Source: Mycobacteriales bacterium (GTDB taxonomy: Bacteria; Actinomycetota; Actinomycetes; JAFAQI01). Taken from it: a stretch of 64,000 bases of DNA. Within the stretch, counting starts at the first letter, position 1; each line of letters begins with the position of its first letter. The stretch spans positions 50,230 to 114,229 of the forward strand of contig DASZVL010000028.1 in NCBI GenBank assembly GCA_035547035.1, given 5' to 3'. A model generated the notes under the pieces. The model worked only from the letters and a program-made list of their open reading frames with translations. It was not told the DNA's origin and did not search any database. A program made the translations under genes and the position numbers. This document shows positions 1 to 64,000 of the stretch, piece by piece.

Positions 1-366
1 GCCCATCGCGATCTTTCCGCGCGGCACCAGCACCGCGCACACCATGCCGGCGCGCACCGCATAGGCCGCCGCACTCGCCGAGGTGTTGCCGGTCGATGCG
101 CAGATGACCGCCTTCGCGCCTTGTTCCGCGGCCTTGCTGATCGCCATCGTCATGCCGCGGTCCTTGAAGGAGCCGGTTGGGTTCAGCCCCTCTACCTTGA
201 GATGCACGTCGCAGCCAGTCCGCTGCGACAACCGCGGTGCGGTGACCAGCGGCGTCCCGCCCTCGAGCAAGGTGACGACCGGCGTCGCATCGGTGACCGG
301 TAGCCGATCACGGAACTCCTCGATGACGCCGCGCCACGGTGCGGAGCGGCTGACCGCCGTCGTCAT
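1..366 (-). CDS. thrC: threonine synthase, N-terminal part (runs off left edge)
   Basis: Minus-strand ATG at 364-366 overlaps the hom stop (ATGA). Translation reads [24 protein letters not shown]...[19 protein letters not shown]...[14 protein letters not shown], containing the PLP-lysine SFKDRG and GNTS motifs. Position after hom matches the argS-lysA-hom-thrC synteny. Confidence 0.85.
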
Positions 367-1667
367 GCGCCTCCTCCTTCGACCCGCATCACGCTCGCCA
401 CGGCACGTACGACGTCGAGCCGGCGCAGCTCGTCGACGGTCGCGGACAACGCCGCGTCGGTCGCGTCGTGCGTCACGAGGTCGAGCGTCGCATCGTCACC
501 ATGCCCTTCTTGCCGCACGGTCTGGATCGAGACGTCGTGCGCGCCGAACACCTGCGCAACGCTCGCCAGCACGCCGGCCTTGTCCGCGACATCGAGGCTG
601 ACGTGGTAGCGCGTGACCGTCTCGCCCATCGGGCGGATCGGCAGCGCCGCGTACGACGAGTCACCTGCGCCGCGCGCTCCTGACAACCGGTTGCGGCACA
701 CCGCGACCAGATCGCCGAGCACGGCACTCGCGGTCGGTGCGCCACCGGCGCCGCGCCCGTAGAACATCAGCTGGCCTGCAGCGTCGGCTTCGATGAACAC
801 CGCGTTGTACGCGTCGCGCACGCCGGCGAGCGGATGGCTGCGAGGCAGGATCGCGGGATGCACCCGCACGCCGACGGACTCGCGGCCGTTGCGGTCGGGT
901 GCTCGCTCCGCGATCGCCAGCAGCTTCACGACCCCGTCCATGTCACGGGCACTCGCGACATCGCCTGCGGTCACATCGGTGATTCCCTCGCGGTGCACGT
1001 CGGCTGCCGTCACCCGCGTGTGGAACGCCAACCCGGCGAGGATCGCCGCCTTCGCGGCAGCATCGAAGCCGTCGACGTCGGCCGACGGGTCGGCCTCTGC
1101 ATAGCCGAGTGACTGAGCCTCCTCGAGCGCGTCGCTGAAGCTCGCACCCGTCGAGTCCATCTTGGTCAGGATGTAGTTGGTGGTGCCGTTGACGATGCCG
1201 ATGACCCGGTTGACCCGGTCCCCCGCAAGCGACTCGCGCAGCGGCCGGAGCAGCGGGATCGCCCCCGCGACGCTCGCCTCGCAGTAGAGATCGGTGTTGC
1301 CTCGCTTCGCCGCGTCGTACAGCGAGCTGCCGTCCTCCGCGAGCAACGCCTTGTTCGCCGTGACGACCGATGCGCCGCGCTCGAGCGCAGTGATCAGCAA
1401 CGAACGCGCCGGTTCGATGCCACCGATCACCTCGATCACGACGTCGACGTCGTCGCGGGCGACGAGTGCAGCGCTGTCCGTCGTGAACAGCGACGGCTCA
1501 ACCGCGACATCGCGGGCGCGCTGTGGGCGGCGTACGGCGATCCCGGCGATCTCAACCGGTGCGCCGATGCGGTGCGCGAGATCCTCGCTGTGCGCGCCGA
1601 TCAGCCGGACGACCTCGCTTCCGACAACACCGCAGCCGAGCATCGCGACCTTCAACGACCTGCTCAT
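363..1667 (-). CDS. hom: homoserine dehydrogenase
   Basis: Lies within ORF 363..2138. The real start is the ATG at 1667 ([19 protein letters not shown], an NAD Rossmann GxGxxG), which overlaps the lysA stop (ATGA). The C-terminal ACT-like region is [26 protein letters not shown]. Confidence 0.9.
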
Positions 1668-3049
1668 CCGAGATCCAGACCCAGCAAGTCGTCCACCGTC
1701 TCCCGGCGCAGCATCACTCGGCTCGCGCCGCCCTTGACCGCCACGACCGGAGGTCGCGGGACCGCGTTGTAGTTGCTGGCCATCGAGCGACAGTAGGCGC
1801 CGGTGGCCGCGACCGCGAGCAGATCGCCCGGCGCGAGGTCGCTCGGCAGCCACACGTCGCGCACGACGATGTCCCCTGACTCGCAGTGCTTGCCGACGAC
1901 TCGCGACAGCATCGGCGCCGCATCGCTGTCGCGCGAGGCCAGCACACACGTGTACGACGCGTCGTACAGCGCGGTGCGGATGTTGTCGCTCATCCCACCG
2001 TCGACGCTGACGTAGGTGCGGATGCCGTCGATCTCCTTGATCGTGCCGACCTCGTAGAGCGTCACGCCCGCCGGGCCGACGATCGCACGTCCGGGCTCGA
2101 CCGCGATGCGCGGCACCGGCAGCGATGCCGCCTCGCACTCGCGCTCGACGATCGCGCGCAGCTGCTTGGCGACCTCGACGACCTCCGCCGGGTCGTCGTC
2201 CGAGGTGTACGCGATGCCGAGACCGCCGCCGAGATCCAGCTCCGGCAGCGTCACACCGGCGACATCACGGATCGTCGCCAGCAGACCCACGACACGATGC
2301 GCGGCAACCTCGAAGCCGGCGGTGTCGAAGATCTGCGAGCCGATGTGACTGTGCAACCCGACCAGCTCGAGCGACGGCAGCGCCAGCACGCGGCGGACGG
2401 CTTCGAGTGCCGCGCCGCCGGTCAGCGAGAACCCGAACTTCTGGTCCTCGTGCGCTGTCGCGATGAACTCGTGCGTGTGCGCTTCGACGCCGACCGTCAC
2501 GCGGACCAGCACGCGCTGCCGGACGTCGGCGGCATCGGTGACGTGCGCGAGACGCGCGATCTCGTGGTCGCTGTCGACGACGATCCGCCCGACCCCCGCA
2601 GCGACCGCGGTCGCCAGCTCGTCGCGCGACTTGTTGTTGCCGTGCATGAGGATGCGGTCTGCCGGGAAGCCCGCGGCGAGCGCGGTCGCGAGCTCACCGC
2701 CACTCGAGACGTCGATCGACAGACCCTCGTCCTGCACCCAGCCGGCGAAGCCCTTCGAGAGAAAGGCCTTAGCGGCGTAGTAGATGTCGGTGTCGTCGCC
2801 GAACGCCGCGCGATAGCCGCGGCAACGGGCACGCGCGTCGTCCTCGGACAACACGTACGCCGGCGTGCCGTGCTCCGTCGCGACGTCGCGGACATCGCAG
2901 CCGCCCAAGTGGACCACCCCGTCGACGCGCTCGGCGCCGAGCGGCCAGATCCGTGGATCCAGCTCACCCAGCGCGTCGGGCGGCGGGCCGAGCGGGTGAG
3001 GCGGCGCGGTGACGTCACCGTGAAGGGCGCCCGCGGGATGCGCCCTCAC
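1664..3049 (-). CDS. lysA: diaminopimelate decarboxylase
   Basis: Lies within ORF 1664..3592. The plausible start is the GTG at 3049. Orn/DAP/Arg decarboxylase motifs are present (YAAKAF with the PLP lysine, [21 protein letters not shown]). The start is uncertain by a few codons. Confidence 0.88.
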
Positions 3050-3101
3050 TCGGGGCCCCCACTGCGTTGTGAGCGCAGCGAAGAACGTCGTGGGGTGGCC
3101 A

Positions 3102-4757
3102 CTACATCCGCTCCGGCGCGGTGACGCCGAGCAGGCCGAGACCGCTCGCCAGCACGACGCGAGTCGCCTCGACCAGCCAGAGCCGAGCTCGGGTGAGATC
3201 GGTCGCCGGCTCGTCACCCATCGGCAGCACGCGACAGGCGTCGTAGAACCGGTGATACGTGCCGGCGAGCTCCTCGAGATAGCGCGCGACGCGATGCGGC
3301 TCGCGCAGCTCAGCCGCACTTGCCACGATCCGCGGGAACTCGCCGAGCGCAGCGAGCAGGTCACCCTCACGCGGCTCGGCCAGCAGCCCGCCGTCGAAGT
3401 CCTCACCGCGTTCGATGCCGAGATCTGCCGCGTTGCGCAGCAGCGACGAGATCCGGGCGTGCGCGTACTGCACGTAGAACACGGGGTTGTCGTTGGTCTT
3501 GCGCGCCCATAGGTCGAGGTCGAGGTCGATCGGCGAGTCGCTGCTGTAGCGCGCGAGCGCGTAGCGAGCCGCATCGACGCCGATCGCATCAACCAGGTCC
3601 GCGAGCAGTACGACGTTGCCTGCGCGCTTCGACATCCGGACCGGCTCGCCGTCCTTGAGCAGGTTCACCATCTGCCCGATCAGGATCTCGATCGTGCGAT
3701 CCGGGTCGTCACCGAAGCATGCCGCGATCGCGCGCAGCCGCCCGACGTATCCGTGGTGGTCGGCGCCCAACATGTAGATGCAGCGGTCGAACCCCCGCTC
3801 GCGCTTGTCGAGGTAGTACGCGCAGTCGGCCGCGAAGTACGTCCACTCGCCGTCGCTCTTGCGAAGGACACGGTCCTTGTCATCGCCGTACTTGGTCGTG
3901 CGCAGCCAGACCGCGCCGGCCTCTTCATAGATCTCCCGCTGCTCGGTCAACCGGCCGAGCGCAGCGTGCAGCTCGCCCTTGTCGTGCAGCGACTTCTCGT
4001 TGAAGTAGACGTCGAAGACCACGCCGAAGTCGGCGAGCGAGCCCTTGATCTCGGCGAACATCCGCTCGACGCCCTCGACCCGGAACAGCTCGATCGCCTC
4101 GTCGTCACTCAGCGAGGTCACGTCGGGGTGATCGGCAACGATGGCGGCCGCGATCTCGGCGATGTACTCCCCGGCGTACCCGTCCTCCGGGATGTCCTGC
4201 CCATGCGCCGCCGCGAGCAGCGACCTGGCGAACCTGTCGATCTGCGAGCCGGCGTCGTTGAAGTAGTACTCGCGGGTGACGTCTGCTCCAGCTGCGGTGA
4301 GGATCCGACCGAGCGCATCACCGACCGCGGCCCAGCGGACCGCCCCGATGTGCACCGGCCCGGTCGGGTTGGCGGAGACGAACTCGAGGTTGACGCGCTG
4401 CTTGGCGAGCGTGTCGGTGCGGCCGAACTCCGCCCCGGCGGTGACGATCGTGCGCGCGAGCTCGCCCTGCGCCGCTGCGGCGAGGGTGATGTTGAGGAAG
4501 CCCGGCCCAGCGATGTCGACGGCCTGGATGCCCGGCGCCTCGCGAAGGCGGGTCGCGATGATCTCGGCGACCTCTCGCGGCGGCCGGCCGGCCGGCTTCG
4601 CGAGCTGCAGCGCCACGTTCGTGGCGTAGTCGCCGTGGTCACGGTTCTTCGGGCGCTCGACCAGCACCGCCTCGGGGACCTCGACCGCCAGCTCGCCGGA
4701 CGCCACGGCAGCGCGAACCGCCGCCACGACGGCGTCACCGAGATCGGCCGGAGTCAC
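3102..4757 (-). CDS. argS: arginine--tRNA ligase
   Basis: The 551-aa ORF has the class I HIGH-type motif ([14 protein letters not shown]), a KMSK-like MSKRAGN motif and the DALR anticodon-binding C-terminus. Confidence 0.95.
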
Positions 4758-4818
4758 CCACCGAGGTTATCGGTTGCCATCTAACGATTTGCGCGCCGCG
4801 AACCCGGTCGCCGCGCGG

Positions 4819-5193
4819 TTATGCGGTTCCGCCTGCCAGGTTCCGGATGATCGTCACGAGCTCGTCGGGGTCGAACGGCTTGGTGAGGTAGGCGTCGACG
4901 CCGATCCGCTCCCCGTGCTGGATGTCGGCGTCCTGCGCCCGCGCCGAGAGCAGCACCACTCTTATGTGAGCGGTGTCGGGGTTCTGGCGAAGCCGGGTCG
5001 CGGTCTCCCAGCCGTCGAGTCGCGGCATCATCACGTCGAGCGTGACCACGTCCGGCTCGAGCTCGCCGACCCGGTCGAGCGCCTCCTGGCCGTCGACCGC
5101 CGTCACGACGTCGAAGCCTTCGAGCTCCAGGTTGACGGTGATGAGCTGGCGGATCACGTCGTCGTCCTCGACCACGAGGACCCGGGTGGGCAT
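4819..5193 (-). CDS. single-domain response regulator (CheY-like receiver only)
   Basis: Starts at the ATG at 5193 (MPTRVLVVEDDD). Phospho-acceptor context is VVTLDVMMPRLDG, and LTKPFD supplies the conserved Lys. There is no output domain and no adjacent kinase. Confidence 0.8.
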   Translation of the reverse strand: MPTRVLVVEDDDVIRQLITVNLELEGFDVVTAVDGQEALDRVGELEPDVVTLDVMMPRLDGWETATRLRQNPDTAHIRVVLLSARAQDADIQHGERIGVDAYLTKPFDPDELVTIIRNLAGGTA

Positions 5194-5258
5194 AGGTCGC
5201 GACCCTACCGACATTCCAGCGCGCGTCCCTTGCGGAGTAGGCCGTGGCACGCTAGTTT

Positions 5259-5275
5259 CGCTACAACTTGTAGCG
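5259..5275. promoter_or_regulatory. perfect 8-1-8 palindrome CGCTACAA-C-TTGTAGCG, candidate TetR operator
   Basis: Read directly from the sequence. It lies 15 nt upstream of the TetR start at 5290, in the divergent 96-nt intergenic region. Confidence 0.4.
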
Positions 5276-5289
5276 GATTGGGAAATCAG

Positions 5290-5865
5290 GTGGCTGGACG
5301 ACCCCGCAACGCGTACCTCGACACCCGGTTGCTCGACGCCACGTGGTCGCTGCTGACAAGTGACGGCTACGACGCGCTGACCCTGACCAACGTCGCGGCC
5401 CAGGCCGGCGCGCACCGCACGGACGTCTACCGGCGTTGGTCGAGCAAGGCACATCTCGTGGTCGACACCCTCGAGGCCAACCTGCCGCCCATCTCCGACG
5501 TCGACACCGGCTCGCTGCGGTCGGACATCCGGGCTGTCGTGGCGGACTTCGCCGCCAGCTGGTCCTCACCGTGGATCGACGGGCTGATGGGTCTGGCGGC
5601 CGACGTGCAGCGCGATCCGGACGCCGAGCTCGCCTTCCGCCAGATGGCCGAGCGACGCGGAGCGCCGGTGTCGCGCTGCATCGCGCGAGCCCTCGACCGC
5701 GGCGAGCTCACGACGATGCCCGATCTGCCGTTGCTCGGCGATCTGATCGAGGGTCCGCTGATGCACCGGCGAATGGTCGGCCGGCAGCTCCTGACGCCGG
5801 AGTACCTCGATGCCGTCGCCGCGATCGCCTACCGGGTGATGATCGAAGGGAAGCCGGCTCGATGA
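5290..5865 (+). CDS. TetR family transcriptional regulator
   Basis: Starts at the in-frame GTG at 5290. The N-terminal TetR HTH is YDALTLTNVAAQAGAHRTDVYRRWSSK. Its stop overlaps the amidase ATG (ATGA). Confidence 0.8.
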   Translation: MAGRPRNAYLDTRLLDATWSLLTSDGYDALTLTNVAAQAGAHRTDVYRRWSSKAHLVVDTLEANLPPISDVDTGSLRSDIRAVVADFAASWSSPWIDGLMGLAADVQRDPDAELAFRQMAERRGAPVSRCIARALDRGELTTMPDLPLLGDLIEGPLMHRRMVGRQLLTPEYLDAVAAIAYRVMIEGKPAR

Positions 5866-7289
5866 GCGACCTGCACGAGCTGTCCGCCGCGGCACAGCTG
5901 CGCGCGCTTGGCGCCGGCGAGGTCAGCTCGCGCGATCTCACCGCGCACTACCTCGACCGCATCGACCGGCTCGACGGCGAGCTCGGTGCCTTCCTGACGG
6001 TGACCGCTGAGCTGGCGCTGACGGAAGCGGATCGGGCCGACGCCCGGCTCGCCGCGGGTGAGCGGGCTCCGCTGCTCGGCCTCCCGATCGCGTTCAAGGA
6101 CTACCCCACGGCCGGTGTGCGTACGACGCTCGGCTCGGCCGCACTGGCGAGCTTCGTGCCGTCGGAGGACGGCTGGACCATCGGACTGCTTCGGCAGGCG
6201 GGCGCGGTCACCCTCGGCAAGACGAACACCGCCGAGTTCGGAGCCACCTGCTTCACCGAGAACGACCACACCGGGCGGCGCGCCGTCACGCCGTACGACC
6301 CGACGCGGTACTCCAGCGGTTCCAGTGGCGGATCGGCGACGGCTGTGGCCGCGGGGCTGGCACCCCTGGCACACGCTGCCGACGGCGCGGGTTCGACCCG
6401 CACCCCGGCGGCTACCTGCCACCTGGTCGGCGTCAAGCCGAGCCGGGGCCTCGTCAGCCCCTCGGCGCCATCGACCTCGCTCGCGCCGACCACGATCGAG
6501 GGACCGATCACGCGAACCGTTGCCGACGCGGCCCTGCTGCTGGACGTCATGGCGCAGCCGTGGCGGGGCGATCCGACGGGTTGGCGTCCTACCGGCAGCT
6601 TCGCCGAGACGATCGGCCGAAAGCCCGGCCGGCCGCTGCGGGTGGCGATGTGGACGCGGACCGGCCTGGACGACGTCCACCCGCATCCCGAAGCGGTCCG
6701 TGCCGTCGAGCGAGCGGCCGACGCGCTGCGCGAAGCCGGTCACGAGGTCCGGGAGGTCGCGCTGCCGGCGCCGTACGCCGAGCCCGTGCGCCAGGCGTTG
6801 GGGACCTGGTTCGCCGCCATGGTGCACGCGTCGGTCGCGCCGCTGGTCCCGGTCGAGCGCCACGACCTGCTGCTGCCGTACACCCGGCTGCTCTACGAGA
6901 CGGGTGCGACGCTGTCGTCCACCGCGACGCTCATGGCACAGGCCGTCCTTGCCCGCTTCGCGGACGCATTCCTGGCTGCGCTCGACGACTTCGACCTCTC
7001 GCTGACCCCGACGACGAGCGGCCCGCCAGCCCCGATCGGGCACTTCCTCACCGACGGTGCGGAGGGCGTCGCGGACGCGATGCTCGCGTGGTCCTGCTAC
7101 ACGCCATGGGCGAACCTCACGGGCCAGCCCGCGATTTCGCTGCCGTCACACCTCGATGCCGACGGCCTGCCGTACGCCGTCCAGCTCGTCGGGCGGGCGC
7201 GCCACGACGGCGAGCTTCTCGCCGTGGCGGCCCACCTCGAGCGAGCCGGGCTGTGGAGCGACGTCCACCCGCACTGCTGGGACGAATGA
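5862..7289 (+). CDS. amidase (amidase-signature family)
   Basis: Starts MSDLHELSAAAQLRALGAGEVSSRDL. Carries the AS-family Gly/Ser-rich signature YSSGSSGGSATAVAAG. Confidence 0.85.
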   Translation: MSDLHELSAAAQLRALGAGEVSSRDLTAHYLDRIDRLDGELGAFLTVTAELALTEADRADARLAAGERAPLLGLPIAFKDYPTAGVRTTLGSAALASFVPSEDGWTIGLLRQAGAVTLGKTNTAEFGATCFTENDHTGRRAVTPYDPTRYSSGSSGGSATAVAAGLAPLAHAADGAGSTRTPAATCHLVGVKPSRGLVSPSAPSTSLAPTTIEGPITRTVADAALLLDVMAQPWRGDPTGWRPTGSFAETIGRKPGRPLRVAMWTRTGLDDVHPHPEAVRAVERAADALREAGHEVREVALPAPYAEPVRQALGTWFAAMVHASVAPLVPVERHDLLLPYTRLLYETGATLSSTATLMAQAVLARFADAFLAALDDFDLSLTPTTSGPPAPIGHFLTDGAEGVADAMLAWSCYTPWANLTGQPAISLPSHLDADGLPYAVQLVGRARHDGELLAVAAHLERAGLWSDVHPHCWDE

Positions 7290-8227
7290 GAGGACACGGT
7301 CCGATGCCGTCCACGAAGCCTCCGCCGGGCACCGATGCGCCTTCCCTCGACCCGGGAGAGGGACTGCGCGAGCAGCTCGTCGTACTCCCGGACGGCCGGC
7401 GGTTGCGAACCGTCGTGGCCGGCAACGCAGACGGCCCACTCGTCGTCTTCGAGGCCGGAATGAGCGCTCCCGCCGCGTGCTGGGTGCACACCCAGCGGGA
7501 GATCAGCGCACATGCGCGCACGCTGTCCTACGACCGTGCCGGGTACGGCGGCAGCGACGACGACTCCCACGACCGAACTTTGGAGCGGCTGGCCGACGAC
7601 CTCGCCGGGCTGCTCGACGGCATCGGCGAGTCGAGGCCTGTCGTTCTCGTGGCCCACAGCTGGGGCGGCCCGATCATCCGGCTCTTCGCGAAGCGGCACC
7701 CCGAGCGGGTCGCCGGCATGGTGTTCGTCGACGCGACGCTCGCCGAGGCCATGTCACCGCGGAATGCCCGGATCATCGGGGCGTCCTTCGCCGTGGTGTC
7801 GCTGCTCGCCCGGTTCGGCGGCTCGGAGCGGGTGATGCGGATGACGTTGCCGAACGGCGCCGCACCGGAGATCAGCCAACCGGATCTCGACGTGATGCGG
7901 CGTGACTACGCGTGCAGTCGCGCGATGCGGGCGGGGCGCAGCGAGGCACGGCACATCGGCGCGGCGCTGCCGACCATGCGGGCGCTGCAGGCCGCCGGAA
8001 CGCCCGACGTCCCGACGACCTGTCTGCAGGCGTCGCGCGTCGAGCGCGGGATGCGGCAGCTGCGCCCGCGGCTCAACCAGGTGGCTGCCGAGCTGATGGC
8101 AGCGGTTCCCCAAGGCCGCGTGATCGTCGTCGACGGCGCCGGACACCTGATCCCGCAGGAGAATCCGGCCGCCGTGCGCGAGGCGATCCTCGCCGTGGTG
8201 GACGCCGCCGCCAGGGGCGCCCGCTGA
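7286..8227 (+). CDS. alpha/beta hydrolase
   Basis: The ATG at 7286 overlaps the amidase stop; an alternative ATG is at 7304. The nucleophile elbow is VLVAHSWGGP and a conserved His lies near the C-terminus (GAGHLIPQENP). Confidence 0.75.
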   Translation: MRGHGPMPSTKPPPGTDAPSLDPGEGLREQLVVLPDGRRLRTVVAGNADGPLVVFEAGMSAPAACWVHTQREISAHARTLSYDRAGYGGSDDDSHDRTLERLADDLAGLLDGIGESRPVVLVAHSWGGPIIRLFAKRHPERVAGMVFVDATLAEAMSPRNARIIGASFAVVSLLARFGGSERVMRMTLPNGAAPEISQPDLDVMRRDYACSRAMRAGRSEARHIGAALPTMRALQAAGTPDVPTTCLQASRVERGMRQLRPRLNQVAAELMAAVPQGRVIVVDGAGHLIPQENPAAVREAILAVVDAAARGAR

Positions 8228-8256
8228 CCACCGGCCGCGGTCGGCCGGCAAGGCCG

Positions 8257-9756
8257 ATGCTCGCCGCCGCAGCAGCCGCCCTCGCGCTCATCGCGGGCTG
8301 CGGAACGACGGTGCAGATCCCACCTGCTTCGCCGGGCGGCGCCGAGTCGCTGAGCCTGTCGGCCACCTCGCCGAGCAGTCCGGACGCGGCCGGCACGCAT
8401 CCTGCGTCCGGCAACGGCGCCGGTGCGACCGGCGTACCCGGCGCGACCGTGACGGCGTCCAACCCGCGCGGGTCGACCGGCCCATCGCGCCCCGTCGTCG
8501 CCCGGACGGCGTCGAGCTCGAGCCGCCATGGCAAGAGCCCGGCTCCGACCGAGGTGACGGGGCCGCTGACGATCGGCTTCGCCTATCCGAACAACGCCGC
8601 CGCCAACGCCTCGCTCGGACTGAGCACCTCCGCCTCAGCCGACCCGAAGAGCGTGATGGGTGCGCTGGTGGCAGCGGTCAACAAGGCCGGCGGCCTCGCC
8701 GGGCGCAAGGTGACGGTCGACTACTACGCGACGAGCTCGACGACGTCCGACTACAGCACCGCGGCGCAAGCCGCCTGCGCTCACTTCACCGAAGACCAGC
8801 ACGTGCCGGTGGTGCTCGACCTCGCCTACGGCAACAAGTTCGGGATGGCGACCTGCCTGGCCCGCCACGGCGTTGCCGACTTCGGGCTCGCAACCTCGGA
8901 CACGGTCGACGACAACAACGCCGGCCTGTTCGCCTCCCCCATGGGGATGTCGAGCACGCGGCGCTATCCCGCCGTACTCGATGTCCTCCGGACCACCGGA
9001 TACCTCACCCCGAAGAACCGGATCGGCGTCCTGCTCGAGAACTGCCCCGACCTGCGCCGGGCCTACGACCAAGCGGTGCGCCCGGAGATCTCGCGGCTGG
9101 GGCTCGACCTCGCGGACACCGCGCAGATCGGCTGCACCTCCGGCTTCGCCTCCGCCGGTCCCGCCTCGGCCGCCACCCAGAGCGCGGTGCTGCGCTTCCG
9201 CAGCCATCAGGTCGATCGTGTGCTGATCGTCAGCGACTTCGAGCAGGTGGCCCTGATGCTGTTCGCAAACGCCGCGGCCAGTCAGGGCTGGCGACCCGGG
9301 TACATGCTCAGCAGCGCCGCAGAGACCGAGGTGATGCGGTCCAGCATCTCGAAGACGCAGTGGCCGCAGCTTCACGGCGTCGGTTGGTCGCCGCGGCTCG
9401 ACATCGACGACGCGCACCAGCCGTTGACGCCGGCCGATCGCCGCTGTCTCACCCTCATCAAGAAGGGTGGCATCGCGGTCACCGGCTGGCAGAACACCTA
9501 CATCGCGACGATGGAGTGCAGCGATCTGTTCTTCCTCGAGGCGGCGCTGACGTCGAGTCATGGCGACGCGCAAGGAAGCGCACTCATGGCCGCGGTGGAG
9601 TCGCTGGGAGCGAGCTTCGTCTCGCCGGGGGTGTTGGGCGGGCGCACCTTCTTCGGACCGAGTCAGCGCGAGGGCGCCGCCGAGGTCGCCCCGTTCGGCT
9701 ACGTCGCCGGCTGTCGCTGCTTGCGCTACACGGGGCGTCCCGTGGCGACTCGCTAG
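8257..9756 (+). CDS. Cys-rich PBP1/LivK-like substrate-binding lipoprotein, paralog 1
   Basis: Has a lipobox (LIAGCG), then about 90 aa of Ser/Pro/Gly/Thr/Ala low complexity, then a Peripla_BP_6-like core (LTIGFAYP...AVNKAGGLAGRKVTVDYY). It ends in GCRCLRYTG. It is paralogous to 24922..26427 and 36667..38253. Confidence 0.7.
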   Translation: MLAAAAAALALIAGCGTTVQIPPASPGGAESLSLSATSPSSPDAAGTHPASGNGAGATGVPGATVTASNPRGSTGPSRPVVARTASSSSRHGKSPAPTEVTGPLTIGFAYPNNAAANASLGLSTSASADPKSVMGALVAAVNKAGGLAGRKVTVDYYATSSTTSDYSTAAQAACAHFTEDQHVPVVLDLAYGNKFGMATCLARHGVADFGLATSDTVDDNNAGLFASPMGMSSTRRYPAVLDVLRTTGYLTPKNRIGVLLENCPDLRRAYDQAVRPEISRLGLDLADTAQIGCTSGFASAGPASAATQSAVLRFRSHQVDRVLIVSDFEQVALMLFANAAASQGWRPGYMLSSAAETEVMRSSISKTQWPQLHGVGWSPRLDIDDAHQPLTPADRRCLTLIKKGGIAVTGWQNTYIATMECSDLFFLEAALTSSHGDAQGSALMAAVESLGASFVSPGVLGGRTFFGPSQREGAAEVAPFGYVAGCRCLRYTGRPVATR

Positions 9757-10751
9757 GAGGCTTGCTGACCGGCACGCAGTGCGCGCCAGAGCGCGCGGTA
9801 GCTCGGCCAGGTGATCGGCTCGGTGACCCACCCCGCCGCCTCGAGCTCTCGCTGGAGGGCAGGAAGGTTGCGCCACGGGACACCGATGTCGACGTGGTGG
9901 GCGAGGTGCCATCCGATGTTGAACGGCACCATGAAGAAGCGCGCGAGCCAGGAATGACGCACGTGATGCGTGGTGAGCCGCCGGTCGGGTGAGCGCACCA
10001 TTCCGCCGTGCTCAGCGATGGCCCGCAGCCGGTTGATGACCCGCCACACCGTCATCCACGGCGCGAGCCAGAGCAGCGGCCACAGCCACCAGCGCCCGAC
10101 GAGGATCGCGGCGGCGATGAGCGGAAGCTGCATGACCAGGATCCGCAGCACCGTCGGTCGCCCGGCGGAGATCCGAAGCCCGCGCAACAGCGCCTTGAGG
10201 TTCTTCCATCCGCTCGAGCCGAACGCGTCGCGGCGCATCTTCCGCCAGAACGAAGCCCGCGTGACGGGGTAGCCGTTGTAGAGGTTGAGGTCCGGCTCGT
10301 TGGGCCCGAACTCGTCCTTGTGGTGCGCGAAGTGGACGCGCCGGTAGATGTCGAACGGGAAGAACGACGGGTAGGCGATCAGCCAGCGGCCGACGAAGTC
10401 GTTGGCTCGCTTGTTCGCGAACAGCAACCGATGCGCCGCCTCGTGGCCGAGGCTGGCGAACCTGGCGTGCGCGGCCCCCATCAGGACGAAGGCAACGGCG
10501 TACGCCGGCGGACTCGCGATCCAGACCGCCAGCCAGACCGTTCCGATCGCCTGCGACCAGGTCAGTACGACGCTCCCGATGTTGCGGTACGACGCGATCC
10601 GGCGCAGCTCGGCGCGGATCTCCGGCGCCGGCATGCCGTTGGCCATGAGCCGGTCGGTGGGCAGCACGTCGGGCAACGCGTCGGCTGCCGGCACGACCGT
10701 CGTCCGAGGCTCAAGCGGAGCCGGGAGCAGCGAGATCGCCACGTCTGACAT
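9753..10751 (-). CDS. membrane fatty acid desaturase family protein
   Basis: Three His boxes are present (HEAAHRLL, HFAHHKD, HLAHHVD) together with hydrophobic spans. Confidence 0.8.
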   Translation of the reverse strand: MSDVAISLLPAPLEPRTTVVPAADALPDVLPTDRLMANGMPAPEIRAELRRIASYRNIGSVVLTWSQAIGTVWLAVWIASPPAYAVAFVLMGAAHARFASLGHEAAHRLLFANKRANDFVGRWLIAYPSFFPFDIYRRVHFAHHKDEFGPNEPDLNLYNGYPVTRASFWRKMRRDAFGSSGWKNLKALLRGLRISAGRPTVLRILVMQLPLIAAAILVGRWWLWPLLWLAPWMTVWRVINRLRAIAEHGGMVRSPDRRLTTHHVRHSWLARFFMVPFNIGWHLAHHVDIGVPWRNLPALQRELEAAGWVTEPITWPSYRALWRALRAGQQAS

Positions 10752-10768
10752 GGTGACGCATCGCGGGC

Positions 10769-12949
10769 CTAGCCGGGTACGAACTCCCGCGGCGGTTCCA
10801 CGCCGAGCAGGCTGCGCACGAAGTGATCCCAGAACGTCATCTGCGCGTAGGGCCCGAGCTTGTAGTGGTCGACGCCCGGCCAGATCTTGAGGTCGAAGCG
10901 CTTGCCTGCCTTGATCAGGGCGTCGGCAAGCGCGAATGCGTGGTCGACGGTGGCGTTCTCGTCGATCTCGCCACCTGCGATGAGCAGGTCGCCCTTCAGC
11001 TGGTCGACGAGCTGAACGTTGCCGAGGCCGAGGTACTCCGCCGAGTCACGAGCCGGATCGGCACCCATGTGCCAGTCCCACATCCCGTAGCGCATCTTGC
11101 GCGGGTCGTGGACGCCCGCGCTGCTGATCGCTGCGCGGTAGAAGTCCGGGAACATGAGCAGCATTCGCGCGGAGTTGTAGCCGCCGTACGAGTGCCCCAC
11201 CACGCCGACTCGATCGAGGTCGAGCGACGGGTGTTCCCGGGCGAGCGCTGTGATGGCGGTGACGTGGTCTTCGAGACCGCGGCTCGTGTGGAACCGCTGG
11301 AAGGTCCACGTCCGAAACTCGCGCGCGCGGCCGGGTGTGCCACGCCCGTCGAGCATCACGCCGGCGAAGCCGAGCGCGTTGTAGCTCGGCAGGTAGACCT
11401 GTCGGCTGGCCAGCTTCGTGCCGCCGAGGAAGGCATGCGGCGAGTGGGTCGTCTGGAACCCGCCGTACACGTCCTCGACCACCGGAATGCGCTGCGGCTC
11501 GTGCGGTTCCGCCGGCAGCGACAGGACGCCCCACAGGTCCGTCACGCCGTCATCCGCCTTGACACAGAACGCCTCCGGTACGGCGTACCCCGCGTCGAGC
11601 AGGCGACTGACGTCAGTCCGCTCCAGCTCGAGAACGATCCGTCCGCCCTCGTCGGCATCGCGCAGCACGATGACGGGCGCGTCGCTCACGGTCGACTGGT
11701 GGTCGACGAAGAAGCGCCCACTCGGGCTGAAGCTCCGAACCGGGGGCTTGCCCTGCCCGAACACGAGGTGGAAGAACTGCGGCTCGGGTGCGATCAGCTC
11801 GTGATCCATCGGCTCGGGCGTGAGGAGCGCCTGCGTTCCGCCGTCGAAGCCGGCGCGGTAGACGCGGCGCCAGTAAGGGTTCCACCCTTGCTCGGCGCTC
11901 CCGGCGATGAAGGTGATCTCGCGGCGTGAGGCGTCGACGTGCAGCAGGTCACGGACGACGAGCTCGCCGTCGGTGACCCGGTTCTTGCACTCGCCGGTCG
12001 CGAGGTCGTAGAGGTAGAGATGCCCCCAGCCGTCGCGCTGCGAGAACAGGATCGCCTCGCCCGACTCCGGCAGGACGTGAGCGAGCGGCAGGCTGTAGAG
12101 GAACTGGTTGGCCTCGTAGAGCGGGCCCTCGTCGAGTACGACGACGTCCCGGCGCTCACCCGTCGCCACGTCGATCTCGACCAGCGCCGCGCGCTCGCCG
12201 CCTTGACGCCGGTTCAGCAGGTAGAGACGAGTCTCGTCGGCGGACCAGGTGACCTCGGTGGCGCCGTTCATCATCAACATCGACACGAGGCCGTCGGAGC
12301 TGTCGACCTTCGCCCAGTCCCCCGTGTCGAGGTCGATGATGCGGCACTCGGCCGGAGGCGGTTCCGCTTCGTCCTCCAGCGGCACCTTCCACTCGTGGCA
12401 CTCCGGACGCGCCGCACCGGACGGCGGAACGTTCTCGATCATGTGCTTCGTCGGCATGCTGCGCTCGTCGGTGCGCATCGTGATGACACGACGACCGGAC
12501 GGCGAGTGCACGGTGCCGACGGGCGGCAGGTCGAGGCCCATGCGCTTGAACGGCACGAACATGTTGCTGTCCGACGGCAGCGCACCCCAGGCGAAGCCCG
12601 GCTCGCCATCGGATGTCAGCTGCGTCTCCGTGTCGCCGTCGACGAGCCACAGGTTGTCGTCACGACGGCGCAGCCCGCGGCCGTCCGGGGCCGGCAGGAC
12701 GCCGGGGCGCACAGCGGGAGCGGTGGCATCGATGCCGAGCGCATCGAGGCTCGCGACGACAGTCCGCCTGCCGGCCACTGGGTCGACGAGCGCGAGCTCC
12801 TCCGTCCCATCGTCGGTCTCCCGGCGGTACCAGAAGGTGTCGCCGTCGCCGGTCCAGACCGGATCGACGCGACGGTTGCGCATGAGGGCGGGCAGCTTCT
12901 CCGGGGCGAGCGCGGCAGCTCGCTCATAGCGTTCGAGCAGGGTCGACAT
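10769..12949 (-). CDS. S9 family serine peptidase (dipeptidyl-aminopeptidase-like, propeller plus catalytic domain)
   Basis: The real start is the ATG at 12949 (MSTLLERYERAA). The catalytic elbow is VVGHSYGGYNS, with Asp/His regions GGEIDENATV and VDHYK downstream. Confidence 0.8.
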   Translation of the reverse strand: MSTLLERYERAAALAPEKLPALMRNRRVDPVWTGDGDTFWYRRETDDGTEELALVDPVAGRRTVVASLDALGIDATAPAVRPGVLPAPDGRGLRRRDDNLWLVDGDTETQLTSDGEPGFAWGALPSDSNMFVPFKRMGLDLPPVGTVHSPSGRRVITMRTDERSMPTKHMIENVPPSGAARPECHEWKVPLEDEAEPPPAECRIIDLDTGDWAKVDSSDGLVSMLMMNGATEVTWSADETRLYLLNRRQGGERAALVEIDVATGERRDVVVLDEGPLYEANQFLYSLPLAHVLPESGEAILFSQRDGWGHLYLYDLATGECKNRVTDGELVVRDLLHVDASRREITFIAGSAEQGWNPYWRRVYRAGFDGGTQALLTPEPMDHELIAPEPQFFHLVFGQGKPPVRSFSPSGRFFVDHQSTVSDAPVIVLRDADEGGRIVLELERTDVSRLLDAGYAVPEAFCVKADDGVTDLWGVLSLPAEPHEPQRIPVVEDVYGGFQTTHSPHAFLGGTKLASRQVYLPSYNALGFAGVMLDGRGTPGRAREFRTWTFQRFHTSRGLEDHVTAITALAREHPSLDLDRVGVVGHSYGGYNSARMLLMFPDFYRAAISSAGVHDPRKMRYGMWDWHMGADPARDSAEYLGLGNVQLVDQLKGDLLIAGGEIDENATVDHAFALADALIKAGKRFDLKIWPGVDHYKLGPYAQMTFWDHFVRSLLGVEPPREFVPG

Positions 12950-13069
12950 GCGCGGACAGTACGGCAGCCGGCGGGACCGGCGCGAGGTGCATCTGTCGAG
13001 CCGGCGCGCGGCTCGCTGCGACATCTGTCGCGGGCGCATCCGCCGCGCGGGCGGCAGGATCAGTCCCCG

Positions 13070-13906
13070 ATGATCACCTTGCGAGACGGGCGCAACGTCC
13101 AGGTGCAGGAGTACGGCGACCCAGCGGGCTCTCCCGCGCTGTGGTTCCACGGCGCGATGTCGAGCCGCCTCGAGGGCGGGTTCTTCGACGCGGCTGCCCA
13201 CGAGCTCGGCGTAAGACTCGTTGCCCTCGACCGGCCTGGCGTGGGTGGCTCTGACCCACTCGCCGGTCGATCGGCCACGGACTACGCACTGGATGCCACT
13301 GACGTCCTCGACGCGTTGGGCATCGACCGAGCGGCGGTCGGCGGCCAGAGCAACGGGGGCATGTACGCGATGGCCGTGGCCTCGCAGATCCCCGACCGCG
13401 TCGTGCGAGCCGTGCCTTACAACCCGACGACACCCGTCGCCGACCGAGCCGCCAAAGCGGCCCTGTCGCGAGGTGCGCGGATGTCGTACTCCGTCATGGC
13501 GCGCAAGCCGGAGATGGTCACCAAGCAGGCCGTCCGGTCAAGCACCCCAGGAAGGCTCGCTGCCGCACTCGCTCGGCGGACCAACCCCGACATGCGGCTG
13601 CTGGACGATCCAGCCACCGCCGCGGCGTGGGCCGCGAACACCGGTGAGGTGCTCAAGCAGCTCGACAGCGGGTACCTCGCCGGCGAGATCGACCTCGCGG
13701 TCGGTCGTTGGGGGTTCGACCATCGGGCGGTGCAGGTGCCGGTGGTCCTCGTCAGTGGCGAGAAGGACGGCGGGCTCGGCTACGCGAAGGTCTGGGCGAA
13801 CGAGCTCCCGGACGGTCGGCTGGTCGTCGTACCGCACGGGCACATCGGAATGCTCGATCCGGCCGTCGCTCACCGGATCGTCGAGCTGCTGGCCGGCCGG
13901 CCCTAA
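13070..13906 (+). CDS. alpha/beta hydrolase
   Basis: Starts at the ATG at 13070 (MITLRDGRNVQVQEYGD). It has HG-type oxyanion context (LWFHGAMSS), the elbow GGQSNGGMYA and a C-terminal HGHIGMLD. Confidence 0.75.
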   Translation: MITLRDGRNVQVQEYGDPAGSPALWFHGAMSSRLEGGFFDAAAHELGVRLVALDRPGVGGSDPLAGRSATDYALDATDVLDALGIDRAAVGGQSNGGMYAMAVASQIPDRVVRAVPYNPTTPVADRAAKAALSRGARMSYSVMARKPEMVTKQAVRSSTPGRLAAALARRTNPDMRLLDDPATAAAWAANTGEVLKQLDSGYLAGEIDLAVGRWGFDHRAVQVPVVLVSGEKDGGLGYAKVWANELPDGRLVVVPHGHIGMLDPAVAHRIVELLAGRP

Positions 13907-13989
13907 GCACGCCACGCGTCCGAGCCCAGCCCGGCGCGGTATGAAGACGATCTAGGCGTCGCGACCACAGTCTGGAAGGAATCGTCGCC

Positions 13990-16641
13990 GTGTCGGGGTT
14001 GTCTTCGCGCCTTGCGATCGGTGCGGCGTCGCTCGCCGCGCTCGCCGCCGCGGCCGTGCTCGCGGTGCCCGCAGCGCACGCCGGCTCGCATCGGCCGGGA
14101 CACTCGCCACGGCACCGGGACTTCTTCGCGGTGCCCCCGGCAGCGTTCATGCACCCCTTGGGGGAGTTCCCGGCGGACGGACCGTGCAGTACGTACGACT
14201 TGGGCGACACCCGCTGCACTCACCTCGGCGTCGGCGAGCCTGCGCCGTTCGCGAACGCGAATCCGCCCAGCCAGCCGGGACTCGGCGTCCCACTGGGAGG
14301 CGTCGGCGCCGGGTCGTTCATGGTCAACCAGGCAGGCACCTTCGGTCCGTGGGACTTCGGCGGCCAGGACGAGCTGAACTTCGAAAACCGCATCCTGCCC
14401 CAGGCCGCGTTTCACCTGCGAGAGCACCTCTCCGGTCACCGGAGAACGGTGCGCACTCTGGCGGTCAACAAGCGGCCCTGGGACCAGCTGCCCCGCGCCT
14501 GGCGCAGTCGCGCGCTGCGGCCGGGGCAGGGCAGCTACGCAGCGCTGTATCCCTTCGGCTGGACCAGCTACACGCCGTTCGCGGCAGACGTGTCGATGCG
14601 GTTCTGGTCTCCGATCATCGCGGGCAACGACGAGCAGACCTCGATGCCTGTGGCGTTCTTCGACGTCCGCCTCGCCAACCACACGGCCGACACGGACCAC
14701 CTCTCAGTGATGTTCACGATGCCCAACGCCCCGGAGCACGTCGGCGGGTACTGGCAGCTACCGGCCGGGAAGCTGCCTGCGACGGTACGACGCGGCCTGT
14801 CGAGCCGCGTGCAGCATGACCGTCGCAGCGGCGTCACGGGCGTCACGCTGAGCGCCTCCGACCCTCACAACACGGTGGACGCCCGGGACTCCGACTGGAC
14901 CATCGCGGCCAGACCCGGACGCGGTCAGCACGTCAGCTTCACGACGTCGTGGAACGCCGCCGGAAGCGGCCACGACGTGATGGCGCCGTTCGCCCGCACC
15001 GGAAGGCTGCCCGACCGCGCGCTCGAGCGGTCACGCTCCGCGGGCGCGATCGCCGTTCGCGTTGCACTGCGACCCGGCCAGGTCGCGACCATTCCGTTTG
15101 CGCTCGCGTGGGACTTTCCCGAAGTCACGTTCTCCCCCACCGGCTTGGGTCAGCACCTCGGGCTGGGCAACGCCGTACTAGGGCATCTGCCGTCCGGTTC
15201 CGGCGGCTCGTCACTGGTGTGGATGCGCCGTTACACCTCCTATTTCGGGGCAACCGAAAATCGCCGCAACGACTACGTCCGCGGCTCCTACCCGTTCCAT
15301 CGCGGCTTCGCCATCGCCGACCGCGAGCTGTCCCGCCGGCTCGCGCTGTTGCGGGGGGTGCGTCGTTGGTGGCGACCCATCGTGTCCGATCCGGCGTACC
15401 CGCCGTGGCTGACCCGCGAGGCGCTCAACGAGCTGACCCAGATGGTGTTCAACGACTCGTTCTGGGAATCCGGGCTCGTCACGAAGACCCGCTCACCCCG
15501 GACCAGGATCGGCGCCGCCATTCCCGGCACGCACATGTTCTTCACGCGCACCGGCGGCGGCTGGGCGGAGTGGAACGAGTGGGACACCGACATCTACGGC
15601 TATCTGGCCGAGGCCGCCTACTGGCCGGACCTCGAACGTGATCGGCTTCGTGCCGTTCTGCAAACCGTCCGACAGGGCACGTTGCCCACCCTCGGGAGCC
15701 GCGCCGCCGGATCGCTGGACTTCCAGGACGTCCCGATGATCACCATCCTGCGGGCCTTCGCCTACCTCCGCCACAGCGGCAACCGAGCCTTCCTGCGCTT
15801 CGCCTATCCCGCGATGGTCGACCTGTACGACTACCTCGCAGCGGGCATCAAACCGGGCGACCACATCCCGCCGGACTACCCCGGTCAATCGAGCACCTAT
15901 GACCTGGTCGAGGTGGTCGGACACGGCGTCTACAACGCCGAGCTATGGCTGCTCACCGACGAGATCATGGACAACGTCGCGCGCAGGGCGGGGACGCTCG
16001 GGCTGCCCGGTGCCAGCCGCGCATTCCAGAAGCAGATCCGCAGCAACCTCGCCGCGGCCAAGTCCGAGTTCGAATCGCTGTTCTGGGATCCGGTCGGCCA
16101 CCACTACAAGATCGACGCCGCGGGATCCTACGGCGACGGGATCTTCCTCAGCACGTTGTTCGCGCAACACTTCGCGACCAGCCTCCACCTGCCACCGCTC
16201 GTCAACCGGCAGCACGAGGTCGACCAGCTGCAGACGGCGTACCCGAAGCTGATGCATCTCAAGGACAGCGCCGGCCACGAGATCGGGCCACCTCTCGTGG
16301 TGACCAACGGAGGGCAGCCGTTTCCGACGCCATGCGCGAATGAGATCTGCGAGGTGTGGCAGGGCGCCGCGATGTTCGCCGCAGCCACGTACGCCGGCGA
16401 AGGGCGACGCCTCCACCTACCTGTGCTCGTGCGTGACGGGCTGCGGATCGCTCACGTCATCGAGTACCAAACCACGGAGAACACCGACAACGGCTACCTG
16501 TTCGACCCACCGGAATCGTGGTACGACGACAGCACGGCCACGTACCGCAGTCCCGAGTTCAACCGGTCGCGGGCCGGCATCGAGGTCCTCGACAGCCTCG
16601 CGGCATTGCCCGGCGCATTCCCCCACACCTCGCGACGCTGA
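13990..16641 (+). CDS. secreted GH116-like glycoside hydrolase (GBA2-type beta-glucosidase/glucosylceramidase family)
   Basis: A signal peptide ends in AHA. The N-terminal motif GVPLGGVGAGSFMVNQAGTFGPWDF is typical of the GH116 N-domain, and the protein is large (883 aa). The family call was made by eye only. Confidence 0.6.
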   Translation: MSGLSSRLAIGAASLAALAAAAVLAVPAAHAGSHRPGHSPRHRDFFAVPPAAFMHPLGEFPADGPCSTYDLGDTRCTHLGVGEPAPFANANPPSQPGLGVPLGGVGAGSFMVNQAGTFGPWDFGGQDELNFENRILPQAAFHLREHLSGHRRTVRTLAVNKRPWDQLPRAWRSRALRPGQGSYAALYPFGWTSYTPFAADVSMRFWSPIIAGNDEQTSMPVAFFDVRLANHTADTDHLSVMFTMPNAPEHVGGYWQLPAGKLPATVRRGLSSRVQHDRRSGVTGVTLSASDPHNTVDARDSDWTIAARPGRGQHVSFTTSWNAAGSGHDVMAPFARTGRLPDRALERSRSAGAIAVRVALRPGQVATIPFALAWDFPEVTFSPTGLGQHLGLGNAVLGHLPSGSGGSSLVWMRRYTSYFGATENRRNDYVRGSYPFHRGFAIADRELSRRLALLRGVRRWWRPIVSDPAYPPWLTREALNELTQMVFNDSFWESGLVTKTRSPRTRIGAAIPGTHMFFTRTGGGWAEWNEWDTDIYGYLAEAAYWPDLERDRLRAVLQTVRQGTLPTLGSRAAGSLDFQDVPMITILRAFAYLRHSGNRAFLRFAYPAMVDLYDYLAAGIKPGDHIPPDYPGQSSTYDLVEVVGHGVYNAELWLLTDEIMDNVARRAGTLGLPGASRAFQKQIRSNLAAAKSEFESLFWDPVGHHYKIDAAGSYGDGIFLSTLFAQHFATSLHLPPLVNRQHEVDQLQTAYPKLMHLKDSAGHEIGPPLVVTNGGQPFPTPCANEICEVWQGAAMFAAATYAGEGRRLHLPVLVRDGLRIAHVIEYQTTENTDNGYLFDPPESWYDDSTATYRSPEFNRSRAGIEVLDSLAALPGAFPHTSRR

Positions 16642-16756
16642 TCCGCGCCGGACTTCTGCCGGTGCCCCTATCGACCGCCGCGGCCAGAGCCATATGTCCC
16701 GAAGGTTTGTCTCTACGCACTGGGCCCGCCGCGAGCACGGTGCGTGGGCGGCTCGC

Positions 16757-16813
16757 CGAACTTGCGACTTCCAACCGAAATTCGCGCCGGAACGGGTGGA
16801 AAGTGCAAGTTCG
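16757..16813 (-). terminator. imperfect long hairpin just downstream of tRNA-Arg (CGAACTTGC...GCAAGTTCG)
   Basis: A 9-bp perfect inverted repeat with additional inner pairing lies 12 nt past the tRNA 3' end on the minus strand. There is no U-tract. Confidence 0.3.
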
Positions 16814-16824
16814 CGGATGCAACG

Positions 16825-16896
16825 TGCCCCCGGCAGGATTCGAACCTGCGCCCCTGCCTCCGGAGGGCAGTGCTCTATCCCCTGAGCTACGGGGGC
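16825..16896 (-). tRNA. tRNA-Arg (anticodon CCG)
   Basis: The reverse complement reads GCCCCCGTAGCTCAGGGGATAGAGCACTGCCCTCCGGAGGCAGGGGCGCAGGTTCGAATCCTGCCGGGGGCA. It has a 7-bp acceptor stem, D and T arms (GGTTCGAATCC) and the anticodon loop CT-CCG-GA. CCA is not encoded. Confidence 0.9.
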
Positions 16897-16934
16897 GACG
16901 CGAGTCAACCCACGGCTGCCGAGGCTAGCAGCGA

Positions 16935-17723
16935 GTGCGGTTCCCGCCGGTTGCCAGAATGCGTGACAGACGTCTGGGAGGACACGCAGTGGCGCTCGTC
17001 GTACGGCAGGACCGCGAGGGATGGACACAGCTGACCCTGAACCGGCCGGAGAAGCTCAACGCGTTGACCGTCGAGATGTTCCGGGAGCTGCGCGCGCACG
17101 TCGAGGCGCTGCAGGCGGACACGACGGTCGGCTGCGTCGTCCTTCGCGGCGCCGGTCGTTGCTTCTCCGCCGGGCACGACCTCGCGGACATCGCGGGAGG
17201 CGAGCGCACACCGTCGCGGGGATGGCACAGCGAGACGTTGCTGATGCTCGAACGACTTCCTCAGCCGGTCATTGCGGCCGTACACGGCCACTGCTACACG
17301 GGCGGACTGGAGGTGGCGCTCGCCGCTGACTTCATCGTCGCGGCCGACGACGCAAAGTTCGCCGACACGCATGCGAAGTGGGCGCTCGCGCCGATCTGGG
17401 GCATGAGTCAGCGACTGCCGCGCCGGGTCGGGATCGCGACCGCCAAGCGCCTCAGCTTCACCGCGGAGACGATCGACGCGAGCGAGGCGCTGCGCATCGG
17501 CCTCGCTGAGCACGTCTACGCCGTCGAAACCTTCGACGCCGACGTCGAACGGCTTGCGCTACAGATCGTCGCTAACTCACCCTTCACCCACGCCGCCAAC
17601 AAGCGGCTCCTGCAGGCCACCGACGGAATGACGCTCACGGCAGGACTGCAGTGGGAAGTGCTGGAGTGTGAGGGCGTCGGTCCGGATGCCGGAACGCGGA
17701 TCGCCGCGTTCACCGGCAAGTAG
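16935..17723 (+). CDS. enoyl-CoA hydratase/isomerase (crotonase) family protein
   Basis: Crotonase motifs are present: LNRPEKLNALT, VVLRGAGRCFSAGHDL, and AAVHGHCYTGGLEVALAAD for the oxyanion hole. The start may be a few codons downstream. Confidence 0.8.
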   Translation: MRFPPVARMRDRRLGGHAVALVVRQDREGWTQLTLNRPEKLNALTVEMFRELRAHVEALQADTTVGCVVLRGAGRCFSAGHDLADIAGGERTPSRGWHSETLLMLERLPQPVIAAVHGHCYTGGLEVALAADFIVAADDAKFADTHAKWALAPIWGMSQRLPRRVGIATAKRLSFTAETIDASEALRIGLAEHVYAVETFDADVERLALQIVANSPFTHAANKRLLQATDGMTLTAGLQWEVLECEGVGPDAGTRIAAFTGK

Positions 17724-17738
17724 GCAGAAGGAAACGAC

Positions 17739-18941
17739 ATGAACCTCGACCAGGATCCGGCGCTCGAGGACTTCCGCAACGAAGTCGCGGAGTTCCTCGA
17801 CACCGCGCCGACCGACGAGATCCGAGAAGCCGGACGCAAGACGACGAGCGTCTTCGCGCCGTTCGATCAGGTGATGGCCTGGCACCGGATCCTCGCGAAG
17901 AAGGGCTGGGCGGCACCGGCATGGCCGGTCGAGTACGGCGGCACCGGCTGGTCGGTCGAGCAGCGCTACGTCTACGCCGAGGAGTACTGGAAGCGCGACC
18001 TCCCGCCACTGCTTCCAAACGGTCTGCAGATGGTCGGCCCGCTGTTGATGCATCTCGGCACCGACGAGCAGAAGGCGCGCTACCTGCCGGGCATCCTCGC
18101 CGGTGAGGACTACTGGACGCAGGGCTACTCGGAGCCGGGTGCGGGCTCGGACCTTGCGTCACTGTCCTGCTCGGCGGTCGCCGATGGCGAGGACTACATC
18201 ATCAATGGCAGCAAGATCTGGACGACCTTTGCCCATCATGCAAACCGCATGTTCATGCTCGTGCGCACCAGCAATGAGGGCAAGAAGCAGGCCGGCATCA
18301 CGTTCCTGCTGCTCGATCGAGTCGATCTACCCGGGCTGGAGATCCGGCCGATCATCGGGCTGGACGGCGTACCCGAGCAGTGTGAGGTCTTCTTCCACGA
18401 CGTACGAGTCCCGCAGTCGGGTCGCGTCGGCGCGGAGAACGACGGCTGGTCTGTCGCGAAGCAGCTGCTCATCCACGAACGCGGCGGTGCCGTCGCGAGC
18501 CCTGCCCTACGTCGCCGCGTCGACGCGATCCGGGAGGCCGCTGCGAGCACCCGCACGGCGTTCGGCGGCATCCTCGCCGACGACCCGGTGTTCCAGCGCG
18601 ACCTCGGGCTGCTCGAGGCCGAGATCGGCTCCATCGAGCACTTCGAGAAGCTGGTCATCAGCAGTCACCCGATGACACAGGACTTCGCGCTCCCGTCGAT
18701 GGCGAAGGTCATGAACACCGAGGTGACCCAGACGTTGTCGACACTCATGACTCGAGTGGCCGGCCTGAAGAGTCTCGCGGTGCAGACCGCGGCGCTCGAG
18801 GTCGGCTCGACGACAGCGCAGCTCGACGACGCCTTCTCTGCCGTTGCGATGCCCTACTACCTCAACAGCCGCGCGACGACGATCTACGCCGGCACCAACG
18901 AGATCCAGCGGGACCTGATCGCCCGCTCGATTGCGCACTGA
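17739..18941 (+). CDS. acyl-CoA dehydrogenase
   Basis: ACAD N, middle and C domains are recognisable (GYSEPGAGSDLAS, WTTFAHHA). The C-terminal IYAGTNEIQRDL has Ala where MCAD-type enzymes have the catalytic Glu. Confidence 0.85.
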   Translation: MNLDQDPALEDFRNEVAEFLDTAPTDEIREAGRKTTSVFAPFDQVMAWHRILAKKGWAAPAWPVEYGGTGWSVEQRYVYAEEYWKRDLPPLLPNGLQMVGPLLMHLGTDEQKARYLPGILAGEDYWTQGYSEPGAGSDLASLSCSAVADGEDYIINGSKIWTTFAHHANRMFMLVRTSNEGKKQAGITFLLLDRVDLPGLEIRPIIGLDGVPEQCEVFFHDVRVPQSGRVGAENDGWSVAKQLLIHERGGAVASPALRRRVDAIREAAASTRTAFGGILADDPVFQRDLGLLEAEIGSIEHFEKLVISSHPMTQDFALPSMAKVMNTEVTQTLSTLMTRVAGLKSLAVQTAALEVGSTTAQLDDAFSAVAMPYYLNSRATTIYAGTNEIQRDLIARSIAH

Positions 18942-18951
18942 GGCGGCATCG

Positions 18952-20055
18952 ATGGACCTGACCTTCTCGCACGAACAACGGCTGCTGGCCGACGGCGTCG
19001 AGCGCTTCCTCGAACAGGAGCGCGACTTCCACGCGCGACGGGCGCAGCTCGCGGCGGGCGTGACGCTCGCACCGAACGTATGGCGCCACCTCGCCGACCA
19101 GGGCCTGCTGTCGCTGCCGCGGTCCGAGGCTGCCGGTGGCATGGGTGGAACGATCGTCGACGTCGTGGCAGTCGCGATGCGCTTCGGCGCGGCGCTGCTC
19201 ACCGAGCCCTACCTCGCAACCGTCGTCCTCGCCGGTGGCGCCCTGGAAGCGGCGGGCGGCGACGACGCCCGGGCCCTGCTCGCCCGCGTCGCTGCGGGAG
19301 ACGCAATCGTCGCGTTCGCTCACGACGAGGACGTCAGCGGAGCTCCGGTGAGCCAGATCGAGACGGCCGCGATCGCCAAGGACGGCGGCTACGTGCTCAA
19401 CGGCCGCAAGTCGTTGGTGCTTGCCGGAGGTGACGCCGACCACGTAGTCGTCACCGCGAAGCACGACGACGTCTGCGCGTTGTTCCTCGTCGACGCGCAT
19501 GCCGACGGCGTCACGACCGAGAGCTTCGTGACGATCGACGGGCGCGGGGCGGCGCGGATCAGCTTCGACGACGTCGTCGTGCCGGAGCGCGCGCTGATCC
19601 TGCCCGACGCGCAGGCCGTGATCGAGCAGATCGTCGGCGACGCGACGGTCTATCTCGCGGCTGAGTCCGTCGGCGCCATGGACGCGCTGTTCCGCATGAC
19701 GGCGTCGTACGCCGCGACCCGCAACCAGTTCGGCGTCCCGATCGGCAGCTTCCAGACCATCGCGCACCGCCTCGCCGACATGAAGATCGCACTGACGAAA
19801 GCCCAGGCGTCGCTGCTCTACGTGACAGCACTCAGGGAAGCGGGGCAGGCGCGGCCATCCGACCTCTCGCAGCTCAAGGCACAGACCGGGCGGCTAGGGC
19901 GCTCGCTCGCCGAGGCAGCGGTCCAGACCCACGGCGGCGTCGGCATGACCGACGAGCTCGCGGTGGGCCATCTGCTCAAGCGGCTGCTGGCGAACGACGC
20001 GTTGTTCGGCGACGCCGAGCTCCACCTTCGGCGCCTCGGCTCAGGGTCAGACTGA
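18952..20055 (+). CDS. acyl-CoA dehydrogenase family protein (possible partner subunit)
   Basis: Starts at the ATG at 18952 (MDLTFSHEQRLLADGVERF), 10 nt after the upstream ACAD stop. It has an ACAD-like C-terminus (RNQFGVPIGSFQTIAHRLADM). Confidence 0.8.
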   Translation: MDLTFSHEQRLLADGVERFLEQERDFHARRAQLAAGVTLAPNVWRHLADQGLLSLPRSEAAGGMGGTIVDVVAVAMRFGAALLTEPYLATVVLAGGALEAAGGDDARALLARVAAGDAIVAFAHDEDVSGAPVSQIETAAIAKDGGYVLNGRKSLVLAGGDADHVVVTAKHDDVCALFLVDAHADGVTTESFVTIDGRGAARISFDDVVVPERALILPDAQAVIEQIVGDATVYLAAESVGAMDALFRMTASYAATRNQFGVPIGSFQTIAHRLADMKIALTKAQASLLYVTALREAGQARPSDLSQLKAQTGRLGRSLAEAAVQTHGGVGMTDELAVGHLLKRLLANDALFGDAELHLRRLGSGSD

Positions 20056-20064
20056 AGACGCCTG

Positions 20065-20128
20065 CGTCGAGGCCAACGTTGATGGCCAAACGCAGCGCGT
20101 TTTTTGGCCCTTGTCGTTGGCCTCGACG
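20065..20128. repeat. nested palindromic intergenic element, copy A
   Basis: The outer 14-bp stem is CGTCGAGGCCAACG / CGTTGGCCTCGACG. It encloses an inner hairpin, GGCCAAACGC-AGC-GCGTTT(TTT)GGCC. The flanks match the copy at 57198-57259. Confidence 0.5.
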
Positions 20129-20143
20129 GTCTTGTGGCGTCCG

Positions 20144-22117
20144 TTATGCCGGGCAGTGCGCGGCGAGAAAGTCCAGCACTCGCGCGGTGAAGTCGATCGC
20201 CGCCGGGAACTGACGGACCCCGTGCGCCTCCTGCGGATAGATCACCAGCTCGGAGTGCTTGCCGGCCTCGCGCAACGCACGGTGGAACTCCAACGCCTGA
20301 CCCGGCGGCGTGCAGCGATCCAATGCACCGGTGATGTGCAACGACGGCGTCGTCACCTTGTCGGCGAAGAACACCGGGCTGCGCGTCAGATGGTGACCGG
20401 CCAGGTCGTCGACCTGCGATCCCAGGAACAAGGTGTCGAAGAACGGGATGTTGCAGGTGAAGTGCTGGCTCGTCCAGTTGCTCACCTCGGCGATCGGGAT
20501 CGCTGCCGCGAAGATGTCGGTCTGTGTGATCAGCCAGTTCGACATGTAGCCGCCGTACGACCCGCCGGTGACGGCAAGCCGCGCCGGATCGGCGGTGCCG
20601 TCGGCGATCAGCGACTCGACACCCGCGATGTAGTCCTGCGTGTCCGCGCCGCCCATCTCGCCATACACCGCACGGATGAAGTCCTGGCCGCGACCGCTCG
20701 ACCCGCGCGGGTTGGGGCGCAGTACGGCGTAACCCTTGCGAACCAGCGGCGCAATGTAGGGCAGCCCGATCTCGAAGGTGTTGCGCATCGCCCACACCGG
20801 TCCGCCGTGCACGAAGAGCACGAGCGGGAACGGACCCTCGCCGGCCGGCAGCGTCAGCAGTCCCTGGATCTCCAGGCCGTCCGGCGCCGTCCAGCTATAA
20901 GGCCCCGTCTGCCTGCAGATCTCAGCGATCCACGTCGAGCCGGCGTGCGCGAGGCTGCGGATCTCGCGCAGACCGGCCCGCTCGACGAGGCAGACCGTGT
21001 GCGGACGGGAAGCGCTCTCCAGCGTGACCGCAATCGCGCTCGCCGGGCCCGTCCCCAGCTCCGGATAGCGGGCGCCGCACGTCTCGGGGGTCGACAGCAG
21101 CTCCGTGGTCTGCCCCGTCACCGCGTCGTACTCGCCGAAGACGGTCTCCAACCCGCGGATCCCGCACCAGAGCAAGACCTCGTCGGAGCGCCACCGAAGC
21201 GCGGTGACGTCCGTCGCGAGGGTGTCGACGACGGTCGCCTCGCCGCTGACCGCATCGATCACGGACACGTCGCCTGCCACGACCGTGCGATCCGAGCTGT
21301 AGGACTGCACGACCGCCGCACGCGACCCCGCCGGGTTCCCGGCCGGCCAGCCGATCTGCTTCGGCGACGCCAGCAGCGGTCGCTCCTTGCCCGAGGCGAT
21401 GTCGATCGCGACGAGCTCTGCGGTGTACCAGTGCTCCTCACCCGGCTGAGGTGACACCACAGCGAGCACCTCGTCGTCGCCGAGCCAGGTCGCCTCCCAG
21501 ACGTTCACGCCTTCGCGTGACAGCCGGCGCACAGTGCCGTCCTCGGCGTCGTACAGGTGCAGGCTGCGCCACCCGACGAGGTCGTCGGCTCCTTCGACAG
21601 TCGGCATCCAGTCCGGCAGCTCCTCTGCCGCGACGCCACCGAGCGTGCCGGATCCCTGACCCCCGGCCTTGTCGGCGCCCGCCTCAGCGACGGCCAGCAG
21701 GTCGTAACGGCCGGACGGACTCAGCCAGTGGTACTCGACGATGCCGTCGATGGCCGCGGCCGGCGTTGCCTCACCGAGCGCGGAGTCGATGACGAAGAGC
21801 TGGTGCACACCGGGCTCGCGACGATCGGACAGGAAGTAGATCGCCGCGCCGTCCGCCGACCACATCGGGCAGCGGTCATGGGGTCCGCTGGTCAGCAGCC
21901 GGAGGTCGCCGCTCGCGACATCGACGACGGCGATCCTGCTGCCTGGTGAGGCTTCCAGGGCGTCCCGGATCGCACCCGTGCCGGCGATCGACCTGCCGTC
22001 CGGGCTGACCGCGAGCTCCAGCAGGTTGGTCACCTGACCGAAGCCCGGCGCAAGGGCACGCTCGTAGTGGTCCTGCGCCCACGCGTAGGTTGCGGTTCCC
22101 CGGATGTCGCGCGTCAT
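20144..22117 (-). CDS. S9 family peptidase (acylaminoacyl-peptidase-like, beta-propeller plus catalytic domain)
   Basis: The 657-aa ORF has the elbow VTGGSYGGYMS, a downstream Asp/His region (ITGALDRCTP, QEAHGV) and a TolB-like propeller N-terminus. No signal peptide. Confidence 0.8.
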   Translation of the reverse strand: MTRDIRGTATYAWAQDHYERALAPGFGQVTNLLELAVSPDGRSIAGTGAIRDALEASPGSRIAVVDVASGDLRLLTSGPHDRCPMWSADGAAIYFLSDRREPGVHQLFVIDSALGEATPAAAIDGIVEYHWLSPSGRYDLLAVAEAGADKAGGQGSGTLGGVAAEELPDWMPTVEGADDLVGWRSLHLYDAEDGTVRRLSREGVNVWEATWLGDDEVLAVVSPQPGEEHWYTAELVAIDIASGKERPLLASPKQIGWPAGNPAGSRAAVVQSYSSDRTVVAGDVSVIDAVSGEATVVDTLATDVTALRWRSDEVLLWCGIRGLETVFGEYDAVTGQTTELLSTPETCGARYPELGTGPASAIAVTLESASRPHTVCLVERAGLREIRSLAHAGSTWIAEICRQTGPYSWTAPDGLEIQGLLTLPAGEGPFPLVLFVHGGPVWAMRNTFEIGLPYIAPLVRKGYAVLRPNPRGSSGRGQDFIRAVYGEMGGADTQDYIAGVESLIADGTADPARLAVTGGSYGGYMSNWLITQTDIFAAAIPIAEVSNWTSQHFTCNIPFFDTLFLGSQVDDLAGHHLTRSPVFFADKVTTPSLHITGALDRCTPPGQALEFHRALREAGKHSELVIYPQEAHGVRQFPAAIDFTARVLDFLAAHCPA

Positions 22118-22962
22118 CGTGGCTCCGAGCCTCCGAACACGACGTGAGCGAGCGCACGGACGTCCGCGTCGTCGAGATCGACCTTCGCGATCTCCTGCAC
22201 CCGCCGGATGCGGTAGCGCAGCGAGTTCGGATGAAGTGACAGCGCGGCCGCAGTCGCCGACGTGTCTCCGTTGTTCGCGAGCCAGGTGCGGACCGTCCGG
22301 ACGAGGCCGGTGCCGTGCGTCGCGTCATACTCCTGCAGGCGCACCAGCGGATTGTCGATCGGCAGGGCATGAAGCGCGTGGCGAACGAGCGTCTGCATCG
22401 CGACGCGCGCCCACGACTCATCGGCAAAGACGACGTCCGCCCGGCCGCGAGCGGAGACGGACGCTGCCTCCACCGCTTCGCGGTGAGCGGCTTGCACCTC
22501 GCCGGCACTCGACATTGCCGAGCTGACACCCACGGCAGCTCCCGGCGCCTCCCGTTGAGCGAGCGCCGCCACACGGGTGGCCGCCCGATGCCCGCGATCG
22601 TCGCCGGCACGATGCGGAACGCCGCGGACCAGGACGATGAGCTGCTCCGGCGGCTGCCAGATCGCAACCGCTGACTTGTCGGAGCGCAGCTGCGCGAGGA
22701 CGCGCAGCGCAAGCTGTGCGTCCGGCACCGTTGCGACCACGAGGCGCGCACCCGCGAACGACAACCCAGCCGCAACCGCCTCGTCGGCACGCGCCTCCCC
22801 CGAGAGCAGTCGGTGCAGAGCGCACTGCTCCGAGGTCGTGCCGCGCTCGTCGGCGTGAAGCCGCAGCTCGGCCAACAACGACCCGAACTGCTCCGCGACA
22901 GCGCTGAGCTGACGGACGAGGTCCGCGGGCGCTGTCGGGGCGAGGACGTCTGGGGTCGTCAT
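22114..22962 (-). CDS. PucR/CdaR family transcriptional regulator
   Basis: Starts at the ATG at 22962 (MTTPDVLAPTAP). The C-terminal PucR HTH is LSLHPNSLRYRIRRVQEI. Its stop overlaps the downstream S9 start by 4 nt. Confidence 0.75.
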   Translation of the reverse strand: MTTPDVLAPTAPADLVRQLSAVAEQFGSLLAELRLHADERGTTSEQCALHRLLSGEARADEAVAAGLSFAGARLVVATVPDAQLALRVLAQLRSDKSAVAIWQPPEQLIVLVRGVPHRAGDDRGHRAATRVAALAQREAPGAAVGVSSAMSSAGEVQAAHREAVEAASVSARGRADVVFADESWARVAMQTLVRHALHALPIDNPLVRLQEYDATHGTGLVRTVRTWLANNGDTSATAAALSLHPNSLRYRIRRVQEIAKVDLDDADVRALAHVVFGGSEPR

Positions 22963-22966
22963 AGAA

Positions 22967-24925
22967 CTAGATCGCCAGACCGGTGGCGTTCGCCACGAAG
23001 GCGAGCCAGTCGGCGTCCTTGTCCGCCGTGGCGCCGAGCCCCGCGGCGCCGTGACCCTGCCCGCCGTAGACCCGGAGCAGGACCGGAGCGTCGCCGGTCT
23101 GGGCACGCTGCACCAGATCGACGAACTTGCGCGCGTGCCAGGTCGGGCAGCGAGGGTCGTTCTCACCAGCCGTTACCAAGACGGCGGGGTACGACGCCGG
23201 CTTCACGTTGTCGACCGGGCTGATCGCGCGCAGCCACTCGGCCTCTACGGGATTCGTCGGGTCGCCGTACTCGACATGCCCGATCGCGAAGGTCAGCGGG
23301 TCACGCACCATCCCGAGCAGGTCGTAGATCGGGACGTCGGACACGACGGCAGCCCAGAGATCGGGGCGCTGTGCGATCGCGGCGCCGGTGAGCAGGCCAC
23401 CGTTGCTCTCGCCTTTGACGGCCAGCTGTGCCGCGGTCGTCCGGCCGCTGGCGATCAGCTGTTCGGCAACGGCATACAGGTCGTTGAAGGTGTTCTGCTT
23501 GTGCTCGCGCCTGCCGCCTTGCCACCAATCAGAGCCGAGCTCGCTCCCGCCGCGAAGGTGTGCGAGCACGTACACGCCACCCGCTTCCACCCACGCCGCG
23601 TACTCGGCGAGGTGCGACGGCAGGTAGGCGAGGTTGAAGCCGCCGTACCCGTAGATGAGGGTCGGCTGCGAGACCGACAGGTCGAGATCTGCGCGATGCA
23701 CGACGTGCGCCGGCACGCAGACGCCATCGGCGGACACCGCGGTGATGGTCGACATCACGAGGCCATCGATCCGCACGGGCGGAGCGCCCACCACGTCGAG
23801 ACGGCGCTCGCTGATCACATAGCGGTACACCGTCGGCGAGGAGTCGAACGTCGAGAACACGAACGAGATCTCGTCATCGCCCGTGGCGAACATCGGGATC
23901 AGCGGGTGGGCCGCTCCGACCGCGAGGACGCACGCCGCGCCCGCCCCGGGCAGCGGAACCTCGTCGATCGGCCTCCCGCTGGCGTCCAGCACCTGGATCC
24001 GCGATGCAGCGTCATGCAGTGAGCCGAGCACGATCGCGTCGCCCACCACGTCGACATAGCGAAGGACGTCCTCGGACTCGGCGACCAGCTCGGTCCACGT
24101 CGACACATCCGAAGCCGTCGCCACCGGGATGCGGACCAGGCGGCCACGCGGTGCGCCGTCGTCGACGAGAGCGATCAGGTCGTCGCCGAGAAACTTGCCG
24201 GCAACTCCACCCGGGACGTCCTTCAGGAACGGCTGGAACTCGCCGTCTCGCAAGATCCAGTCCATCCGTGGCTCGGTGTTGCCCTCGACCAGAACCACGT
24301 GACGTCCGTCGTCGGACACCACCGGCCTGGGGAACATCAGGCCCTCGGGCGTCGGCACGGCGTCACTCGGCGGCTGGCCGAGGATGTGCCGGTAGACCGG
24401 CATCGTCATCACGCCGTCGGCGAACTCGCGGCTGGACAGCCAGAAACCGGAGCCGTCCGGCAGCCAGGACACGCCCATCGGGTTCCACGGCAACCGCTCG
24501 GGAAGCGCCTCACCCGTCGTCACGTCGATCACCGACAGCTCGTACATCTCAGTGCCGCTGGCGGTAACGGCGTAGGCAAGCAGCGTGCCGTCCGGCGACG
24601 GCTCCATCCACCCGAGGGAGACCGGCTCACCGCGCTTCGCGGAGAGCTCGTTGGGATCGACCAGCACGCGCGCCTCGCCGTTGGCGGTCTCGCGCACGAC
24701 CGCGACCGGGTGCTCGGCGGCGGGGTCCACTGCCGTGGTCTGGAACCACCGGTCTCCGCGGCGGATGGCCGGCGAGCGGCGAATGTCGACGAGGTACCGC
24801 GCCACCCGTTCGGTCAGTCCGTCACGTCCGGGAAGCGCGGCGAGGTGCTCGGCAGCTGCCGCGCTCTGTTCGTTCTGCCACTCGGTCGACTCCGCCGAGT
24901 CGATGCTGAGGTCGATCGTCGTCAA
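22967..24925 (-). CDS. prolyl oligopeptidase (S9A)
   Basis: The 652-aa ORF has a POP N-terminal propeller and catalytic Ser context VKGESNGGLL, with Asp (TAGENDPRC) and His (GQGHG) regions. Confidence 0.85.
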   Translation of the reverse strand: MTTIDLSIDSAESTEWQNEQSAAAAEHLAALPGRDGLTERVARYLVDIRRSPAIRRGDRWFQTTAVDPAAEHPVAVVRETANGEARVLVDPNELSAKRGEPVSLGWMEPSPDGTLLAYAVTASGTEMYELSVIDVTTGEALPERLPWNPMGVSWLPDGSGFWLSSREFADGVMTMPVYRHILGQPPSDAVPTPEGLMFPRPVVSDDGRHVVLVEGNTEPRMDWILRDGEFQPFLKDVPGGVAGKFLGDDLIALVDDGAPRGRLVRIPVATASDVSTWTELVAESEDVLRYVDVVGDAIVLGSLHDAASRIQVLDASGRPIDEVPLPGAGAACVLAVGAAHPLIPMFATGDDEISFVFSTFDSSPTVYRYVISERRLDVVGAPPVRIDGLVMSTITAVSADGVCVPAHVVHRADLDLSVSQPTLIYGYGGFNLAYLPSHLAEYAAWVEAGGVYVLAHLRGGSELGSDWWQGGRREHKQNTFNDLYAVAEQLIASGRTTAAQLAVKGESNGGLLTGAAIAQRPDLWAAVVSDVPIYDLLGMVRDPLTFAIGHVEYGDPTNPVEAEWLRAISPVDNVKPASYPAVLVTAGENDPRCPTWHARKFVDLVQRAQTGDAPVLLRVYGGQGHGAAGLGATADKDADWLAFVANATGLAI

Positions 24926-26427
24926 CTCGTGGTCCTCCTGATCGGACTGACGTACTGGTAGCAGCTGCAGCTCTGCTCGTAAGCAAGATCGCGGTACGCC
25001 GCGACGCCATCGGGGTGCTGCCGCATGTCGCTTCGGAAGGTGGCGGCGGACTTGAAGCTGTCGCCGATGAGCGGTCGGCTCGCCGCAATCATGTTGGCGG
25101 GCAGCGTGGGAAGCGTGTCGCCCATCTTCTTCAGGTAGAAGAACAGGTCGCAGATCTGCGCCTCAAAGCCCTGGGTCGTCGCCGACGTGCTCGCCTGGCC
25201 GGCCTGCTGCATCAACTTGAAGCACAACGTCTGATTCGAGCTGACCGGCCCTGGGTGCTTTCCCTTGCCGATGTCGAGGAACGGCTGCCAGCCGATCCCG
25301 ACGGAGTTGACCAGCTGGTCCTTCGGGGCCGTCCCTTCGAGCAGCGCACCTGGTCCGAAGTTGGAGACGACGGAGTACGCCGGCCGGTAGCCCTGCGATG
25401 ACGCCGAGATCATCAACGACAGCGGGGACGCGTCGACCGAGATGATCCGGTCCACCCCGGCGGTTCGGAACTTCAGCACAACGCCGCCCACTTGGGTCCA
25501 GTAGGCGGTGGTGTTGGGGACGGCGGCGGCCGCGGTGATATGCAACCCGTGCTGGCGCAGCGCGCGAACCAACGTCCCGCTGACCACCGCATGGTCCGCC
25601 GGTGTGTCGTAGGTGAGCACCCCGATCTTGGTGTTCGAAGTCAGCCACCCGCGACGCACCAAGTCATCGACGAGGTCCGCGGTCGACCGGCTCATGGAGT
25701 AGTCACCGGGGCCGGCAATGTAGTTCGAGTACTCCGCCATCTGCGTTTCGCTGACGCCGGATTCGTCATCGAGTACGCCGACGCCTGCCTTGGCGAAGCA
25801 CGGGAGGCTCGCGGGGCGAAGACTCAGAATCGTGACGACGTACCGCACGTGCTGGTCCTGAGTGAGCGAGGTACAGGCGGCCTGATAGGCGCTGTCCGCG
25901 TCTCCGCCGCCGGTGGCGCTGATCCCGTAGGAGCTCAGCTCGATCGGGTGGCCGCCCATGCCGCCATGCGAGTTGACCCAGTGGACCATCGCCTTGCTCT
26001 GAGCCAACGTGTCACCGGTTGAAAGCCCACCGAGCCCGACTGCCGCCGCGGCGGCTCCCACGTCTTTGCCGTACAGCAACCCGATGCGAATCGGCGTGTG
26101 GTCCGCCGACGACGCGGCGGTCGGCGTGCCGGAACCCTTTGCCGGCTTGTGTGGCGTGCCAGGTGTCGCAGCGTTCCCGCCGCCCGCCGCGACCGACGAC
26201 CCGCTCGGCGCGGCGATCCCACCGGTTCCCCCAGCATTCGTTCCTACTGACGCGCTTCCAGTCGGGTACGACGTCGTCGTAGGAACGCTCAGTCCGCCAC
26301 CCGGCCCGCCAAGTCCCTGCCCCCCGCTAGCCGACCCGACGCTCGCCGGCCCGGTGCCCATCTCGACCGTGGAGCCGCATCCGGACAGGATGAGGACGAG
26401 TGCCGCCGCCGCGACAGGCCGCTTCAC
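24922..26427 (-). CDS. Cys-rich PBP1/LivK-like substrate-binding lipoprotein, paralog 2
   Basis: Has a lipobox (ILSGCGS), a Gly/Ser/Thr/Ala/Pro linker of about 95 aa, and the core PIRIGLLYG...WVNSHGGMGGHPIELSSY. It ends in SCSCYQYVS. There are 4-nt overlaps with both neighbouring genes. Confidence 0.7.
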   Translation of the reverse strand: MKRPVAAAALVLILSGCGSTVEMGTGPASVGSASGGQGLGGPGGGLSVPTTTSYPTGSASVGTNAGGTGGIAAPSGSSVAAGGGNAATPGTPHKPAKGSGTPTAASSADHTPIRIGLLYGKDVGAAAAAVGLGGLSTGDTLAQSKAMVHWVNSHGGMGGHPIELSSYGISATGGGDADSAYQAACTSLTQDQHVRYVVTILSLRPASLPCFAKAGVGVLDDESGVSETQMAEYSNYIAGPGDYSMSRSTADLVDDLVRRGWLTSNTKIGVLTYDTPADHAVVSGTLVRALRQHGLHITAAAAVPNTTAYWTQVGGVVLKFRTAGVDRIISVDASPLSLMISASSQGYRPAYSVVSNFGPGALLEGTAPKDQLVNSVGIGWQPFLDIGKGKHPGPVSSNQTLCFKLMQQAGQASTSATTQGFEAQICDLFFYLKKMGDTLPTLPANMIAASRPLIGDSFKSAATFRSDMRQHPDGVAAYRDLAYEQSCSCYQYVSPIRRTTS

Positions 26428-28058
26428 TGCTGCACGATCCAGCGGTCGAGGTGCCCTTCGATGACCGGGAACGGGAGGGCACCCGGGCCGAGCACCTCCT
26501 CGTGGAAGGCGCGCACGTCGAACCTGGAGCCGAGCGCCTCCTCGGTCTTGCGGCGCAGCCGGTTCAGCTCGACGAAGCCGGCACGATAGGCGAGGGCCTG
26601 AGCCGGCAGGTCCGTCCCGTAACGCAGGATCTCGCTCGCGACCTGCGCGTCGGACTCCGTCGTGTTGGCCTTCATGTAGTCGGTCGCCCGCTCACGGCTC
26701 CAGCCGTAGAAGTTCAATCCGGTGTCGACCACCAGTCGTTGTGCCGTGAAGCGCTCGTGCACCAGCCGCCCATAGCCATCAAGCGGCTCGTCGTACAAGC
26801 CCATCTCCCAACCGAGACCGGCGGCGTACTCGGCCCAGCCCTCGGTGAAGGCAGTCAGCCCGTCGCTGTAACGGCGTCCGTCGGGCAGCGCGGTGTTCTC
26901 GACCTGCCGGGCCAGGTGGAAGTGGTGACCCGGCGCAAGCTCGTGGAAGATCAGCGCCGCATACGTGAGCAGCGACTTCGTCTCCAGCGCGGCGCCGTTC
27001 CAGTGGTACTTGCCGACGGGCTCGGCGGATGTCGGCGTCTGGTAGTAGCCGTACGTCATCCCGGCCTCGGCCTCCGGCGCCAGCCGCTCCACGCCGTACG
27101 GCGCCTCGGGAAGCACCTCGAACCACTGGCTGAGCAGCGGTTCGAGCCGCGCGATGTGGCGCAGGAACAGCGCCTCGACCTCGTCGGGCGAGGACGCATG
27201 GACCCGCGGATCCTTGTCGAGCTGGTTGTGGAAGTCCTGCTCGCTGCCTGCGACACCCATGTCGGCGCGGGCCTTGGCCATCTGCTCGGTGAGCCGGGCG
27301 ACCTGCTCGAGACCGAGCTGGTGAAGGTGCTCCGGACTCAGCTCGCTCGCCGTATGCGTGCGCACGAGGAACCGGTAGTACTCAGCGCCGCCGTCGTACT
27401 GCCCCAAGCCCAGCTCGACCGGCGCCGCGGACTCGTAAGAGTCGTCGAAGACTGCAAGCAACGCGTCGTACGCCGGTAGCAGCTCGCCCTCGACCAGCGC
27501 CGCGACGCGGTCGCGGACGGCGCCCGGCGCAGATGCCGGGATGGCAGCCGCCGACGCGCTGCGCAGCCGGCCCATCGACTCCCGCACGCCAGGGATCGCG
27601 GGCGCGGAGAGCAGGATGCCGGCCTCGCGCTGGCGGACCAGCCGGCGGCTGTACTCCAGCAGCTGGTCGCGCTGGTCCGCGACGAGCGAGAGATAGGTCG
27701 GCGCCTCACCGGTGAATGCGCCGAAGACCATCTGCAACGCCAGTCCGAGCCCGAAGCTCATGTACGGCGTTGCGGTGAAGCCCAACAGCGGGTGCTCAGC
27801 CTGTCCGATCCAGACGTCGAAGTCGTGCTCCACGAAGCCGGCCGTCAGCCGGTCGTCCTCGCTGAGCTCCGCGCCGCCCTCGGTGAGCTGACGGAGCTCG
27901 GCGCGCGCCCCGGCCGCGAACGCGGCATCCTCGCGCGCACTCTCGTCCGACTCGAGCCGGATCGACTCGACCGGCAGCCCGAGCCGCAACCGCAGGTACC
28001 ACTCCCGCTCGGCGCGGTAGGCGAAGACGCGGTCGGCGAGGTCACGCACCGATGACAT
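26424..28058 (-). CDS. DUF885 family protein (putative metallo-hydrolase)
   Basis: The 544-aa ORF carries the DUF885 hallmark HELAPGHHFHL. No signal peptide. Confidence 0.75.
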   Translation of the reverse strand: MSSVRDLADRVFAYRAEREWYLRLRLGLPVESIRLESDESAREDAAFAAGARAELRQLTEGGAELSEDDRLTAGFVEHDFDVWIGQAEHPLLGFTATPYMSFGLGLALQMVFGAFTGEAPTYLSLVADQRDQLLEYSRRLVRQREAGILLSAPAIPGVRESMGRLRSASAAAIPASAPGAVRDRVAALVEGELLPAYDALLAVFDDSYESAAPVELGLGQYDGGAEYYRFLVRTHTASELSPEHLHQLGLEQVARLTEQMAKARADMGVAGSEQDFHNQLDKDPRVHASSPDEVEALFLRHIARLEPLLSQWFEVLPEAPYGVERLAPEAEAGMTYGYYQTPTSAEPVGKYHWNGAALETKSLLTYAALIFHELAPGHHFHLARQVENTALPDGRRYSDGLTAFTEGWAEYAAGLGWEMGLYDEPLDGYGRLVHERFTAQRLVVDTGLNFYGWSRERATDYMKANTTESDAQVASEILRYGTDLPAQALAYRAGFVELNRLRRKTEEALGSRFDVRAFHEEVLGPGALPFPVIEGHLDRWIVQQ

Positions 28059-28123
28059 GGATGCACGTTAGGTGCGCCGGCCCGGCGACGTCAGAATCAA
28101 CGGTCGAACGCCTGGCGCTCGCC

Positions 28124-28141
28124 TTTCGACAAGTGTCGAAA
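28124..28141. promoter_or_regulatory. 8-2-8 palindrome TTTCGACA-AG-TGTCGAAA, candidate operator
   Basis: Read directly from the sequence in the 144-nt divergent region between the DUF885 operon start (28058) and the ALDH start (28203). Confidence 0.3.
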
Positions 28142-28202
28142 ATCATCGACTGACGCCCAAGCAGGCCTGCTCGCGCCGGCGCGGGCGCAAGGCGATAGAA
28201 AC

Positions 28203-29702
28203 GTGGTGACACCGTCGAGCCGGAGGCCGCCCGTGACCGCACCCGTTGTCCATCCCGACCGCTTCTTCATCGGTGGCGAGTGGGTCGCGCCGTCGTCGAC
28301 GTCGACGATCGACGTGATCGACTCGCACAGCGAGGAGGTCTACTTCTCCGTCGCCGAGGCGCAGGCCGACGACATGGAACGCGCGATCGCGGCCGCCCGC
28401 AACGCGTTCGACAACGGCCCCTGGCCGTTCCTGCGCCACAGCGAGCGCGCCGAGTACCTCCGGGCCCTCGCCAAAGAGGTCGCGGCTCGCGGCGACGCGC
28501 TCGGCGACATCTGGCCGCGCGAGTCCGGAATCCTCGCGATCATGGCCAAGTACGCCGCACCGGCGTTCGCCACGGTGTTCGACTACTACGCCGGCCTCGC
28601 CGAGACCTTCGAGTGGGAGCAGCGCGCGCAGCCGACCGGTGGCGGCTCCTTCGGCCTGATCGTGCGTGAGCCGGTCGGCGTCGTCGGAGCGATCATTCCG
28701 TGGAACGCGCCGATCCAGCTCGCCATCTACAAGATGGCCCCCGCCCTGCTCGCCGGCTGCACCGTCATCCTGAAGGCCTCCCCCGAGGCACCCGGAGCGG
28801 CCTACCTGCTCGCCGAGGCCGCTGAGGCCGCAGGCCTGCCGGCCGGTGTCTTCAACGTGCTGACCGCCGACCGCGAGGTCTCGGAGCGGCTCGTCACGGA
28901 CCCGCGGGTGGACAAGATCGCGTTCACCGGCTCGACCGCCGCGGGCCGGCGGATCGCCTCGCTGTGCGGCGAGCGGATCGCGCGCTACACCCTCGAGCTC
29001 GGCGGCAAGTCGGCCGCTGTGATCCTCGACGACGCCGACCTCGCGTCGGCCGCGGCAGCGATCGCGGGCGCCGAGTGCATGATCTCCGGTCAGGTCTGCT
29101 CGTCGCTGACCCGCCTGGTGGTTCCGCGCAAGCGGCACGACGAGTTCGTCGACGCACTCGCGGGCACCTTCTCGAAGGTCGTCGTCGGCGACCCGTTCGA
29201 CGACTCGACCCAGATGGGCCCGCTCGCGATGGAGCGACAGCGCGACAAGGTCCTCAGCCTGATCGAGCAGGGCAAGCGCGAGGCCAAGCTCGTCACCGGC
29301 GGCGGCCGGCCGGCTCATCTCGAGCGCGGCTACTACGTCGAGCCGACGGTCTTCGCCGACGTGGCCAACACCGCGACGATCGCACAGGAGGAGATCTTCG
29401 GGCCGGTGCTGTCGGTGATCCCGGCGGCAGACGAGGAAGATGCGATTCGGATCGCGAACGACACGATCTACGGCCTGAACGCCTCGGTGTTCACGCCGGA
29501 TGCAGACCGGGCTCGTGCCGTGGCGGCCCGGCTTCGTTCCGGCACCGTCGGCCACAACGGCTTCCGCACCGACTTCGGGATCGCGTTCGGCGGGTTCAAG
29601 CAGTCGGGCATCGGCCGCGAGGGCGGCGTCGAGGGCTTGATGCCCTACCTCGAGACGAAGACCGTCATCCTCGACGGGACGCCGAGCGCCTACGGCGAGT
29701 AG
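28203..29702 (+). CDS. NAD(P)-dependent aldehyde dehydrogenase
   Basis: ALDH motifs are present: FIGGEWV, KIAFTGSTAAGRRI, the catalytic Glu in LELGGKSAAVIL, the catalytic Cys in GQVCSS, and EEIFGPV. Confidence 0.9.
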   Translation: MVTPSSRRPPVTAPVVHPDRFFIGGEWVAPSSTSTIDVIDSHSEEVYFSVAEAQADDMERAIAAARNAFDNGPWPFLRHSERAEYLRALAKEVAARGDALGDIWPRESGILAIMAKYAAPAFATVFDYYAGLAETFEWEQRAQPTGGGSFGLIVREPVGVVGAIIPWNAPIQLAIYKMAPALLAGCTVILKASPEAPGAAYLLAEAAEAAGLPAGVFNVLTADREVSERLVTDPRVDKIAFTGSTAAGRRIASLCGERIARYTLELGGKSAAVILDDADLASAAAAIAGAECMISGQVCSSLTRLVVPRKRHDEFVDALAGTFSKVVVGDPFDDSTQMGPLAMERQRDKVLSLIEQGKREAKLVTGGGRPAHLERGYYVEPTVFADVANTATIAQEEIFGPVLSVIPAADEEDAIRIANDTIYGLNASVFTPDADRARAVAARLRSGTVGHNGFRTDFGIAFGGFKQSGIGREGGVEGLMPYLETKTVILDGTPSAYGE

Positions 29703-29765
29703 CCGCGACAGGCGGCGGGCGACCAGCCGCAGGAGGGACGGCGCCGGAGGGCGAACCCAACTGGG

Positions 29766-31589
29766 GTGAGACGCCGTACCGCTTGCAGCTTGTTCCTCGC
29801 CGCCGCGTTGGGCTGCGGCCTGGTTCCGGCGGTGGGGCAGGCCGCTTCGGCCGCCGGCACCGTCCAGAGGCAGGGCTACATCCCGTTGAAGGACGGGGTG
29901 CACCTCGAGTACACCGTCGACCTCCCTGCCGCGCGCGGCAGGTTCCCGGTTGCGCTGGTCTACGACGGCTACTGCGAGGGGGCCGGACCGCTGTCGTGCA
30001 ACGACACGCAGACGGCGCCGGCGCTGCTCAAGGCCGGCTTCGCCGTACTCGGCGTGAGCATCCGCGGCACCAGCTGCTCGACCGGCCACTTCGACCCGAT
30101 GACGAACCAGGAGTGGCGCGACGGCTACGCGGCAGTCGAGTGGGCGGCGCGCCAACCGTGGTCGACCGGCCACGTCGGGATGTTCGGCGACTCGTTCCCC
30201 GGCATCACCCAGCTCGGCGTCGCGGGGCTGCGCCCGCCCCACCTCGATGCCATCGCACCGTTCCAGGTGACGACCGACATCTACCGTGACGTCGGCTACC
30301 CGGGTGGCATCGCGAACCTGGCCTTCGGCGCCTTCTGGCCGCTCGTGGACCAGCCCAACGCGTCCTTCCAGAGCGGCGTCCGGCAGACGTTGTCCACCGG
30401 GGACGCCGACTGCGCGCAGGCGCAGGCGGTTCATGCCGCCAACCTCGCGACGGCGCACAACCTCTCCCTGCAGGGTCTGCTGCACCAGTACGACGGCGCG
30501 TGGTGGCAGGCAAGAGAACCGGGCGCGAACGCGGCGCGGATCGACATCCCGACGTTCGGGTGCGAGAGCTGGCAGGACGACGAGGTGGGCAGCCGGGGCT
30601 CCACCTACCTGAGCGGTCTGGACCCCGCGAAGACGTGGGTCGTCGCGAGCAACGGCTACCACGCGATGTGCGAGCTGTCAGCGCCGCGCATCGCGAGCGA
30701 GCTCGTCGCGTTCTTCAACCGGTTCGTGAAGGGTGAGCACAACGGCTTCGAGCAGAAGACGCCGCACGTCCAGGTCTGGCACGACACCGCGGTCAAGGGC
30801 GGCGACAACACTCCTAGCTGGATCTCGGACTACAAGTCGCTGTCGTCGATCCCGGTGCGGCCGCTCGCTCTCTACTTCCACCCGAACGGCGTGCTGTCGC
30901 TCGCCCGACCCAACGGCAACGGCGGCTCGAACAGCTACGTCTATCCCGGGCCGTCACTCGGCAACGAGGACGGTGTCGTAGTCGGCCAGCAGAACAAGCT
31001 GTGGAAGGTGCCGGAGCCGCCGGGCGCATCGGTCTCCTACACCACACCACGCCTGACTCACGACGCCGAGTTCTTCGGCTCGGGCTCGGCGAACCTCTGG
31101 GTCAGCTCGACGGCGCCCGACACCGACCTGCAGATCACGCTCACGGAGGTCCGCCCCGACGGGCAGGAGGTGTACGTCGCGCGCGGGTGGCTTCGCGCCT
31201 CGCACCGGAGCCTGGTGAAGAAGCGTTCGACCGCCCTGGCGCCGTACCACTCCGACCAGGAGTCGGACACGCAGTCGCTGACGCCCGGCAAGCCGACCTA
31301 CATGCGCGTCCAGCTGTGGCCGTTCGACTACGTGTTCCGCAAGGGATCGCGGCTGCGGCTGTGGGTTGATGCCCCGACCGGATTCACCGGGCTCTGGTCG
31401 TTCAACTTCATCAACGACGCAGCGGTCAACACGGTGTACGCCGAGCCGCAGCATGCGTCGAAGCTCGTCCTCGGCCACCTCGTGGGCGGGCGCGCGAAGC
31501 GCGGCTACCCGGCCTGCGACACGCTGCTCAACCAGCCGTGCCGGACGAACCAGGGGTCACTGCCGGGCGGGTCGCTGACGATCCGCTAG
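29766..31589 (+). CDS. secreted CocE/NonD family hydrolase (S15 X-Pro dipeptidyl-peptidase-like)
   Basis: Has a signal peptide (MRRRTACSLFLAAALGCGLVPAVGQAASA), S15-type architecture with the elbow MFGDSFPG, and a C-terminal beta-sandwich region. Confidence 0.75.
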   Translation: MRRRTACSLFLAAALGCGLVPAVGQAASAAGTVQRQGYIPLKDGVHLEYTVDLPAARGRFPVALVYDGYCEGAGPLSCNDTQTAPALLKAGFAVLGVSIRGTSCSTGHFDPMTNQEWRDGYAAVEWAARQPWSTGHVGMFGDSFPGITQLGVAGLRPPHLDAIAPFQVTTDIYRDVGYPGGIANLAFGAFWPLVDQPNASFQSGVRQTLSTGDADCAQAQAVHAANLATAHNLSLQGLLHQYDGAWWQAREPGANAARIDIPTFGCESWQDDEVGSRGSTYLSGLDPAKTWVVASNGYHAMCELSAPRIASELVAFFNRFVKGEHNGFEQKTPHVQVWHDTAVKGGDNTPSWISDYKSLSSIPVRPLALYFHPNGVLSLARPNGNGGSNSYVYPGPSLGNEDGVVVGQQNKLWKVPEPPGASVSYTTPRLTHDAEFFGSGSANLWVSSTAPDTDLQITLTEVRPDGQEVYVARGWLRASHRSLVKKRSTALAPYHSDQESDTQSLTPGKPTYMRVQLWPFDYVFRKGSRLRLWVDAPTGFTGLWSFNFINDAAVNTVYAEPQHASKLVLGHLVGGRAKRGYPACDTLLNQPCRTNQGSLPGGSLTIR

Positions 31590-31600
31590 CCGGGCTCGCG

Positions 31601-32422
31601 TTACTGCACGGCCGACGCGTGGTTCGGCGGGCGCATCTCCACCTCGGAGGCCAGCCCGACCACCGTCGCCAGGCCGATCGGACCGAACCGGTCGACCATG
31701 ACGGCCGAGCCCACCGCGACCCCATCGGCATCGACGCGGTCGCGTGCGGTCATCCCGAGCATCGTTCCCTGCGGCTCACGGCTGAGCAGCAGCGTCACGT
31801 CGGAGTTCACGTACTGCAGGCCGTCGCTCCCCCAGTTCGTGAGCGGGTTCGCGACATCGGCCACGGCTGCGGCTCGTACGAACGGCGACGTCGGCTCACC
31901 CTCCACCAGGGTCGCGTCGAAGTCGTACCAGACGTACTTCTGCTGGCTGGGGTCACGCCAGGGCTCGAAGTCGCGGGCCGCCCTCGCGTCCGGTCCGACG
32001 TAGGGCTTGGGTCCGAAAGCCGGCGTCTGCTCCGGGGCCGGAGGGTCGGGCATCGTGACCGACGGCGTCCACACCTCTCCGGAGGGCGGCTTCGAGCGAC
32101 GCGCGAACACGCCCCGGCCGTGCGCGACGCCGCGGCCGTCCTGCGTGATCGTGACGTCGACCATGCGCAGCCGCCGACCCTCCCGCACCACGGTGGCCTC
32201 CGTGCGCAGCTCTCCCATCCGCGCCATGCGCACCATGTCGACGGTCAGCCGGGTGCCGACGAAGTCGGCGTCTCCTGCGGCCTGCTCGGCGGCGTACCCG
32301 ACCAGCCCGGCGACGACGAGGCCGCTCACCGTCGCCGGGCCCCAGGGACCTACGGCCGACGGACTAGGCACAAATGCCTCACCGTCGCGCGCGAGGAACG
32401 TTCGGCTGTCGGTCACCGACAC
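31601..32422 (-). CDS. thioesterase-like (double hot-dog, TesB-like) family protein
   Basis: The 273-aa ORF resembles acyl-CoA thioesterase II-like proteins in length and pattern (GPWGPATVSGLVVAG...VVREGRRLRMVDVTI). Called by eye. Confidence 0.6.
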   Translation of the reverse strand: MSVTDSRTFLARDGEAFVPSPSAVGPWGPATVSGLVVAGLVGYAAEQAAGDADFVGTRLTVDMVRMARMGELRTEATVVREGRRLRMVDVTITQDGRGVAHGRGVFARRSKPPSGEVWTPSVTMPDPPAPEQTPAFGPKPYVGPDARAARDFEPWRDPSQQKYVWYDFDATLVEGEPTSPFVRAAAVADVANPLTNWGSDGLQYVNSDVTLLLSREPQGTMLGMTARDRVDADGVAVGSAVMVDRFGPIGLATVVGLASEVEMRPPNHASAVQ

Positions 32423-32501
32423 ATCCTGCCTCGTCGGCGGGCGGCGAAAGTCAGCGCACCCTTAGGTGACGCGGACGTCATAGAACGTGTACAAGTGATG
32501 T

Positions 32502-33740
32502 GTGACTGAGGCCGACGTGACCATCGCAGCCGCCATCCCCGAGGCAAGTCTGGGCGAACGGCAGGCCACCGACGACATGACGGCCCTTCTCGACTTCTCT
32601 TCGCCACACCTTCGGTTCAAGAGCCTGACCGAGGCCGGCGGCTTCCTCGTGCCGATGGAAGGCATGGCGATGCAGTTCGACCGGGAGACGATCGAGTACG
32701 TCCTGCATCACCCGGAGCTGTTCTCCTCCCGGATCGACCTCGGACTCGGCAACATCCGCCCGCTGATCCCACTGAACGTCGACCCACCCCAGCACTCCAA
32801 CTTCCGGCGGCTGCTCGACCCGTTGTTCTCCCCGAAGAAGATGACGGCGTACGAGCCCGACATCGCGCTGCGCGCGAACGCGTTGATCGACACCTTCATC
32901 GACAACGGCAGCTGCAACTTCTCCGACGACTTCGCCGACGTGCTGCCGAGCACGATCTTCCTCGACCTGACCGGCCTGCCCCAGGAGCGGCTCGACGAGT
33001 TCCTGCACCTCCGCGACGGCATCCTTCACCCGGAGAAGCTCGACGAGATGGCGGCCTTCGATCCCGAAGCGCGGACGAAGGTCCTGTACGGCACCGGCGA
33101 GAAGATCTACGCGCTGTTCACCGAGCTCATCGACGAGCGCCGCAAGCAGCCCGGCGACGACGTCATCTCGCAGTTCCTCGCGGCGGAGGTCGACGGCGAG
33201 CGCCTCACGCACGAGGACATCCTCGACATCCTGTTCCTCTTCCTGATCGCGGGCCTCGACACGGTGAGCGACACCCTCACCTGCATGTACGCGTTCCTGG
33301 CGCGCAGCCCGGAGCACCGCAAGCAGCTCGTGGACGATCCCGCCTGCATCGACAACGCGGTGGAGGAGATGCTGCGATGGGAGGCGCCGGTCCCGTTCTC
33401 CTCGCCGCGTTCCGCGACACAGGACGTCACGCTCCCCAACGGCTGTCCGGTGACCGCCGGCTCGATGGTGCTGTGCGCCTACGGTTCGGCCAACGTCGAT
33501 CCGACGGAGTACCCGGACGCCCACGACGTGCGATTCGACCGGACGAAGAACCGCCACATCACCTTCGGGATGGGCCCGCACCGCTGCCTCGGGTCGCACC
33601 TCGCCCGTCGTGAGCTGCGGGTCGCGTTGCGCGAGTGGCACAGCCGGATCCCGGACTACTGGATCACGCCGGGCCACGAGGAGCTCGTGTACCCACCCGG
33701 GCTGCGGCACGTGAAAGACCTGATGCTCACCTGGAAGTAG
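32502..33740 (+). CDS. cytochrome P450
   Basis: Has the I-helix AGLDTVS, the ExxR motif (EEMLRWE) and the heme-thiolate loop FGMGPHRCLGSHLA. Confidence 0.9.
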   Translation: MTEADVTIAAAIPEASLGERQATDDMTALLDFSSPHLRFKSLTEAGGFLVPMEGMAMQFDRETIEYVLHHPELFSSRIDLGLGNIRPLIPLNVDPPQHSNFRRLLDPLFSPKKMTAYEPDIALRANALIDTFIDNGSCNFSDDFADVLPSTIFLDLTGLPQERLDEFLHLRDGILHPEKLDEMAAFDPEARTKVLYGTGEKIYALFTELIDERRKQPGDDVISQFLAAEVDGERLTHEDILDILFLFLIAGLDTVSDTLTCMYAFLARSPEHRKQLVDDPACIDNAVEEMLRWEAPVPFSSPRSATQDVTLPNGCPVTAGSMVLCAYGSANVDPTEYPDAHDVRFDRTKNRHITFGMGPHRCLGSHLARRELRVALREWHSRIPDYWITPGHEELVYPPGLRHVKDLMLTWK

Positions 33741-33796
33741 GCCGATCGGCTGATCCAGGCTGTGTGCCACCCCGCGAGGCGGGGTATCCGTGCCTC

Positions 33797-34072
33797 ATGA
33801 GTGAAGCCCTGAGCGACGCGATGTCCACCATCCGCGAGCACGCACCCTCGATGCCCTCGGCCAAGGACGCGCGCGACGCCGTCAAGTCGCATCTCCCCTC
33901 GATCGACACGTCCGCGATCGCCGAGCACCTTCCGAACCCGCGCCACGGGAAGCGGAAGATGATGGCGATCATCGGCGGGCTGGCTGCGGCCGCAGCCGCC
34001 TTCGGCATCGCGCGCCGCCGCCGGACGCCCGAGCCTGCGACGCTGTACACGCCACCGCTCCCCAAGCCCTGA
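33797..34072 (+). CDS. hypothetical tail-anchored small protein (91 aa)
   Basis: Starts at the ATG at 33797. A single C-terminal hydrophobic span (MMAIIGGLAAAAAAFGIA) is followed by RRRR. No recognisable family. Confidence 0.4.
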   Translation: MSEALSDAMSTIREHAPSMPSAKDARDAVKSHLPSIDTSAIAEHLPNPRHGKRKMMAIIGGLAAAAAAFGIARRRRTPEPATLYTPPLPKP

Positions 34073-34089
34073 CGGGTAGCGGGGAGCAA

Positions 34090-34317
34090 TCAGGCGAGCG
34101 ACGAGCTCCAGCGGGCGGCGGCGTCCTTGCGCGGGTTGCCGACGTGCCAGCCGCCGCAGCGAGAGCAGAAGTGCGCCGCCAGCATGAAGTCCTCGTCGAA
34201 GTGGCGACGCCGCGCCATGGCATACCAAGCCTGCCGGTCCGCTTCGGTGTAGGTGTCGAAGCGCTGCCGGCCGTCGCAGGTTTCCAACGTGACGGTGACT
34301 GGGGAAGTAGTGCTCAC
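34090..34317 (-). CDS. hypothetical 75-aa Cys/His protein
   Basis: Starts at the GTG at 34317, 29 nt after the acyl-CoA synthetase stop. Third-position GC bias is strong. It contains C14 plus the cluster CSRCGGWH. No recognisable family. Confidence 0.5.
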   Translation of the reverse strand: MSTTSPVTVTLETCDGRQRFDTYTEADRQAWYAMARRRHFDEDFMLAAHFCSRCGGWHVGNPRKDAAARWSSSLA

Positions 34318-34346
34318 GAGTAGTTGATGCCCGGAGCTCAAGATCG

Positions 34347-35786
34347 TTACGCCTGTGACAGGCGCTCCGCGCGCAGCTGCGATCGGCGCACCTTCGCGGC
34401 GTCGTCGCGCAGCGGCTCGTCGACCCGCTCGAACGTCCGCGGCACCTTGTACTTCGTCAGCCGTTCGCTGCACCAGGCCCGCAGGCCGTCGTCGTCGATC
34501 TCCGCGTTGAGCTGGACGAGCGCGTGCAGCCGGTTGCCGAGGTCGTCGTCGGGCAGCCCGATCACACACGACGACATGACGGCCGGGTGCTCGTCGAGGG
34601 CCGCCTCGACCTCTGCGGGATACACGTTGCTGCCGCCGACCAGGACCATGTCGGTGAGCCGGTCGTTGAGATACAGGTAGCCGTCCTCGTCCATCCAGCC
34701 GAGATCGCCGAGGGACTCCCAACCGTCCTCGCGAACCCGAGCTTCGGCACCGATGTACTTGTACGTCGGACCGGCGTCGGACTTCAGCCACACCTCACCG
34801 ACCTCACCGGCCGGCAGCGGGTTGCCGTCGGAGTCGCAGATCTGCATCCGGCCGATCACCGGCCGGCCCACGGACCCGCGGTGCTCGAGCCACTCGACCC
34901 CGTTGATGAAGGTCGCGGCCTGCGCTTCGGTGCCGGCGTACAGCTCCATGATCCGCTCCGGGCCCAGCCAGTCGATCCACGCCTGCTTGAGGTACGGCGG
35001 GCACGGCGCCGCCATGTGCATCACGGTGTGCAGGCTTTCGAGGTCGTAGCGCAGCCGGACGTCCTCCGGCAGCTTCGAGATCCGCGACATCATCGTCGGC
35101 ACGAGGTAGACCCAACCGGCGCGGTGCCGCTCAATCAGCTGCAGCGTGGTCTCGGCATCGAACCGACCGGGCAGCACCACATGCCCGCCGGTGGCGAGCG
35201 TTGCGCTCGAGGTGAGAAACGGCCCGTTGTGGTGCATCGGCGCCGTGATCAGCGAGGTGTCGCCCGCCTTGATGCGCATCGCGGCCCCGAGAAGCGCGAG
35301 CCCTTCCGCCTCTGCGGGGTTCGTCGCGACGATCAGCTTCGGCCTGCCGGTCGAGCCGCCGGACATCGGCGCCTTCAGATTCGGTGACGTGACATCGGGA
35401 AGCGGCGCAGGCGCTGAGCCGGACGGCTCCGGGAGGCTCAGCAGCGACGGTGCAACGCCGCCGCCGTCGAAGCCGATGGCAACCGCGGGCTTTGCCAGCT
35501 CGAGCACCGCGTCGAGCTCAGCGCGCGGCATGTTGGCGGGCACCGGCTGCGGCGTCGCGCCGACGATCCACGTGGCCAGTGCCGCTACCAAGAAGGTCGC
35601 GTCCGTCGGCAACCCGATCGACACGAGGTCGCCGACAACGACGCCGCGCGCGATCAGCTCATGGGCGACGACGTCGGACCACTCGATGACCTGCTTGCGA
35701 GTGAGTGTCGCCTTCGTGTCTGTGATCGCAGGCGCGTCCGGCGCAACGGCAGCAAGACTTCGAAACGCGGCGGGGATCGACGGCAC
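34347..35786 (-). CDS. AMP-dependent acyl-CoA synthetase/ligase
   Basis: ANL superfamily motifs are present: the AMP-binding MSGGSTGRPKLIV, YAGTEA, GDLGWMDEDGYLYL and VPRTFERVDEPLR. Confidence 0.85.
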   Translation of the reverse strand: MPSIPAAFRSLAAVAPDAPAITDTKATLTRKQVIEWSDVVAHELIARGVVVGDLVSIGLPTDATFLVAALATWIVGATPQPVPANMPRAELDAVLELAKPAVAIGFDGGGVAPSLLSLPEPSGSAPAPLPDVTSPNLKAPMSGGSTGRPKLIVATNPAEAEGLALLGAAMRIKAGDTSLITAPMHHNGPFLTSSATLATGGHVVLPGRFDAETTLQLIERHRAGWVYLVPTMMSRISKLPEDVRLRYDLESLHTVMHMAAPCPPYLKQAWIDWLGPERIMELYAGTEAQAATFINGVEWLEHRGSVGRPVIGRMQICDSDGNPLPAGEVGEVWLKSDAGPTYKYIGAEARVREDGWESLGDLGWMDEDGYLYLNDRLTDMVLVGGSNVYPAEVEAALDEHPAVMSSCVIGLPDDDLGNRLHALVQLNAEIDDDGLRAWCSERLTKYKVPRTFERVDEPLRDDAAKVRRSQLRAERLSQA

Positions 35787-35789
35787 GCT

Positions 35790-36500
35790 TTATGCACCCA
35801 CCATGCGCAGCGCGAGCTCGGCGTACTCGTCGCTCAGCTGCTCTGCGGAGATGTCGGACTGATACGGATACCACCGTGCGGCGTCGACACCCATGCTGGC
35901 CATGGCAAACAGAGTCGCAGGTCCGCTGCGGATCACGAACACACCTTGCTCGACTCCGCGAGCGAGCACCTCTTCCACGAGCCCGGCCGAGCGGCGACGG
36001 TTCGACTCGACATGAACCCTGGCGTCCGGCGGCAGGTGTCGCGCCTCGTGGTTGACCACGAGGCCGAGGTTCGGGAACTCGCAGTGCACCGTCACGTGGC
36101 ACTGAATCGCCGCCCGTAGCTGCTCGCGCGGCTCTGCCGGGGCGTTGACGATCGCCGCGATCAACCGCTCGAGGTGCGTCTCGAACCCGAGCATCACGAG
36201 CTCGGTCAGCATCGCGTCCTTCGACGGGAAGTGGTTGTAGAGGCTGGCTGACTGCATGCCGGCTTCTCCGGCGATGTCACGGATCGAGCTTGCGGCGAAG
36301 CCTTGCTCGGCGAAGAGCACCAAGCAGGCCTCGAGAACGCGCAGCTGGCCGAGGGTCAACCGGTCGGTCGGCGGGAGGGCGCGCGGGTCGAGATCGCTGC
36401 GCCAGCCGCGAGGTCTCGTCCCGCCGGCCGGCACCGCCGCAAGGCCCGCGTTGCGCTTCGCCACGCGCACCAGCAAACCGGTAACGAAGCCAGGAGTCAA
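35790..36500 (-). CDS. TetR family transcriptional regulator
   Basis: The HTH is ACLVLFAEQGFAASSIRDIAGEAGMQSASLYNHFPSK. The ORF-track start is a TTG at 36500; the true start may be further downstream. Confidence 0.75.
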   Translation of the reverse strand: MTPGFVTGLLVRVAKRNAGLAAVPAGGTRPRGWRSDLDPRALPPTDRLTLGQLRVLEACLVLFAEQGFAASSIRDIAGEAGMQSASLYNHFPSKDAMLTELVMLGFETHLERLIAAIVNAPAEPREQLRAAIQCHVTVHCEFPNLGLVVNHEARHLPPDARVHVESNRRRSAGLVEEVLARGVEQGVFVIRSGPATLFAMASMGVDAARWYPYQSDISAEQLSDEYAELALRMVGA

Positions 36501-36516
36501 CGATCGTTCGATAGTC
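36498..36516. promoter_or_regulatory. 19-mer CAACGATCGTTCGATAGTC, copy 1 of a direct repeat (candidate operator)
   Basis: Matches 36607-36625 at 17 of 19 positions. It lies at the TetR 5' end, in the divergent region. Confidence 0.35.
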
Positions 36517-36606
36517 CAACGCGGCGAAATCGCCCCGAGTCAGCCGCAGACAGCTGATTTACAGCCTCCCTTGACGCCAACGCAGGCGTCGTGGCTTACT
36601 TCTCGC

Positions 36607-36625
36607 CAACGATCGATTGATAGTC
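36607..36625. promoter_or_regulatory. 19-mer CAACGATCGATTGATAGTC, copy 2 of a direct repeat (candidate operator)
   Basis: Matches copy 1 at 17 of 19 positions. It lies 42 nt upstream of the lipoprotein start at 36667. Confidence 0.35.
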
Positions 36626-36666
36626 GACGACGACAGATTCAGCAAACCGTTGCCCAACGAGGTGCG

Positions 36667-38253
36667 ATGACGCCCAACCCATCTCGACGTCGAGCTCGCA
36701 GCATCACGGCGGGTGCCGGCGCTGCACTGGTCGTGCTGTCCGCGGCGGCGTGTGGCAGCACGGTGCGAAATGCACACGAGATCCTCGCGCAGCGCGCGCA
36801 GGCCGGGTACGACAGCGGCGCGCTCGGCAACGCGCCGACCCGCGTCGCTCCCACGGCATCGGCGCCGGGCGTCGCGGGCGGGAATCCCTCCGCCTCGACC
36901 GGCGCCGGCGACACGGCAGCCGGCGCGGTCGTGACACCGGGCGCGGCTCGCGGCACGCGCCGTGGCGCGACGCAGCCCCCGACGTCGACCACTACGCCGA
37001 CCAACGCCCCGAAACACCATGCCGCCGTGTTCACCGGGCCGGCGAAGCTCGCGCCGGTCGAGGTGGGAGTCGCCGTCTCACAGGATGTGGGCCAGTTCGC
37101 GAAGCTGTTCGGCGGAACGGCAGACGTCGGAAACCTCGAAACCGACTCCAACGCCGTGATCGCCTACATCAACAAGCACGGCGGGTTCGCCGGGCACGTC
37201 GTACGCCCGGTCTACTACTCGATCCAGCTGACCAGCACGCAGCCGTACTCCACGACGATGGCCGCGATCTGCAGCTCCTGGACGGAGGACCACAAAGTCG
37301 CGGCTGGGATCGCCGTCGGCTTCAACATTCCGAACGATCTCGCGCAGTGCTTGAGCGCCAAGCACATCCCGTACCTGTCGGGCGGCAACTACCTCCACGA
37401 CAGCACCTCCTACCAGCAGATTCCCTACCTGATCAGTCCGTACGAGGCCGGCACCGACGAGGTGATGTCGGCGCTGCTGCCGCACCTGCTCAACAGCGGC
37501 TGGCTCACCGCCAAGAGTCACGTCGGCGTACTGCTCGCCAGCAACGAGACCGCTGCGGTTCGGGCCTACAACAACGTCATCGTGCCGGAGCTCAAGGGGC
37601 GGGTTGCCGCTGTGACGCAGTACGGCGTCAACTTCCCCCCGTCGACCCAGGCCGCGGTCGCGACCTCGCAGACCATCTCGAACGACGAGCTCCACGCCCG
37701 TGCCAACGGGGTGACCAACGTGATCTTCCTCGCGCCGGGCGCCGAAGGCAGCTTCATCGACGACGCCTACCAGCAGAAGTGGTTTCCGAAGTACGCGATC
37801 ACGTCGTTCGACACCCCATGGGCGGGGACCCTCGCGCACAACAAGGAGGAGCGGGCAACGCTCGCCGGTTCGATCGGGATCGGCTGGCAACCAACGATGG
37901 ACGTCGGCACCTACGGCAACAACGTCTTCACCAACCCGGTGACCAGGACCTGCAACTCGATCCTCAAGCCGACCGGCCAGCTCACGAGCAACGTCCGCGA
38001 GTTCGCCGGCTACCAGTTCTGTGACGCCTTGCTGTCGGTGCAGGCGGCAGCCAACGCCTCAGGCGCGGCGAGCGTCGTCGGGCCCGCGATCCTTGCCGGC
38101 TACAACGCCCTCGGCACCTCGCACCCCGACGCGATGACCTTCGCCGAGCGCATCGACGCGCACCAGCACAACGGGGCGAGCGCGTTCCGGCCGCTGACCT
38201 ACTCCCCCAGCTGCAGCTGCTTCCGCTACACCGGCGGCCTCAGCAGCTTCTGA
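36667..38253 (+). CDS. Cys-rich PBP1/LivK-like substrate-binding lipoprotein, paralog 3
   Basis: Starts at the ATG at 36667 (MTPNPSRRRARSITAGAGAALVVLSAAACGS, with twin Arg and a lipobox). A linker of about 95 aa precedes the core VEVGVAVS...YINKHGGFAGHVVRPVYY. It ends in SCSCFRYTG. Confidence 0.7.
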   Translation: MTPNPSRRRARSITAGAGAALVVLSAAACGSTVRNAHEILAQRAQAGYDSGALGNAPTRVAPTASAPGVAGGNPSASTGAGDTAAGAVVTPGAARGTRRGATQPPTSTTTPTNAPKHHAAVFTGPAKLAPVEVGVAVSQDVGQFAKLFGGTADVGNLETDSNAVIAYINKHGGFAGHVVRPVYYSIQLTSTQPYSTTMAAICSSWTEDHKVAAGIAVGFNIPNDLAQCLSAKHIPYLSGGNYLHDSTSYQQIPYLISPYEAGTDEVMSALLPHLLNSGWLTAKSHVGVLLASNETAAVRAYNNVIVPELKGRVAAVTQYGVNFPPSTQAAVATSQTISNDELHARANGVTNVIFLAPGAEGSFIDDAYQQKWFPKYAITSFDTPWAGTLAHNKEERATLAGSIGIGWQPTMDVGTYGNNVFTNPVTRTCNSILKPTGQLTSNVREFAGYQFCDALLSVQAAANASGAASVVGPAILAGYNALGTSHPDAMTFAERIDAHQHNGASAFRPLTYSPSCSCFRYTGGLSSF

Positions 38254-38285
38254 TCCGACCTCCCGTTTCGAGATCCGAGGACCAC

Positions 38286-39086
38286 ATGCCATTCGCGACC
38301 AACAACGGAGTCCGGATCCACTGGCAGGAGGAGGGGGAAGGCACTCCCGTCCTGCTGATCATGGGCCACAAGTACAGCAGCGCCATGTGGTGGCCGGTGC
38401 TTCCGGCACTCACCGCGAAGCACCGGGTGGTGTGGTTCGACAACCGCGGCACCGGGAAGTCTGACGCACCGAAGACGGCGTCCGTGGCCGAGATGGTCGC
38501 GGACACGATCACGGTGATGGACGCCGCCGGCCTCGACTCGGCGCACGTCTGGGGCGTGTCGATGGGCGGAGGCATTGCCCAGCAGCTCGCGGTCAAGCAC
38601 CCGGAGCGGGTCCGCGGGCTGATCCTCGGCTGCACCGCCATCAAGACCGAGGTCACCACGGCGCACCCGATCCTGATGTCGATTCTCGCCAGGCTGCCGC
38701 TCGGCGCCGTCCGCGTTCTCGGTGGCAAGCGCTCTCTGGGCAACACACCGCCGGACATCGCGGCCAAGGACTACGCGATGCAGAAGAAGGACGAGTTCTC
38801 GCCGAGCGGGGTCGTTGCGCAGCACGTCGGCATCGCCGGATTCTCGATGACGCTCGAGGACGCGGCCGGCATCACGGCGCCGACCTTCGTGCAGCACGGC
38901 ACGGCCGACCCGCTGGTGCCGTACGACGCCGGGGTGCGGATCGCCGAGACGGTTCCAGGCGCCCGGTTGTCGACATTCGAGGGCGCGGCTCACAACTACC
39001 TGCTGTCCGACATCGGCCGTGCCGGTCGCGAGGCGCTCGAGTTCTTCGCCGAGGTCGACAGCGCACGCGCCACAACGAGCGCCTGA
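38286..39086 (+). CDS. alpha/beta hydrolase
   Basis: The 266-aa ORF has the elbow VWGVSMGGGIAQ and a C-terminal His region (GAAHNYLL). Confidence 0.8.
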   Translation: MPFATNNGVRIHWQEEGEGTPVLLIMGHKYSSAMWWPVLPALTAKHRVVWFDNRGTGKSDAPKTASVAEMVADTITVMDAAGLDSAHVWGVSMGGGIAQQLAVKHPERVRGLILGCTAIKTEVTTAHPILMSILARLPLGAVRVLGGKRSLGNTPPDIAAKDYAMQKKDEFSPSGVVAQHVGIAGFSMTLEDAAGITAPTFVQHGTADPLVPYDAGVRIAETVPGARLSTFEGAAHNYLLSDIGRAGREALEFFAEVDSARATTSA

Positions 39087-39090
39087 CCGA

Positions 39091-39564
39091 ATGCAACTGA
39101 CCACCGGCCGGCTTCTCGGCGCGACGGTCCTCACCGCCGCCTTGGTGATCGGTGTGTCCGGATGCAGCGGCCTGGAGTTCCAGCAGGATCGGCGGCTCAG
39201 CTTCACCTCGCCCGCGTCCGATCAGCTGACGAAGCTCCCGGTCACGCTGGCGTGGACGATGAAGGCTCCGGTCGGCGCGTACCGGTTCGGCGTGTTCGTC
39301 GACCAGCAGCCCATCAAGGTCGGCCGCAACGTCGACTCGGTGCTGCCCAGCGGCACCCGGCCCACCCGCGCCTTGTTCGCGGCGGCGGACGTCTATGTCA
39401 CGTCGGCGTCGTCGCTGACCTTGCGCAACATCCCCGATCTCGACAACGACCGATCGAGCCGGCAGCGGCACTGGGCGACGGTTGTGCTGCTCGACCGCTC
39501 CGGCAACCGGGTCAACGAGAGCGCCTGGACCCGGTCGTTCGACCTGCCGCGGAACAGCTCGTGA
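39091..39564 (+). CDS. hypothetical lipoprotein (157 aa)
   Basis: Starts at the ATG at 39091, 4 nt after the hydrolase stop. Has a lipobox (VIGVSGCSG). Its stop overlaps the next start (GTGA). No recognisable family. Confidence 0.6.
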   Translation: MQLTTGRLLGATVLTAALVIGVSGCSGLEFQQDRRLSFTSPASDQLTKLPVTLAWTMKAPVGAYRFGVFVDQQPIKVGRNVDSVLPSGTRPTRALFAAADVYVTSASSLTLRNIPDLDNDRSSRQRHWATVVLLDRSGNRVNESAWTRSFDLPRNSS

Positions 39565-41732
39565 CCGCGACGGTCGACGCCCCGAGCGACGCGACCAGCG
39601 AGTCGATGGCGCAGCGGCGCCGGTCCGCCCGCGCAACGCTGGGGCTGCAGGACGAGCAACCCGACGCCGGACCGCTCCGGCCGCTGCTCAAGTCCCACGG
39701 CGTCGGCCTCTACCCGATGATCGCGCTCGGCGTGCTCGGCTTCGTCGACCTGTTCCAGGGCAATGCGCTGACCGTCGTCGCGCCCGACATGAGCAGCACG
39801 CTGGGCTTGTCGTTCGGACTGATCGGGTTTGCCCGCGCCATGGGCTACCTCGCGTTCGCGCTCGCGCCGCTTCCGATGGCTGCACTCGCGCAGCGCCAAG
39901 GACGCCGCGTGATGTTGTGTCTCGTCACCGCGATCGGCTGGAGCCTCGTCACGCTGTTCACGGGTTTCGTGACCTCGCTGCTCGCGCTTGTCGTGGTCCT
40001 CGTCGCCGACGGGCTGTCCACCGGAAGTGTCCAGGCCCTTCACCCTCCGCTGCTCGCCGACATCTACCCGCCGCAGGCGAGGGTCCGCGTGCTGGGCTCC
40101 TACCGCGCCATCACGGTGCTCGGCCAGATCGTCGCGCCGCTGCTGGTGTCCCTGCTGACCGGACCGCTGCATCTCACCTGGCGCGGCGTGTTCCTCGTCC
40201 TCGGGCTGATCTCGGTGGCGAGCTCGCTGAGCGCGCTCGGGGTCCGCGACCCGGGCCCGGGCCGCTTCGACACCGAGCGGCTGCATGCCGCCGTACCGGC
40301 CTCCGACGCCGCGCCGCAGCTCGGGTTCTTCGAGATCATCCGACGGCTGCTGCTGATCCCGACGATCCAGCGCATCTGCACCGGCGTCCTCGCCTTCGGT
40401 GTGATCGCAATCCCGTTCACGACGTTCATGTCGACCTTCTTCGTCGAGCGATGGCATCTCGGCTCGGCCGCGCGCGGCCTGGTCGTGTCACTCGCCTACG
40501 GCGTGGCGATCGTCGGCCTGCTGATCTACAGCAAGCTGGCGGAGAACACCTTCATCACCAACCCGGCGAAGGTCGTGGCCCAGATCGGCTACGCGATCAT
40601 GGCGATCGGCATCTTCATTGCGCTGGCCGCGATCATGCCTTCGCTGATCGCCATGGTGGCGCTGTTCTCACTGGCCATCACCGCGTTCGTGCTCACGCTT
40701 CCCGGTGTCAACGCGGTCGTGCTGTCCGTCGTCGACGCCCGCTACCGCCCGCACGCGTCCGCGCTGGTCGGGATCGCGCTGGCGATCGGGAGCATCCTCG
40801 GCGTGCTTCTGCTCAGCGGCGTGTACTCGGCGTACGGGTCGACCGGCACGATGGTCTCGCTGCTGCTCCCCGGCCTCGCCGGCGGTCTCATCGTGCGATC
40901 GGCCAGACGGCTTGTCGACGCCGACATCGACGCGATGGTCGACACCATCCTCGAAGAGCAGGACCTTGCCGCGCTTCACGAAAGCGGCCGGCGGCCGGCA
41001 CAGCTCACTGCCCGAGGGCTCAACTTCTCCTACGGCAAGCTGCAGGTCCTCTTCGACGTCGACTTCACCGTTGACGAGGGCGAGATGGTCGCGCTGCTCG
41101 GGACCAACGGCGCCGGGAAGTCGACGCTGCTCAAGGTCATCTCCGGAATCGGGCTGCCGTCGGCAGGAACGGTTCGACTCGACGGCAACGACATCACCTA
41201 TCTGGACGCCGAGCGGCGAGTCCGGCTCGGCATCACGCAGATCCCGGGTGGTCGCGCGGTGTTCCGCCGGATGACGGTCGTCGAGAACCTTCGGGGATAC
41301 GGCTACACGCTCGGCGCCGACAAGAAGCGGGTCGACGAGGCGATCGACCGCTGCCTGTCGGTGTTCCCGCGCCTCGACGAGCGCAAGGGCTCGCTCGGCG
41401 CGACGCTGTCCGGCGGCGAGCAGCAGATGCTCGGCCTCTGCAAGGCGCTGATCCTCGAGCCGAAGATCCTGCTCATCGACGAGCTGTCTCTGGGCCTGGC
41501 GCCAGTGGTCGTCGGGCAGCTGCTCGACCTGGTCCGTGAGATCAACGCCACGGGAACCTCGGTCGTCCTCGTCGAGCAGTCGGTGAACATCGCCCTCTCG
41601 CTCGTCGATCACGCCTACTTCATGGAGAAGGGGCAGATCCGCTTCGACGGAGCCGCTGCCGACCTGCTCGGCCGCGACGACCTGCTACGCGCCGTCTTCC
41701 TCGACGGTGCCACCAAGGCAGGCGCACGGTGA
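39561..41732 (+). CDS. fusion protein: MFS-type membrane domain plus LivF-type ABC ATPase
   Basis: Starts at the GTG at 39561; an alternative ATG is at 39606. The N-terminal portion of about 470 aa is multi-span with MFS motifs (ALAQRQGRRVML, ADGLSTGSV, RVRVLGSYRAITVLGQIVAPLL). The C-terminus is an NBD with GTNGAGKST, LSGGEQQ and ILLIDELSLGL. Confidence 0.75.
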   Translation: MTATVDAPSDATSESMAQRRRSARATLGLQDEQPDAGPLRPLLKSHGVGLYPMIALGVLGFVDLFQGNALTVVAPDMSSTLGLSFGLIGFARAMGYLAFALAPLPMAALAQRQGRRVMLCLVTAIGWSLVTLFTGFVTSLLALVVVLVADGLSTGSVQALHPPLLADIYPPQARVRVLGSYRAITVLGQIVAPLLVSLLTGPLHLTWRGVFLVLGLISVASSLSALGVRDPGPGRFDTERLHAAVPASDAAPQLGFFEIIRRLLLIPTIQRICTGVLAFGVIAIPFTTFMSTFFVERWHLGSAARGLVVSLAYGVAIVGLLIYSKLAENTFITNPAKVVAQIGYAIMAIGIFIALAAIMPSLIAMVALFSLAITAFVLTLPGVNAVVLSVVDARYRPHASALVGIALAIGSILGVLLLSGVYSAYGSTGTMVSLLLPGLAGGLIVRSARRLVDADIDAMVDTILEEQDLAALHESGRRPAQLTARGLNFSYGKLQVLFDVDFTVDEGEMVALLGTNGAGKSTLLKVISGIGLPSAGTVRLDGNDITYLDAERRVRLGITQIPGGRAVFRRMTVVENLRGYGYTLGADKKRVDEAIDRCLSVFPRLDERKGSLGATLSGGEQQMLGLCKALILEPKILLIDELSLGLAPVVVGQLLDLVREINATGTSVVLVEQSVNIALSLVDHAYFMEKGQIRFDGAAADLLGRDDLLRAVFLDGATKAGAR

Positions 41733-44692
41733 CGCGCAGGCGAACGATTCGCAACGCCGCGCTCGCCGCCGGGTTGCTCGCCGCTGCGTTGCTGTTCGTG
41801 GAGCTCGTCCTCCCGCACACGATTCACGTGCCCGGCACAGCCAGCCACCGCTGGCAGACCCCGGCCTCGGTGCTCGTCCTCGGCCTCGCGACCGGTCTCG
41901 CCTATGGTCTGCTCGGGGTCGGCCTGGTGCTGATCTACCGGTCCAACCGGATCATCAACTTCGCGCACGGGCAGATGGGTGCCTTCGGCGCCGTCATCTT
42001 CGTCCTGCTCGTCACCAAGGCGCACTTCCCCTACTGGGTCGCGCTGGTCCCAGCGCTCGCCGTCGCCGGCCTTGTCGGAGCCCTGACCGACGCCGCCGTC
42101 ATCAGACGGCTCAGCAAGGCGCCACTCGTCATGAGCGTCGTCGCCACACTCGGCGTGGGCCAGTTCCTCGTCGTGTTCGGCGTCCTCATCTACCCCTCGG
42201 CAGGTGCCGGCTCGGTGTTCCCCGAGCCGCCCGGCATGCCGACCTTCAGCGTCGGCGCGTTCCAGGTGACCCCGGCGTACTCCGCGATGCTGATCCTCAG
42301 CCCGGTCGTCGTGGCGGCACTCGGGCTGTTCCTGCGCTACAGCCGGATCGGCGTCGCTATGCGCTGCGCCGCCGACAACCCCGAGGCGGCCCGGATGGCG
42401 GGCATCTTCTCCGGCCGGATGTCGGCGCTTGCCTGGGCGCTCGGCGCATCCGTCGCGGCGTTCGCGGCGATCCTCACCGCGCCGACGCACAGCGTGTCGC
42501 CGGGAGACTTCGGGCCCCAGCTCCTCGAGGTGTCCCTCGCGGCCGCGGTGATCGGGCGGACCGAGAACCTCCCGGTGACGCTCGTGGCGGGCTCGGTCAT
42601 CGGCGTGATCGAACAGCTGCTCCTGTGGAACTATCCCGGCTCCGGCGTCGAGTACCTGGTGCTGTTCGTGCTGATCGTCGCCGCGCTCATCCTGCAGCGC
42701 TCCCGGACCGGACGGACCGAGGAGAAGGGGTCGTGGGTCGCGATACAGGCGCCGCCGGCCATCCCCGCGCGACTGCGTGTGCTTCGGACCGTCAGAGCAA
42801 TCAACCCGACGATCCTCCTCGTCACCGTGGTCGGACTCGCGCTGCTGCCGATGGGCATGAAGGACGCCAGCGCCGTGACGCTGACCTCGATCTTCGCCCT
42901 GGTCGTCGTCGGTTTCTCGATGGGTGTCGTCACAGGGCTCGCCGGGCAGCTCACCCTCGGCCAGTTCGCGATCGCCGCAGTCGGCGCGATCGCAAGCTTC
43001 GAGGTGGCGTCTCGCACGCACGACTATGTGCTGTCGTTCCTGTACGCCGGGGTCGCGGCGGCGTTGGCCTTCGTCCTGATCGGGTTGCCCGCCATCCGCG
43101 TCAAGGGCCTGATGATCACCGTGACGACGCTGTCGTTCGCGCTGCTGATGTCCAACTGGCTGCTCCCGGAGCCGTGGTTGTTCGGCGTGGACGGGAAGAC
43201 GCCCGGAACACCGTCTGTCCTCGGCGCACAGCTCAACACCGGTAAGCGCTACTACTGGCTCGCACTCGTGCTGACGGTCCTGGCGCTCCTGATCGCCCGC
43301 AACCTCCGGTCGGCCGGACTCAGCCGGCTGTTCGTCGCGGTACGGGACAACGAGGACGCCGCACGCGCATTCACCGTCCCGGTGACGATGGTGAAGCTGC
43401 AAGGGTTCGCGATCTCCGGCTTCATCGCCGGGATCGGTGGCGCGATGTATGCGCACTCGCTGTTCACGGTGGGTGAGGCGAGCTTCACCCCGAACCTCAG
43501 CGTCTTCACGGTCACGGTCATGACGGTGATCGGGGGTCTCGGCTTGCTCACCGGACCGATCCTCGGCGCGCTCGTCGTCCTCGTACTGCCGTCGTTCGTG
43601 CATCTAGGCAGCCTCGCCCTTGCCGGCACCGCGCTCGGCCAGCTGCTGATCGTGATGTACCTCCCGGGTGGCATCGGCCACCTCGTCACGCCCCTTCGCG
43701 ATCGCGTGGTGAAGGCGATCGGGCGGCGCGCCGGCGTCGACGTCGACGCGGCGTACCTGGCCGAGTCGAGCAGCGCCGCGGCCGACGACTTCGCGGCCCC
43801 GACGGTCGCACCACCCCTCGCGATCACGAAGCACCCGATCGGTGCCCGACCGATCCTCGAGGCAAGCGGGCTGGTCAAGTCGTTCGGCGGCGTGCACGCG
43901 GTCCGGGGTGTGTCGATCACGGTGCATCGCGGGGAGACGCTCGGGCTCATCGGCCCGAACGGCGCCGGCAAGACGACGACGTTCGAGCTCCTCACCGGCT
44001 TCACGAAGCCGGACGCCGGTCAGGTCCGGCTTCGTGACGAGGACGTCACCGCGGCCACCCCGGAGGCCCGCGGCCGGCTCGGATTGATCCGCAGCTTCCA
44101 GGACGCAGCGTTGTTCCCCACTCTCACCGTTCTCGAGTGTGTCCAGCTCTCCCTCGAGCGGACCGACCCGAGCACCGTGACGGCAGCCGTCCTCGGCCTG
44201 ACCGGTCGCGAGCGCCGCAAGGAGCAGCGGGCGCGTGACCTGGTCGCGTGGATGGGTCTGGATCGTTATCGCTCGATGCAGGTCCAGTCGCTGTCGACCG
44301 GAACCCGTCGCATCGCGGAGATCGCGTGCCTCGTCGGGTTGGGCCCGGAAGTGCTTCTGCTCGACGAGCCGTCAGCCGGCGTCGCCCAGCGAGAGACCGA
44401 GGCGCTGCAGCAGCTGCTCGAGACCCTCAAGGAAGATCTCGACCTCACGCTGTGCGTCATCGAGCACGACATCCCGATGATCATGTCGATGGCGGACCGC
44501 ATCGTGTGCATGGCTGACGGCGAGATCATCGCCGAAGGCTCGCCGGACATCGTGCGGACCGACCCGCGCGTGGTCGAGTCCTACCTCGGCGGCAGCATCA
44601 CCGCGATCCAGCGGTCGGGAAGCGTCGCGCACGACGGAGAACCACCCGCGCAACGAAGCCGCGGGCCCGCCTTGGTGAGGACGGCAGGATGA
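41729..44692 (+). CDS. triple fusion: LivH-like permease plus LivM-like permease plus LivG-like ABC ATPase
   Basis: The 987-aa ORF has a LivH region (GLAYGLLGVGLVLIYRSNRIINFAHGQMG), a LivM region (VVTGLAGQLTLGQFAIAAVGA) and an NBD (GPNGAGKTT, LSTGTRRIAEIA, LLLDEPSAGV). Both junctions overlap by 4 nt. Confidence 0.8.
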   Translation: MTRRRTIRNAALAAGLLAAALLFVELVLPHTIHVPGTASHRWQTPASVLVLGLATGLAYGLLGVGLVLIYRSNRIINFAHGQMGAFGAVIFVLLVTKAHFPYWVALVPALAVAGLVGALTDAAVIRRLSKAPLVMSVVATLGVGQFLVVFGVLIYPSAGAGSVFPEPPGMPTFSVGAFQVTPAYSAMLILSPVVVAALGLFLRYSRIGVAMRCAADNPEAARMAGIFSGRMSALAWALGASVAAFAAILTAPTHSVSPGDFGPQLLEVSLAAAVIGRTENLPVTLVAGSVIGVIEQLLLWNYPGSGVEYLVLFVLIVAALILQRSRTGRTEEKGSWVAIQAPPAIPARLRVLRTVRAINPTILLVTVVGLALLPMGMKDASAVTLTSIFALVVVGFSMGVVTGLAGQLTLGQFAIAAVGAIASFEVASRTHDYVLSFLYAGVAAALAFVLIGLPAIRVKGLMITVTTLSFALLMSNWLLPEPWLFGVDGKTPGTPSVLGAQLNTGKRYYWLALVLTVLALLIARNLRSAGLSRLFVAVRDNEDAARAFTVPVTMVKLQGFAISGFIAGIGGAMYAHSLFTVGEASFTPNLSVFTVTVMTVIGGLGLLTGPILGALVVLVLPSFVHLGSLALAGTALGQLLIVMYLPGGIGHLVTPLRDRVVKAIGRRAGVDVDAAYLAESSSAAADDFAAPTVAPPLAITKHPIGARPILEASGLVKSFGGVHAVRGVSITVHRGETLGLIGPNGAGKTTTFELLTGFTKPDAGQVRLRDEDVTAATPEARGRLGLIRSFQDAALFPTLTVLECVQLSLERTDPSTVTAAVLGLTGRERRKEQRARDLVAWMGLDRYRSMQVQSLSTGTRRIAEIACLVGLGPEVLLLDEPSAGVAQRETEALQQLLETLKEDLDLTLCVIEHDIPMIMSMADRIVCMADGEIIAEGSPDIVRTDPRVVESYLGGSITAIQRSGSVAHDGEPPAQRSRGPALVRTAG

Positions 44693-44997
44693 AACGTCTG
44701 GTCACTTCGCTACGCCGGATTCCACACCTCGGGACGTGGCTAGGACTCGTGCTCGTCGCGGTCGGCTTCGTCCTCATCACCGTCGCGTGGGGACAGACCG
44801 CCGGCGAGATCGACGTACCGCTGCAGCTGCCGTACGTCATGAGCGCGGGCTTCTCCGGATTGGCGCTCGTGTGCCTGGGAGTGACCTCAGTCGCCGTCGA
44901 CGTCCGGCTCCGCGACTCCGCAGCACGGCAGGCGCAGTCACGACGCGTGAGCGACGCGCTCGACGAGCTCGTCCGGCTGAGCGAGCAGGGCCGATGA
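44689..44997 (+). CDS. hypothetical 2-TM small membrane protein (102 aa)
   Basis: Its ATG overlaps the upstream stop (ATGA). It has two hydrophobic spans and a charged C-terminal tail. It is paralogous in layout to the next gene (PYVMSAGFSGLALVCLG versus PALVSGGIGGIALVITG). Confidence 0.55.
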   Translation: MKRLVTSLRRIPHLGTWLGLVLVAVGFVLITVAWGQTAGEIDVPLQLPYVMSAGFSGLALVCLGVTSVAVDVRLRDSAARQAQSRRVSDALDELVRLSEQGR

Positions 44998-45353
44998 AGC
45001 GGCCGACGCCCCTCGCGACGACGTTGCTGTGGTGCGGCCTGCTCATCTGCGGCGGCATCGCGTCGATCTCGGTCGGCTATGCGATGGTGGCGCGGACGCT
45101 CGACGTGTTCGACCAGGTCCCGGCATTGGTCAGCGGCGGGATCGGTGGCATCGCGCTGGTGATCACGGGCTGCGTCCTCGGGTACGTGCAGATCGGCAGG
45201 GCGTGCACCGAACGGGAACGCGGCGCCGACGACCACGTGCTCGACCGGATCGGCGCCCTCGCCGAGATCGAGCGGCGACGGATAGCCGCGCAGGACGCCC
45301 GGCCGCCGAAGCAACGGACTGGTCGCGCACCGGCGAAGCGGGCATCCGCATGA
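44994..45353 (+). CDS. hypothetical 2-TM small membrane protein (119 aa)
   Basis: Starts at the ATG at 44994, overlapping the upstream stop. It has two hydrophobic spans and an Arg/Glu-rich tail. Confidence 0.55.
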   Translation: MKRPTPLATTLLWCGLLICGGIASISVGYAMVARTLDVFDQVPALVSGGIGGIALVITGCVLGYVQIGRACTERERGADDHVLDRIGALAEIERRRIAAQDARPPKQRTGRAPAKRASA

Positions 45354-46303
45354 CGCTCGCCGGACTGGTCATCGTGCCGATCGTGTTCGTGGGCCCATCC
45401 GTCGCACCGTCGACGGCGCACCTCGCCTCAAGCAGCCGGACCGCGCCGGTCGCGCTCGGCACCGAGGCCTGGTACAGCAGCCCGCAGATCTGCGTGATCC
45501 CCCAGGTCTGTCTGCCGATCAGGTCGCCCATCACGACGACGTACCCGGTTCACACGCTTCACATCGCGGCCGCCGGCGGGAACGAGTCGGCGCGGACCTA
45601 CCTCGAGCTTCGCGAGCCGATCGCCCCCACCACTGTGGTGACCGGCGGAGTCCTGCGGCTGCCCCTCGACACCAGTCCGGCCGATGGGTCGGTGGCACCA
45701 GACCTCGCGAAGGTCGAAGCCTGTACGACGCGCACGCCGATCAAAGCGGTAGAAGGCTCGACCGCGAAGCCTCCGGCCACGGACTGCCGCAATGCCCCGA
45801 CAAGTCGCGTCATCGGCACTCCCGCCAGCGAGCTCGACATCGACCTCGGCCCGATCGGCTCACGGCTGCAACACCCCGGGACGGGTCTCGCGCTGCTGCC
45901 GGTCCTCTCACCGGCCGCGACGTGGGACGTGACGCTGTCGTCGAACCTGCGCGCCAAGTCGTCGGCGACGACGCCGGTCCTGATCCTGACCACCAGGGAC
46001 GAGTTGCCGCAGTCCTCGACGACGGCCACGCCGCCGGAGTCGGCAAGCCGACGCCAAAGCGCGACTGGCGACGAGCCGCTGATTCCCGCTGGGCCGGTCG
46101 ACGTCGAGCCGCAGACGAGCGAGGTTCCCGGCGCCGCGGTGAGCGCGCCCCAGATAGCGCCGACGCGACCGACGGCGTTCAAGGTCGGGCGCCACGGATT
46201 CGACTACCCGGTCGTCTTCCTCACACCACTGCTGATCCTGGCCGGACTGATCGCGTTCGGCCGGCAGCTCACCCGCCCGCTCACCAGGCAACCAGGCAGC
46301 TAG
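45350..46303 (+). CDS. hypothetical secreted protein with C-terminal membrane anchor (317 aa)
   Basis: Starts at the ATG at 45350, overlapping the upstream stop. It has an N-terminal hydrophobic signal (MTLAGLVIVPIVFVGPSVAPSTAHL), four Cys, a Ser/Thr/Pro-rich spacer, and a terminal TM (VVFLTPLLILAGLIAFG) followed by basic residues. Confidence 0.55.
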   Translation: MTLAGLVIVPIVFVGPSVAPSTAHLASSSRTAPVALGTEAWYSSPQICVIPQVCLPIRSPITTTYPVHTLHIAAAGGNESARTYLELREPIAPTTVVTGGVLRLPLDTSPADGSVAPDLAKVEACTTRTPIKAVEGSTAKPPATDCRNAPTSRVIGTPASELDIDLGPIGSRLQHPGTGLALLPVLSPAATWDVTLSSNLRAKSSATTPVLILTTRDELPQSSTTATPPESASRRQSATGDEPLIPAGPVDVEPQTSEVPGAAVSAPQIAPTRPTAFKVGRHGFDYPVVFLTPLLILAGLIAFGRQLTRPLTRQPGS

Positions 46304-46321
46304 GCAGCTAGGCAGCTAGGC
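46295..46321. repeat. tandem 8-mer GGCAGCTA x3.4 giving TAG in all six frames
   Basis: Read directly from the sequence. TAG occurs at 46301, 46309 and 46317 on the plus strand. The palindromic CTAG core gives three TAGs on the minus strand as well. The first TAG is the stop of the 45350-46303 gene. Confidence 0.85.
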
Positions 46322-46360
46322 GCCGTAACCGGCAGGTTGCTGTCACCTCGCGGCCGGTGA

Positions 46361-46441
46361 TCGCATGTCACATAGATGTCGTGATCGACGACTCGCGTGT
46401 CACACAGCGGCTGCATTTCACGACACGCATGTGACATGCGA
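46361..46441. repeat. long imperfect hairpin rich in TGTCACA/TGTGACA words
   Basis: The arms are TCGCATGTCACAT-AGA-TGTCGTGA and TCACGACA-CGC-ATGTGACATGCGA (13 bp, a 3-nt internal loop, then 8 bp) with a 33-nt apical region containing a third TGTCACACAGC. It lies between convergent genes. Confidence 0.6.
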
Positions 46442-46459
46442 ACGCGCTGACACCACCAC

Positions 46460-47767
46460 CTAGGCGCCGAACACCTGATTCGTGTAGACGTTGCTGAACA
46501 CCCGGTTCGGGTCGACCCGGTCACGGACCTTCATCGCATCGTCGAAGTGCGGATACCGCTCGCGAAGCGTCGCGGCGTCAAGCCAGTGCAGCTTCCCCCA
46601 GTGCGGCCGGCCGCCGACCTCGGCGGCGATCGACTCGACCGCGCGGAAGTAAGGCTCGTAGTCCACCCGATGCCACTGATGGACGGCGAGGTAGCCGCTG
46701 GCCCGTCCCGACGCGGTCGACAGCCAGATGTCATCGGCTGCGGCGACCCGCACCTCGACCGGGAAGGAGATGACCTCGCCGCTGCTCTCGATCCACGACC
46801 GCACCGAGCGGAACACATCCACCAGCCGTTCGCGGGGGACGGCGTACTCCATCTCGCGGAACCGCACCCGGCGCGGCGACACGAAGACGCGGTGCGACAC
46901 GTCGGTGAAGGTGCGCGCCGACAGCGCGCGAGCGGACAGCCGGTTGAAGCCGGGGATCGCCGTCGGGCGGCGATAGGCGATCCGCTGCACCGCCTCGAAG
47001 ACGCCGTTGGACAACAGCTCGTCGTCGAGCCACTCGCGCCATCGCGGTAGCTGCTTGCCCGGCTCGCCCGGCTCCGGCCGGTTGTTGCGCTTGGTGAGCG
47101 CGACGTCGGTGTGCGGGAACCAGTAGAACTCGAAGTGCTCGTTGCCGTCGGCCAGGGAGTCGAAGTCCTCGAGCACCTGCTGCAGCGGCATCGGTTGCTC
47201 GACCGCGGTGAGCCGAAACAGCGGCTCGCACTGCAGCGTGACCGCCGTGACGATCCCGAATGCACCGATGCCGACCCGCGCCGCCTGGAACAGCTCGGGA
47301 TCGGAGGTTTCGGCAACCTCGACCGTGGAGCCGTCCGCCAGCACCAGCTGAAGGCCGCGGACCTGCGTGGCGAGGCCGCCCAGCTTCGCGCCGGTCCCAT
47401 GGGTGCCGGTGGAGATCGCACCAGCGACGGTCTGGGCGTCGATGTCACCGAGATTGGTCATCGACAGACCGCGCGTCTCGAGCTCGGCGTTGAGCCGGTG
47501 CAGCGGCGTGCCGGCGCCAACCGTGACCAGCCCGCTCTCGGCGTCGGCCGACAAGATGCCGGCGAGGTTGTCGAGGCGCAGCTGGATGTCCTCGGCTACC
47601 GCCGTCGCGGTGAAGCTGTGGCCGGCGCCAACCGCCTTGACGGTCCGGCCGTCTTCCGCGGCGCGCTCGACGAGCAGGGCAACGGCGTCGACCGTGGCCG
47701 GGATGGCGACCTCACGAGGGTACGAAGACTGGTTGCGACCCCAGTTGTGCCACAACTCGTGACCCAC
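46460..47767 (-). CDS. FAD-linked oxidoreductase, D-arabinono-1,4-lactone oxidase / L-gulonolactone dehydrogenase family
   Basis: Starts at the GTG at 47767. Has the FAD-PCMH domain motif VKAVGAGHSFT and the C-terminal ALO domain motif GGRPHWGK. Confidence 0.8.
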   Translation of the reverse strand: MGHELWHNWGRNQSSYPREVAIPATVDAVALLVERAAEDGRTVKAVGAGHSFTATAVAEDIQLRLDNLAGILSADAESGLVTVGAGTPLHRLNAELETRGLSMTNLGDIDAQTVAGAISTGTHGTGAKLGGLATQVRGLQLVLADGSTVEVAETSDPELFQAARVGIGAFGIVTAVTLQCEPLFRLTAVEQPMPLQQVLEDFDSLADGNEHFEFYWFPHTDVALTKRNNRPEPGEPGKQLPRWREWLDDELLSNGVFEAVQRIAYRRPTAIPGFNRLSARALSARTFTDVSHRVFVSPRRVRFREMEYAVPRERLVDVFRSVRSWIESSGEVISFPVEVRVAAADDIWLSTASGRASGYLAVHQWHRVDYEPYFRAVESIAAEVGGRPHWGKLHWLDAATLRERYPHFDDAMKVRDRVDPNRVFSNVYTNQVFGA

Positions 47768-47800
47768 GAACGATCACCGTCCTTCGGATACGTTGCGCGG

Positions 47801-48805
47801 GTGCGGCTCGACGAGATCACGACCCCGGCCCTGATCGTCGACTCGGCCGCGCTCGATCGCAACCTAGCGACCATGGCGCAGGCCTGGCCCGGTCGGTCGC
47901 TGCGCCCACACGTGAAAGCGCACAAGACGACAGGGATCGCGAAACGTCAGGCAGCACTCGGCCACACCGGGTTCACCTGCGCCACGACTCGCGAGGTCGA
48001 GGTGATGGCGGGCGCCGGGCTCGGCATAGACCTGCTGCTGGCCAACGAGGTCGTCGACATGCGGCGGCTCGGCGCGGTCGTCGACGCCGGAGCGCGGGTG
48101 ACAGTCGCCATCGACTCCGAGGCGACTGTCACGGCGGCGGTCGCGGGTGGGGTCCGCGAGGTGCTCGTCGACGTCAACGTCGGTACGCCGCGATGCGGCT
48201 GCCCGCCCGAGCAAGCCGGCCGGCTCGCCGACCGCGCGCGATCCGCCGGGCTCGAGGTCCGTGGCGTCATGGGCTACGAGGGCCACGTCATGTTCGTCGA
48301 GGAGCCGGGCGAGCGGAAGGGGCAGACCGACGAGGCAATGCGCCTGCTGGCCGCCGCGCATGCCGATGTCGGCGGCGACATCATCTCCGGCGGCGGCACC
48401 GGCACGTGGCGGACGAACGACGGCGTGAGCGAGCTACAGGCGGGTTCCTACGCGTTGATGGACACGGAGTACCGCAAGCTCCCAGATGTCACGTTCGAGC
48501 AGGCACTGACCGTGCTCGCGACAGTCATCTCGGTAGGCGACGGGTGGGTGGTGGCCGACGCAGGACTCAAGGCGTTCGGCATGGATCACGGCAATCCCGC
48601 GCTGCCGGGCATGCTCATCTGGTACTGCTCGGACGAGCATGTCGTCTTCTCGGCCGAGGAAGGCCAGGCACTGCCGTCAGTCGGCGATCGAGTCCGGCTC
48701 GAACCGGCCCACATCGACCCGACCTGTGCGCTGCACGAGCGGATGCACGTCGTCGACGGCGACGCGATCATCGACGAGTGGCCTGTCGACATGCGCGGCT
48801 GGTGA
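47801..48805 (+). CDS. alanine-racemase-fold PLP enzyme (DSD1 / D-threonine aldolase-like)
   Basis: Starts at the GTG at 47801. Has TPALIVDSAALDRNL, the PLP lysine in RPHVKAHKT, and a C-terminal D-serine-dehydratase-like domain. Confidence 0.7.
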   Translation: MRLDEITTPALIVDSAALDRNLATMAQAWPGRSLRPHVKAHKTTGIAKRQAALGHTGFTCATTREVEVMAGAGLGIDLLLANEVVDMRRLGAVVDAGARVTVAIDSEATVTAAVAGGVREVLVDVNVGTPRCGCPPEQAGRLADRARSAGLEVRGVMGYEGHVMFVEEPGERKGQTDEAMRLLAAAHADVGGDIISGGGTGTWRTNDGVSELQAGSYALMDTEYRKLPDVTFEQALTVLATVISVGDGWVVADAGLKAFGMDHGNPALPGMLIWYCSDEHVVFSAEEGQALPSVGDRVRLEPAHIDPTCALHERMHVVDGDAIIDEWPVDMRGW

Positions 48806-48820
48806 CCGGCGGACCCGTGG

Positions 48821-49570
48821 CTACAGCTGTGAGTGGCTCCAGTCGACGCGGTGGAACGGCACCACCGGGGAGCCCACGTCGAGCTGGACGTCCTCCCGCG
48901 ATGCCAGCCTGATGTCAGCCGGGTTGCCGTTGAACGGCTGCCCGTCGACGTACGCCGTGACCGGGCCCTTCGCCGGCCCGACTTGAGTCGCGCTGAGCGG
49001 CTGCCCCCACTCGGCGAAGAACTGTCCCAACGTGTAGGTGCTCTGCGTCGGCGACTCGATGTGGATCACGCCGTCCTGGGCGTGGACGTGAAGCCAGTAG
49101 TAGCAACGTGTTGCACCGAAGAACGGCCCTTCTGGCGTCTCCTGGGCTTGCGGATCGACGATGCCGATCCCACCCGGCAGCGGTCGCAGCGTGCCGTCGA
49201 TATACATCGCGAGGTGGGTGTGGATGTGGTACGCGACCTGTTCACTGGCGTTGCACTGAATGCCGTCGACGGTCTTGCCGTCAGCGGGCGTCGCGGCAGG
49301 AGCCAGCGGTTTGCCCGACTCGAGCACGATGCCCTCCGGGCCGGGCTGACCGGTGAGCAGCGCCGCGGAGGTCGTCGGGGCCGGCGGGCTGTTCGTTGCC
49401 GCCGTCTTGCCGCCGCCACCCCCGGTGGTGGCGACCACGACGATCACCACGGCGACGACCAGCACCGCCACGACGACCGACGACGTCACGACGGTGCGAC
49501 GGCGCCGCGCGGAGCGCGCCTGCTCCTCGCGCATGGCAGCCGCGCGCTTGCGTGGCCCGCTGTCCGACAT
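48821..49570 (-). CDS. membrane-anchored hypothetical protein with His-rich ectodomain
   Basis: Has a basic N-terminus, one TM (VVTSSVVVAVLVVAVVIVVVA) and a Gly/Pro/Thr linker. The following domain contains CNASEQVAYHIHTHL and CYYWLHVHAQDGVIH. Confidence 0.6.
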   Translation of the reverse strand: MSDSGPRKRAAAMREEQARSARRRRTVVTSSVVVAVLVVAVVIVVVATTGGGGGKTAATNSPPAPTTSAALLTGQPGPEGIVLESGKPLAPAATPADGKTVDGIQCNASEQVAYHIHTHLAMYIDGTLRPLPGGIGIVDPQAQETPEGPFFGATRCYYWLHVHAQDGVIHIESPTQSTYTLGQFFAEWGQPLSATQVGPAKGPVTAYVDGQPFNGNPADIRLASREDVQLDVGSPVVPFHRVDWSHSQL

Positions 49571-49625
49571 CTCACAACTCTTGCACCCAGTCGCTCTTGC
49601 GGTGACGTGGACCCTCGGTATAGAT

Positions 49626-49644
49626 ATTGAGACGCAGTCTCAAT
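49626..49644. promoter_or_regulatory. perfect 8-3-8 palindrome ATTGAGAC-GCA-GTCTCAAT, candidate FurA box
   Basis: An AT-rich perfect inverted repeat ends 2 nt before the first possible furA start codon (GTG at 49647), in the region divergent from 48821-49570. Confidence 0.55.
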
Positions 49645-49646
49645 TA

Positions 49647-52269
<2,623 letters not shown>

Positions 52270-52341
52270 GGCGGGGGCGGCGAAGCCTGCCGCGCGGGTC
52301 TGACAGAAGGAGCGGTGGTGATCACCGGCGAATAGTTGGGA

Positions 52342-53880
52342 ATGCGACTTCGCCCAACCGTCGGCCTGATCACCACCGCTCTTTCGGTAGCGGCAGCTCT
52401 CGCAGCGCCGGGGGCAGGAGCCGCAGCGGGCCCGATCACCACCAACGGCTGCGTGCTCAGCGTCCCGGATCCCGGCAGCACCACGCCGGTGCAGATCTGC
52501 TACTCGCTGTTCCGCCCGGCCGACGCATCGCCGTCGCACAAGGTGCCGCTGATCTTCCACAGCCACGGCTGGGGCGGCTCGCGCGTCACGAGCGCGACGG
52601 ACTCGCAGGTCAAGCCGTTCCTCGACGCGGACTATGGCGTGCTGTCCTTCGACCAGCGCGGCTTCGGCCAGAGCGGTGGCAAGGCCTACGTCGAGAACCC
52701 GGACGTCGAGGGCCGCGACGTGGAGAAGCTGGTCGCCCTCGTCAGCCGCCTGAGCTGGGTGGTGCAGGACGGCCCGGGTGACCCGCGGATCGGGTCGATC
52801 GGGGGGTCGTACGGCGGCGGCTACCAGTTCGTCGGTGCTTTCCGGGAGATCGCCGACCAGCACAAGCAGGTCTTCGACGCGATGGCTCCGCAGATCACCT
52901 GGTGGGACCTCAAGCAGTCCCTCGCGCCGTCAGGAGTCGCCAAGACCGAGTGGGCGTCGCTGCTGACCGCAGCCGGTGTGTCGGCGCTGCCACCGTCCGT
53001 GCTCGAGGGCTTCGCCGAGTCCGCCGCGACCGGCACCTGGACCGACGGCTCGATCCCCGGCACGGCGAACCTCAACGCGTTCTTCGCCAAGAACGGCCCG
53101 TCGTGGCAGGTGTCGCAGGGCCGGCGGATCAATGTTCCCGTGCTCTTCGGCCAGGGCATCACCGACGAGCTGTTCCCGCTCGACCAGGGGTTGCAGAACT
53201 GGGCCTACGCGCTCACTCCGCAAGCGCGGCGCAAGAGCATCTTCATCGGCTACAACGGCGGCCACGTGCTGCCCAACGCGTTCCCGCAGACGATCCAGCC
53301 CAGCGGCGACCCGTGCAGCTCTGCCCTCACTCATGGCAAGGACTTCACCTGGCTGACCGTGCAGTTCTTCAACCGCTATCTGAAGCACGAGGACGTCAAG
53401 CTGCCCGGCCTGGACGAGTACCACCTTGCGACCGCAGGCGGCACCTGTACGACGACCCGTTCCGTGACCCCGGACCGCACCTACAAGGTCGGCACGGTCG
53501 CGACGCCTGAGCTCGCCGGGCCGGCGCTGGCGACGAAGATCGCCGACGGTCCGCTGCGGATCGCCGGGACGCCGTACCTTTCCGGTGACGTCACCGCGCT
53601 GGGCGTGAACAACCGCGCGTTCTACGCCCTCGGCATCGGGACCAGTCCGGCGGACGCCAAGATCGTGCAGGGCGACATGTACCCGTGGGCCTCGACCACA
53701 CCGGTGCAGGGCGTCTCCGGACGCGTGGAGCTGCCATCGGTGGCGGTCAACGTTCCGCAGGGCCAGTCACTGTTCATCATCGCGGCGGCCACCAACGACA
53801 TGTTCGCCGGGTTCGGCAGCCGCACCCCGGGAGTCGTCGTGTTCAACAACGCCAAAGTGAGCCTGCCGGTCGTCCGGTAG
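52342..53880 (+). CDS. secreted alpha/beta hydrolase, CocE/NonD (S15)-like
   Basis: Starts at the ATG at 52342 (MRLRPTVGLITTALSVAAALAAPGAGAAAG signal). Has HSHGWGGS and the elbow SIGGSYGGGYQ. Confidence 0.7.
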   Translation: MRLRPTVGLITTALSVAAALAAPGAGAAAGPITTNGCVLSVPDPGSTTPVQICYSLFRPADASPSHKVPLIFHSHGWGGSRVTSATDSQVKPFLDADYGVLSFDQRGFGQSGGKAYVENPDVEGRDVEKLVALVSRLSWVVQDGPGDPRIGSIGGSYGGGYQFVGAFREIADQHKQVFDAMAPQITWWDLKQSLAPSGVAKTEWASLLTAAGVSALPPSVLEGFAESAATGTWTDGSIPGTANLNAFFAKNGPSWQVSQGRRINVPVLFGQGITDELFPLDQGLQNWAYALTPQARRKSIFIGYNGGHVLPNAFPQTIQPSGDPCSSALTHGKDFTWLTVQFFNRYLKHEDVKLPGLDEYHLATAGGTCTTTRSVTPDRTYKVGTVATPELAGPALATKIADGPLRIAGTPYLSGDVTALGVNNRAFYALGIGTSPADAKIVQGDMYPWASTTPVQGVSGRVELPSVAVNVPQGQSLFIIAAATNDMFAGFGSRTPGVVVFNNAKVSLPVVR

Positions 53881-53907
53881 GCCCCGCGCACCTGGGAGGG
53901 TGGCGTG

Positions 53908-55686
53908 ATGCGCGCTCGCCTGTCCGTCCTCGCCGCCGTCGCTCTTGCGCTCGGTCTCACCCCACTCGTGACGCCGGCGCTGGCATCACCGCCTGCCGGC
54001 GCCGCCGCGCCCGTCGTGCCGGTGCAATGGAAGCCGCGGCCGGCGACGTACGGCGTGGTGAAACAGCAGAACGTCGAGATCCGCATGGACGACGGGGTGA
54101 AGCTGTCTGCCAATGTGATTCGCCCGGCCGGCCAGGACGGCAAGCCCGCGCCGGGCAGGTTCCCCGTCATCCTCACGCAGACGGCGTACAACAAAGAGGC
54201 TCCCGGGCTGAACATGGAAGACGACTACATGGTTCAGCGCGGCTACATCCAGGTCCTCGTCGATGCCCGCGGCACGGGCTCGTCGGAAGGCGGATGGACC
54301 GCCTTCGGTCCGCGAGAGAAGAAGGACTCCTGCGAGCTTGCGGCATGGGCGGTCAAGGTGCCCGGCAGCGACGGGCGCCTTGCCCTCGACGGCGGCTCGT
54401 ACGGCGGCATCAACCAGCTGTTCACCGCCGCCTGCCACCCGAAGGGCCTGCGCGCGATCTTCCCCGTGGTGCCGATGGGCGATGCCTATCGCGACGTCAC
54501 GGTGTCCGGCGGCGAGACCGACACCGCGTTCATCCCCTCCTGGATGGGACTCGTCACCGGTGCGGGACTTCTCACGACGTCGGTCACCTCCGATCCGGGT
54601 GAGGGTGTCACGGCGTTTGCGAACCACGTCACGAACGTCGCGACGTTCCAGCTCCCCACCGTCGCCTCCGCGGCGCTCGGCCAGGAGGTCGGGACCACCG
54701 ACGGCGAGTTCGACGGCAAGTTCTACAAGGACCGCTCACCGCTGGACATCATCAACAAGGTCGGCGTGCCGACGTTCATCGTCGGCGGCGAGTACGACCT
54801 GTTCCAGCGCGGCGAGCCCATGCTCTACAACGCGCTGCGTGCTCGGGGTGTGCCCGCCCGCCTGCTGATCGGGCCGTGGACCCACCTCGACGCGTCGAGC
54901 GCCGGTACCCAGCCGCTCGAGCTGCGCTGGTTCGACCACTACGTGCGCGGCGTGAAGGATCCCACCCTGGATCGGGACATCCCGCCGGTCACGGTGTACC
55001 GCCTCGGTCTCGGCAAGTTCGTGACGTCGTCGAGCTATCCGATCGCCGGCACGCGCTACACGTCACAGCGTCTGCCCTCAGGAAGCAAGGCGATCCCCTA
55101 CCTGCCGATCGCCGGGGTGTGCAGCTCATCGACGTCGCAGTGGACGGCCGGCGGGGTTCCGATGGGGCTACCGGCCTGCACGGGCGACCACTCGCTCAAC
55201 GACAAGCTCGGGGCGACGTACGACTTCCCGGTGCGCGGCAAGCCGTTGCTGTTCAACGGGACATCGATGGCGCGGTTGTTCGTGTCGACCACCCGTTCCG
55301 ATGCCTTCATCACCGCACGTCTCGAAGACCTGTCACCCAGCGGTCAGTCGACGCCGATCACGAATGGCTGGCAGATGCTGAGCCTTCGCAAGGTCGACCC
55401 GAAGCGGTCGGCCAGGCGCAACGGGATGATGATCCAGCCGTGGCATCCGGACACCCGCGGCTCGGTGGAGAAGGTGCAGCCGGGCAAGGTCTACGAGCTC
55501 GACGTCGAGATCTTCCCGACCGCCGCGCAGATCCCGGTCGGCGACTCGCTGCGGCTGGCCATCCAAACGTCGGATGAACCGCACCTGACGCCCTCGTTGC
55601 CATCGGCTGTCAACCAGCTCGGCGGCACGGTGACGGTGTACTCATCGGCCAAGTACCCCAGCGCGCTCGTCTTCGGCCGGGGATGA
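53908..55686 (+). CDS. secreted CocE/NonD family hydrolase (S15 X-Pro dipeptidyl-peptidase-like)
   Basis: Starts at the ATG at 53908, after the RBS GGGAGGG. Has a signal peptide, DARGTGSSEG, the elbow LDGGSYGGINQ and a C-terminal beta-sandwich. Confidence 0.75.
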   Translation: MRARLSVLAAVALALGLTPLVTPALASPPAGAAAPVVPVQWKPRPATYGVVKQQNVEIRMDDGVKLSANVIRPAGQDGKPAPGRFPVILTQTAYNKEAPGLNMEDDYMVQRGYIQVLVDARGTGSSEGGWTAFGPREKKDSCELAAWAVKVPGSDGRLALDGGSYGGINQLFTAACHPKGLRAIFPVVPMGDAYRDVTVSGGETDTAFIPSWMGLVTGAGLLTTSVTSDPGEGVTAFANHVTNVATFQLPTVASAALGQEVGTTDGEFDGKFYKDRSPLDIINKVGVPTFIVGGEYDLFQRGEPMLYNALRARGVPARLLIGPWTHLDASSAGTQPLELRWFDHYVRGVKDPTLDRDIPPVTVYRLGLGKFVTSSSYPIAGTRYTSQRLPSGSKAIPYLPIAGVCSSSTSQWTAGGVPMGLPACTGDHSLNDKLGATYDFPVRGKPLLFNGTSMARLFVSTTRSDAFITARLEDLSPSGQSTPITNGWQMLSLRKVDPKRSARRNGMMIQPWHPDTRGSVEKVQPGKVYELDVEIFPTAAQIPVGDSLRLAIQTSDEPHLTPSLPSAVNQLGGTVTVYSSAKYPSALVFGRG

Positions 55687-55693
55687 TGCTCGC

Positions 55694-57181
55694 GTGACGG
55701 TCGACCGGCGGACTCTGCTCAAAGGCGCGGCGGTCGCATCGGGCGCAGCACTGCTCGGCGTCAACGCGAGCGGCCAGGCGGCCGCGCAGCCGTTCCTGAA
55801 CCTCGGCCCGATCGGGACGCCGTCGTTCACCTCGATCGAGGGACGCTCGCCGGTCGAGCACGTGGTCGTCGTGATGATGGAGAACCGCAGCTTCGACCAC
55901 TTCATGGGCTGGCTGCCGGGCGCCAACGGCATCGGGATCGACCCCGACGGCAAGGTCGTCGACCACGAGCGTTACGAGTCCTTCCGCTTCCGCGACCGGA
56001 CCGGCAAGTCGCACGGCATCTTCAAGACCGACGTCCTCAACGCGTGCGCTGACGCCGACCAGGACCACGGCTACACCGGCGGCCGGATCCAGTGGAACCA
56101 CGGCAAGATGAACGGCTTCGTGCAGGACCCGGAGAACACGGCGTACTCACTGAGCTACTACGACTCGACCGCGCGGGTGTTCAGCAGCCCGCTCGCGATG
56201 AGCTACACGACTTGCGACAACTACTTCTGCTCCTACCTCGGCCCGACCTGGCCGAACCGGTTCTTCCAGCACGCGGCGCAGACCGACCGGCAGAACAACA
56301 ACGTCCACCCTGACGGCTCGAAGCTGCCGGTGGTCGCGTCATCCGTCCCGACGATCTGGGACCAGCTCAACCAGCCCGGCGGCCCGAGCGGTCGCTACTA
56401 CTTCAACGACCTGCCATTCCTCGGGCTCTGGGGTCTGAAGCACATCGCCCAGTCCGCGCCGTACGAGCAGTTCCTCGTCGACGCCGCGCTCGGCAACCTG
56501 CCGAACTTCTCGATGGTCGACCCGCGGTTCGAGGACGAGGGCAGCGGTACGTCGGGTGACGACCACCCGCTTGCGGACCTGCGGGCCGGCGACGCGTTCC
56601 TGTCCGAGGTGTTCCACGCGCTGGCGAACAGTCCGAAGTGGTCCAAGACGTTGCTCGTCATCAACTACGACGAGTGGGGCGGCTTCTTCGACCACGTCGC
56701 GCCACCGCTGGTGGCGCCCGGAAACCAGACCCTCGACACGCAGGACGTCGTACGGGACCGCTCCGGGCGCATCTCGAAGGTGCTCGCGGGGTTCCGGGTG
56801 CCGTGCATCCTGGTCTCGCCGTGGACGAAGGGCAGCCCGGACAAGCCGCGCATCAGCTCCTACGCCTTCGACCACGCGTCGGTGCTGCGATTCGTCGAGT
56901 GGAACTGGAAGCTCCACGCGATCACCCCGCGCGATGCGTCGATTCCCTTCGCGGGCGCCTCACGCAAGCACCTCAGCAACCTTCGCTACGCACTGGACTT
57001 CGCGCACCCGCGGACGAAGGTGCCTGATCTTCCGGAGGCGGCGAAGTTCGTGTCGAGCGGATGCGACGTACCGATCCTGCCGCCAGGCGGCGTCAACGTC
57101 GGACCAGGAGCGAGGCCACCACAGGACGACCGCCCCTGGAAGGCGCTCAAAGAGTCAGGCCTCCTCAAAGGCTGGATCTAA
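55694..57181 (+). CDS. Tat-exported phosphoesterase family protein (phospholipase C / acid phosphatase family)
   Basis: Has a twin-arginine signal (VDRRTLLKGAAVASGAALLG) and the phosphoesterase family motif VVVVMMENRSFDHFMGWL. Confidence 0.8.
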   Translation: MTVDRRTLLKGAAVASGAALLGVNASGQAAAQPFLNLGPIGTPSFTSIEGRSPVEHVVVVMMENRSFDHFMGWLPGANGIGIDPDGKVVDHERYESFRFRDRTGKSHGIFKTDVLNACADADQDHGYTGGRIQWNHGKMNGFVQDPENTAYSLSYYDSTARVFSSPLAMSYTTCDNYFCSYLGPTWPNRFFQHAAQTDRQNNNVHPDGSKLPVVASSVPTIWDQLNQPGGPSGRYYFNDLPFLGLWGLKHIAQSAPYEQFLVDAALGNLPNFSMVDPRFEDEGSGTSGDDHPLADLRAGDAFLSEVFHALANSPKWSKTLLVINYDEWGGFFDHVAPPLVAPGNQTLDTQDVVRDRSGRISKVLAGFRVPCILVSPWTKGSPDKPRISSYAFDHASVLRFVEWNWKLHAITPRDASIPFAGASRKHLSNLRYALDFAHPRTKVPDLPEAAKFVSSGCDVPILPPGGVNVGPGARPPQDDRPWKALKESGLLKGWI

Positions 57182-57197
57182 CCCGGCCGGTTTGTTC

Positions 57198-57259
57198 GTC
57201 GAGCCCAACGTTACGGCTGCCTCAAGTGCCCTTGAGGCGCCATCGTCGTTGGGCTCGGC
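57198..57259. repeat. nested palindromic intergenic element, copy B
   Basis: The outer stem is GTCGAGCCCAACG / CGTTGGGCTCGGC. It encloses the inner hairpin GCCTCAAG-TGCC-CTTGAGGC. The flanks match copy A, with a compensatory G/C swap in the stem. Confidence 0.5.
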
Positions 57260-57270
57260 GGTGCGAGCAG

Positions 57271-58161
57271 CTAGCCGCGGACGAGGTTGACGATGGTCTG
57301 CCGCGCCGGTTTGCCTTCGGGGATCGGCAGGATCGGGTAGACGTGCGGCAGCTTGGGCTCCGCATGCACCGTCAGGTCGGCGCCGTCCCGCTTCACCGCC
57401 GCGGCGAACGGCTCGACGTCGGCATAGAAGATGTCGTGCGTGCCGATGAACAGGTCGATCGGCGCGAGTCCGTTCATCTTCCCGAACATCGGGCTGACCT
57501 TCGGATCCTTCGGGTCCAGCGGTCCGGCGTACTTGAGCCCGCAGTAGCGCAGCCCGTCGACGCTCAGCATGATGTCGTGCGGCTCGATCTCGCGGGCCTT
57601 GGGCTCACTCAACGTGACGTCGAGCCACGGGCTGATCAGCACCGTTCGGTTGGGCTGCTTGCCCCGGTCCCGCAGCTCCTGCGCGACCGCGAGGGCCATG
57701 CCACCACCGGCGCTGTCACCCATCAAGGTCACCGCGTCGGCGCCGTACCGGTCGATCGCCTGCTCAGTCAGGTCAGCCATCGCAGGCACGGTGTTACCTG
57801 CGGTCTCCTCGGGCGCGAGCGTGTAGATCGGGATCGTGAACCGCGCGGGCGCGGTTTGCGCGATCTCCTTGATGAAGCGCCAGTGGAACGGCGAGATCTC
57901 GAAGGTGTACGAGCCGCCGTGCAGGTACACGACATGGCGGGTGGGCGCGCTGCCCGTCGGCTTCAGGCCGTAGACCGTCACACCGTCGACCTCGTGCGTG
58001 GCGATGTCGAGCTCTCGCGCGACCTTGTCCGACGGCGCGATGTGGGCCGTCTTGGCACGCGACTTGTCGATCTGCTTCTGCATCCGAGCGGGAGTGGCCG
58101 GCCCCGTTGCCTTCCGAATGCCGCGAACCACGATCTGGGTCGTGCGAAGCTGCCAGCTCAT
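57271..58161 (-). CDS. alpha/beta hydrolase, HSL-type (family IV) esterase/lipase
   Basis: Has the HGG oxyanion motif (VVYLHGGSY) and the elbow MGDSAGGGMAL. Confidence 0.8.
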   Translation of the reverse strand: MSWQLRTTQIVVRGIRKATGPATPARMQKQIDKSRAKTAHIAPSDKVARELDIATHEVDGVTVYGLKPTGSAPTRHVVYLHGGSYTFEISPFHWRFIKEIAQTAPARFTIPIYTLAPEETAGNTVPAMADLTEQAIDRYGADAVTLMGDSAGGGMALAVAQELRDRGKQPNRTVLISPWLDVTLSEPKAREIEPHDIMLSVDGLRYCGLKYAGPLDPKDPKVSPMFGKMNGLAPIDLFIGTHDIFYADVEPFAAAVKRDGADLTVHAEPKLPHVYPILPIPEGKPARQTIVNLVRG

Positions 58162-59504
58162 CGTTCCCCTGTCGCGGACATGTCGTTGTCGCGGTAACGG
58201 CCATTGTCGAGCCAGTAGCCGGAGCGGAAGTGGAAGGACAACCTATCCACCACGCGCTGCCCTTCGATGTGTGCCGGAACGTTGCGACCGGTCGCCGCGT
58301 CGTACGAGCCGCCGCTGATGTTGTGGACGTCGGCGGAGTCGTCGAACCGCTTCGCGAGCAGGCGCTGCAACGACTTCCGTTCGAGCGATCCGCGATGCGG
58401 CATCCGGCCCATCAGATAGTGGTCGAACCAAGCGAGCGTGTAGTAGAGCGCGACCTCCGCGCCGTAGCGGCTGCCGGTGCCGGGCACGAACTGCGTGTAG
58501 TCGAGATGGGTTCCGGCGCGGATCGCGATCTTCATGGTGTCAACGTGCGCGGCGCGCATCCGGGTGAAGTCGTGGTCCTTGTTGCCCGGACCGTAGAACG
58601 GCGGCGGCGACGCGTACGGCTGCGAGATGCACACCGGGACCTGCTGACACTGGTAGTCCGAGACGGTGAACAGAGTGGGATGACGCAGCGGCAGACTCCG
58701 CGGCATCGGGCTCGACTTGGCCCGGTCCCACGACACGACCGCGCGAACCCGCTTGTCGCGCTGGCCGGTCTCAATGGCGCCGACCGCACCGCCGGAGTGG
58801 CCGGCGACCCCGACATGGTGGCGCGCCAGGTTGCGCCAGTCGGGGTTGAACACGCCCTGGTCGGGGTGGCGCGGCGTGGAGAACAGGAAGTCGAGCGCGG
58901 CTTCCGTGTCGGGCGGGAACGGTGCCGAGCCGGTGTTCTGCTGCACCGGCACCTGGAACGTCAGCACCATGTACCCGCTCTCGGCGAGCGCCTCGTCCGC
59001 CCACAGGTAGTGCTGCATCGAAGCGCTGCCGCCGTGTACGACGACCACCGCCGGATAGGGGCCACGCCGATGAACCAGCCCGATCGGCTCGTGAGTACAC
59101 GAGTGCGGCGTGCACGGCAGGAACATCTGCGCCGCCAGCATGGTCCCGCTGGGATCCGGTAGCTCGAGCTGACGAAACCGGAAGCGATGATTACGAAGCC
59201 GGCCGGGGTCGCGGAACGGGTCCTCGGGCGGCGTGCCGCCGGACAGGGACGACTGGCTCGCCTCGGCCGCAGCGAACGCCAGGTTGGTGTCGGTGTCGAA
59301 GAACCGCTGCTCGCCACACTTCGCTTCGTTCGCCTCCCGCTCGATCCACGCCGCCGTACCCGGCTTGGCTGCCGGCGGAGCGGCGGCGCAGTTGTACGCC
59401 GCGGTCGACGGCGCCGCGAAGCCGCTGTTCGTCGCGAGTAGTGGCAGCACAGTGCCAGCGACGAGGAGGATGCGGGCTGCTCGACTCCGAACCGCCCTCC
59501 GCAC
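58158..59504 (-). CDS. secreted alpha/beta hydrolase (dienelactone hydrolase/PAF-acetylhydrolase-like)
   Basis: Has a signal peptide (MRRAVRSRAARILLVAGTVLPLLATNSGFAAP) and the elbow VGVAGHSGGAVG. It overlaps the downstream esterase start by 4 nt. Confidence 0.65.
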   Translation of the reverse strand: MRRAVRSRAARILLVAGTVLPLLATNSGFAAPSTAAYNCAAAPPAAKPGTAAWIEREANEAKCGEQRFFDTDTNLAFAAAEASQSSLSGGTPPEDPFRDPGRLRNHRFRFRQLELPDPSGTMLAAQMFLPCTPHSCTHEPIGLVHRRGPYPAVVVVHGGSASMQHYLWADEALAESGYMVLTFQVPVQQNTGSAPFPPDTEAALDFLFSTPRHPDQGVFNPDWRNLARHHVGVAGHSGGAVGAIETGQRDKRVRAVVSWDRAKSSPMPRSLPLRHPTLFTVSDYQCQQVPVCISQPYASPPPFYGPGNKDHDFTRMRAAHVDTMKIAIRAGTHLDYTQFVPGTGSRYGAEVALYYTLAWFDHYLMGRMPHRGSLERKSLQRLLAKRFDDSADVHNISGGSYDAATGRNVPAHIEGQRVVDRLSFHFRSGYWLDNGRYRDNDMSATGER

Positions 59505-59522
59505 GTCGCTACGGTAAGCGCC

Positions 59523-60551
59523 ATGTCAGGAGGACGGGCGCAGGCTTGGCGGGACCGCGGCGACTACTTCTCGTGGGCGCCGGCGGACGGGTCTGCTCCG
59601 GCCGTCGACATCTTTCATGTCGAAGGTGGCGATCCCGACAAGCCCACCGTGGTGCTCGTGCATGGTTTCCCGACCTGCAGCGTCGATTGGTTCGACCTCG
59701 GCATCCTGCTCAGCGACCGGTTCCACGTCTGTGCGCTCGACTTCCCGGGCTACGGCTTTTCGAGCAAGCCCGTTGGCTGGGGTTACAGCCTGGTCCGTGA
59801 CGCCGAGCTGCTCGACCACTACCTCGCCGAGGTGCTCGGCAAGCAGTCGGCGATCGTCATCGCGCACGACCGCGGTACGAGCGTCTCGCTGCTCCACACG
59901 ATCAACGCCGCCGCCGGTCGCACCAAGACGACGGTCGACCATCTGATCCTCACGAACGGCAACATCTACCTGCCGCTGTCGAACCTCACCGACTTCCAAC
60001 GGATGGCGCTCGACCCAGCGACCTGGCCGACGGTGAAGGAGTTCATGACGCCCGCGATGCTCGCGGTCGGCATGGGCATGCTCACCTTCTCCCCGCCGCG
60101 CGGCGCCGGCGACCCGGAGATCGATGCGCTCGATGCGACGTTCGCGCACAACGACGGCGTACAGGTCATTCACGAGACCATCCAGTACCTCGTGGAGCGC
60201 GCAGAGAACGAGACCGACTGGCTCGCGGCACTGGGCAAGCTCGACACGCCGACCTCCGTCATCTGGGGTATGAACGACCCGGTCTCACCACCGCGGGTCG
60301 CACTCCACTCGTGGGATGACTTCTTGATGTTCAAGCCCGGACGCAACCGCATCTACCTCGTGCCGGACGCCAACCACTACGTGCAGAACGACCGGCCGGA
60401 CGCGCTCGCCGCCACGATCGCCCACACCCTCGACGACGCCAGTGCGGCGACGCCGGGACCGATCACGCAGGAGCTACGGTCGCCAGTCCTGATCGACAGC
60501 TCCCGCGGTCACATGCCGAAGGGCACCGACGTCATCAAAGGCGCCCGGTAG
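59523..60551 (+). CDS. alpha/beta hydrolase with Asp nucleophile context (epoxide hydrolase/haloalkane dehalogenase-like)
   Basis: Has VVLVHGFPTCSVDW, the nucleophile elbow VIAHDRGTS, and a C-terminal His (DANHYVQNDRP). Confidence 0.75.
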   Translation: MSGGRAQAWRDRGDYFSWAPADGSAPAVDIFHVEGGDPDKPTVVLVHGFPTCSVDWFDLGILLSDRFHVCALDFPGYGFSSKPVGWGYSLVRDAELLDHYLAEVLGKQSAIVIAHDRGTSVSLLHTINAAAGRTKTTVDHLILTNGNIYLPLSNLTDFQRMALDPATWPTVKEFMTPAMLAVGMGMLTFSPPRGAGDPEIDALDATFAHNDGVQVIHETIQYLVERAENETDWLAALGKLDTPTSVIWGMNDPVSPPRVALHSWDDFLMFKPGRNRIYLVPDANHYVQNDRPDALAATIAHTLDDASAATPGPITQELRSPVLIDSSRGHMPKGTDVIKGAR

Positions 60552-60592
60552 CTCAACCCGCTTCGCCTGCTCCCAGCTCTGCTCCGCTCACA

Positions 60593-60656
60593 AATGTGAC
60601 CTCGCTGGCACGACACCGCAGTCTCAGGCGCACGTTTCACACAGCAATGTCACATT
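60593..60656. repeat. weak hairpin sharing TGTCACA-type words with 46361-46441
   Basis: The arms AATGTGAC / GTCACATT (8 bp) flank CACGACAC and TTCACACAGC words that also occur in the 46361-46441 element. It lies between convergent genes. Confidence 0.35.
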
Positions 60657-60680
60657 GTTCAGGTCGGTTGGAGGGCGGCT

Positions 60681-60947
60681 TCAGCGTTCGTAGACGTCAC
60701 GACGATGACCGACAGCGACAACGAGGACCAGCAGGACTTCGTCTCGGATTTGGTAGACGACTCGGTAGTCACCGGTGCGCACTCGCCATAGCCGCGGTGA
60801 GTCGTTGCTGACCAGCATCTTCGCGGCTGGCGGTCGAGGGTTCTCGGCGAGCAGCGCAACGACCTTGCCGACCCGATCACGGGCGCTGCGAGGGAGCTTG
60901 CGCAGCGCGCGATCAGCTGCCGGACGCAGCTCGACCCGATAGGTCAC
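60681..60947 (-). CDS. type II toxin, RelE/ParE family
   Basis: Starts at the GTG at 60947, overlapping the antitoxin stop (GTGA). The 88-aa product contains RALRKLPRSARDRV...LWRVRTGDYRVVYQIRDEVLLVLVVAVGHRRDVY. Confidence 0.8.
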   Translation of the reverse strand: MTYRVELRPAADRALRKLPRSARDRVGKVVALLAENPRPPAAKMLVSNDSPRLWRVRTGDYRVVYQIRDEVLLVLVVAVGHRRDVYER

Positions 60948-61192
60948 GACAGGCCGAGCTCGGCCTTGACCGTCTCCCAAGGAACCGACTCGCCGTCCTC
61001 GGCGAGGGCGGCATGCGCGGCCGCGATGTCTTCCGCGTCCTCGAGTGCCTCGACCGCTCGCTCGTAGAACTCGGAAGTGACCAGCGTGGCGACGCGGCGA
61101 CCATGGCGGGTGATGAACACCGGCTCCCGGGCAGCCGTCGCCAGCGCTTCGGAGAAGTGCTCTCGCGCGTTGCTGGCTGTCATCTCGCTCAC
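60944..61192 (-). CDS. type II antitoxin, Phd/YefM family
   Basis: The 82-aa product has the N-terminal motif TASNAREHFSEALATAAREPVFITRHGRRVATLVT and an acidic C-terminus. Confidence 0.85.
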   Translation of the reverse strand: MSEMTASNAREHFSEALATAAREPVFITRHGRRVATLVTSEFYERAVEALEDAEDIAAAHAALAEDGESVPWETVKAELGLS

Positions 61193-61301
61193 GCAGGAAT
61201 CGTATAAAACCGCTGTTTCCGCGTCAATGGACGATCTGAGCCTGGGGGTTGCGAGGGGATGTCTTACCGACTTGTGGCGTTGCTGACGGCATTAGGGACT
61301 G

Positions 61302-62219
61302 TCAGCGAGCGTTAGGTGCGATGACCTCGGCGCCGTACTGCTCGAGCGCGTCGACGGCGTGGTCGACCGAGTCGCCCGGTACGCCGGTGCCGTTCCACGT
61401 CACCCCGATCTCGGCGAGCTCACCGAGCCCTTCGAGCTGAGCCTCGGGATTGAACGACGGCGTGCCCGGCGATCCGCCGGCGTGCGTCATGAACGAGATG
61501 TCGATCGTCGAGCGGTCGCGTCCGGCTGCCTCCACCCGCTGCCACAGGTCGTCGAGCAACGCGCGGAGGTCATCGATCGTCTCGAGAACCGTCGTCTTCG
61601 CCGTTGCGGCGAGCGTCGCCGGCGCGGGGAACGGGTTCCAGGCGTCACCGAAGTCGGCAACCCGCTGCCGGGCCCGCGCGCCGTTGCCGCCGATCCAGAT
61701 CGGCACGTTGACCGGCTTGGGATTAGCCGTCTGCCCGACGGCGGAGAACGTCGAGCCCTCGAACGCGAAGTTGTCCTGCGACCAGATCCCCTTGAGCACC
61801 TGGATCGCCTCGTCGAACAGGTCATTGCGCTTCTCGAAGTCCACTCCCACCGCGCGGTACTCCGCCTTCATGTAGCCGACCGCCGCCGACAGCGTGAAGC
61901 GTCCGTTCGACAAGGCGTCGATCGTGGCGATCGACTTCGCGACAATGAACGGATTGCGGTACGGCAGCACCACGATGTTCGGGATCAGCCGGATCCGGTC
62001 GGTCACGGCCGCGATGAACGCCAGCGCAGCGAACGGGTCGAGCGCGTCGTGTCCGCCGGACTGCAACCAGCGATCCGACGGTGCCGGGTGATCGGTGAAA
62101 CCGATGCCGTCGAAGCCGGCCGCCTCGGCAGCCTGCGCGAACCGGATCAGCGCGTCCTTGCTGACGAACGCCGGGTCGTAGGGGTGCTTGACCAGCGGAT
62201 ACGTCACCCAGTGCTTCAC
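61302..62219 (-). CDS. LLM-class (luciferase-like) F420-dependent oxidoreductase
   Basis: Starts at the GTG at 62219 (VKHWVTYPL). Has the LLM pattern GFDGIGFTDH...LPYRNPFIVAKSIATIDALSNGRFTLSAAVGY...VPIWIGG. Confidence 0.8.
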   Translation of the reverse strand: MKHWVTYPLVKHPYDPAFVSKDALIRFAQAAEAAGFDGIGFTDHPAPSDRWLQSGGHDALDPFAALAFIAAVTDRIRLIPNIVVLPYRNPFIVAKSIATIDALSNGRFTLSAAVGYMKAEYRAVGVDFEKRNDLFDEAIQVLKGIWSQDNFAFEGSTFSAVGQTANPKPVNVPIWIGGNGARARQRVADFGDAWNPFPAPATLAATAKTTVLETIDDLRALLDDLWQRVEAAGRDRSTIDISFMTHAGGSPGTPSFNPEAQLEGLGELAEIGVTWNGTGVPGDSVDHAVDALEQYGAEVIAPNAR

Positions 62220-62232
62220 TGCCCTGCTCGTT

Positions 62233-63042
62233 TCACCGCGTCGGCCCCAACATGTAGTCGCCAGTTTCGGGATGGTGGTACCAGCCACCCGCGGCCTGCG
62301 TGCCACCGTCGACGTGGATCGTCTGGCCGGTGACGTACGCCGACAGGTCCGAGGCAAGGAAGACGGCAGCGCCGGCCATCTCATCGACGTGGCCGGCACG
62401 GCCCATCGGGATCATGTGCTGAACTCGGTCGAGCACCCCGGACATCGCCACGGCCTGCAGTCCCTCGGTCATCGTGAAGTCGGGCGCGAGTGCGTTCACC
62501 CGGATCCCGTGCGGCGCGAGCTCAAGCGCGGCCGTCTTCGTGTAGTTGCTGACGCCGGCCTTGGCTGCGGCGTACGCCGCGTAGCCGGGCGCCGCTCGCG
62601 ACCCTTCGATCGACGTGACGCTGATGACGCTGCCACCAATGCCTGCCTGGACCATCGCTCTGGCAACGCGTTGCGTGCACAGCAGGACGTGGCGGAGGTT
62701 TGACTTGTACAGCGCATCCCAGCCGTTCTCGCTCGTCTCGAGGATCGGCGAGGCGAACACGCCCCCCGCGTTGTTCACGAGGATCGACGGCGTGCCGAGC
62801 TTGTCGATCGTCTCCGCCAGCGCGGCGTCGACCTGCCCCGAGTCCCGGACGTCGGTCGTGATGCCGAGCGCGCCGATCTCCGCCGCGGCCGCCTCGCAGG
62901 TTTCGGCGGTTCGCTCCCAGATCGCGACCGAGGCGCCGAACGCGACGAAGCCGGCGGCGATCCCGCGGCCGATGCCGGACCCACCGCCGGTGACGACGGC
63001 GACCCTGCCGTCGAGACGTGCGGCGTCGGGAGAGATCGGCAT
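62233..63042 (-). CDS. SDR family oxidoreductase
   Basis: Starts at the ATG at 63042. Has TGGGSGIG (Rossmann), NNAG, and the catalytic YAAAKAG. Confidence 0.85.
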   Translation of the reverse strand: MPISPDAARLDGRVAVVTGGGSGIGRGIAAGFVAFGASVAIWERTAETCEAAAAEIGALGITTDVRDSGQVDAALAETIDKLGTPSILVNNAGGVFASPILETSENGWDALYKSNLRHVLLCTQRVARAMVQAGIGGSVISVTSIEGSRAAPGYAAYAAAKAGVSNYTKTAALELAPHGIRVNALAPDFTMTEGLQAVAMSGVLDRVQHMIPMGRAGHVDEMAGAAVFLASDLSAYVTGQTIHVDGGTQAAGGWYHHPETGDYMLGPTR

Positions 63043-63113
63043 GGCGGGCACCGTAACTTGCCGATGATCAGTTGTCTGCACAACGAGCCGTCAAGATGTG
63101 TTTACCTACTTTC

Positions 63114-63701
63114 ATGCCGATCATCGAGCCGATCCCGATCGAGGCGCTCCCGCCACGGTCCCGGGAGATCATCGAAGGTGGATGCGCCGACGGGCTCTAC
63201 GCCACTCCCCTGCCGCTGCAGGTCTTCGCGTACAACAGCCAGCGGCTGGAGGCGACCCACGCGAAGCGTCTCAACACCGGGCAGGGCACGCTGCTGGGCG
63301 GTCGCATCCTCGAGCTGCTGCGGATCCGCAGCGCGCAGCTCGGCGAGTGCCAGCCGTGCATGCAGTCGCGCAAGCACGACTCGATCACCGACGGTGACGT
63401 CACCGCCTGTCTGATCACAGAGGACCGAAGCGACATGGATCCGCAGGAACGGAAGGCGCTGGAGTTCCTGGACCTCCTTTCCGCGGACCACCACGCACTC
63501 GATGCCGACTTCTACCGGTCGCTGAGCGAGGTGTTCACCACCGCACAGATCGTCGAGCTCGGCTTCGCGTGCGCCGAGATGATGGGCGTGCACCGGTTCG
63601 TGCACACCCTCGACATCTTCGGCACCGACCCGCCGGCGCTGCCGTTCTCATCGGACCAGATCGACACCCGTCACGAGTCGAGCGAGACCACTTCGGTATG
63701 A
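63114..63701 (+). CDS. carboxymuconolactone decarboxylase (AhpD-like) family protein
   Basis: Starts at the ATG at 63114 (MPIIEPIPIE). Has the CMD-type CxxC in LGECQPCMQSR. Confidence 0.7.
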   Translation: MPIIEPIPIEALPPRSREIIEGGCADGLYATPLPLQVFAYNSQRLEATHAKRLNTGQGTLLGGRILELLRIRSAQLGECQPCMQSRKHDSITDGDVTACLITEDRSDMDPQERKALEFLDLLSADHHALDADFYRSLSEVFTTAQIVELGFACAEMMGVHRFVHTLDIFGTDPPALPFSSDQIDTRHESSETTSV

Positions 63702-63715
63702 GCCGCGTCCTTCCA

Positions 63716-64000
63716 TGAGCAGGGTCTTCGTCACCGGCGGGACCGGTCTCGCGGGCGCCAACATCTGTCAGCAGCTCGTCGAACGCGGTGACGCGGTCCG
63801 CGCGCTGGTGCGCAACCCGGACGAGGCGGCTTCCCTCGCCGAGATCGGGGTCGAGCTCGTCCAAGGGGACATCACCGATGCCGATGACGTGGTTCGAGCA
63901 TCGAAAGGATGCGAGGCCGCGATCCACTCGGCCGCCCTGCTCGGTGGCTCCAGCCAGAACCTCGACGACTTCCGTGCGGTCAACCTCGACGGGACGACCC
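63716..64000 (+). CDS. NAD-dependent epimerase/dehydratase family protein, N-terminal part (runs off right edge)
   Basis: Translation from the ATG at 63716 reads MSRVFVTGGTGLAGANICQQLVERGDAVRALVRN, a Rossmann GxxGxxG. The frame stays open to the window end. Confidence 0.7.

Follow-up and report, generated by a model that had tools for sequence, protein, structure and literature searches.

In the lprG-rv1410c pair, a lipoprotein gene directly precedes an MFS gene (PMC6519032), and among the solved MFS proteins are the Spinster homologue HnSpns (6e8j) and a homologue of Rv1410 (8pnl) (PMC9440201, PMC10576003). No account of an MFS-fused importer of the Liv type was found in the literature. The locus analysed here lies in a 64,000-nt window (the whole stretch of DNA examined, to which all positions refer) and consists of eight plus-strand genes, numbered g1 to g8. 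A preliminary description based on the letters of the window had read these genes as a module that departs from the canonical Liv/HAAT type in its MFS::LivF and LivH::LivM::LivG fusions. Pfam agrees with this reading, and the HMM check that the description proposed matched the domains MFS_1, BPD_transp_2, ABC_tran and BCA_ABC_TP_C in g4 and g5. The envelope partners had been called unknown; five of the eight products belong to no Pfam or NCBIfam family.

Gene organization and flanking elements

The coordinates, start codons and stop codons proposed for the eight ORFs all match the sequence (Table 1). The GC3 frame plot favours each of the frames, and every frame switch falls at a junction. The spacing is 32 nt between g1 and g2 and 4 nt between g2 and g3, followed by GTGA overlaps at g3/g4 and g4/g5 and ATGA overlaps at g5/g6, g6/g7 and g7/g8, exactly the series of two gaps and five start-stop overlaps first reported. 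A scan inside the operon for promoters and terminators gave nothing promoter-like, nothing convincingly terminator-like and nothing that exceeded chance, and Rfam returned no element there. With these overlaps and no such internal sites, the grouping of g1-g8 into one operon is plausible, although the single transcript is itself deduced from the sequence.

Table 1. Features of the g1-g8 locus and its flanks
Feature	Position	Strand	Basis
Acyl-CoA ligase (AMP-binding)	34347-35786	-	Pfam AMP-binding (2e-46) and AMP-binding_C
TetR-family repressor	35790-36500	-	Pfam TetR_C_24 (4.5e-24), TetR_N (2.5e-14)
Operator-like box 1 (CAACGATCGTTCGATAGTC)	36498-36516	.	Direct repeat family D1; overlaps TetR start codon
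Block CCTTGAC...GGCTTACTTC, possible transporter-operon promoter	36571-36602	+	Invariant columns in four-locus alignment
Operator-like box 2 (CAACGATCGATTGATAGTC)	36607-36625	.	Direct repeat; conserved in L001, L003 and L005
g1, 528-aa lipoprotein, cluster-B (LivK/Peripla_BP_6-type) binding protein	36667-38253	+	Transitive homology
g2, alpha/beta-fold serine hydrolase	38286-39086	+	Abhydrolase_1 (5e-27), Hydrolase_4 (1e-20)
g3, 157-aa lipoprotein, beta-sandwich domain	39091-39564	+	AF2 model; position directly before MFS::LivF gene
g4, 723-aa MFS::LivF fusion	39561-41732	+	MFS_1 (119.6 bits, cut-off 33.4), ABC_tran (2e-29)
g5, 987-aa LivH::LivM::LivG triple fusion	41729-44692	+	Two BPD_transp_2 (2.5e-45), ABC_tran, BCA_ABC_TP_C
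g6, 102-aa, 2-TM hairpin and cytoplasmic C-terminal helix	44689-44997	+	Uncatalogued family
g7, 119-aa paralogue of g6	44994-45353	+	BLASTP against g6
g8, 317-aa type-I membrane protein	45350-46303	+	AF2, Foldseek, alignment
(AGGCAGCT)n 8-nt tandem repeat	46294-46319	.	Repeat family D1 and sequence; includes g8 stop codon
Long imperfect hairpin	46361-46441	.	Between convergent g8 and FAD-oxidase gene
FAD-oxidase gene	46460-47767	-	Convergent with g8

Upstream of g1, the divergent TetR gene was located as previously described, and many related loci have a homologue placed divergently in the corresponding spot. The acyl-CoA ligase gene sits immediately downstream of it within the divergent transcription unit, a pairing also found in locus L001. 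Its best NCBIfam matches are BaiB/FadD4-like ligases, every one below curated cut-offs. The ligase is probably co-regulated with the transporter operon and may process the acid freed from the imported compound. The two operator-like boxes had been presented as duplicated 19-mers; both are present, but the match is imperfect (17 of 19 positions). The CAACGATCG-T-GAT core of box 1 has the same placement in L001, L003 and L005, while box 2 comes right after the conserved promoter-like block and precedes the g1 start by 42 nt. These boxes would be the binding sites of the TetR repressor. The block itself contains a -35-like TTGACG (36571-36576) and is a possible promoter of the transporter operon; a scan for the sigma-70 consensus did not call it.

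At the other end, the operon had been said to close with a six-frame stop repeat and a long hairpin. The repeat does carry TAG in all three frames of both strands; because L001 has a gap of just 16 nt at its position, it is probably incidental slippage. The hairpin has arms of 24 nt each (46361-46384 and 46418-46441, 88% complementary), and the RNA fold of 46300-46460 reaches -68.2 kcal/mol (z = -2.96), with 0 of 200 shuffles as good. It lacks a T-tract, which is why a simple terminator scan did not call it, and is probably a bidirectional terminator or an mRNA-stabilising structure.

The fused transporter

In the g4 protein, an MFS domain (residues ~45-430; MFS_1 match 58-414) is followed by an acidic linker, which is conserved, and then by an ATPase of the LivF type (~480-720) with Walker A, signature and Walker B motifs all intact. 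The g5 protein has a UrtB/LivH-like half and a UrtC/LivM-like half, and its ATPase motifs are likewise intact. The two ATPases match the LivF model at 2e-56 (g4, under the equivalog cut-off) and the LivG model at 1.7e-58 (g5). As the equivalog-level NCBIfam models (LivF, LivG and UrtB-E) all score far below their cut-offs, the substrate cannot be transferred from Liv or Urt. Full-length fused MFS+ABC homologues of g4 number at least 120, at 56-80% identity, so the fusion is not an artefact.

The MFS domain could be an autonomous secondary carrier that is joined to LivF only for co-expression or stoichiometry, acting either as a proton symporter that takes up the same compound when its concentration is high or as an exporter or antiporter of a hydrolysis product, with g3 as its private accessory lipoprotein. 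The MFS_1 match is full-length and well over the gathering score, the families nearest to the domain are the organic-anion carriers DgoT and PgtP, and intramembrane polar or charged residues that are invariant in relatives of 48-72% identity (D63, Q66, D150, H161, D167, R174 and R396) suggest a functional cavity and more than a simple anchor. Such an independent carrier is nevertheless unlikely. Every homologue seen retains both the fusion and the linker motif M-[IV]-D-x-[IV]-L-E-E-x-D, and no unfused version of the pair was seen among them, which argues for mechanical or regulatory coupling and not for convenience. In addition, the motif A Asp is not conserved (alignment A1), so the MFS domain may not cycle like a normal carrier.

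The g3 lipoprotein and the conserved core

A search of Pfam and NCBIfam with g3 gave no match. In the AF2 model (pLDDT 78.5), residues 36-153 are all-beta, and Foldseek returned generic beta-sandwich matches only (E >= 2.5e-3). The gene is found together with the MFS domain in all 41 loci that have upstream sequence, and wherever that sequence is present it lies directly 5' of the MFS::LivF gene, the exception being L035 with a 62-nt gap. Both g3 and MFS are missing from conventional Liv loci that retain a g6-type protein. Thus g3 tracks the MFS domain and is an obligate neighbour of the MFS::LivF gene. The order g3, MFS::LivF, LivHMG is adjacent in 35/35 genome or MAG loci, which makes g3-g4-g5 the universal core; its carriers are MAGs of Mycobacteriales/Frankiales and Acidimicrobiia (L028), along with cultured Nonomuraea and Streptomyces.

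The same gene order invites comparison with Rv1410-LprG or Spinster: MFS and g3 might move a lipidic molecule between membrane and envelope, while the Liv-type ABC half supplies energy or takes up a polar head-group product, and the whole would serve envelope lipid traffic or lipid scavenging in place of nutrient amino-acid uptake. The placement of g3 resembles that in lprG-rv1410c, and HnSpns (2e-9) and the Rv1410 homologue (7e-5) are among the solved proteins nearest in sequence to the MFS domain. There are also weak Foldseek matches of g3 to the lipid-binding GM2 activator, and genes for lipases/esterases, acyl-CoA ligases, ACAD and ECH abound in the neighbourhoods. However, the MFS similarity is mostly limited to the generic MFS N-domain, where DgoT scores about equally; g3 has no match of the LprG/LppX type, and its TM-scores to GM2AP are only ~0.27. 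The LivK-type binding protein and BPD_transp_2 permease, moreover, indicate an importer of soluble small molecules. A lipid or amphiphile module is accordingly rather improbable.

The g6, g7 and g8 membrane proteins

The g6 family contains 643 representative clusters at E <= 1e-3 and corresponds to no consistent Pfam family; its alignment shows a conserved loop motif, Q-x-P-Y-x-x-S-x-G. The paralogy claimed for g6 and g7 is borne out by BLASTP (39% identity over 49 aa of the TM hairpin, E-value: 9e-8). Natural tandem fusions of the two into single polypeptides exist (e.g. P0171, P0174, P0178 and P0183), and g7 is the probable heterodimer partner of g6. A Liv-type permease adjoins the g6-family gene in 23 of ~25 informative metagenome loci, and such genes also occur at conventional Liv loci without MFS, including a divergent non-MFS Liv clade. 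The pair therefore tracks Liv-type permeases more widely than the MFS-fused ones.

As had been proposed, g8 appears to be secreted and C-terminally anchored, since its N terminus carries a hydrophobic signal and its C terminus a TM helix (287-307 in the AF2 model). Between the signal peptide and this anchor lie a jelly-roll/CBM-like beta-sandwich (~29-217) and a Pro-rich stalk. The AF2 model has pLDDT >90 across most of the ectodomain, its best Foldseek match is the chondroitin-sulfate-binding CBM 8wab (E-value: 7e-5, TM 0.67), and Cys 48, 54, 125 and 146 are conserved.

The description had proposed to look for the g6-g8 trio beside fused liv genes in other Actinomycetota. It is there in many relatives, but tblastn did not detect it in 6 of ~28 informative genome loci, including all the cultured ones (Streptomyces and Nonomuraea), so it is not essential to the core mechanism. 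It could then be a separate envelope function, such as wall anchoring or stress sensing, that is merely co-transcribed with the transporter. It went undetected in loci of Streptomyces, Nonomuraea and some MAGs that keep g3-g4-g5, it differs in order and strand from locus to locus (g8-g6-g7 in L021-23, an inverted g8 in L027, a divergent unit with the binding protein in L035), and the g6-like genes of L093 have no Liv gene within 10 kb of them. Against this stand the 4-nt overlaps with g5 kept in several lineages, the g8 homologues of 30-32% identity, which always adjoin the MFS::ABC and LivHMG genes, and the association of g6-type genes with Liv-type permeases even in the non-MFS clade; a separate function is quite unlikely.

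Relatives down to ~30% identity, in two actinobacterial classes, keep the gene order and the 4-nt overlaps. The eight genes do not form an indivisible unit; beyond the universal core, g2 and g6-g8 vary between loci. There is next to no chance that the giant fusions are assembly or annotation artefacts (caused by frameshifts or by wrong joining of ORFs on a metagenomic contig): the source organism is apparently uncultured and no gene on record was an exact match to the g4 product, but GC3 runs unbroken across the domain boundaries and the same fused architectures and lengths recur in >100 independent homologues, some of them from isolate genomes and others from MAG contigs, built from long reads, that reach 3 Mb, which effectively refutes this explanation.

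The predicted binding protein and the hydrolase

The g1 lipoprotein (lipobox Cys29) has a low-complexity tether of ~100 residues. By itself it matches nothing in Pfam or the PDB even at E = 10, and the label "PBP1-like" given to it earlier holds by transitive homology only: PF13458 is matched by 10 of 22 aligned g1 homologues and paralogues, and the family profile matches HAAT binding proteins in the PDB (4gnr, E-value: 2e-5). On this footing g1 would be a divergent LivK-type substrate-binding protein. "Cys-rich" refers to seven Cys in all, one of them that of the lipobox; four (202, 228, 429 and 452) are invariant in the alignment of relatives, among which the C-terminal CxC is mostly kept. 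Within the window, peptidase and amidase operons contain orphan g1 paralogues, which probably also deliver to this pump.

The g2 protein, whose NCBIfam matches are all far under cut-off, has the nucleophile elbow GVSMGG and no signal peptide as read from its sequence, and is predicted to be a cytoplasmic enzyme of the esterase, lactonase or amidase type. Most hydrolases that fill the equivalent slot in other loci also lack a signal peptide. Cleavage is therefore placed after import, and the order capture, hydrolysis, import suggested earlier does not stand. The g2 gene is inside the operon only in the closest relatives. Homologues are present in many loci, where they may lie elsewhere in the neighbourhood (on the opposite strand by TetR, upstream or downstream), and an Abhydrolase_3 esterase takes the slot in L021-23 and L030. 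Hence g2 is not a fixed subunit, and non-orthologous esterases or amidohydrolases fill its place in relatives.

Proposed model and comparison with known systems

The best explanation, which we hold with somewhat better than even confidence, is that g1-g8 are probably a TetR-repressed operon for a condensed and augmented binding-protein-dependent ABC importer of the HAAT (LivHMGF/Urt) type. The model is as follows. The lipid-anchored, disulfide-containing g1 would capture the substrate and dock on LivH/LivM. In the transporter proper, two polypeptides would form a heterodimer: g5 would contribute the two permease domains along with the LivG ATPase, and g4 the LivF ATPase, to which the acidic linker tethers a complete and strongly conserved MFS domain. 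g3 would be the extracytoplasmic partner of that domain, and g6 and g7 would pair into a 4-TM heterodimer that associates with the Liv permease. The CBM-like beta-sandwich of g8, carried out into the wall on its Pro-rich stalk, could provide pre-capture or docking for substrate or binding proteins. After ATP-driven import, cytoplasmic g2 would cut an ester or amide bond (a step taken in relatives by the other esterases or amidohydrolases), and the divergent ligase would then activate the freed acid. We infer the direction of transport to be import, as we do the physical contacts of g3, g6, g7 and g8 and the role of the MFS domain.

The substrate is most likely a small ester- or amide-linked conjugate of amino acids or organic acids, such as an N-acyl amino acid, a short or unusual peptide or an ester. 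The gene neighbourhoods hint at conjugates of amino acids or acyl groups with such linkages. Hydrolases recur in them: among 112 ORFs flanking the loci, a census counted PF00144 (10), Abhydrolase_3/COesterase (4), Amidohydro (4), GDSL (3), AMP-binding (3) and MR_MLE (3). Distant homologues have as neighbours a racemase of the NSAR/OSBS type, an M20 deacylase and an amidohydrolase of the D-aminoacylase type, and the Nonomuraea locus is flanked by genes for an amidase, an enoyl-CoA hydratase and a ligase. These substrate-related neighbours are heterogeneous, with peptidases by the Streptomyces loci, esterases or lipases elsewhere and acyl-CoA enzymes in others. The gene module is real, widely conserved in actinobacteria and undescribed, and it is a variant of the HAAT family.

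Gene organization and regulation

Genes g1 to g8 encode, in order, a putative binding lipoprotein, a hydrolase, a second lipoprotein, an MFS::LivF fusion, a LivH::LivM::LivG fusion (LivHMG), a pair of two-transmembrane (2-TM) proteins and an anchored protein. The preliminary description of the window, which is ~69% G+C, was correct as an observation, and its interpretation is partly supported. All eight plus-strand ORFs were found with the start and stop codons assigned to them, and a codon-position GC plot gives GC3 values of 0.8-0.95 in exactly the assigned frame of each gene, with switches at the assigned junctions. G1 and g2 are separated by 32 nt and g2 and g3 by 4 nt; the following genes overlap at GTGA (g3/g4 and g4/g5) or ATGA (g5/g6, g6/g7 and g7/g8).

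Positions of the block, its flanking features and related genes in other loci
Locus	Position	Strand	Feature
Window	5436-7289, 6560-8227	+	Amidase and alpha/beta hydrolase genes upstream of the third g1-type gene
Window	7912-9756	+	Third g1-type substrate-binding protein
Window	26424-28058, 22967-24925, 20144-22117	-	DUF885 protein and two S9 prolyl oligopeptidases, in the gene string of the second g1-type gene
Window	24922-26427	-	Second g1-type substrate-binding protein
Window	34347-35786	-	Acyl-CoA ligase
Window	35790-36500	-	TetR-type regulator
Window	36498-36516, 36607-36625		Duplicated 19-mers (operator-like boxes)
Window	36667-46303	+	g1 to g8
Window	43157	+	Weak terminator-like site
Window	46294-46319		Stop repeat
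Window	46361-46441		Long hairpin
Window	46460-47767	-	FAD-linked oxidoreductase
Window	47111-48805	+	PLP enzyme
L022	17101-21300	-	Second g1-g1-g8-g6 set
L031	14990-16507		Thioredoxin/leucine-rich repeat gene
L032	10683-12065		Thioredoxin/leucine-rich repeat gene
L002/L016	12274-15915, 15912-16700		Extended LivHMG and g6 homologue

The gene divergent from g1 has the conserved domains TetR_N and TetR_C_24 (Pfam) and is followed in the same unit by the acyl-CoA ligase gene. The two 19-mers reported as duplicates are equal at 17/19 positions. The orthologous intergenic regions of three related loci (L001, L003 and L005) have kept both of these operator-like boxes as well as a CCTTGAC...GGCTTACTTC block, which fits TetR autoregulation and repression of the transporter operon at these putative operators. 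The proposal of a single operon agrees with a scan of the block in which no promoter-like site was found and terminator-like sites were at chance level (6 versus 3.0 ± 1.8 expected), only one of them, a weak site, being on the plus strand. No Rfam match to a riboswitch or leader RNA was found in 35500-47000.

At the 3' end, the long hairpin (24-nt arms, -68 kcal/mol fold, z = -2.96) is confirmed and sits between convergent genes. The stop repeat is a three-copy 8-nt tandem (AGGCAGCT) that does give TAG in all six frames. As the corresponding position of L001 is a gap of only 16 nt, with no room for it, the repeat is probably a product of replication slippage and not a designed stop element.

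The transporter core

The g5 permease contains two PF02653 (BPD_transp_2) stretches (Pfam, E-value: 2.5e-45); residues 49-329 are UrtB/LivH-like and residues 359-666 are UrtC/LivM-like (NCBIfam). Its ATPase has the conserved domains ABC_tran (E-value: 5.7e-28) and PF12399 (BCA_ABC_TP_C tail; E-value: 1.1e-8). This domain matches the LivG model at 1.7e-58, with 197.9 bits against a cut-off of 362, and on profile scores can be classified as LivG-type, not as a LivG equivalog. The top NCBIfam model for the C-terminal domain of g4 is LivF (E-value: 2.3e-56; 190.9 bits, cut-off 441), and this ATPase is predicted to be LivF-type at the family level only. The Walker A, signature and Walker B motifs are intact in both. 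The N-terminal part of g4 is an MFS_1 domain (residues 58-414; 119.6 bits, cut-off 33.4) covering profile positions 3-346 of 347. The Pfam and NCBIfam matches thus bear out the proposed non-canonical Liv-type module of MFS::LivF and LivH::LivM::LivG fusions. Among the families anticipated for it, PF02653, PF12399, ABC_tran and MFS_1 are matched, but PF13458 has no match in g1 itself.

The Urt equivalog models also score under their cut-offs (UrtB, 92 of 250 bits; UrtC, 68 of 296; UrtD, 188 of 304; UrtE, 179 of 286). Every equivalog score being far below its cut-off, a urea (Urt) or classical Liv identity is ruled out, and the substrate cannot be deduced from either system. At the domain level, the two permease domains and the LivG-type and LivF-type ATPases are those of the HAAT family (Liv/Urt-type ABC importers), and the system presumably works like an ATP-driven HAAT importer that depends on a substrate-binding protein (SBP).

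The MFS domain of g4

The MFS domain has a mean column identity of 63% among relatives at 48-72%, in which many polar intramembrane residues, D63, D150 and R396 among them, are invariant. It is connected to LivF by a conserved acidic linker, which was one of two search patterns in the scan of one genome per species described below. Motif A (G-x-L-A-D-R-x-G-R-R, TM2/TM3) reads A-A-L-A-Q-R-Q-G-R-R in the window g4. In the alignment, the Asp position is occupied by Q, R, A or S, and the Arg residues are kept (R116 is invariant). No stand-alone MFS protein of this type was seen; every homologue found is fused to an ABC ATPase. In a PDB sequence search, the domain is most similar to the Spinster homologue HnSpns (6e8j; E-value: 2e-9) and to DgoT (6e9n; E-value: 3e-8), both of which outscore an Rv1410 homologue (8pnl; E-value: 6.9e-5, N-domain only). 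The identities of these solved relatives are confirmed in the literature (PMC9440201, PMC10576003). The conserved fusion of a full MFS domain to an essential ATPase raises a mechanistic question, namely whether this domain provides an additional transport route, regulates the pump or acts as a scaffold. The MFS half may be such an additional route, an ATP-gated element or a scaffold that carries g3.

Distribution of the fusion and synteny

A search with the g4 protein returned 537 matches at E <= 1e-10. The best 120 of these are all full-length MFS+ABC fusions (~670-780 aa, 56-80% identity) from MAGs labelled Mycobacteriales, Frankiales, Actinomycetota and Acidimicrobiales, and are named only "MFS transporter", "transporter" or [quoted passage not shown]. 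At least 120 protein clusters, drawn from two actinobacterial classes, have the fusion, and a dedicated lipoprotein accompanies it in every case. An MFS-domain profile scan restricted to one genome per species gave 31 loci, including those of the cultured Nonomuraea sp. NPDC046570, three Streptomyces sp. isolates and an Ilumatobacteraceae MAG. On an Acidimicrobiales contig, an MFS::ABC gene is followed by LivHMG, two small genes and a larger gene, with 4-nt overlaps. An assembly artefact is excluded by the independent homologues, the isolates and this contig series.

Synteny was assessed by comparing the window proteins with 35 genome or MAG loci (tblastn) and by reading called genes. The block had been regarded as a machine of eight subunits, but synteny splits it into modules, of which only the g3-g4-g5 core is adjacent in every one of the 35 loci; the trio g6-g8 and g2 are undetected or moved in some. 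In loci with called genes, the g3/g4 and g4/g5 junctions overlap by 4 nt (once by 1 nt). A g1-type gene lies upstream in most loci and is often duplicated. The trio (at least g6 and g8) is found in 20 distinct loci in variable order: g8-g6-g7 is possible, g8 is sometimes inverted, and in L035 the trio lies with the SBP in a divergent unit. It was not detected by tblastn in L020, L026, L028 or L031-33, which include all cultured strains. G2 is in the operon only in the closest relatives (L001, L003, L004 and L005); elsewhere its homologue lies beside the TetR gene on the opposite strand, upstream or downstream.

A further 80 loci came from a scan of metagenomes that used the g6 motif as its seed. 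A Liv-type permease adjoins g6 in 23 of the ~25 that have enough flank, and ten of those 23 have the full set of g3, MFS::LivF and LivHMG. In one group of high-GC metagenome contigs (L097, L099, L106-110 and L113, at positions ~10.0-15.8 kb), a lone g6-like gene immediately precedes conventional LivH/M-LivG-LivF genes, which are unfused or partly fused and encode a system 28-31% identical to g5; MFS and g3 are both absent from these loci. Wherever upstream sequence is available, g3 and MFS occur together (41/41 loci), with g3 directly upstream of g4; abutting or overlapping junctions were read in five of the 41. Given this co-occurrence and the joint absence elsewhere, the distribution of g3 follows that of the MFS domain. 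Members of the g6 family go more broadly with Liv-type permeases, and the single g6-like gene beside conventional Liv systems suggests that the 2-TM family is an unrecognised accessory of a wider Liv-type set.

Some loci have additional arrangements. Of the three Streptomyces loci, L031 and L032 have in place of the trio a gene, located after LivHMG, that encodes a thioredoxin domain fused to leucine-rich repeats; this protein may be linked to the conserved SBP disulfides. L022 carries, beside the main cluster, a second, convergent g1-g1-g8-g6 set without transporter genes, which suggests that g8 and g6 accompany not only the permease but also binding proteins. LivHMG proteins with lineage-specific extensions (1043-1213 aa, one with weak HhH motifs) are encoded with g6 homologues (262 aa) in L002/L016 and on a JGI contig.

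The predicted binding protein and its paralogues

G1 (528 aa) has no Pfam match and no PDB match (phmmer), even at E <= 10. Four cysteines are invariant across the aligned g1 homologues and paralogues, 10/22 of which individually match PF13458, and the g1 family profile matches solved HAAT binding proteins (4gnr at 2e-5). By transitive homology only, g1 is predicted to be a divergent lipid-anchored SBP of the LivK type. The label "PBP1-like" holds in this transitive sense, but g1 alone has no direct PBP match; "Cys-rich" refers to seven cysteines and should be softened.

The second g1-type SBP in the window is 27% identical to g1 and matches PF13458 (E-value: 2e-12). Its gene string has no permease or ATPase of its own, and the protein is probably an orphan that feeds the g4/g5 pump. 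The third (PF13458 E-value: 1.6e-7) also lies in surroundings without transporter genes; the ORF starts in this region are uncertain owing to the overlap of the long ORFs.

Envelope proteins

No usable Pfam (E up to 10) or NCBIfam family was found for g1, g3, g6, g7 or g8. Weak matches of g6 to DUF7269 and MFS_2 (E ~0.02) were dismissed as hydrophobic noise, and scattered holin, claudin and DctQ matches among 33 scanned members of its family were judged to be due to chance. G3 (157 aa) is modelled as an all-beta sandwich behind a lipobox (AF2 pLDDT 78.5). Foldseek gives only generic sandwich matches (LPMO, p53, FnIII and GM2AP; TM <= 0.39, best E-value: 2.5e-3), and no LprG/LppX entry is among the 50 matches listed.

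G6 and g7 are paralogous members of a family with 643 representatives at 50% clustering, in which an extracytoplasmic loop motif (Q-x-P-Y-x-x-S-x-G) and an Arg-rich cytoplasmic helix are conserved. Natural g6-g7 tandem fusions within the family argue for a g6:g7 dimer. Two such fusions, P0171 and P0220, terminate in a Y-H-x-x-T-C ... C-x-x-C-x-P segment, which we take to resemble the Ada-type zinc-binding motif; this tail could be an extra cytoplasmic module that binds metal or DNA.

G8 is modelled with a pLDDT of 79.6 overall and >90 over most of the ectodomain (AF2). It consists of a signal peptide, a jelly-roll beta-sandwich with four conserved Cys, a disordered Pro-rich stalk of ~70 residues and a C-terminal TM helix with the conserved anchor GFDYP...GRQLTRPL. 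Its top structural match is a chondroitin-sulfate-binding CBM (8wab; E-value: 7e-5, TM 0.67, Foldseek). Three protein families without a Pfam entry are thereby defined: the g3 lipoprotein, the g6/g7 2-TM proteins (~640 representative clusters) and the g8 stalked beta-sandwich. Genomically, all three behave as transporter accessories; to our knowledge, accessories of this sort are not known for HAAT systems.

Hydrolases and substrate

G2 is a serine hydrolase (Abhydrolase_1/Hydrolase_4) with a GVSMGG nucleophile elbow; against the NCBIfam equivalogs, all of its scores are far under cut-off. Its slot is occupied by an Abhydrolase_3 esterase in L021-23 and L030, and downstream of the cluster, L017, L018, L009, L014 and L005 carry PF00144, Amidohydro_3 or GDSL genes. 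Among the 112 flanking ORFs surveyed in 24 loci, the leading families are PF00144 (10 ORFs), PucR-type regulators (8), Abhydrolase_3/COesterase (4), amidohydrolases (4), AMP-binding ligases (3), MR_MLE (3) and GDSL (3). Distant homologues are adjoined by three linked enzymes, namely an OSBS/N-succinylamino-acid-racemase-type enzyme (TIGR01928, above cut-off), an M20 deacylase and a D-aminoacylase-type amidohydrolase. The Nonomuraea locus has amidase, acyl-CoA ligase, enoyl-CoA hydratase and M29 aminopeptidase neighbours, and the Streptomyces loci have M1, M16 and S8 peptidases. Ester- or amide-bond hydrolases accompanying the transporter are thus a consistent feature of its genomic context.

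The two genes downstream of the block encode an FAD-linked oxidoreductase of the bacterial sugar-lactone-oxidase type (TIGR01679, above cut-off) and a PLP enzyme similar to D-Ser-dehydratase and 3-hydroxy-D-aspartate-aldolase. These two genes also come after the cluster in L001, and a tie to D-amino-acid metabolism is possible.

Proposed model

We infer the function and mechanism of the eight-gene system as follows. The order capture, hydrolysis, import that had been proposed is rejected, as g2 and most of the hydrolases that occupy its slot or accompany the transporter have no signal peptide, which argues against extracellular hydrolysis ahead of import. The substrates could be small ester- or amide-linked conjugates of amino acids or organic acids, a tentative assignment with the balance somewhat against it. 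The SBP would capture such a conjugate, which would be imported and then hydrolysed in the cytoplasm, and the divergent acyl-CoA ligase would activate the acid set free by hydrolysis.

A more speculative and rather unlikely extension is a hybrid primary/secondary transporter, in which ATP-driven closure of the LivG-LivF dimer would act on both the covalently attached MFS domain and the Liv permease, with an ATP-gated MFS path or a lateral hand-over of amphiphiles; g3 would be an extracellular cap and g6, g7 and g8 a wall-spanning capture platform. If true, monoderm Actinomycetota would have a class of multi-component uptake machine that had not been recognised before, with a possible role in scavenging N-acylated or D-amino-acid-containing conjugates from soil necromass. 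The loci are common, amid hydrolases, in soil and freshwater actinobacterial MAGs and may mark a significant, unannotated uptake route for ester- or amide-linked organic nitrogen and carbon. Cultured Nonomuraea and Streptomyces carriers make the core experimentally tractable.

Comparison with known systems

Full-text literature searches for MFS-LivF or MFS-ABC fusions and for fused actinobacterial Liv systems found nothing relevant. Mce and other actinobacterial ABC importers are similar in having an ABC core with small membrane-anchored accessories downstream in the operon. They differ in permease family, and Mce systems lack an SBP whereas the present system has one; there is no relation in sequence or fold, and MlaD/Mce and YrbE domains are absent here. 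Spinster-type and ACS-type carriers (HnSpns and DgoT) share a full-length MFS_1 domain and are the best PDB/NCBIfam matches (2e-9 to 5e-15), but the similarity is low and mostly in the N-domain, the motif A Asp is not kept, and the g4 domain is covalently joined to an ATPase domain.

Rv1410 is an exporter or extractor of triacylglycerides. The mycobacterial two-gene LprG-Rv1410 operon resembles the present system in its actinobacterial setting, in the coupled lipoprotein gene immediately upstream of the MFS gene and in MFS sequence (8pnl, 7e-5). Rv1410 partners with the lipoprotein LprG, encoded just upstream (PMC6519032). In contrast, g3 is a 157-aa all-beta sandwich without an LprG/LppX-type match, and the MFS domain is fused to an ABC ATPase within an importer operon. 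As g3 lacks an LprG-type fold, the likeness would be one of functional analogy only.

The closest counterpart is the HAAT family (TC 3.A.1.4: LivJ/K-LivHMGF, BraCDEFG, UrtABCDE and amide/urea systems), with which the system shares two BPD_transp_2 domains, a LivG-type ATPase with a BCA_ABC_TP_C tail, a LivF-type ATPase and, by transitive homology, a type-I Peripla_BP_6-related binding protein. New relative to this family are the triple fusion of LivH, LivM and LivG in one polypeptide, the N-terminal 12-TM-class MFS domain borne by LivF, an SBP outside PF13458 that is larger (528 aa) and disulfide-rich, and four extra envelope proteins (g3, g6, g7 and g8) without counterpart or family. ABC importers and MFS carriers are the classic illustrations of two distinct principles of energy coupling, and their fusion in g4 is surprising to transporter specialists.
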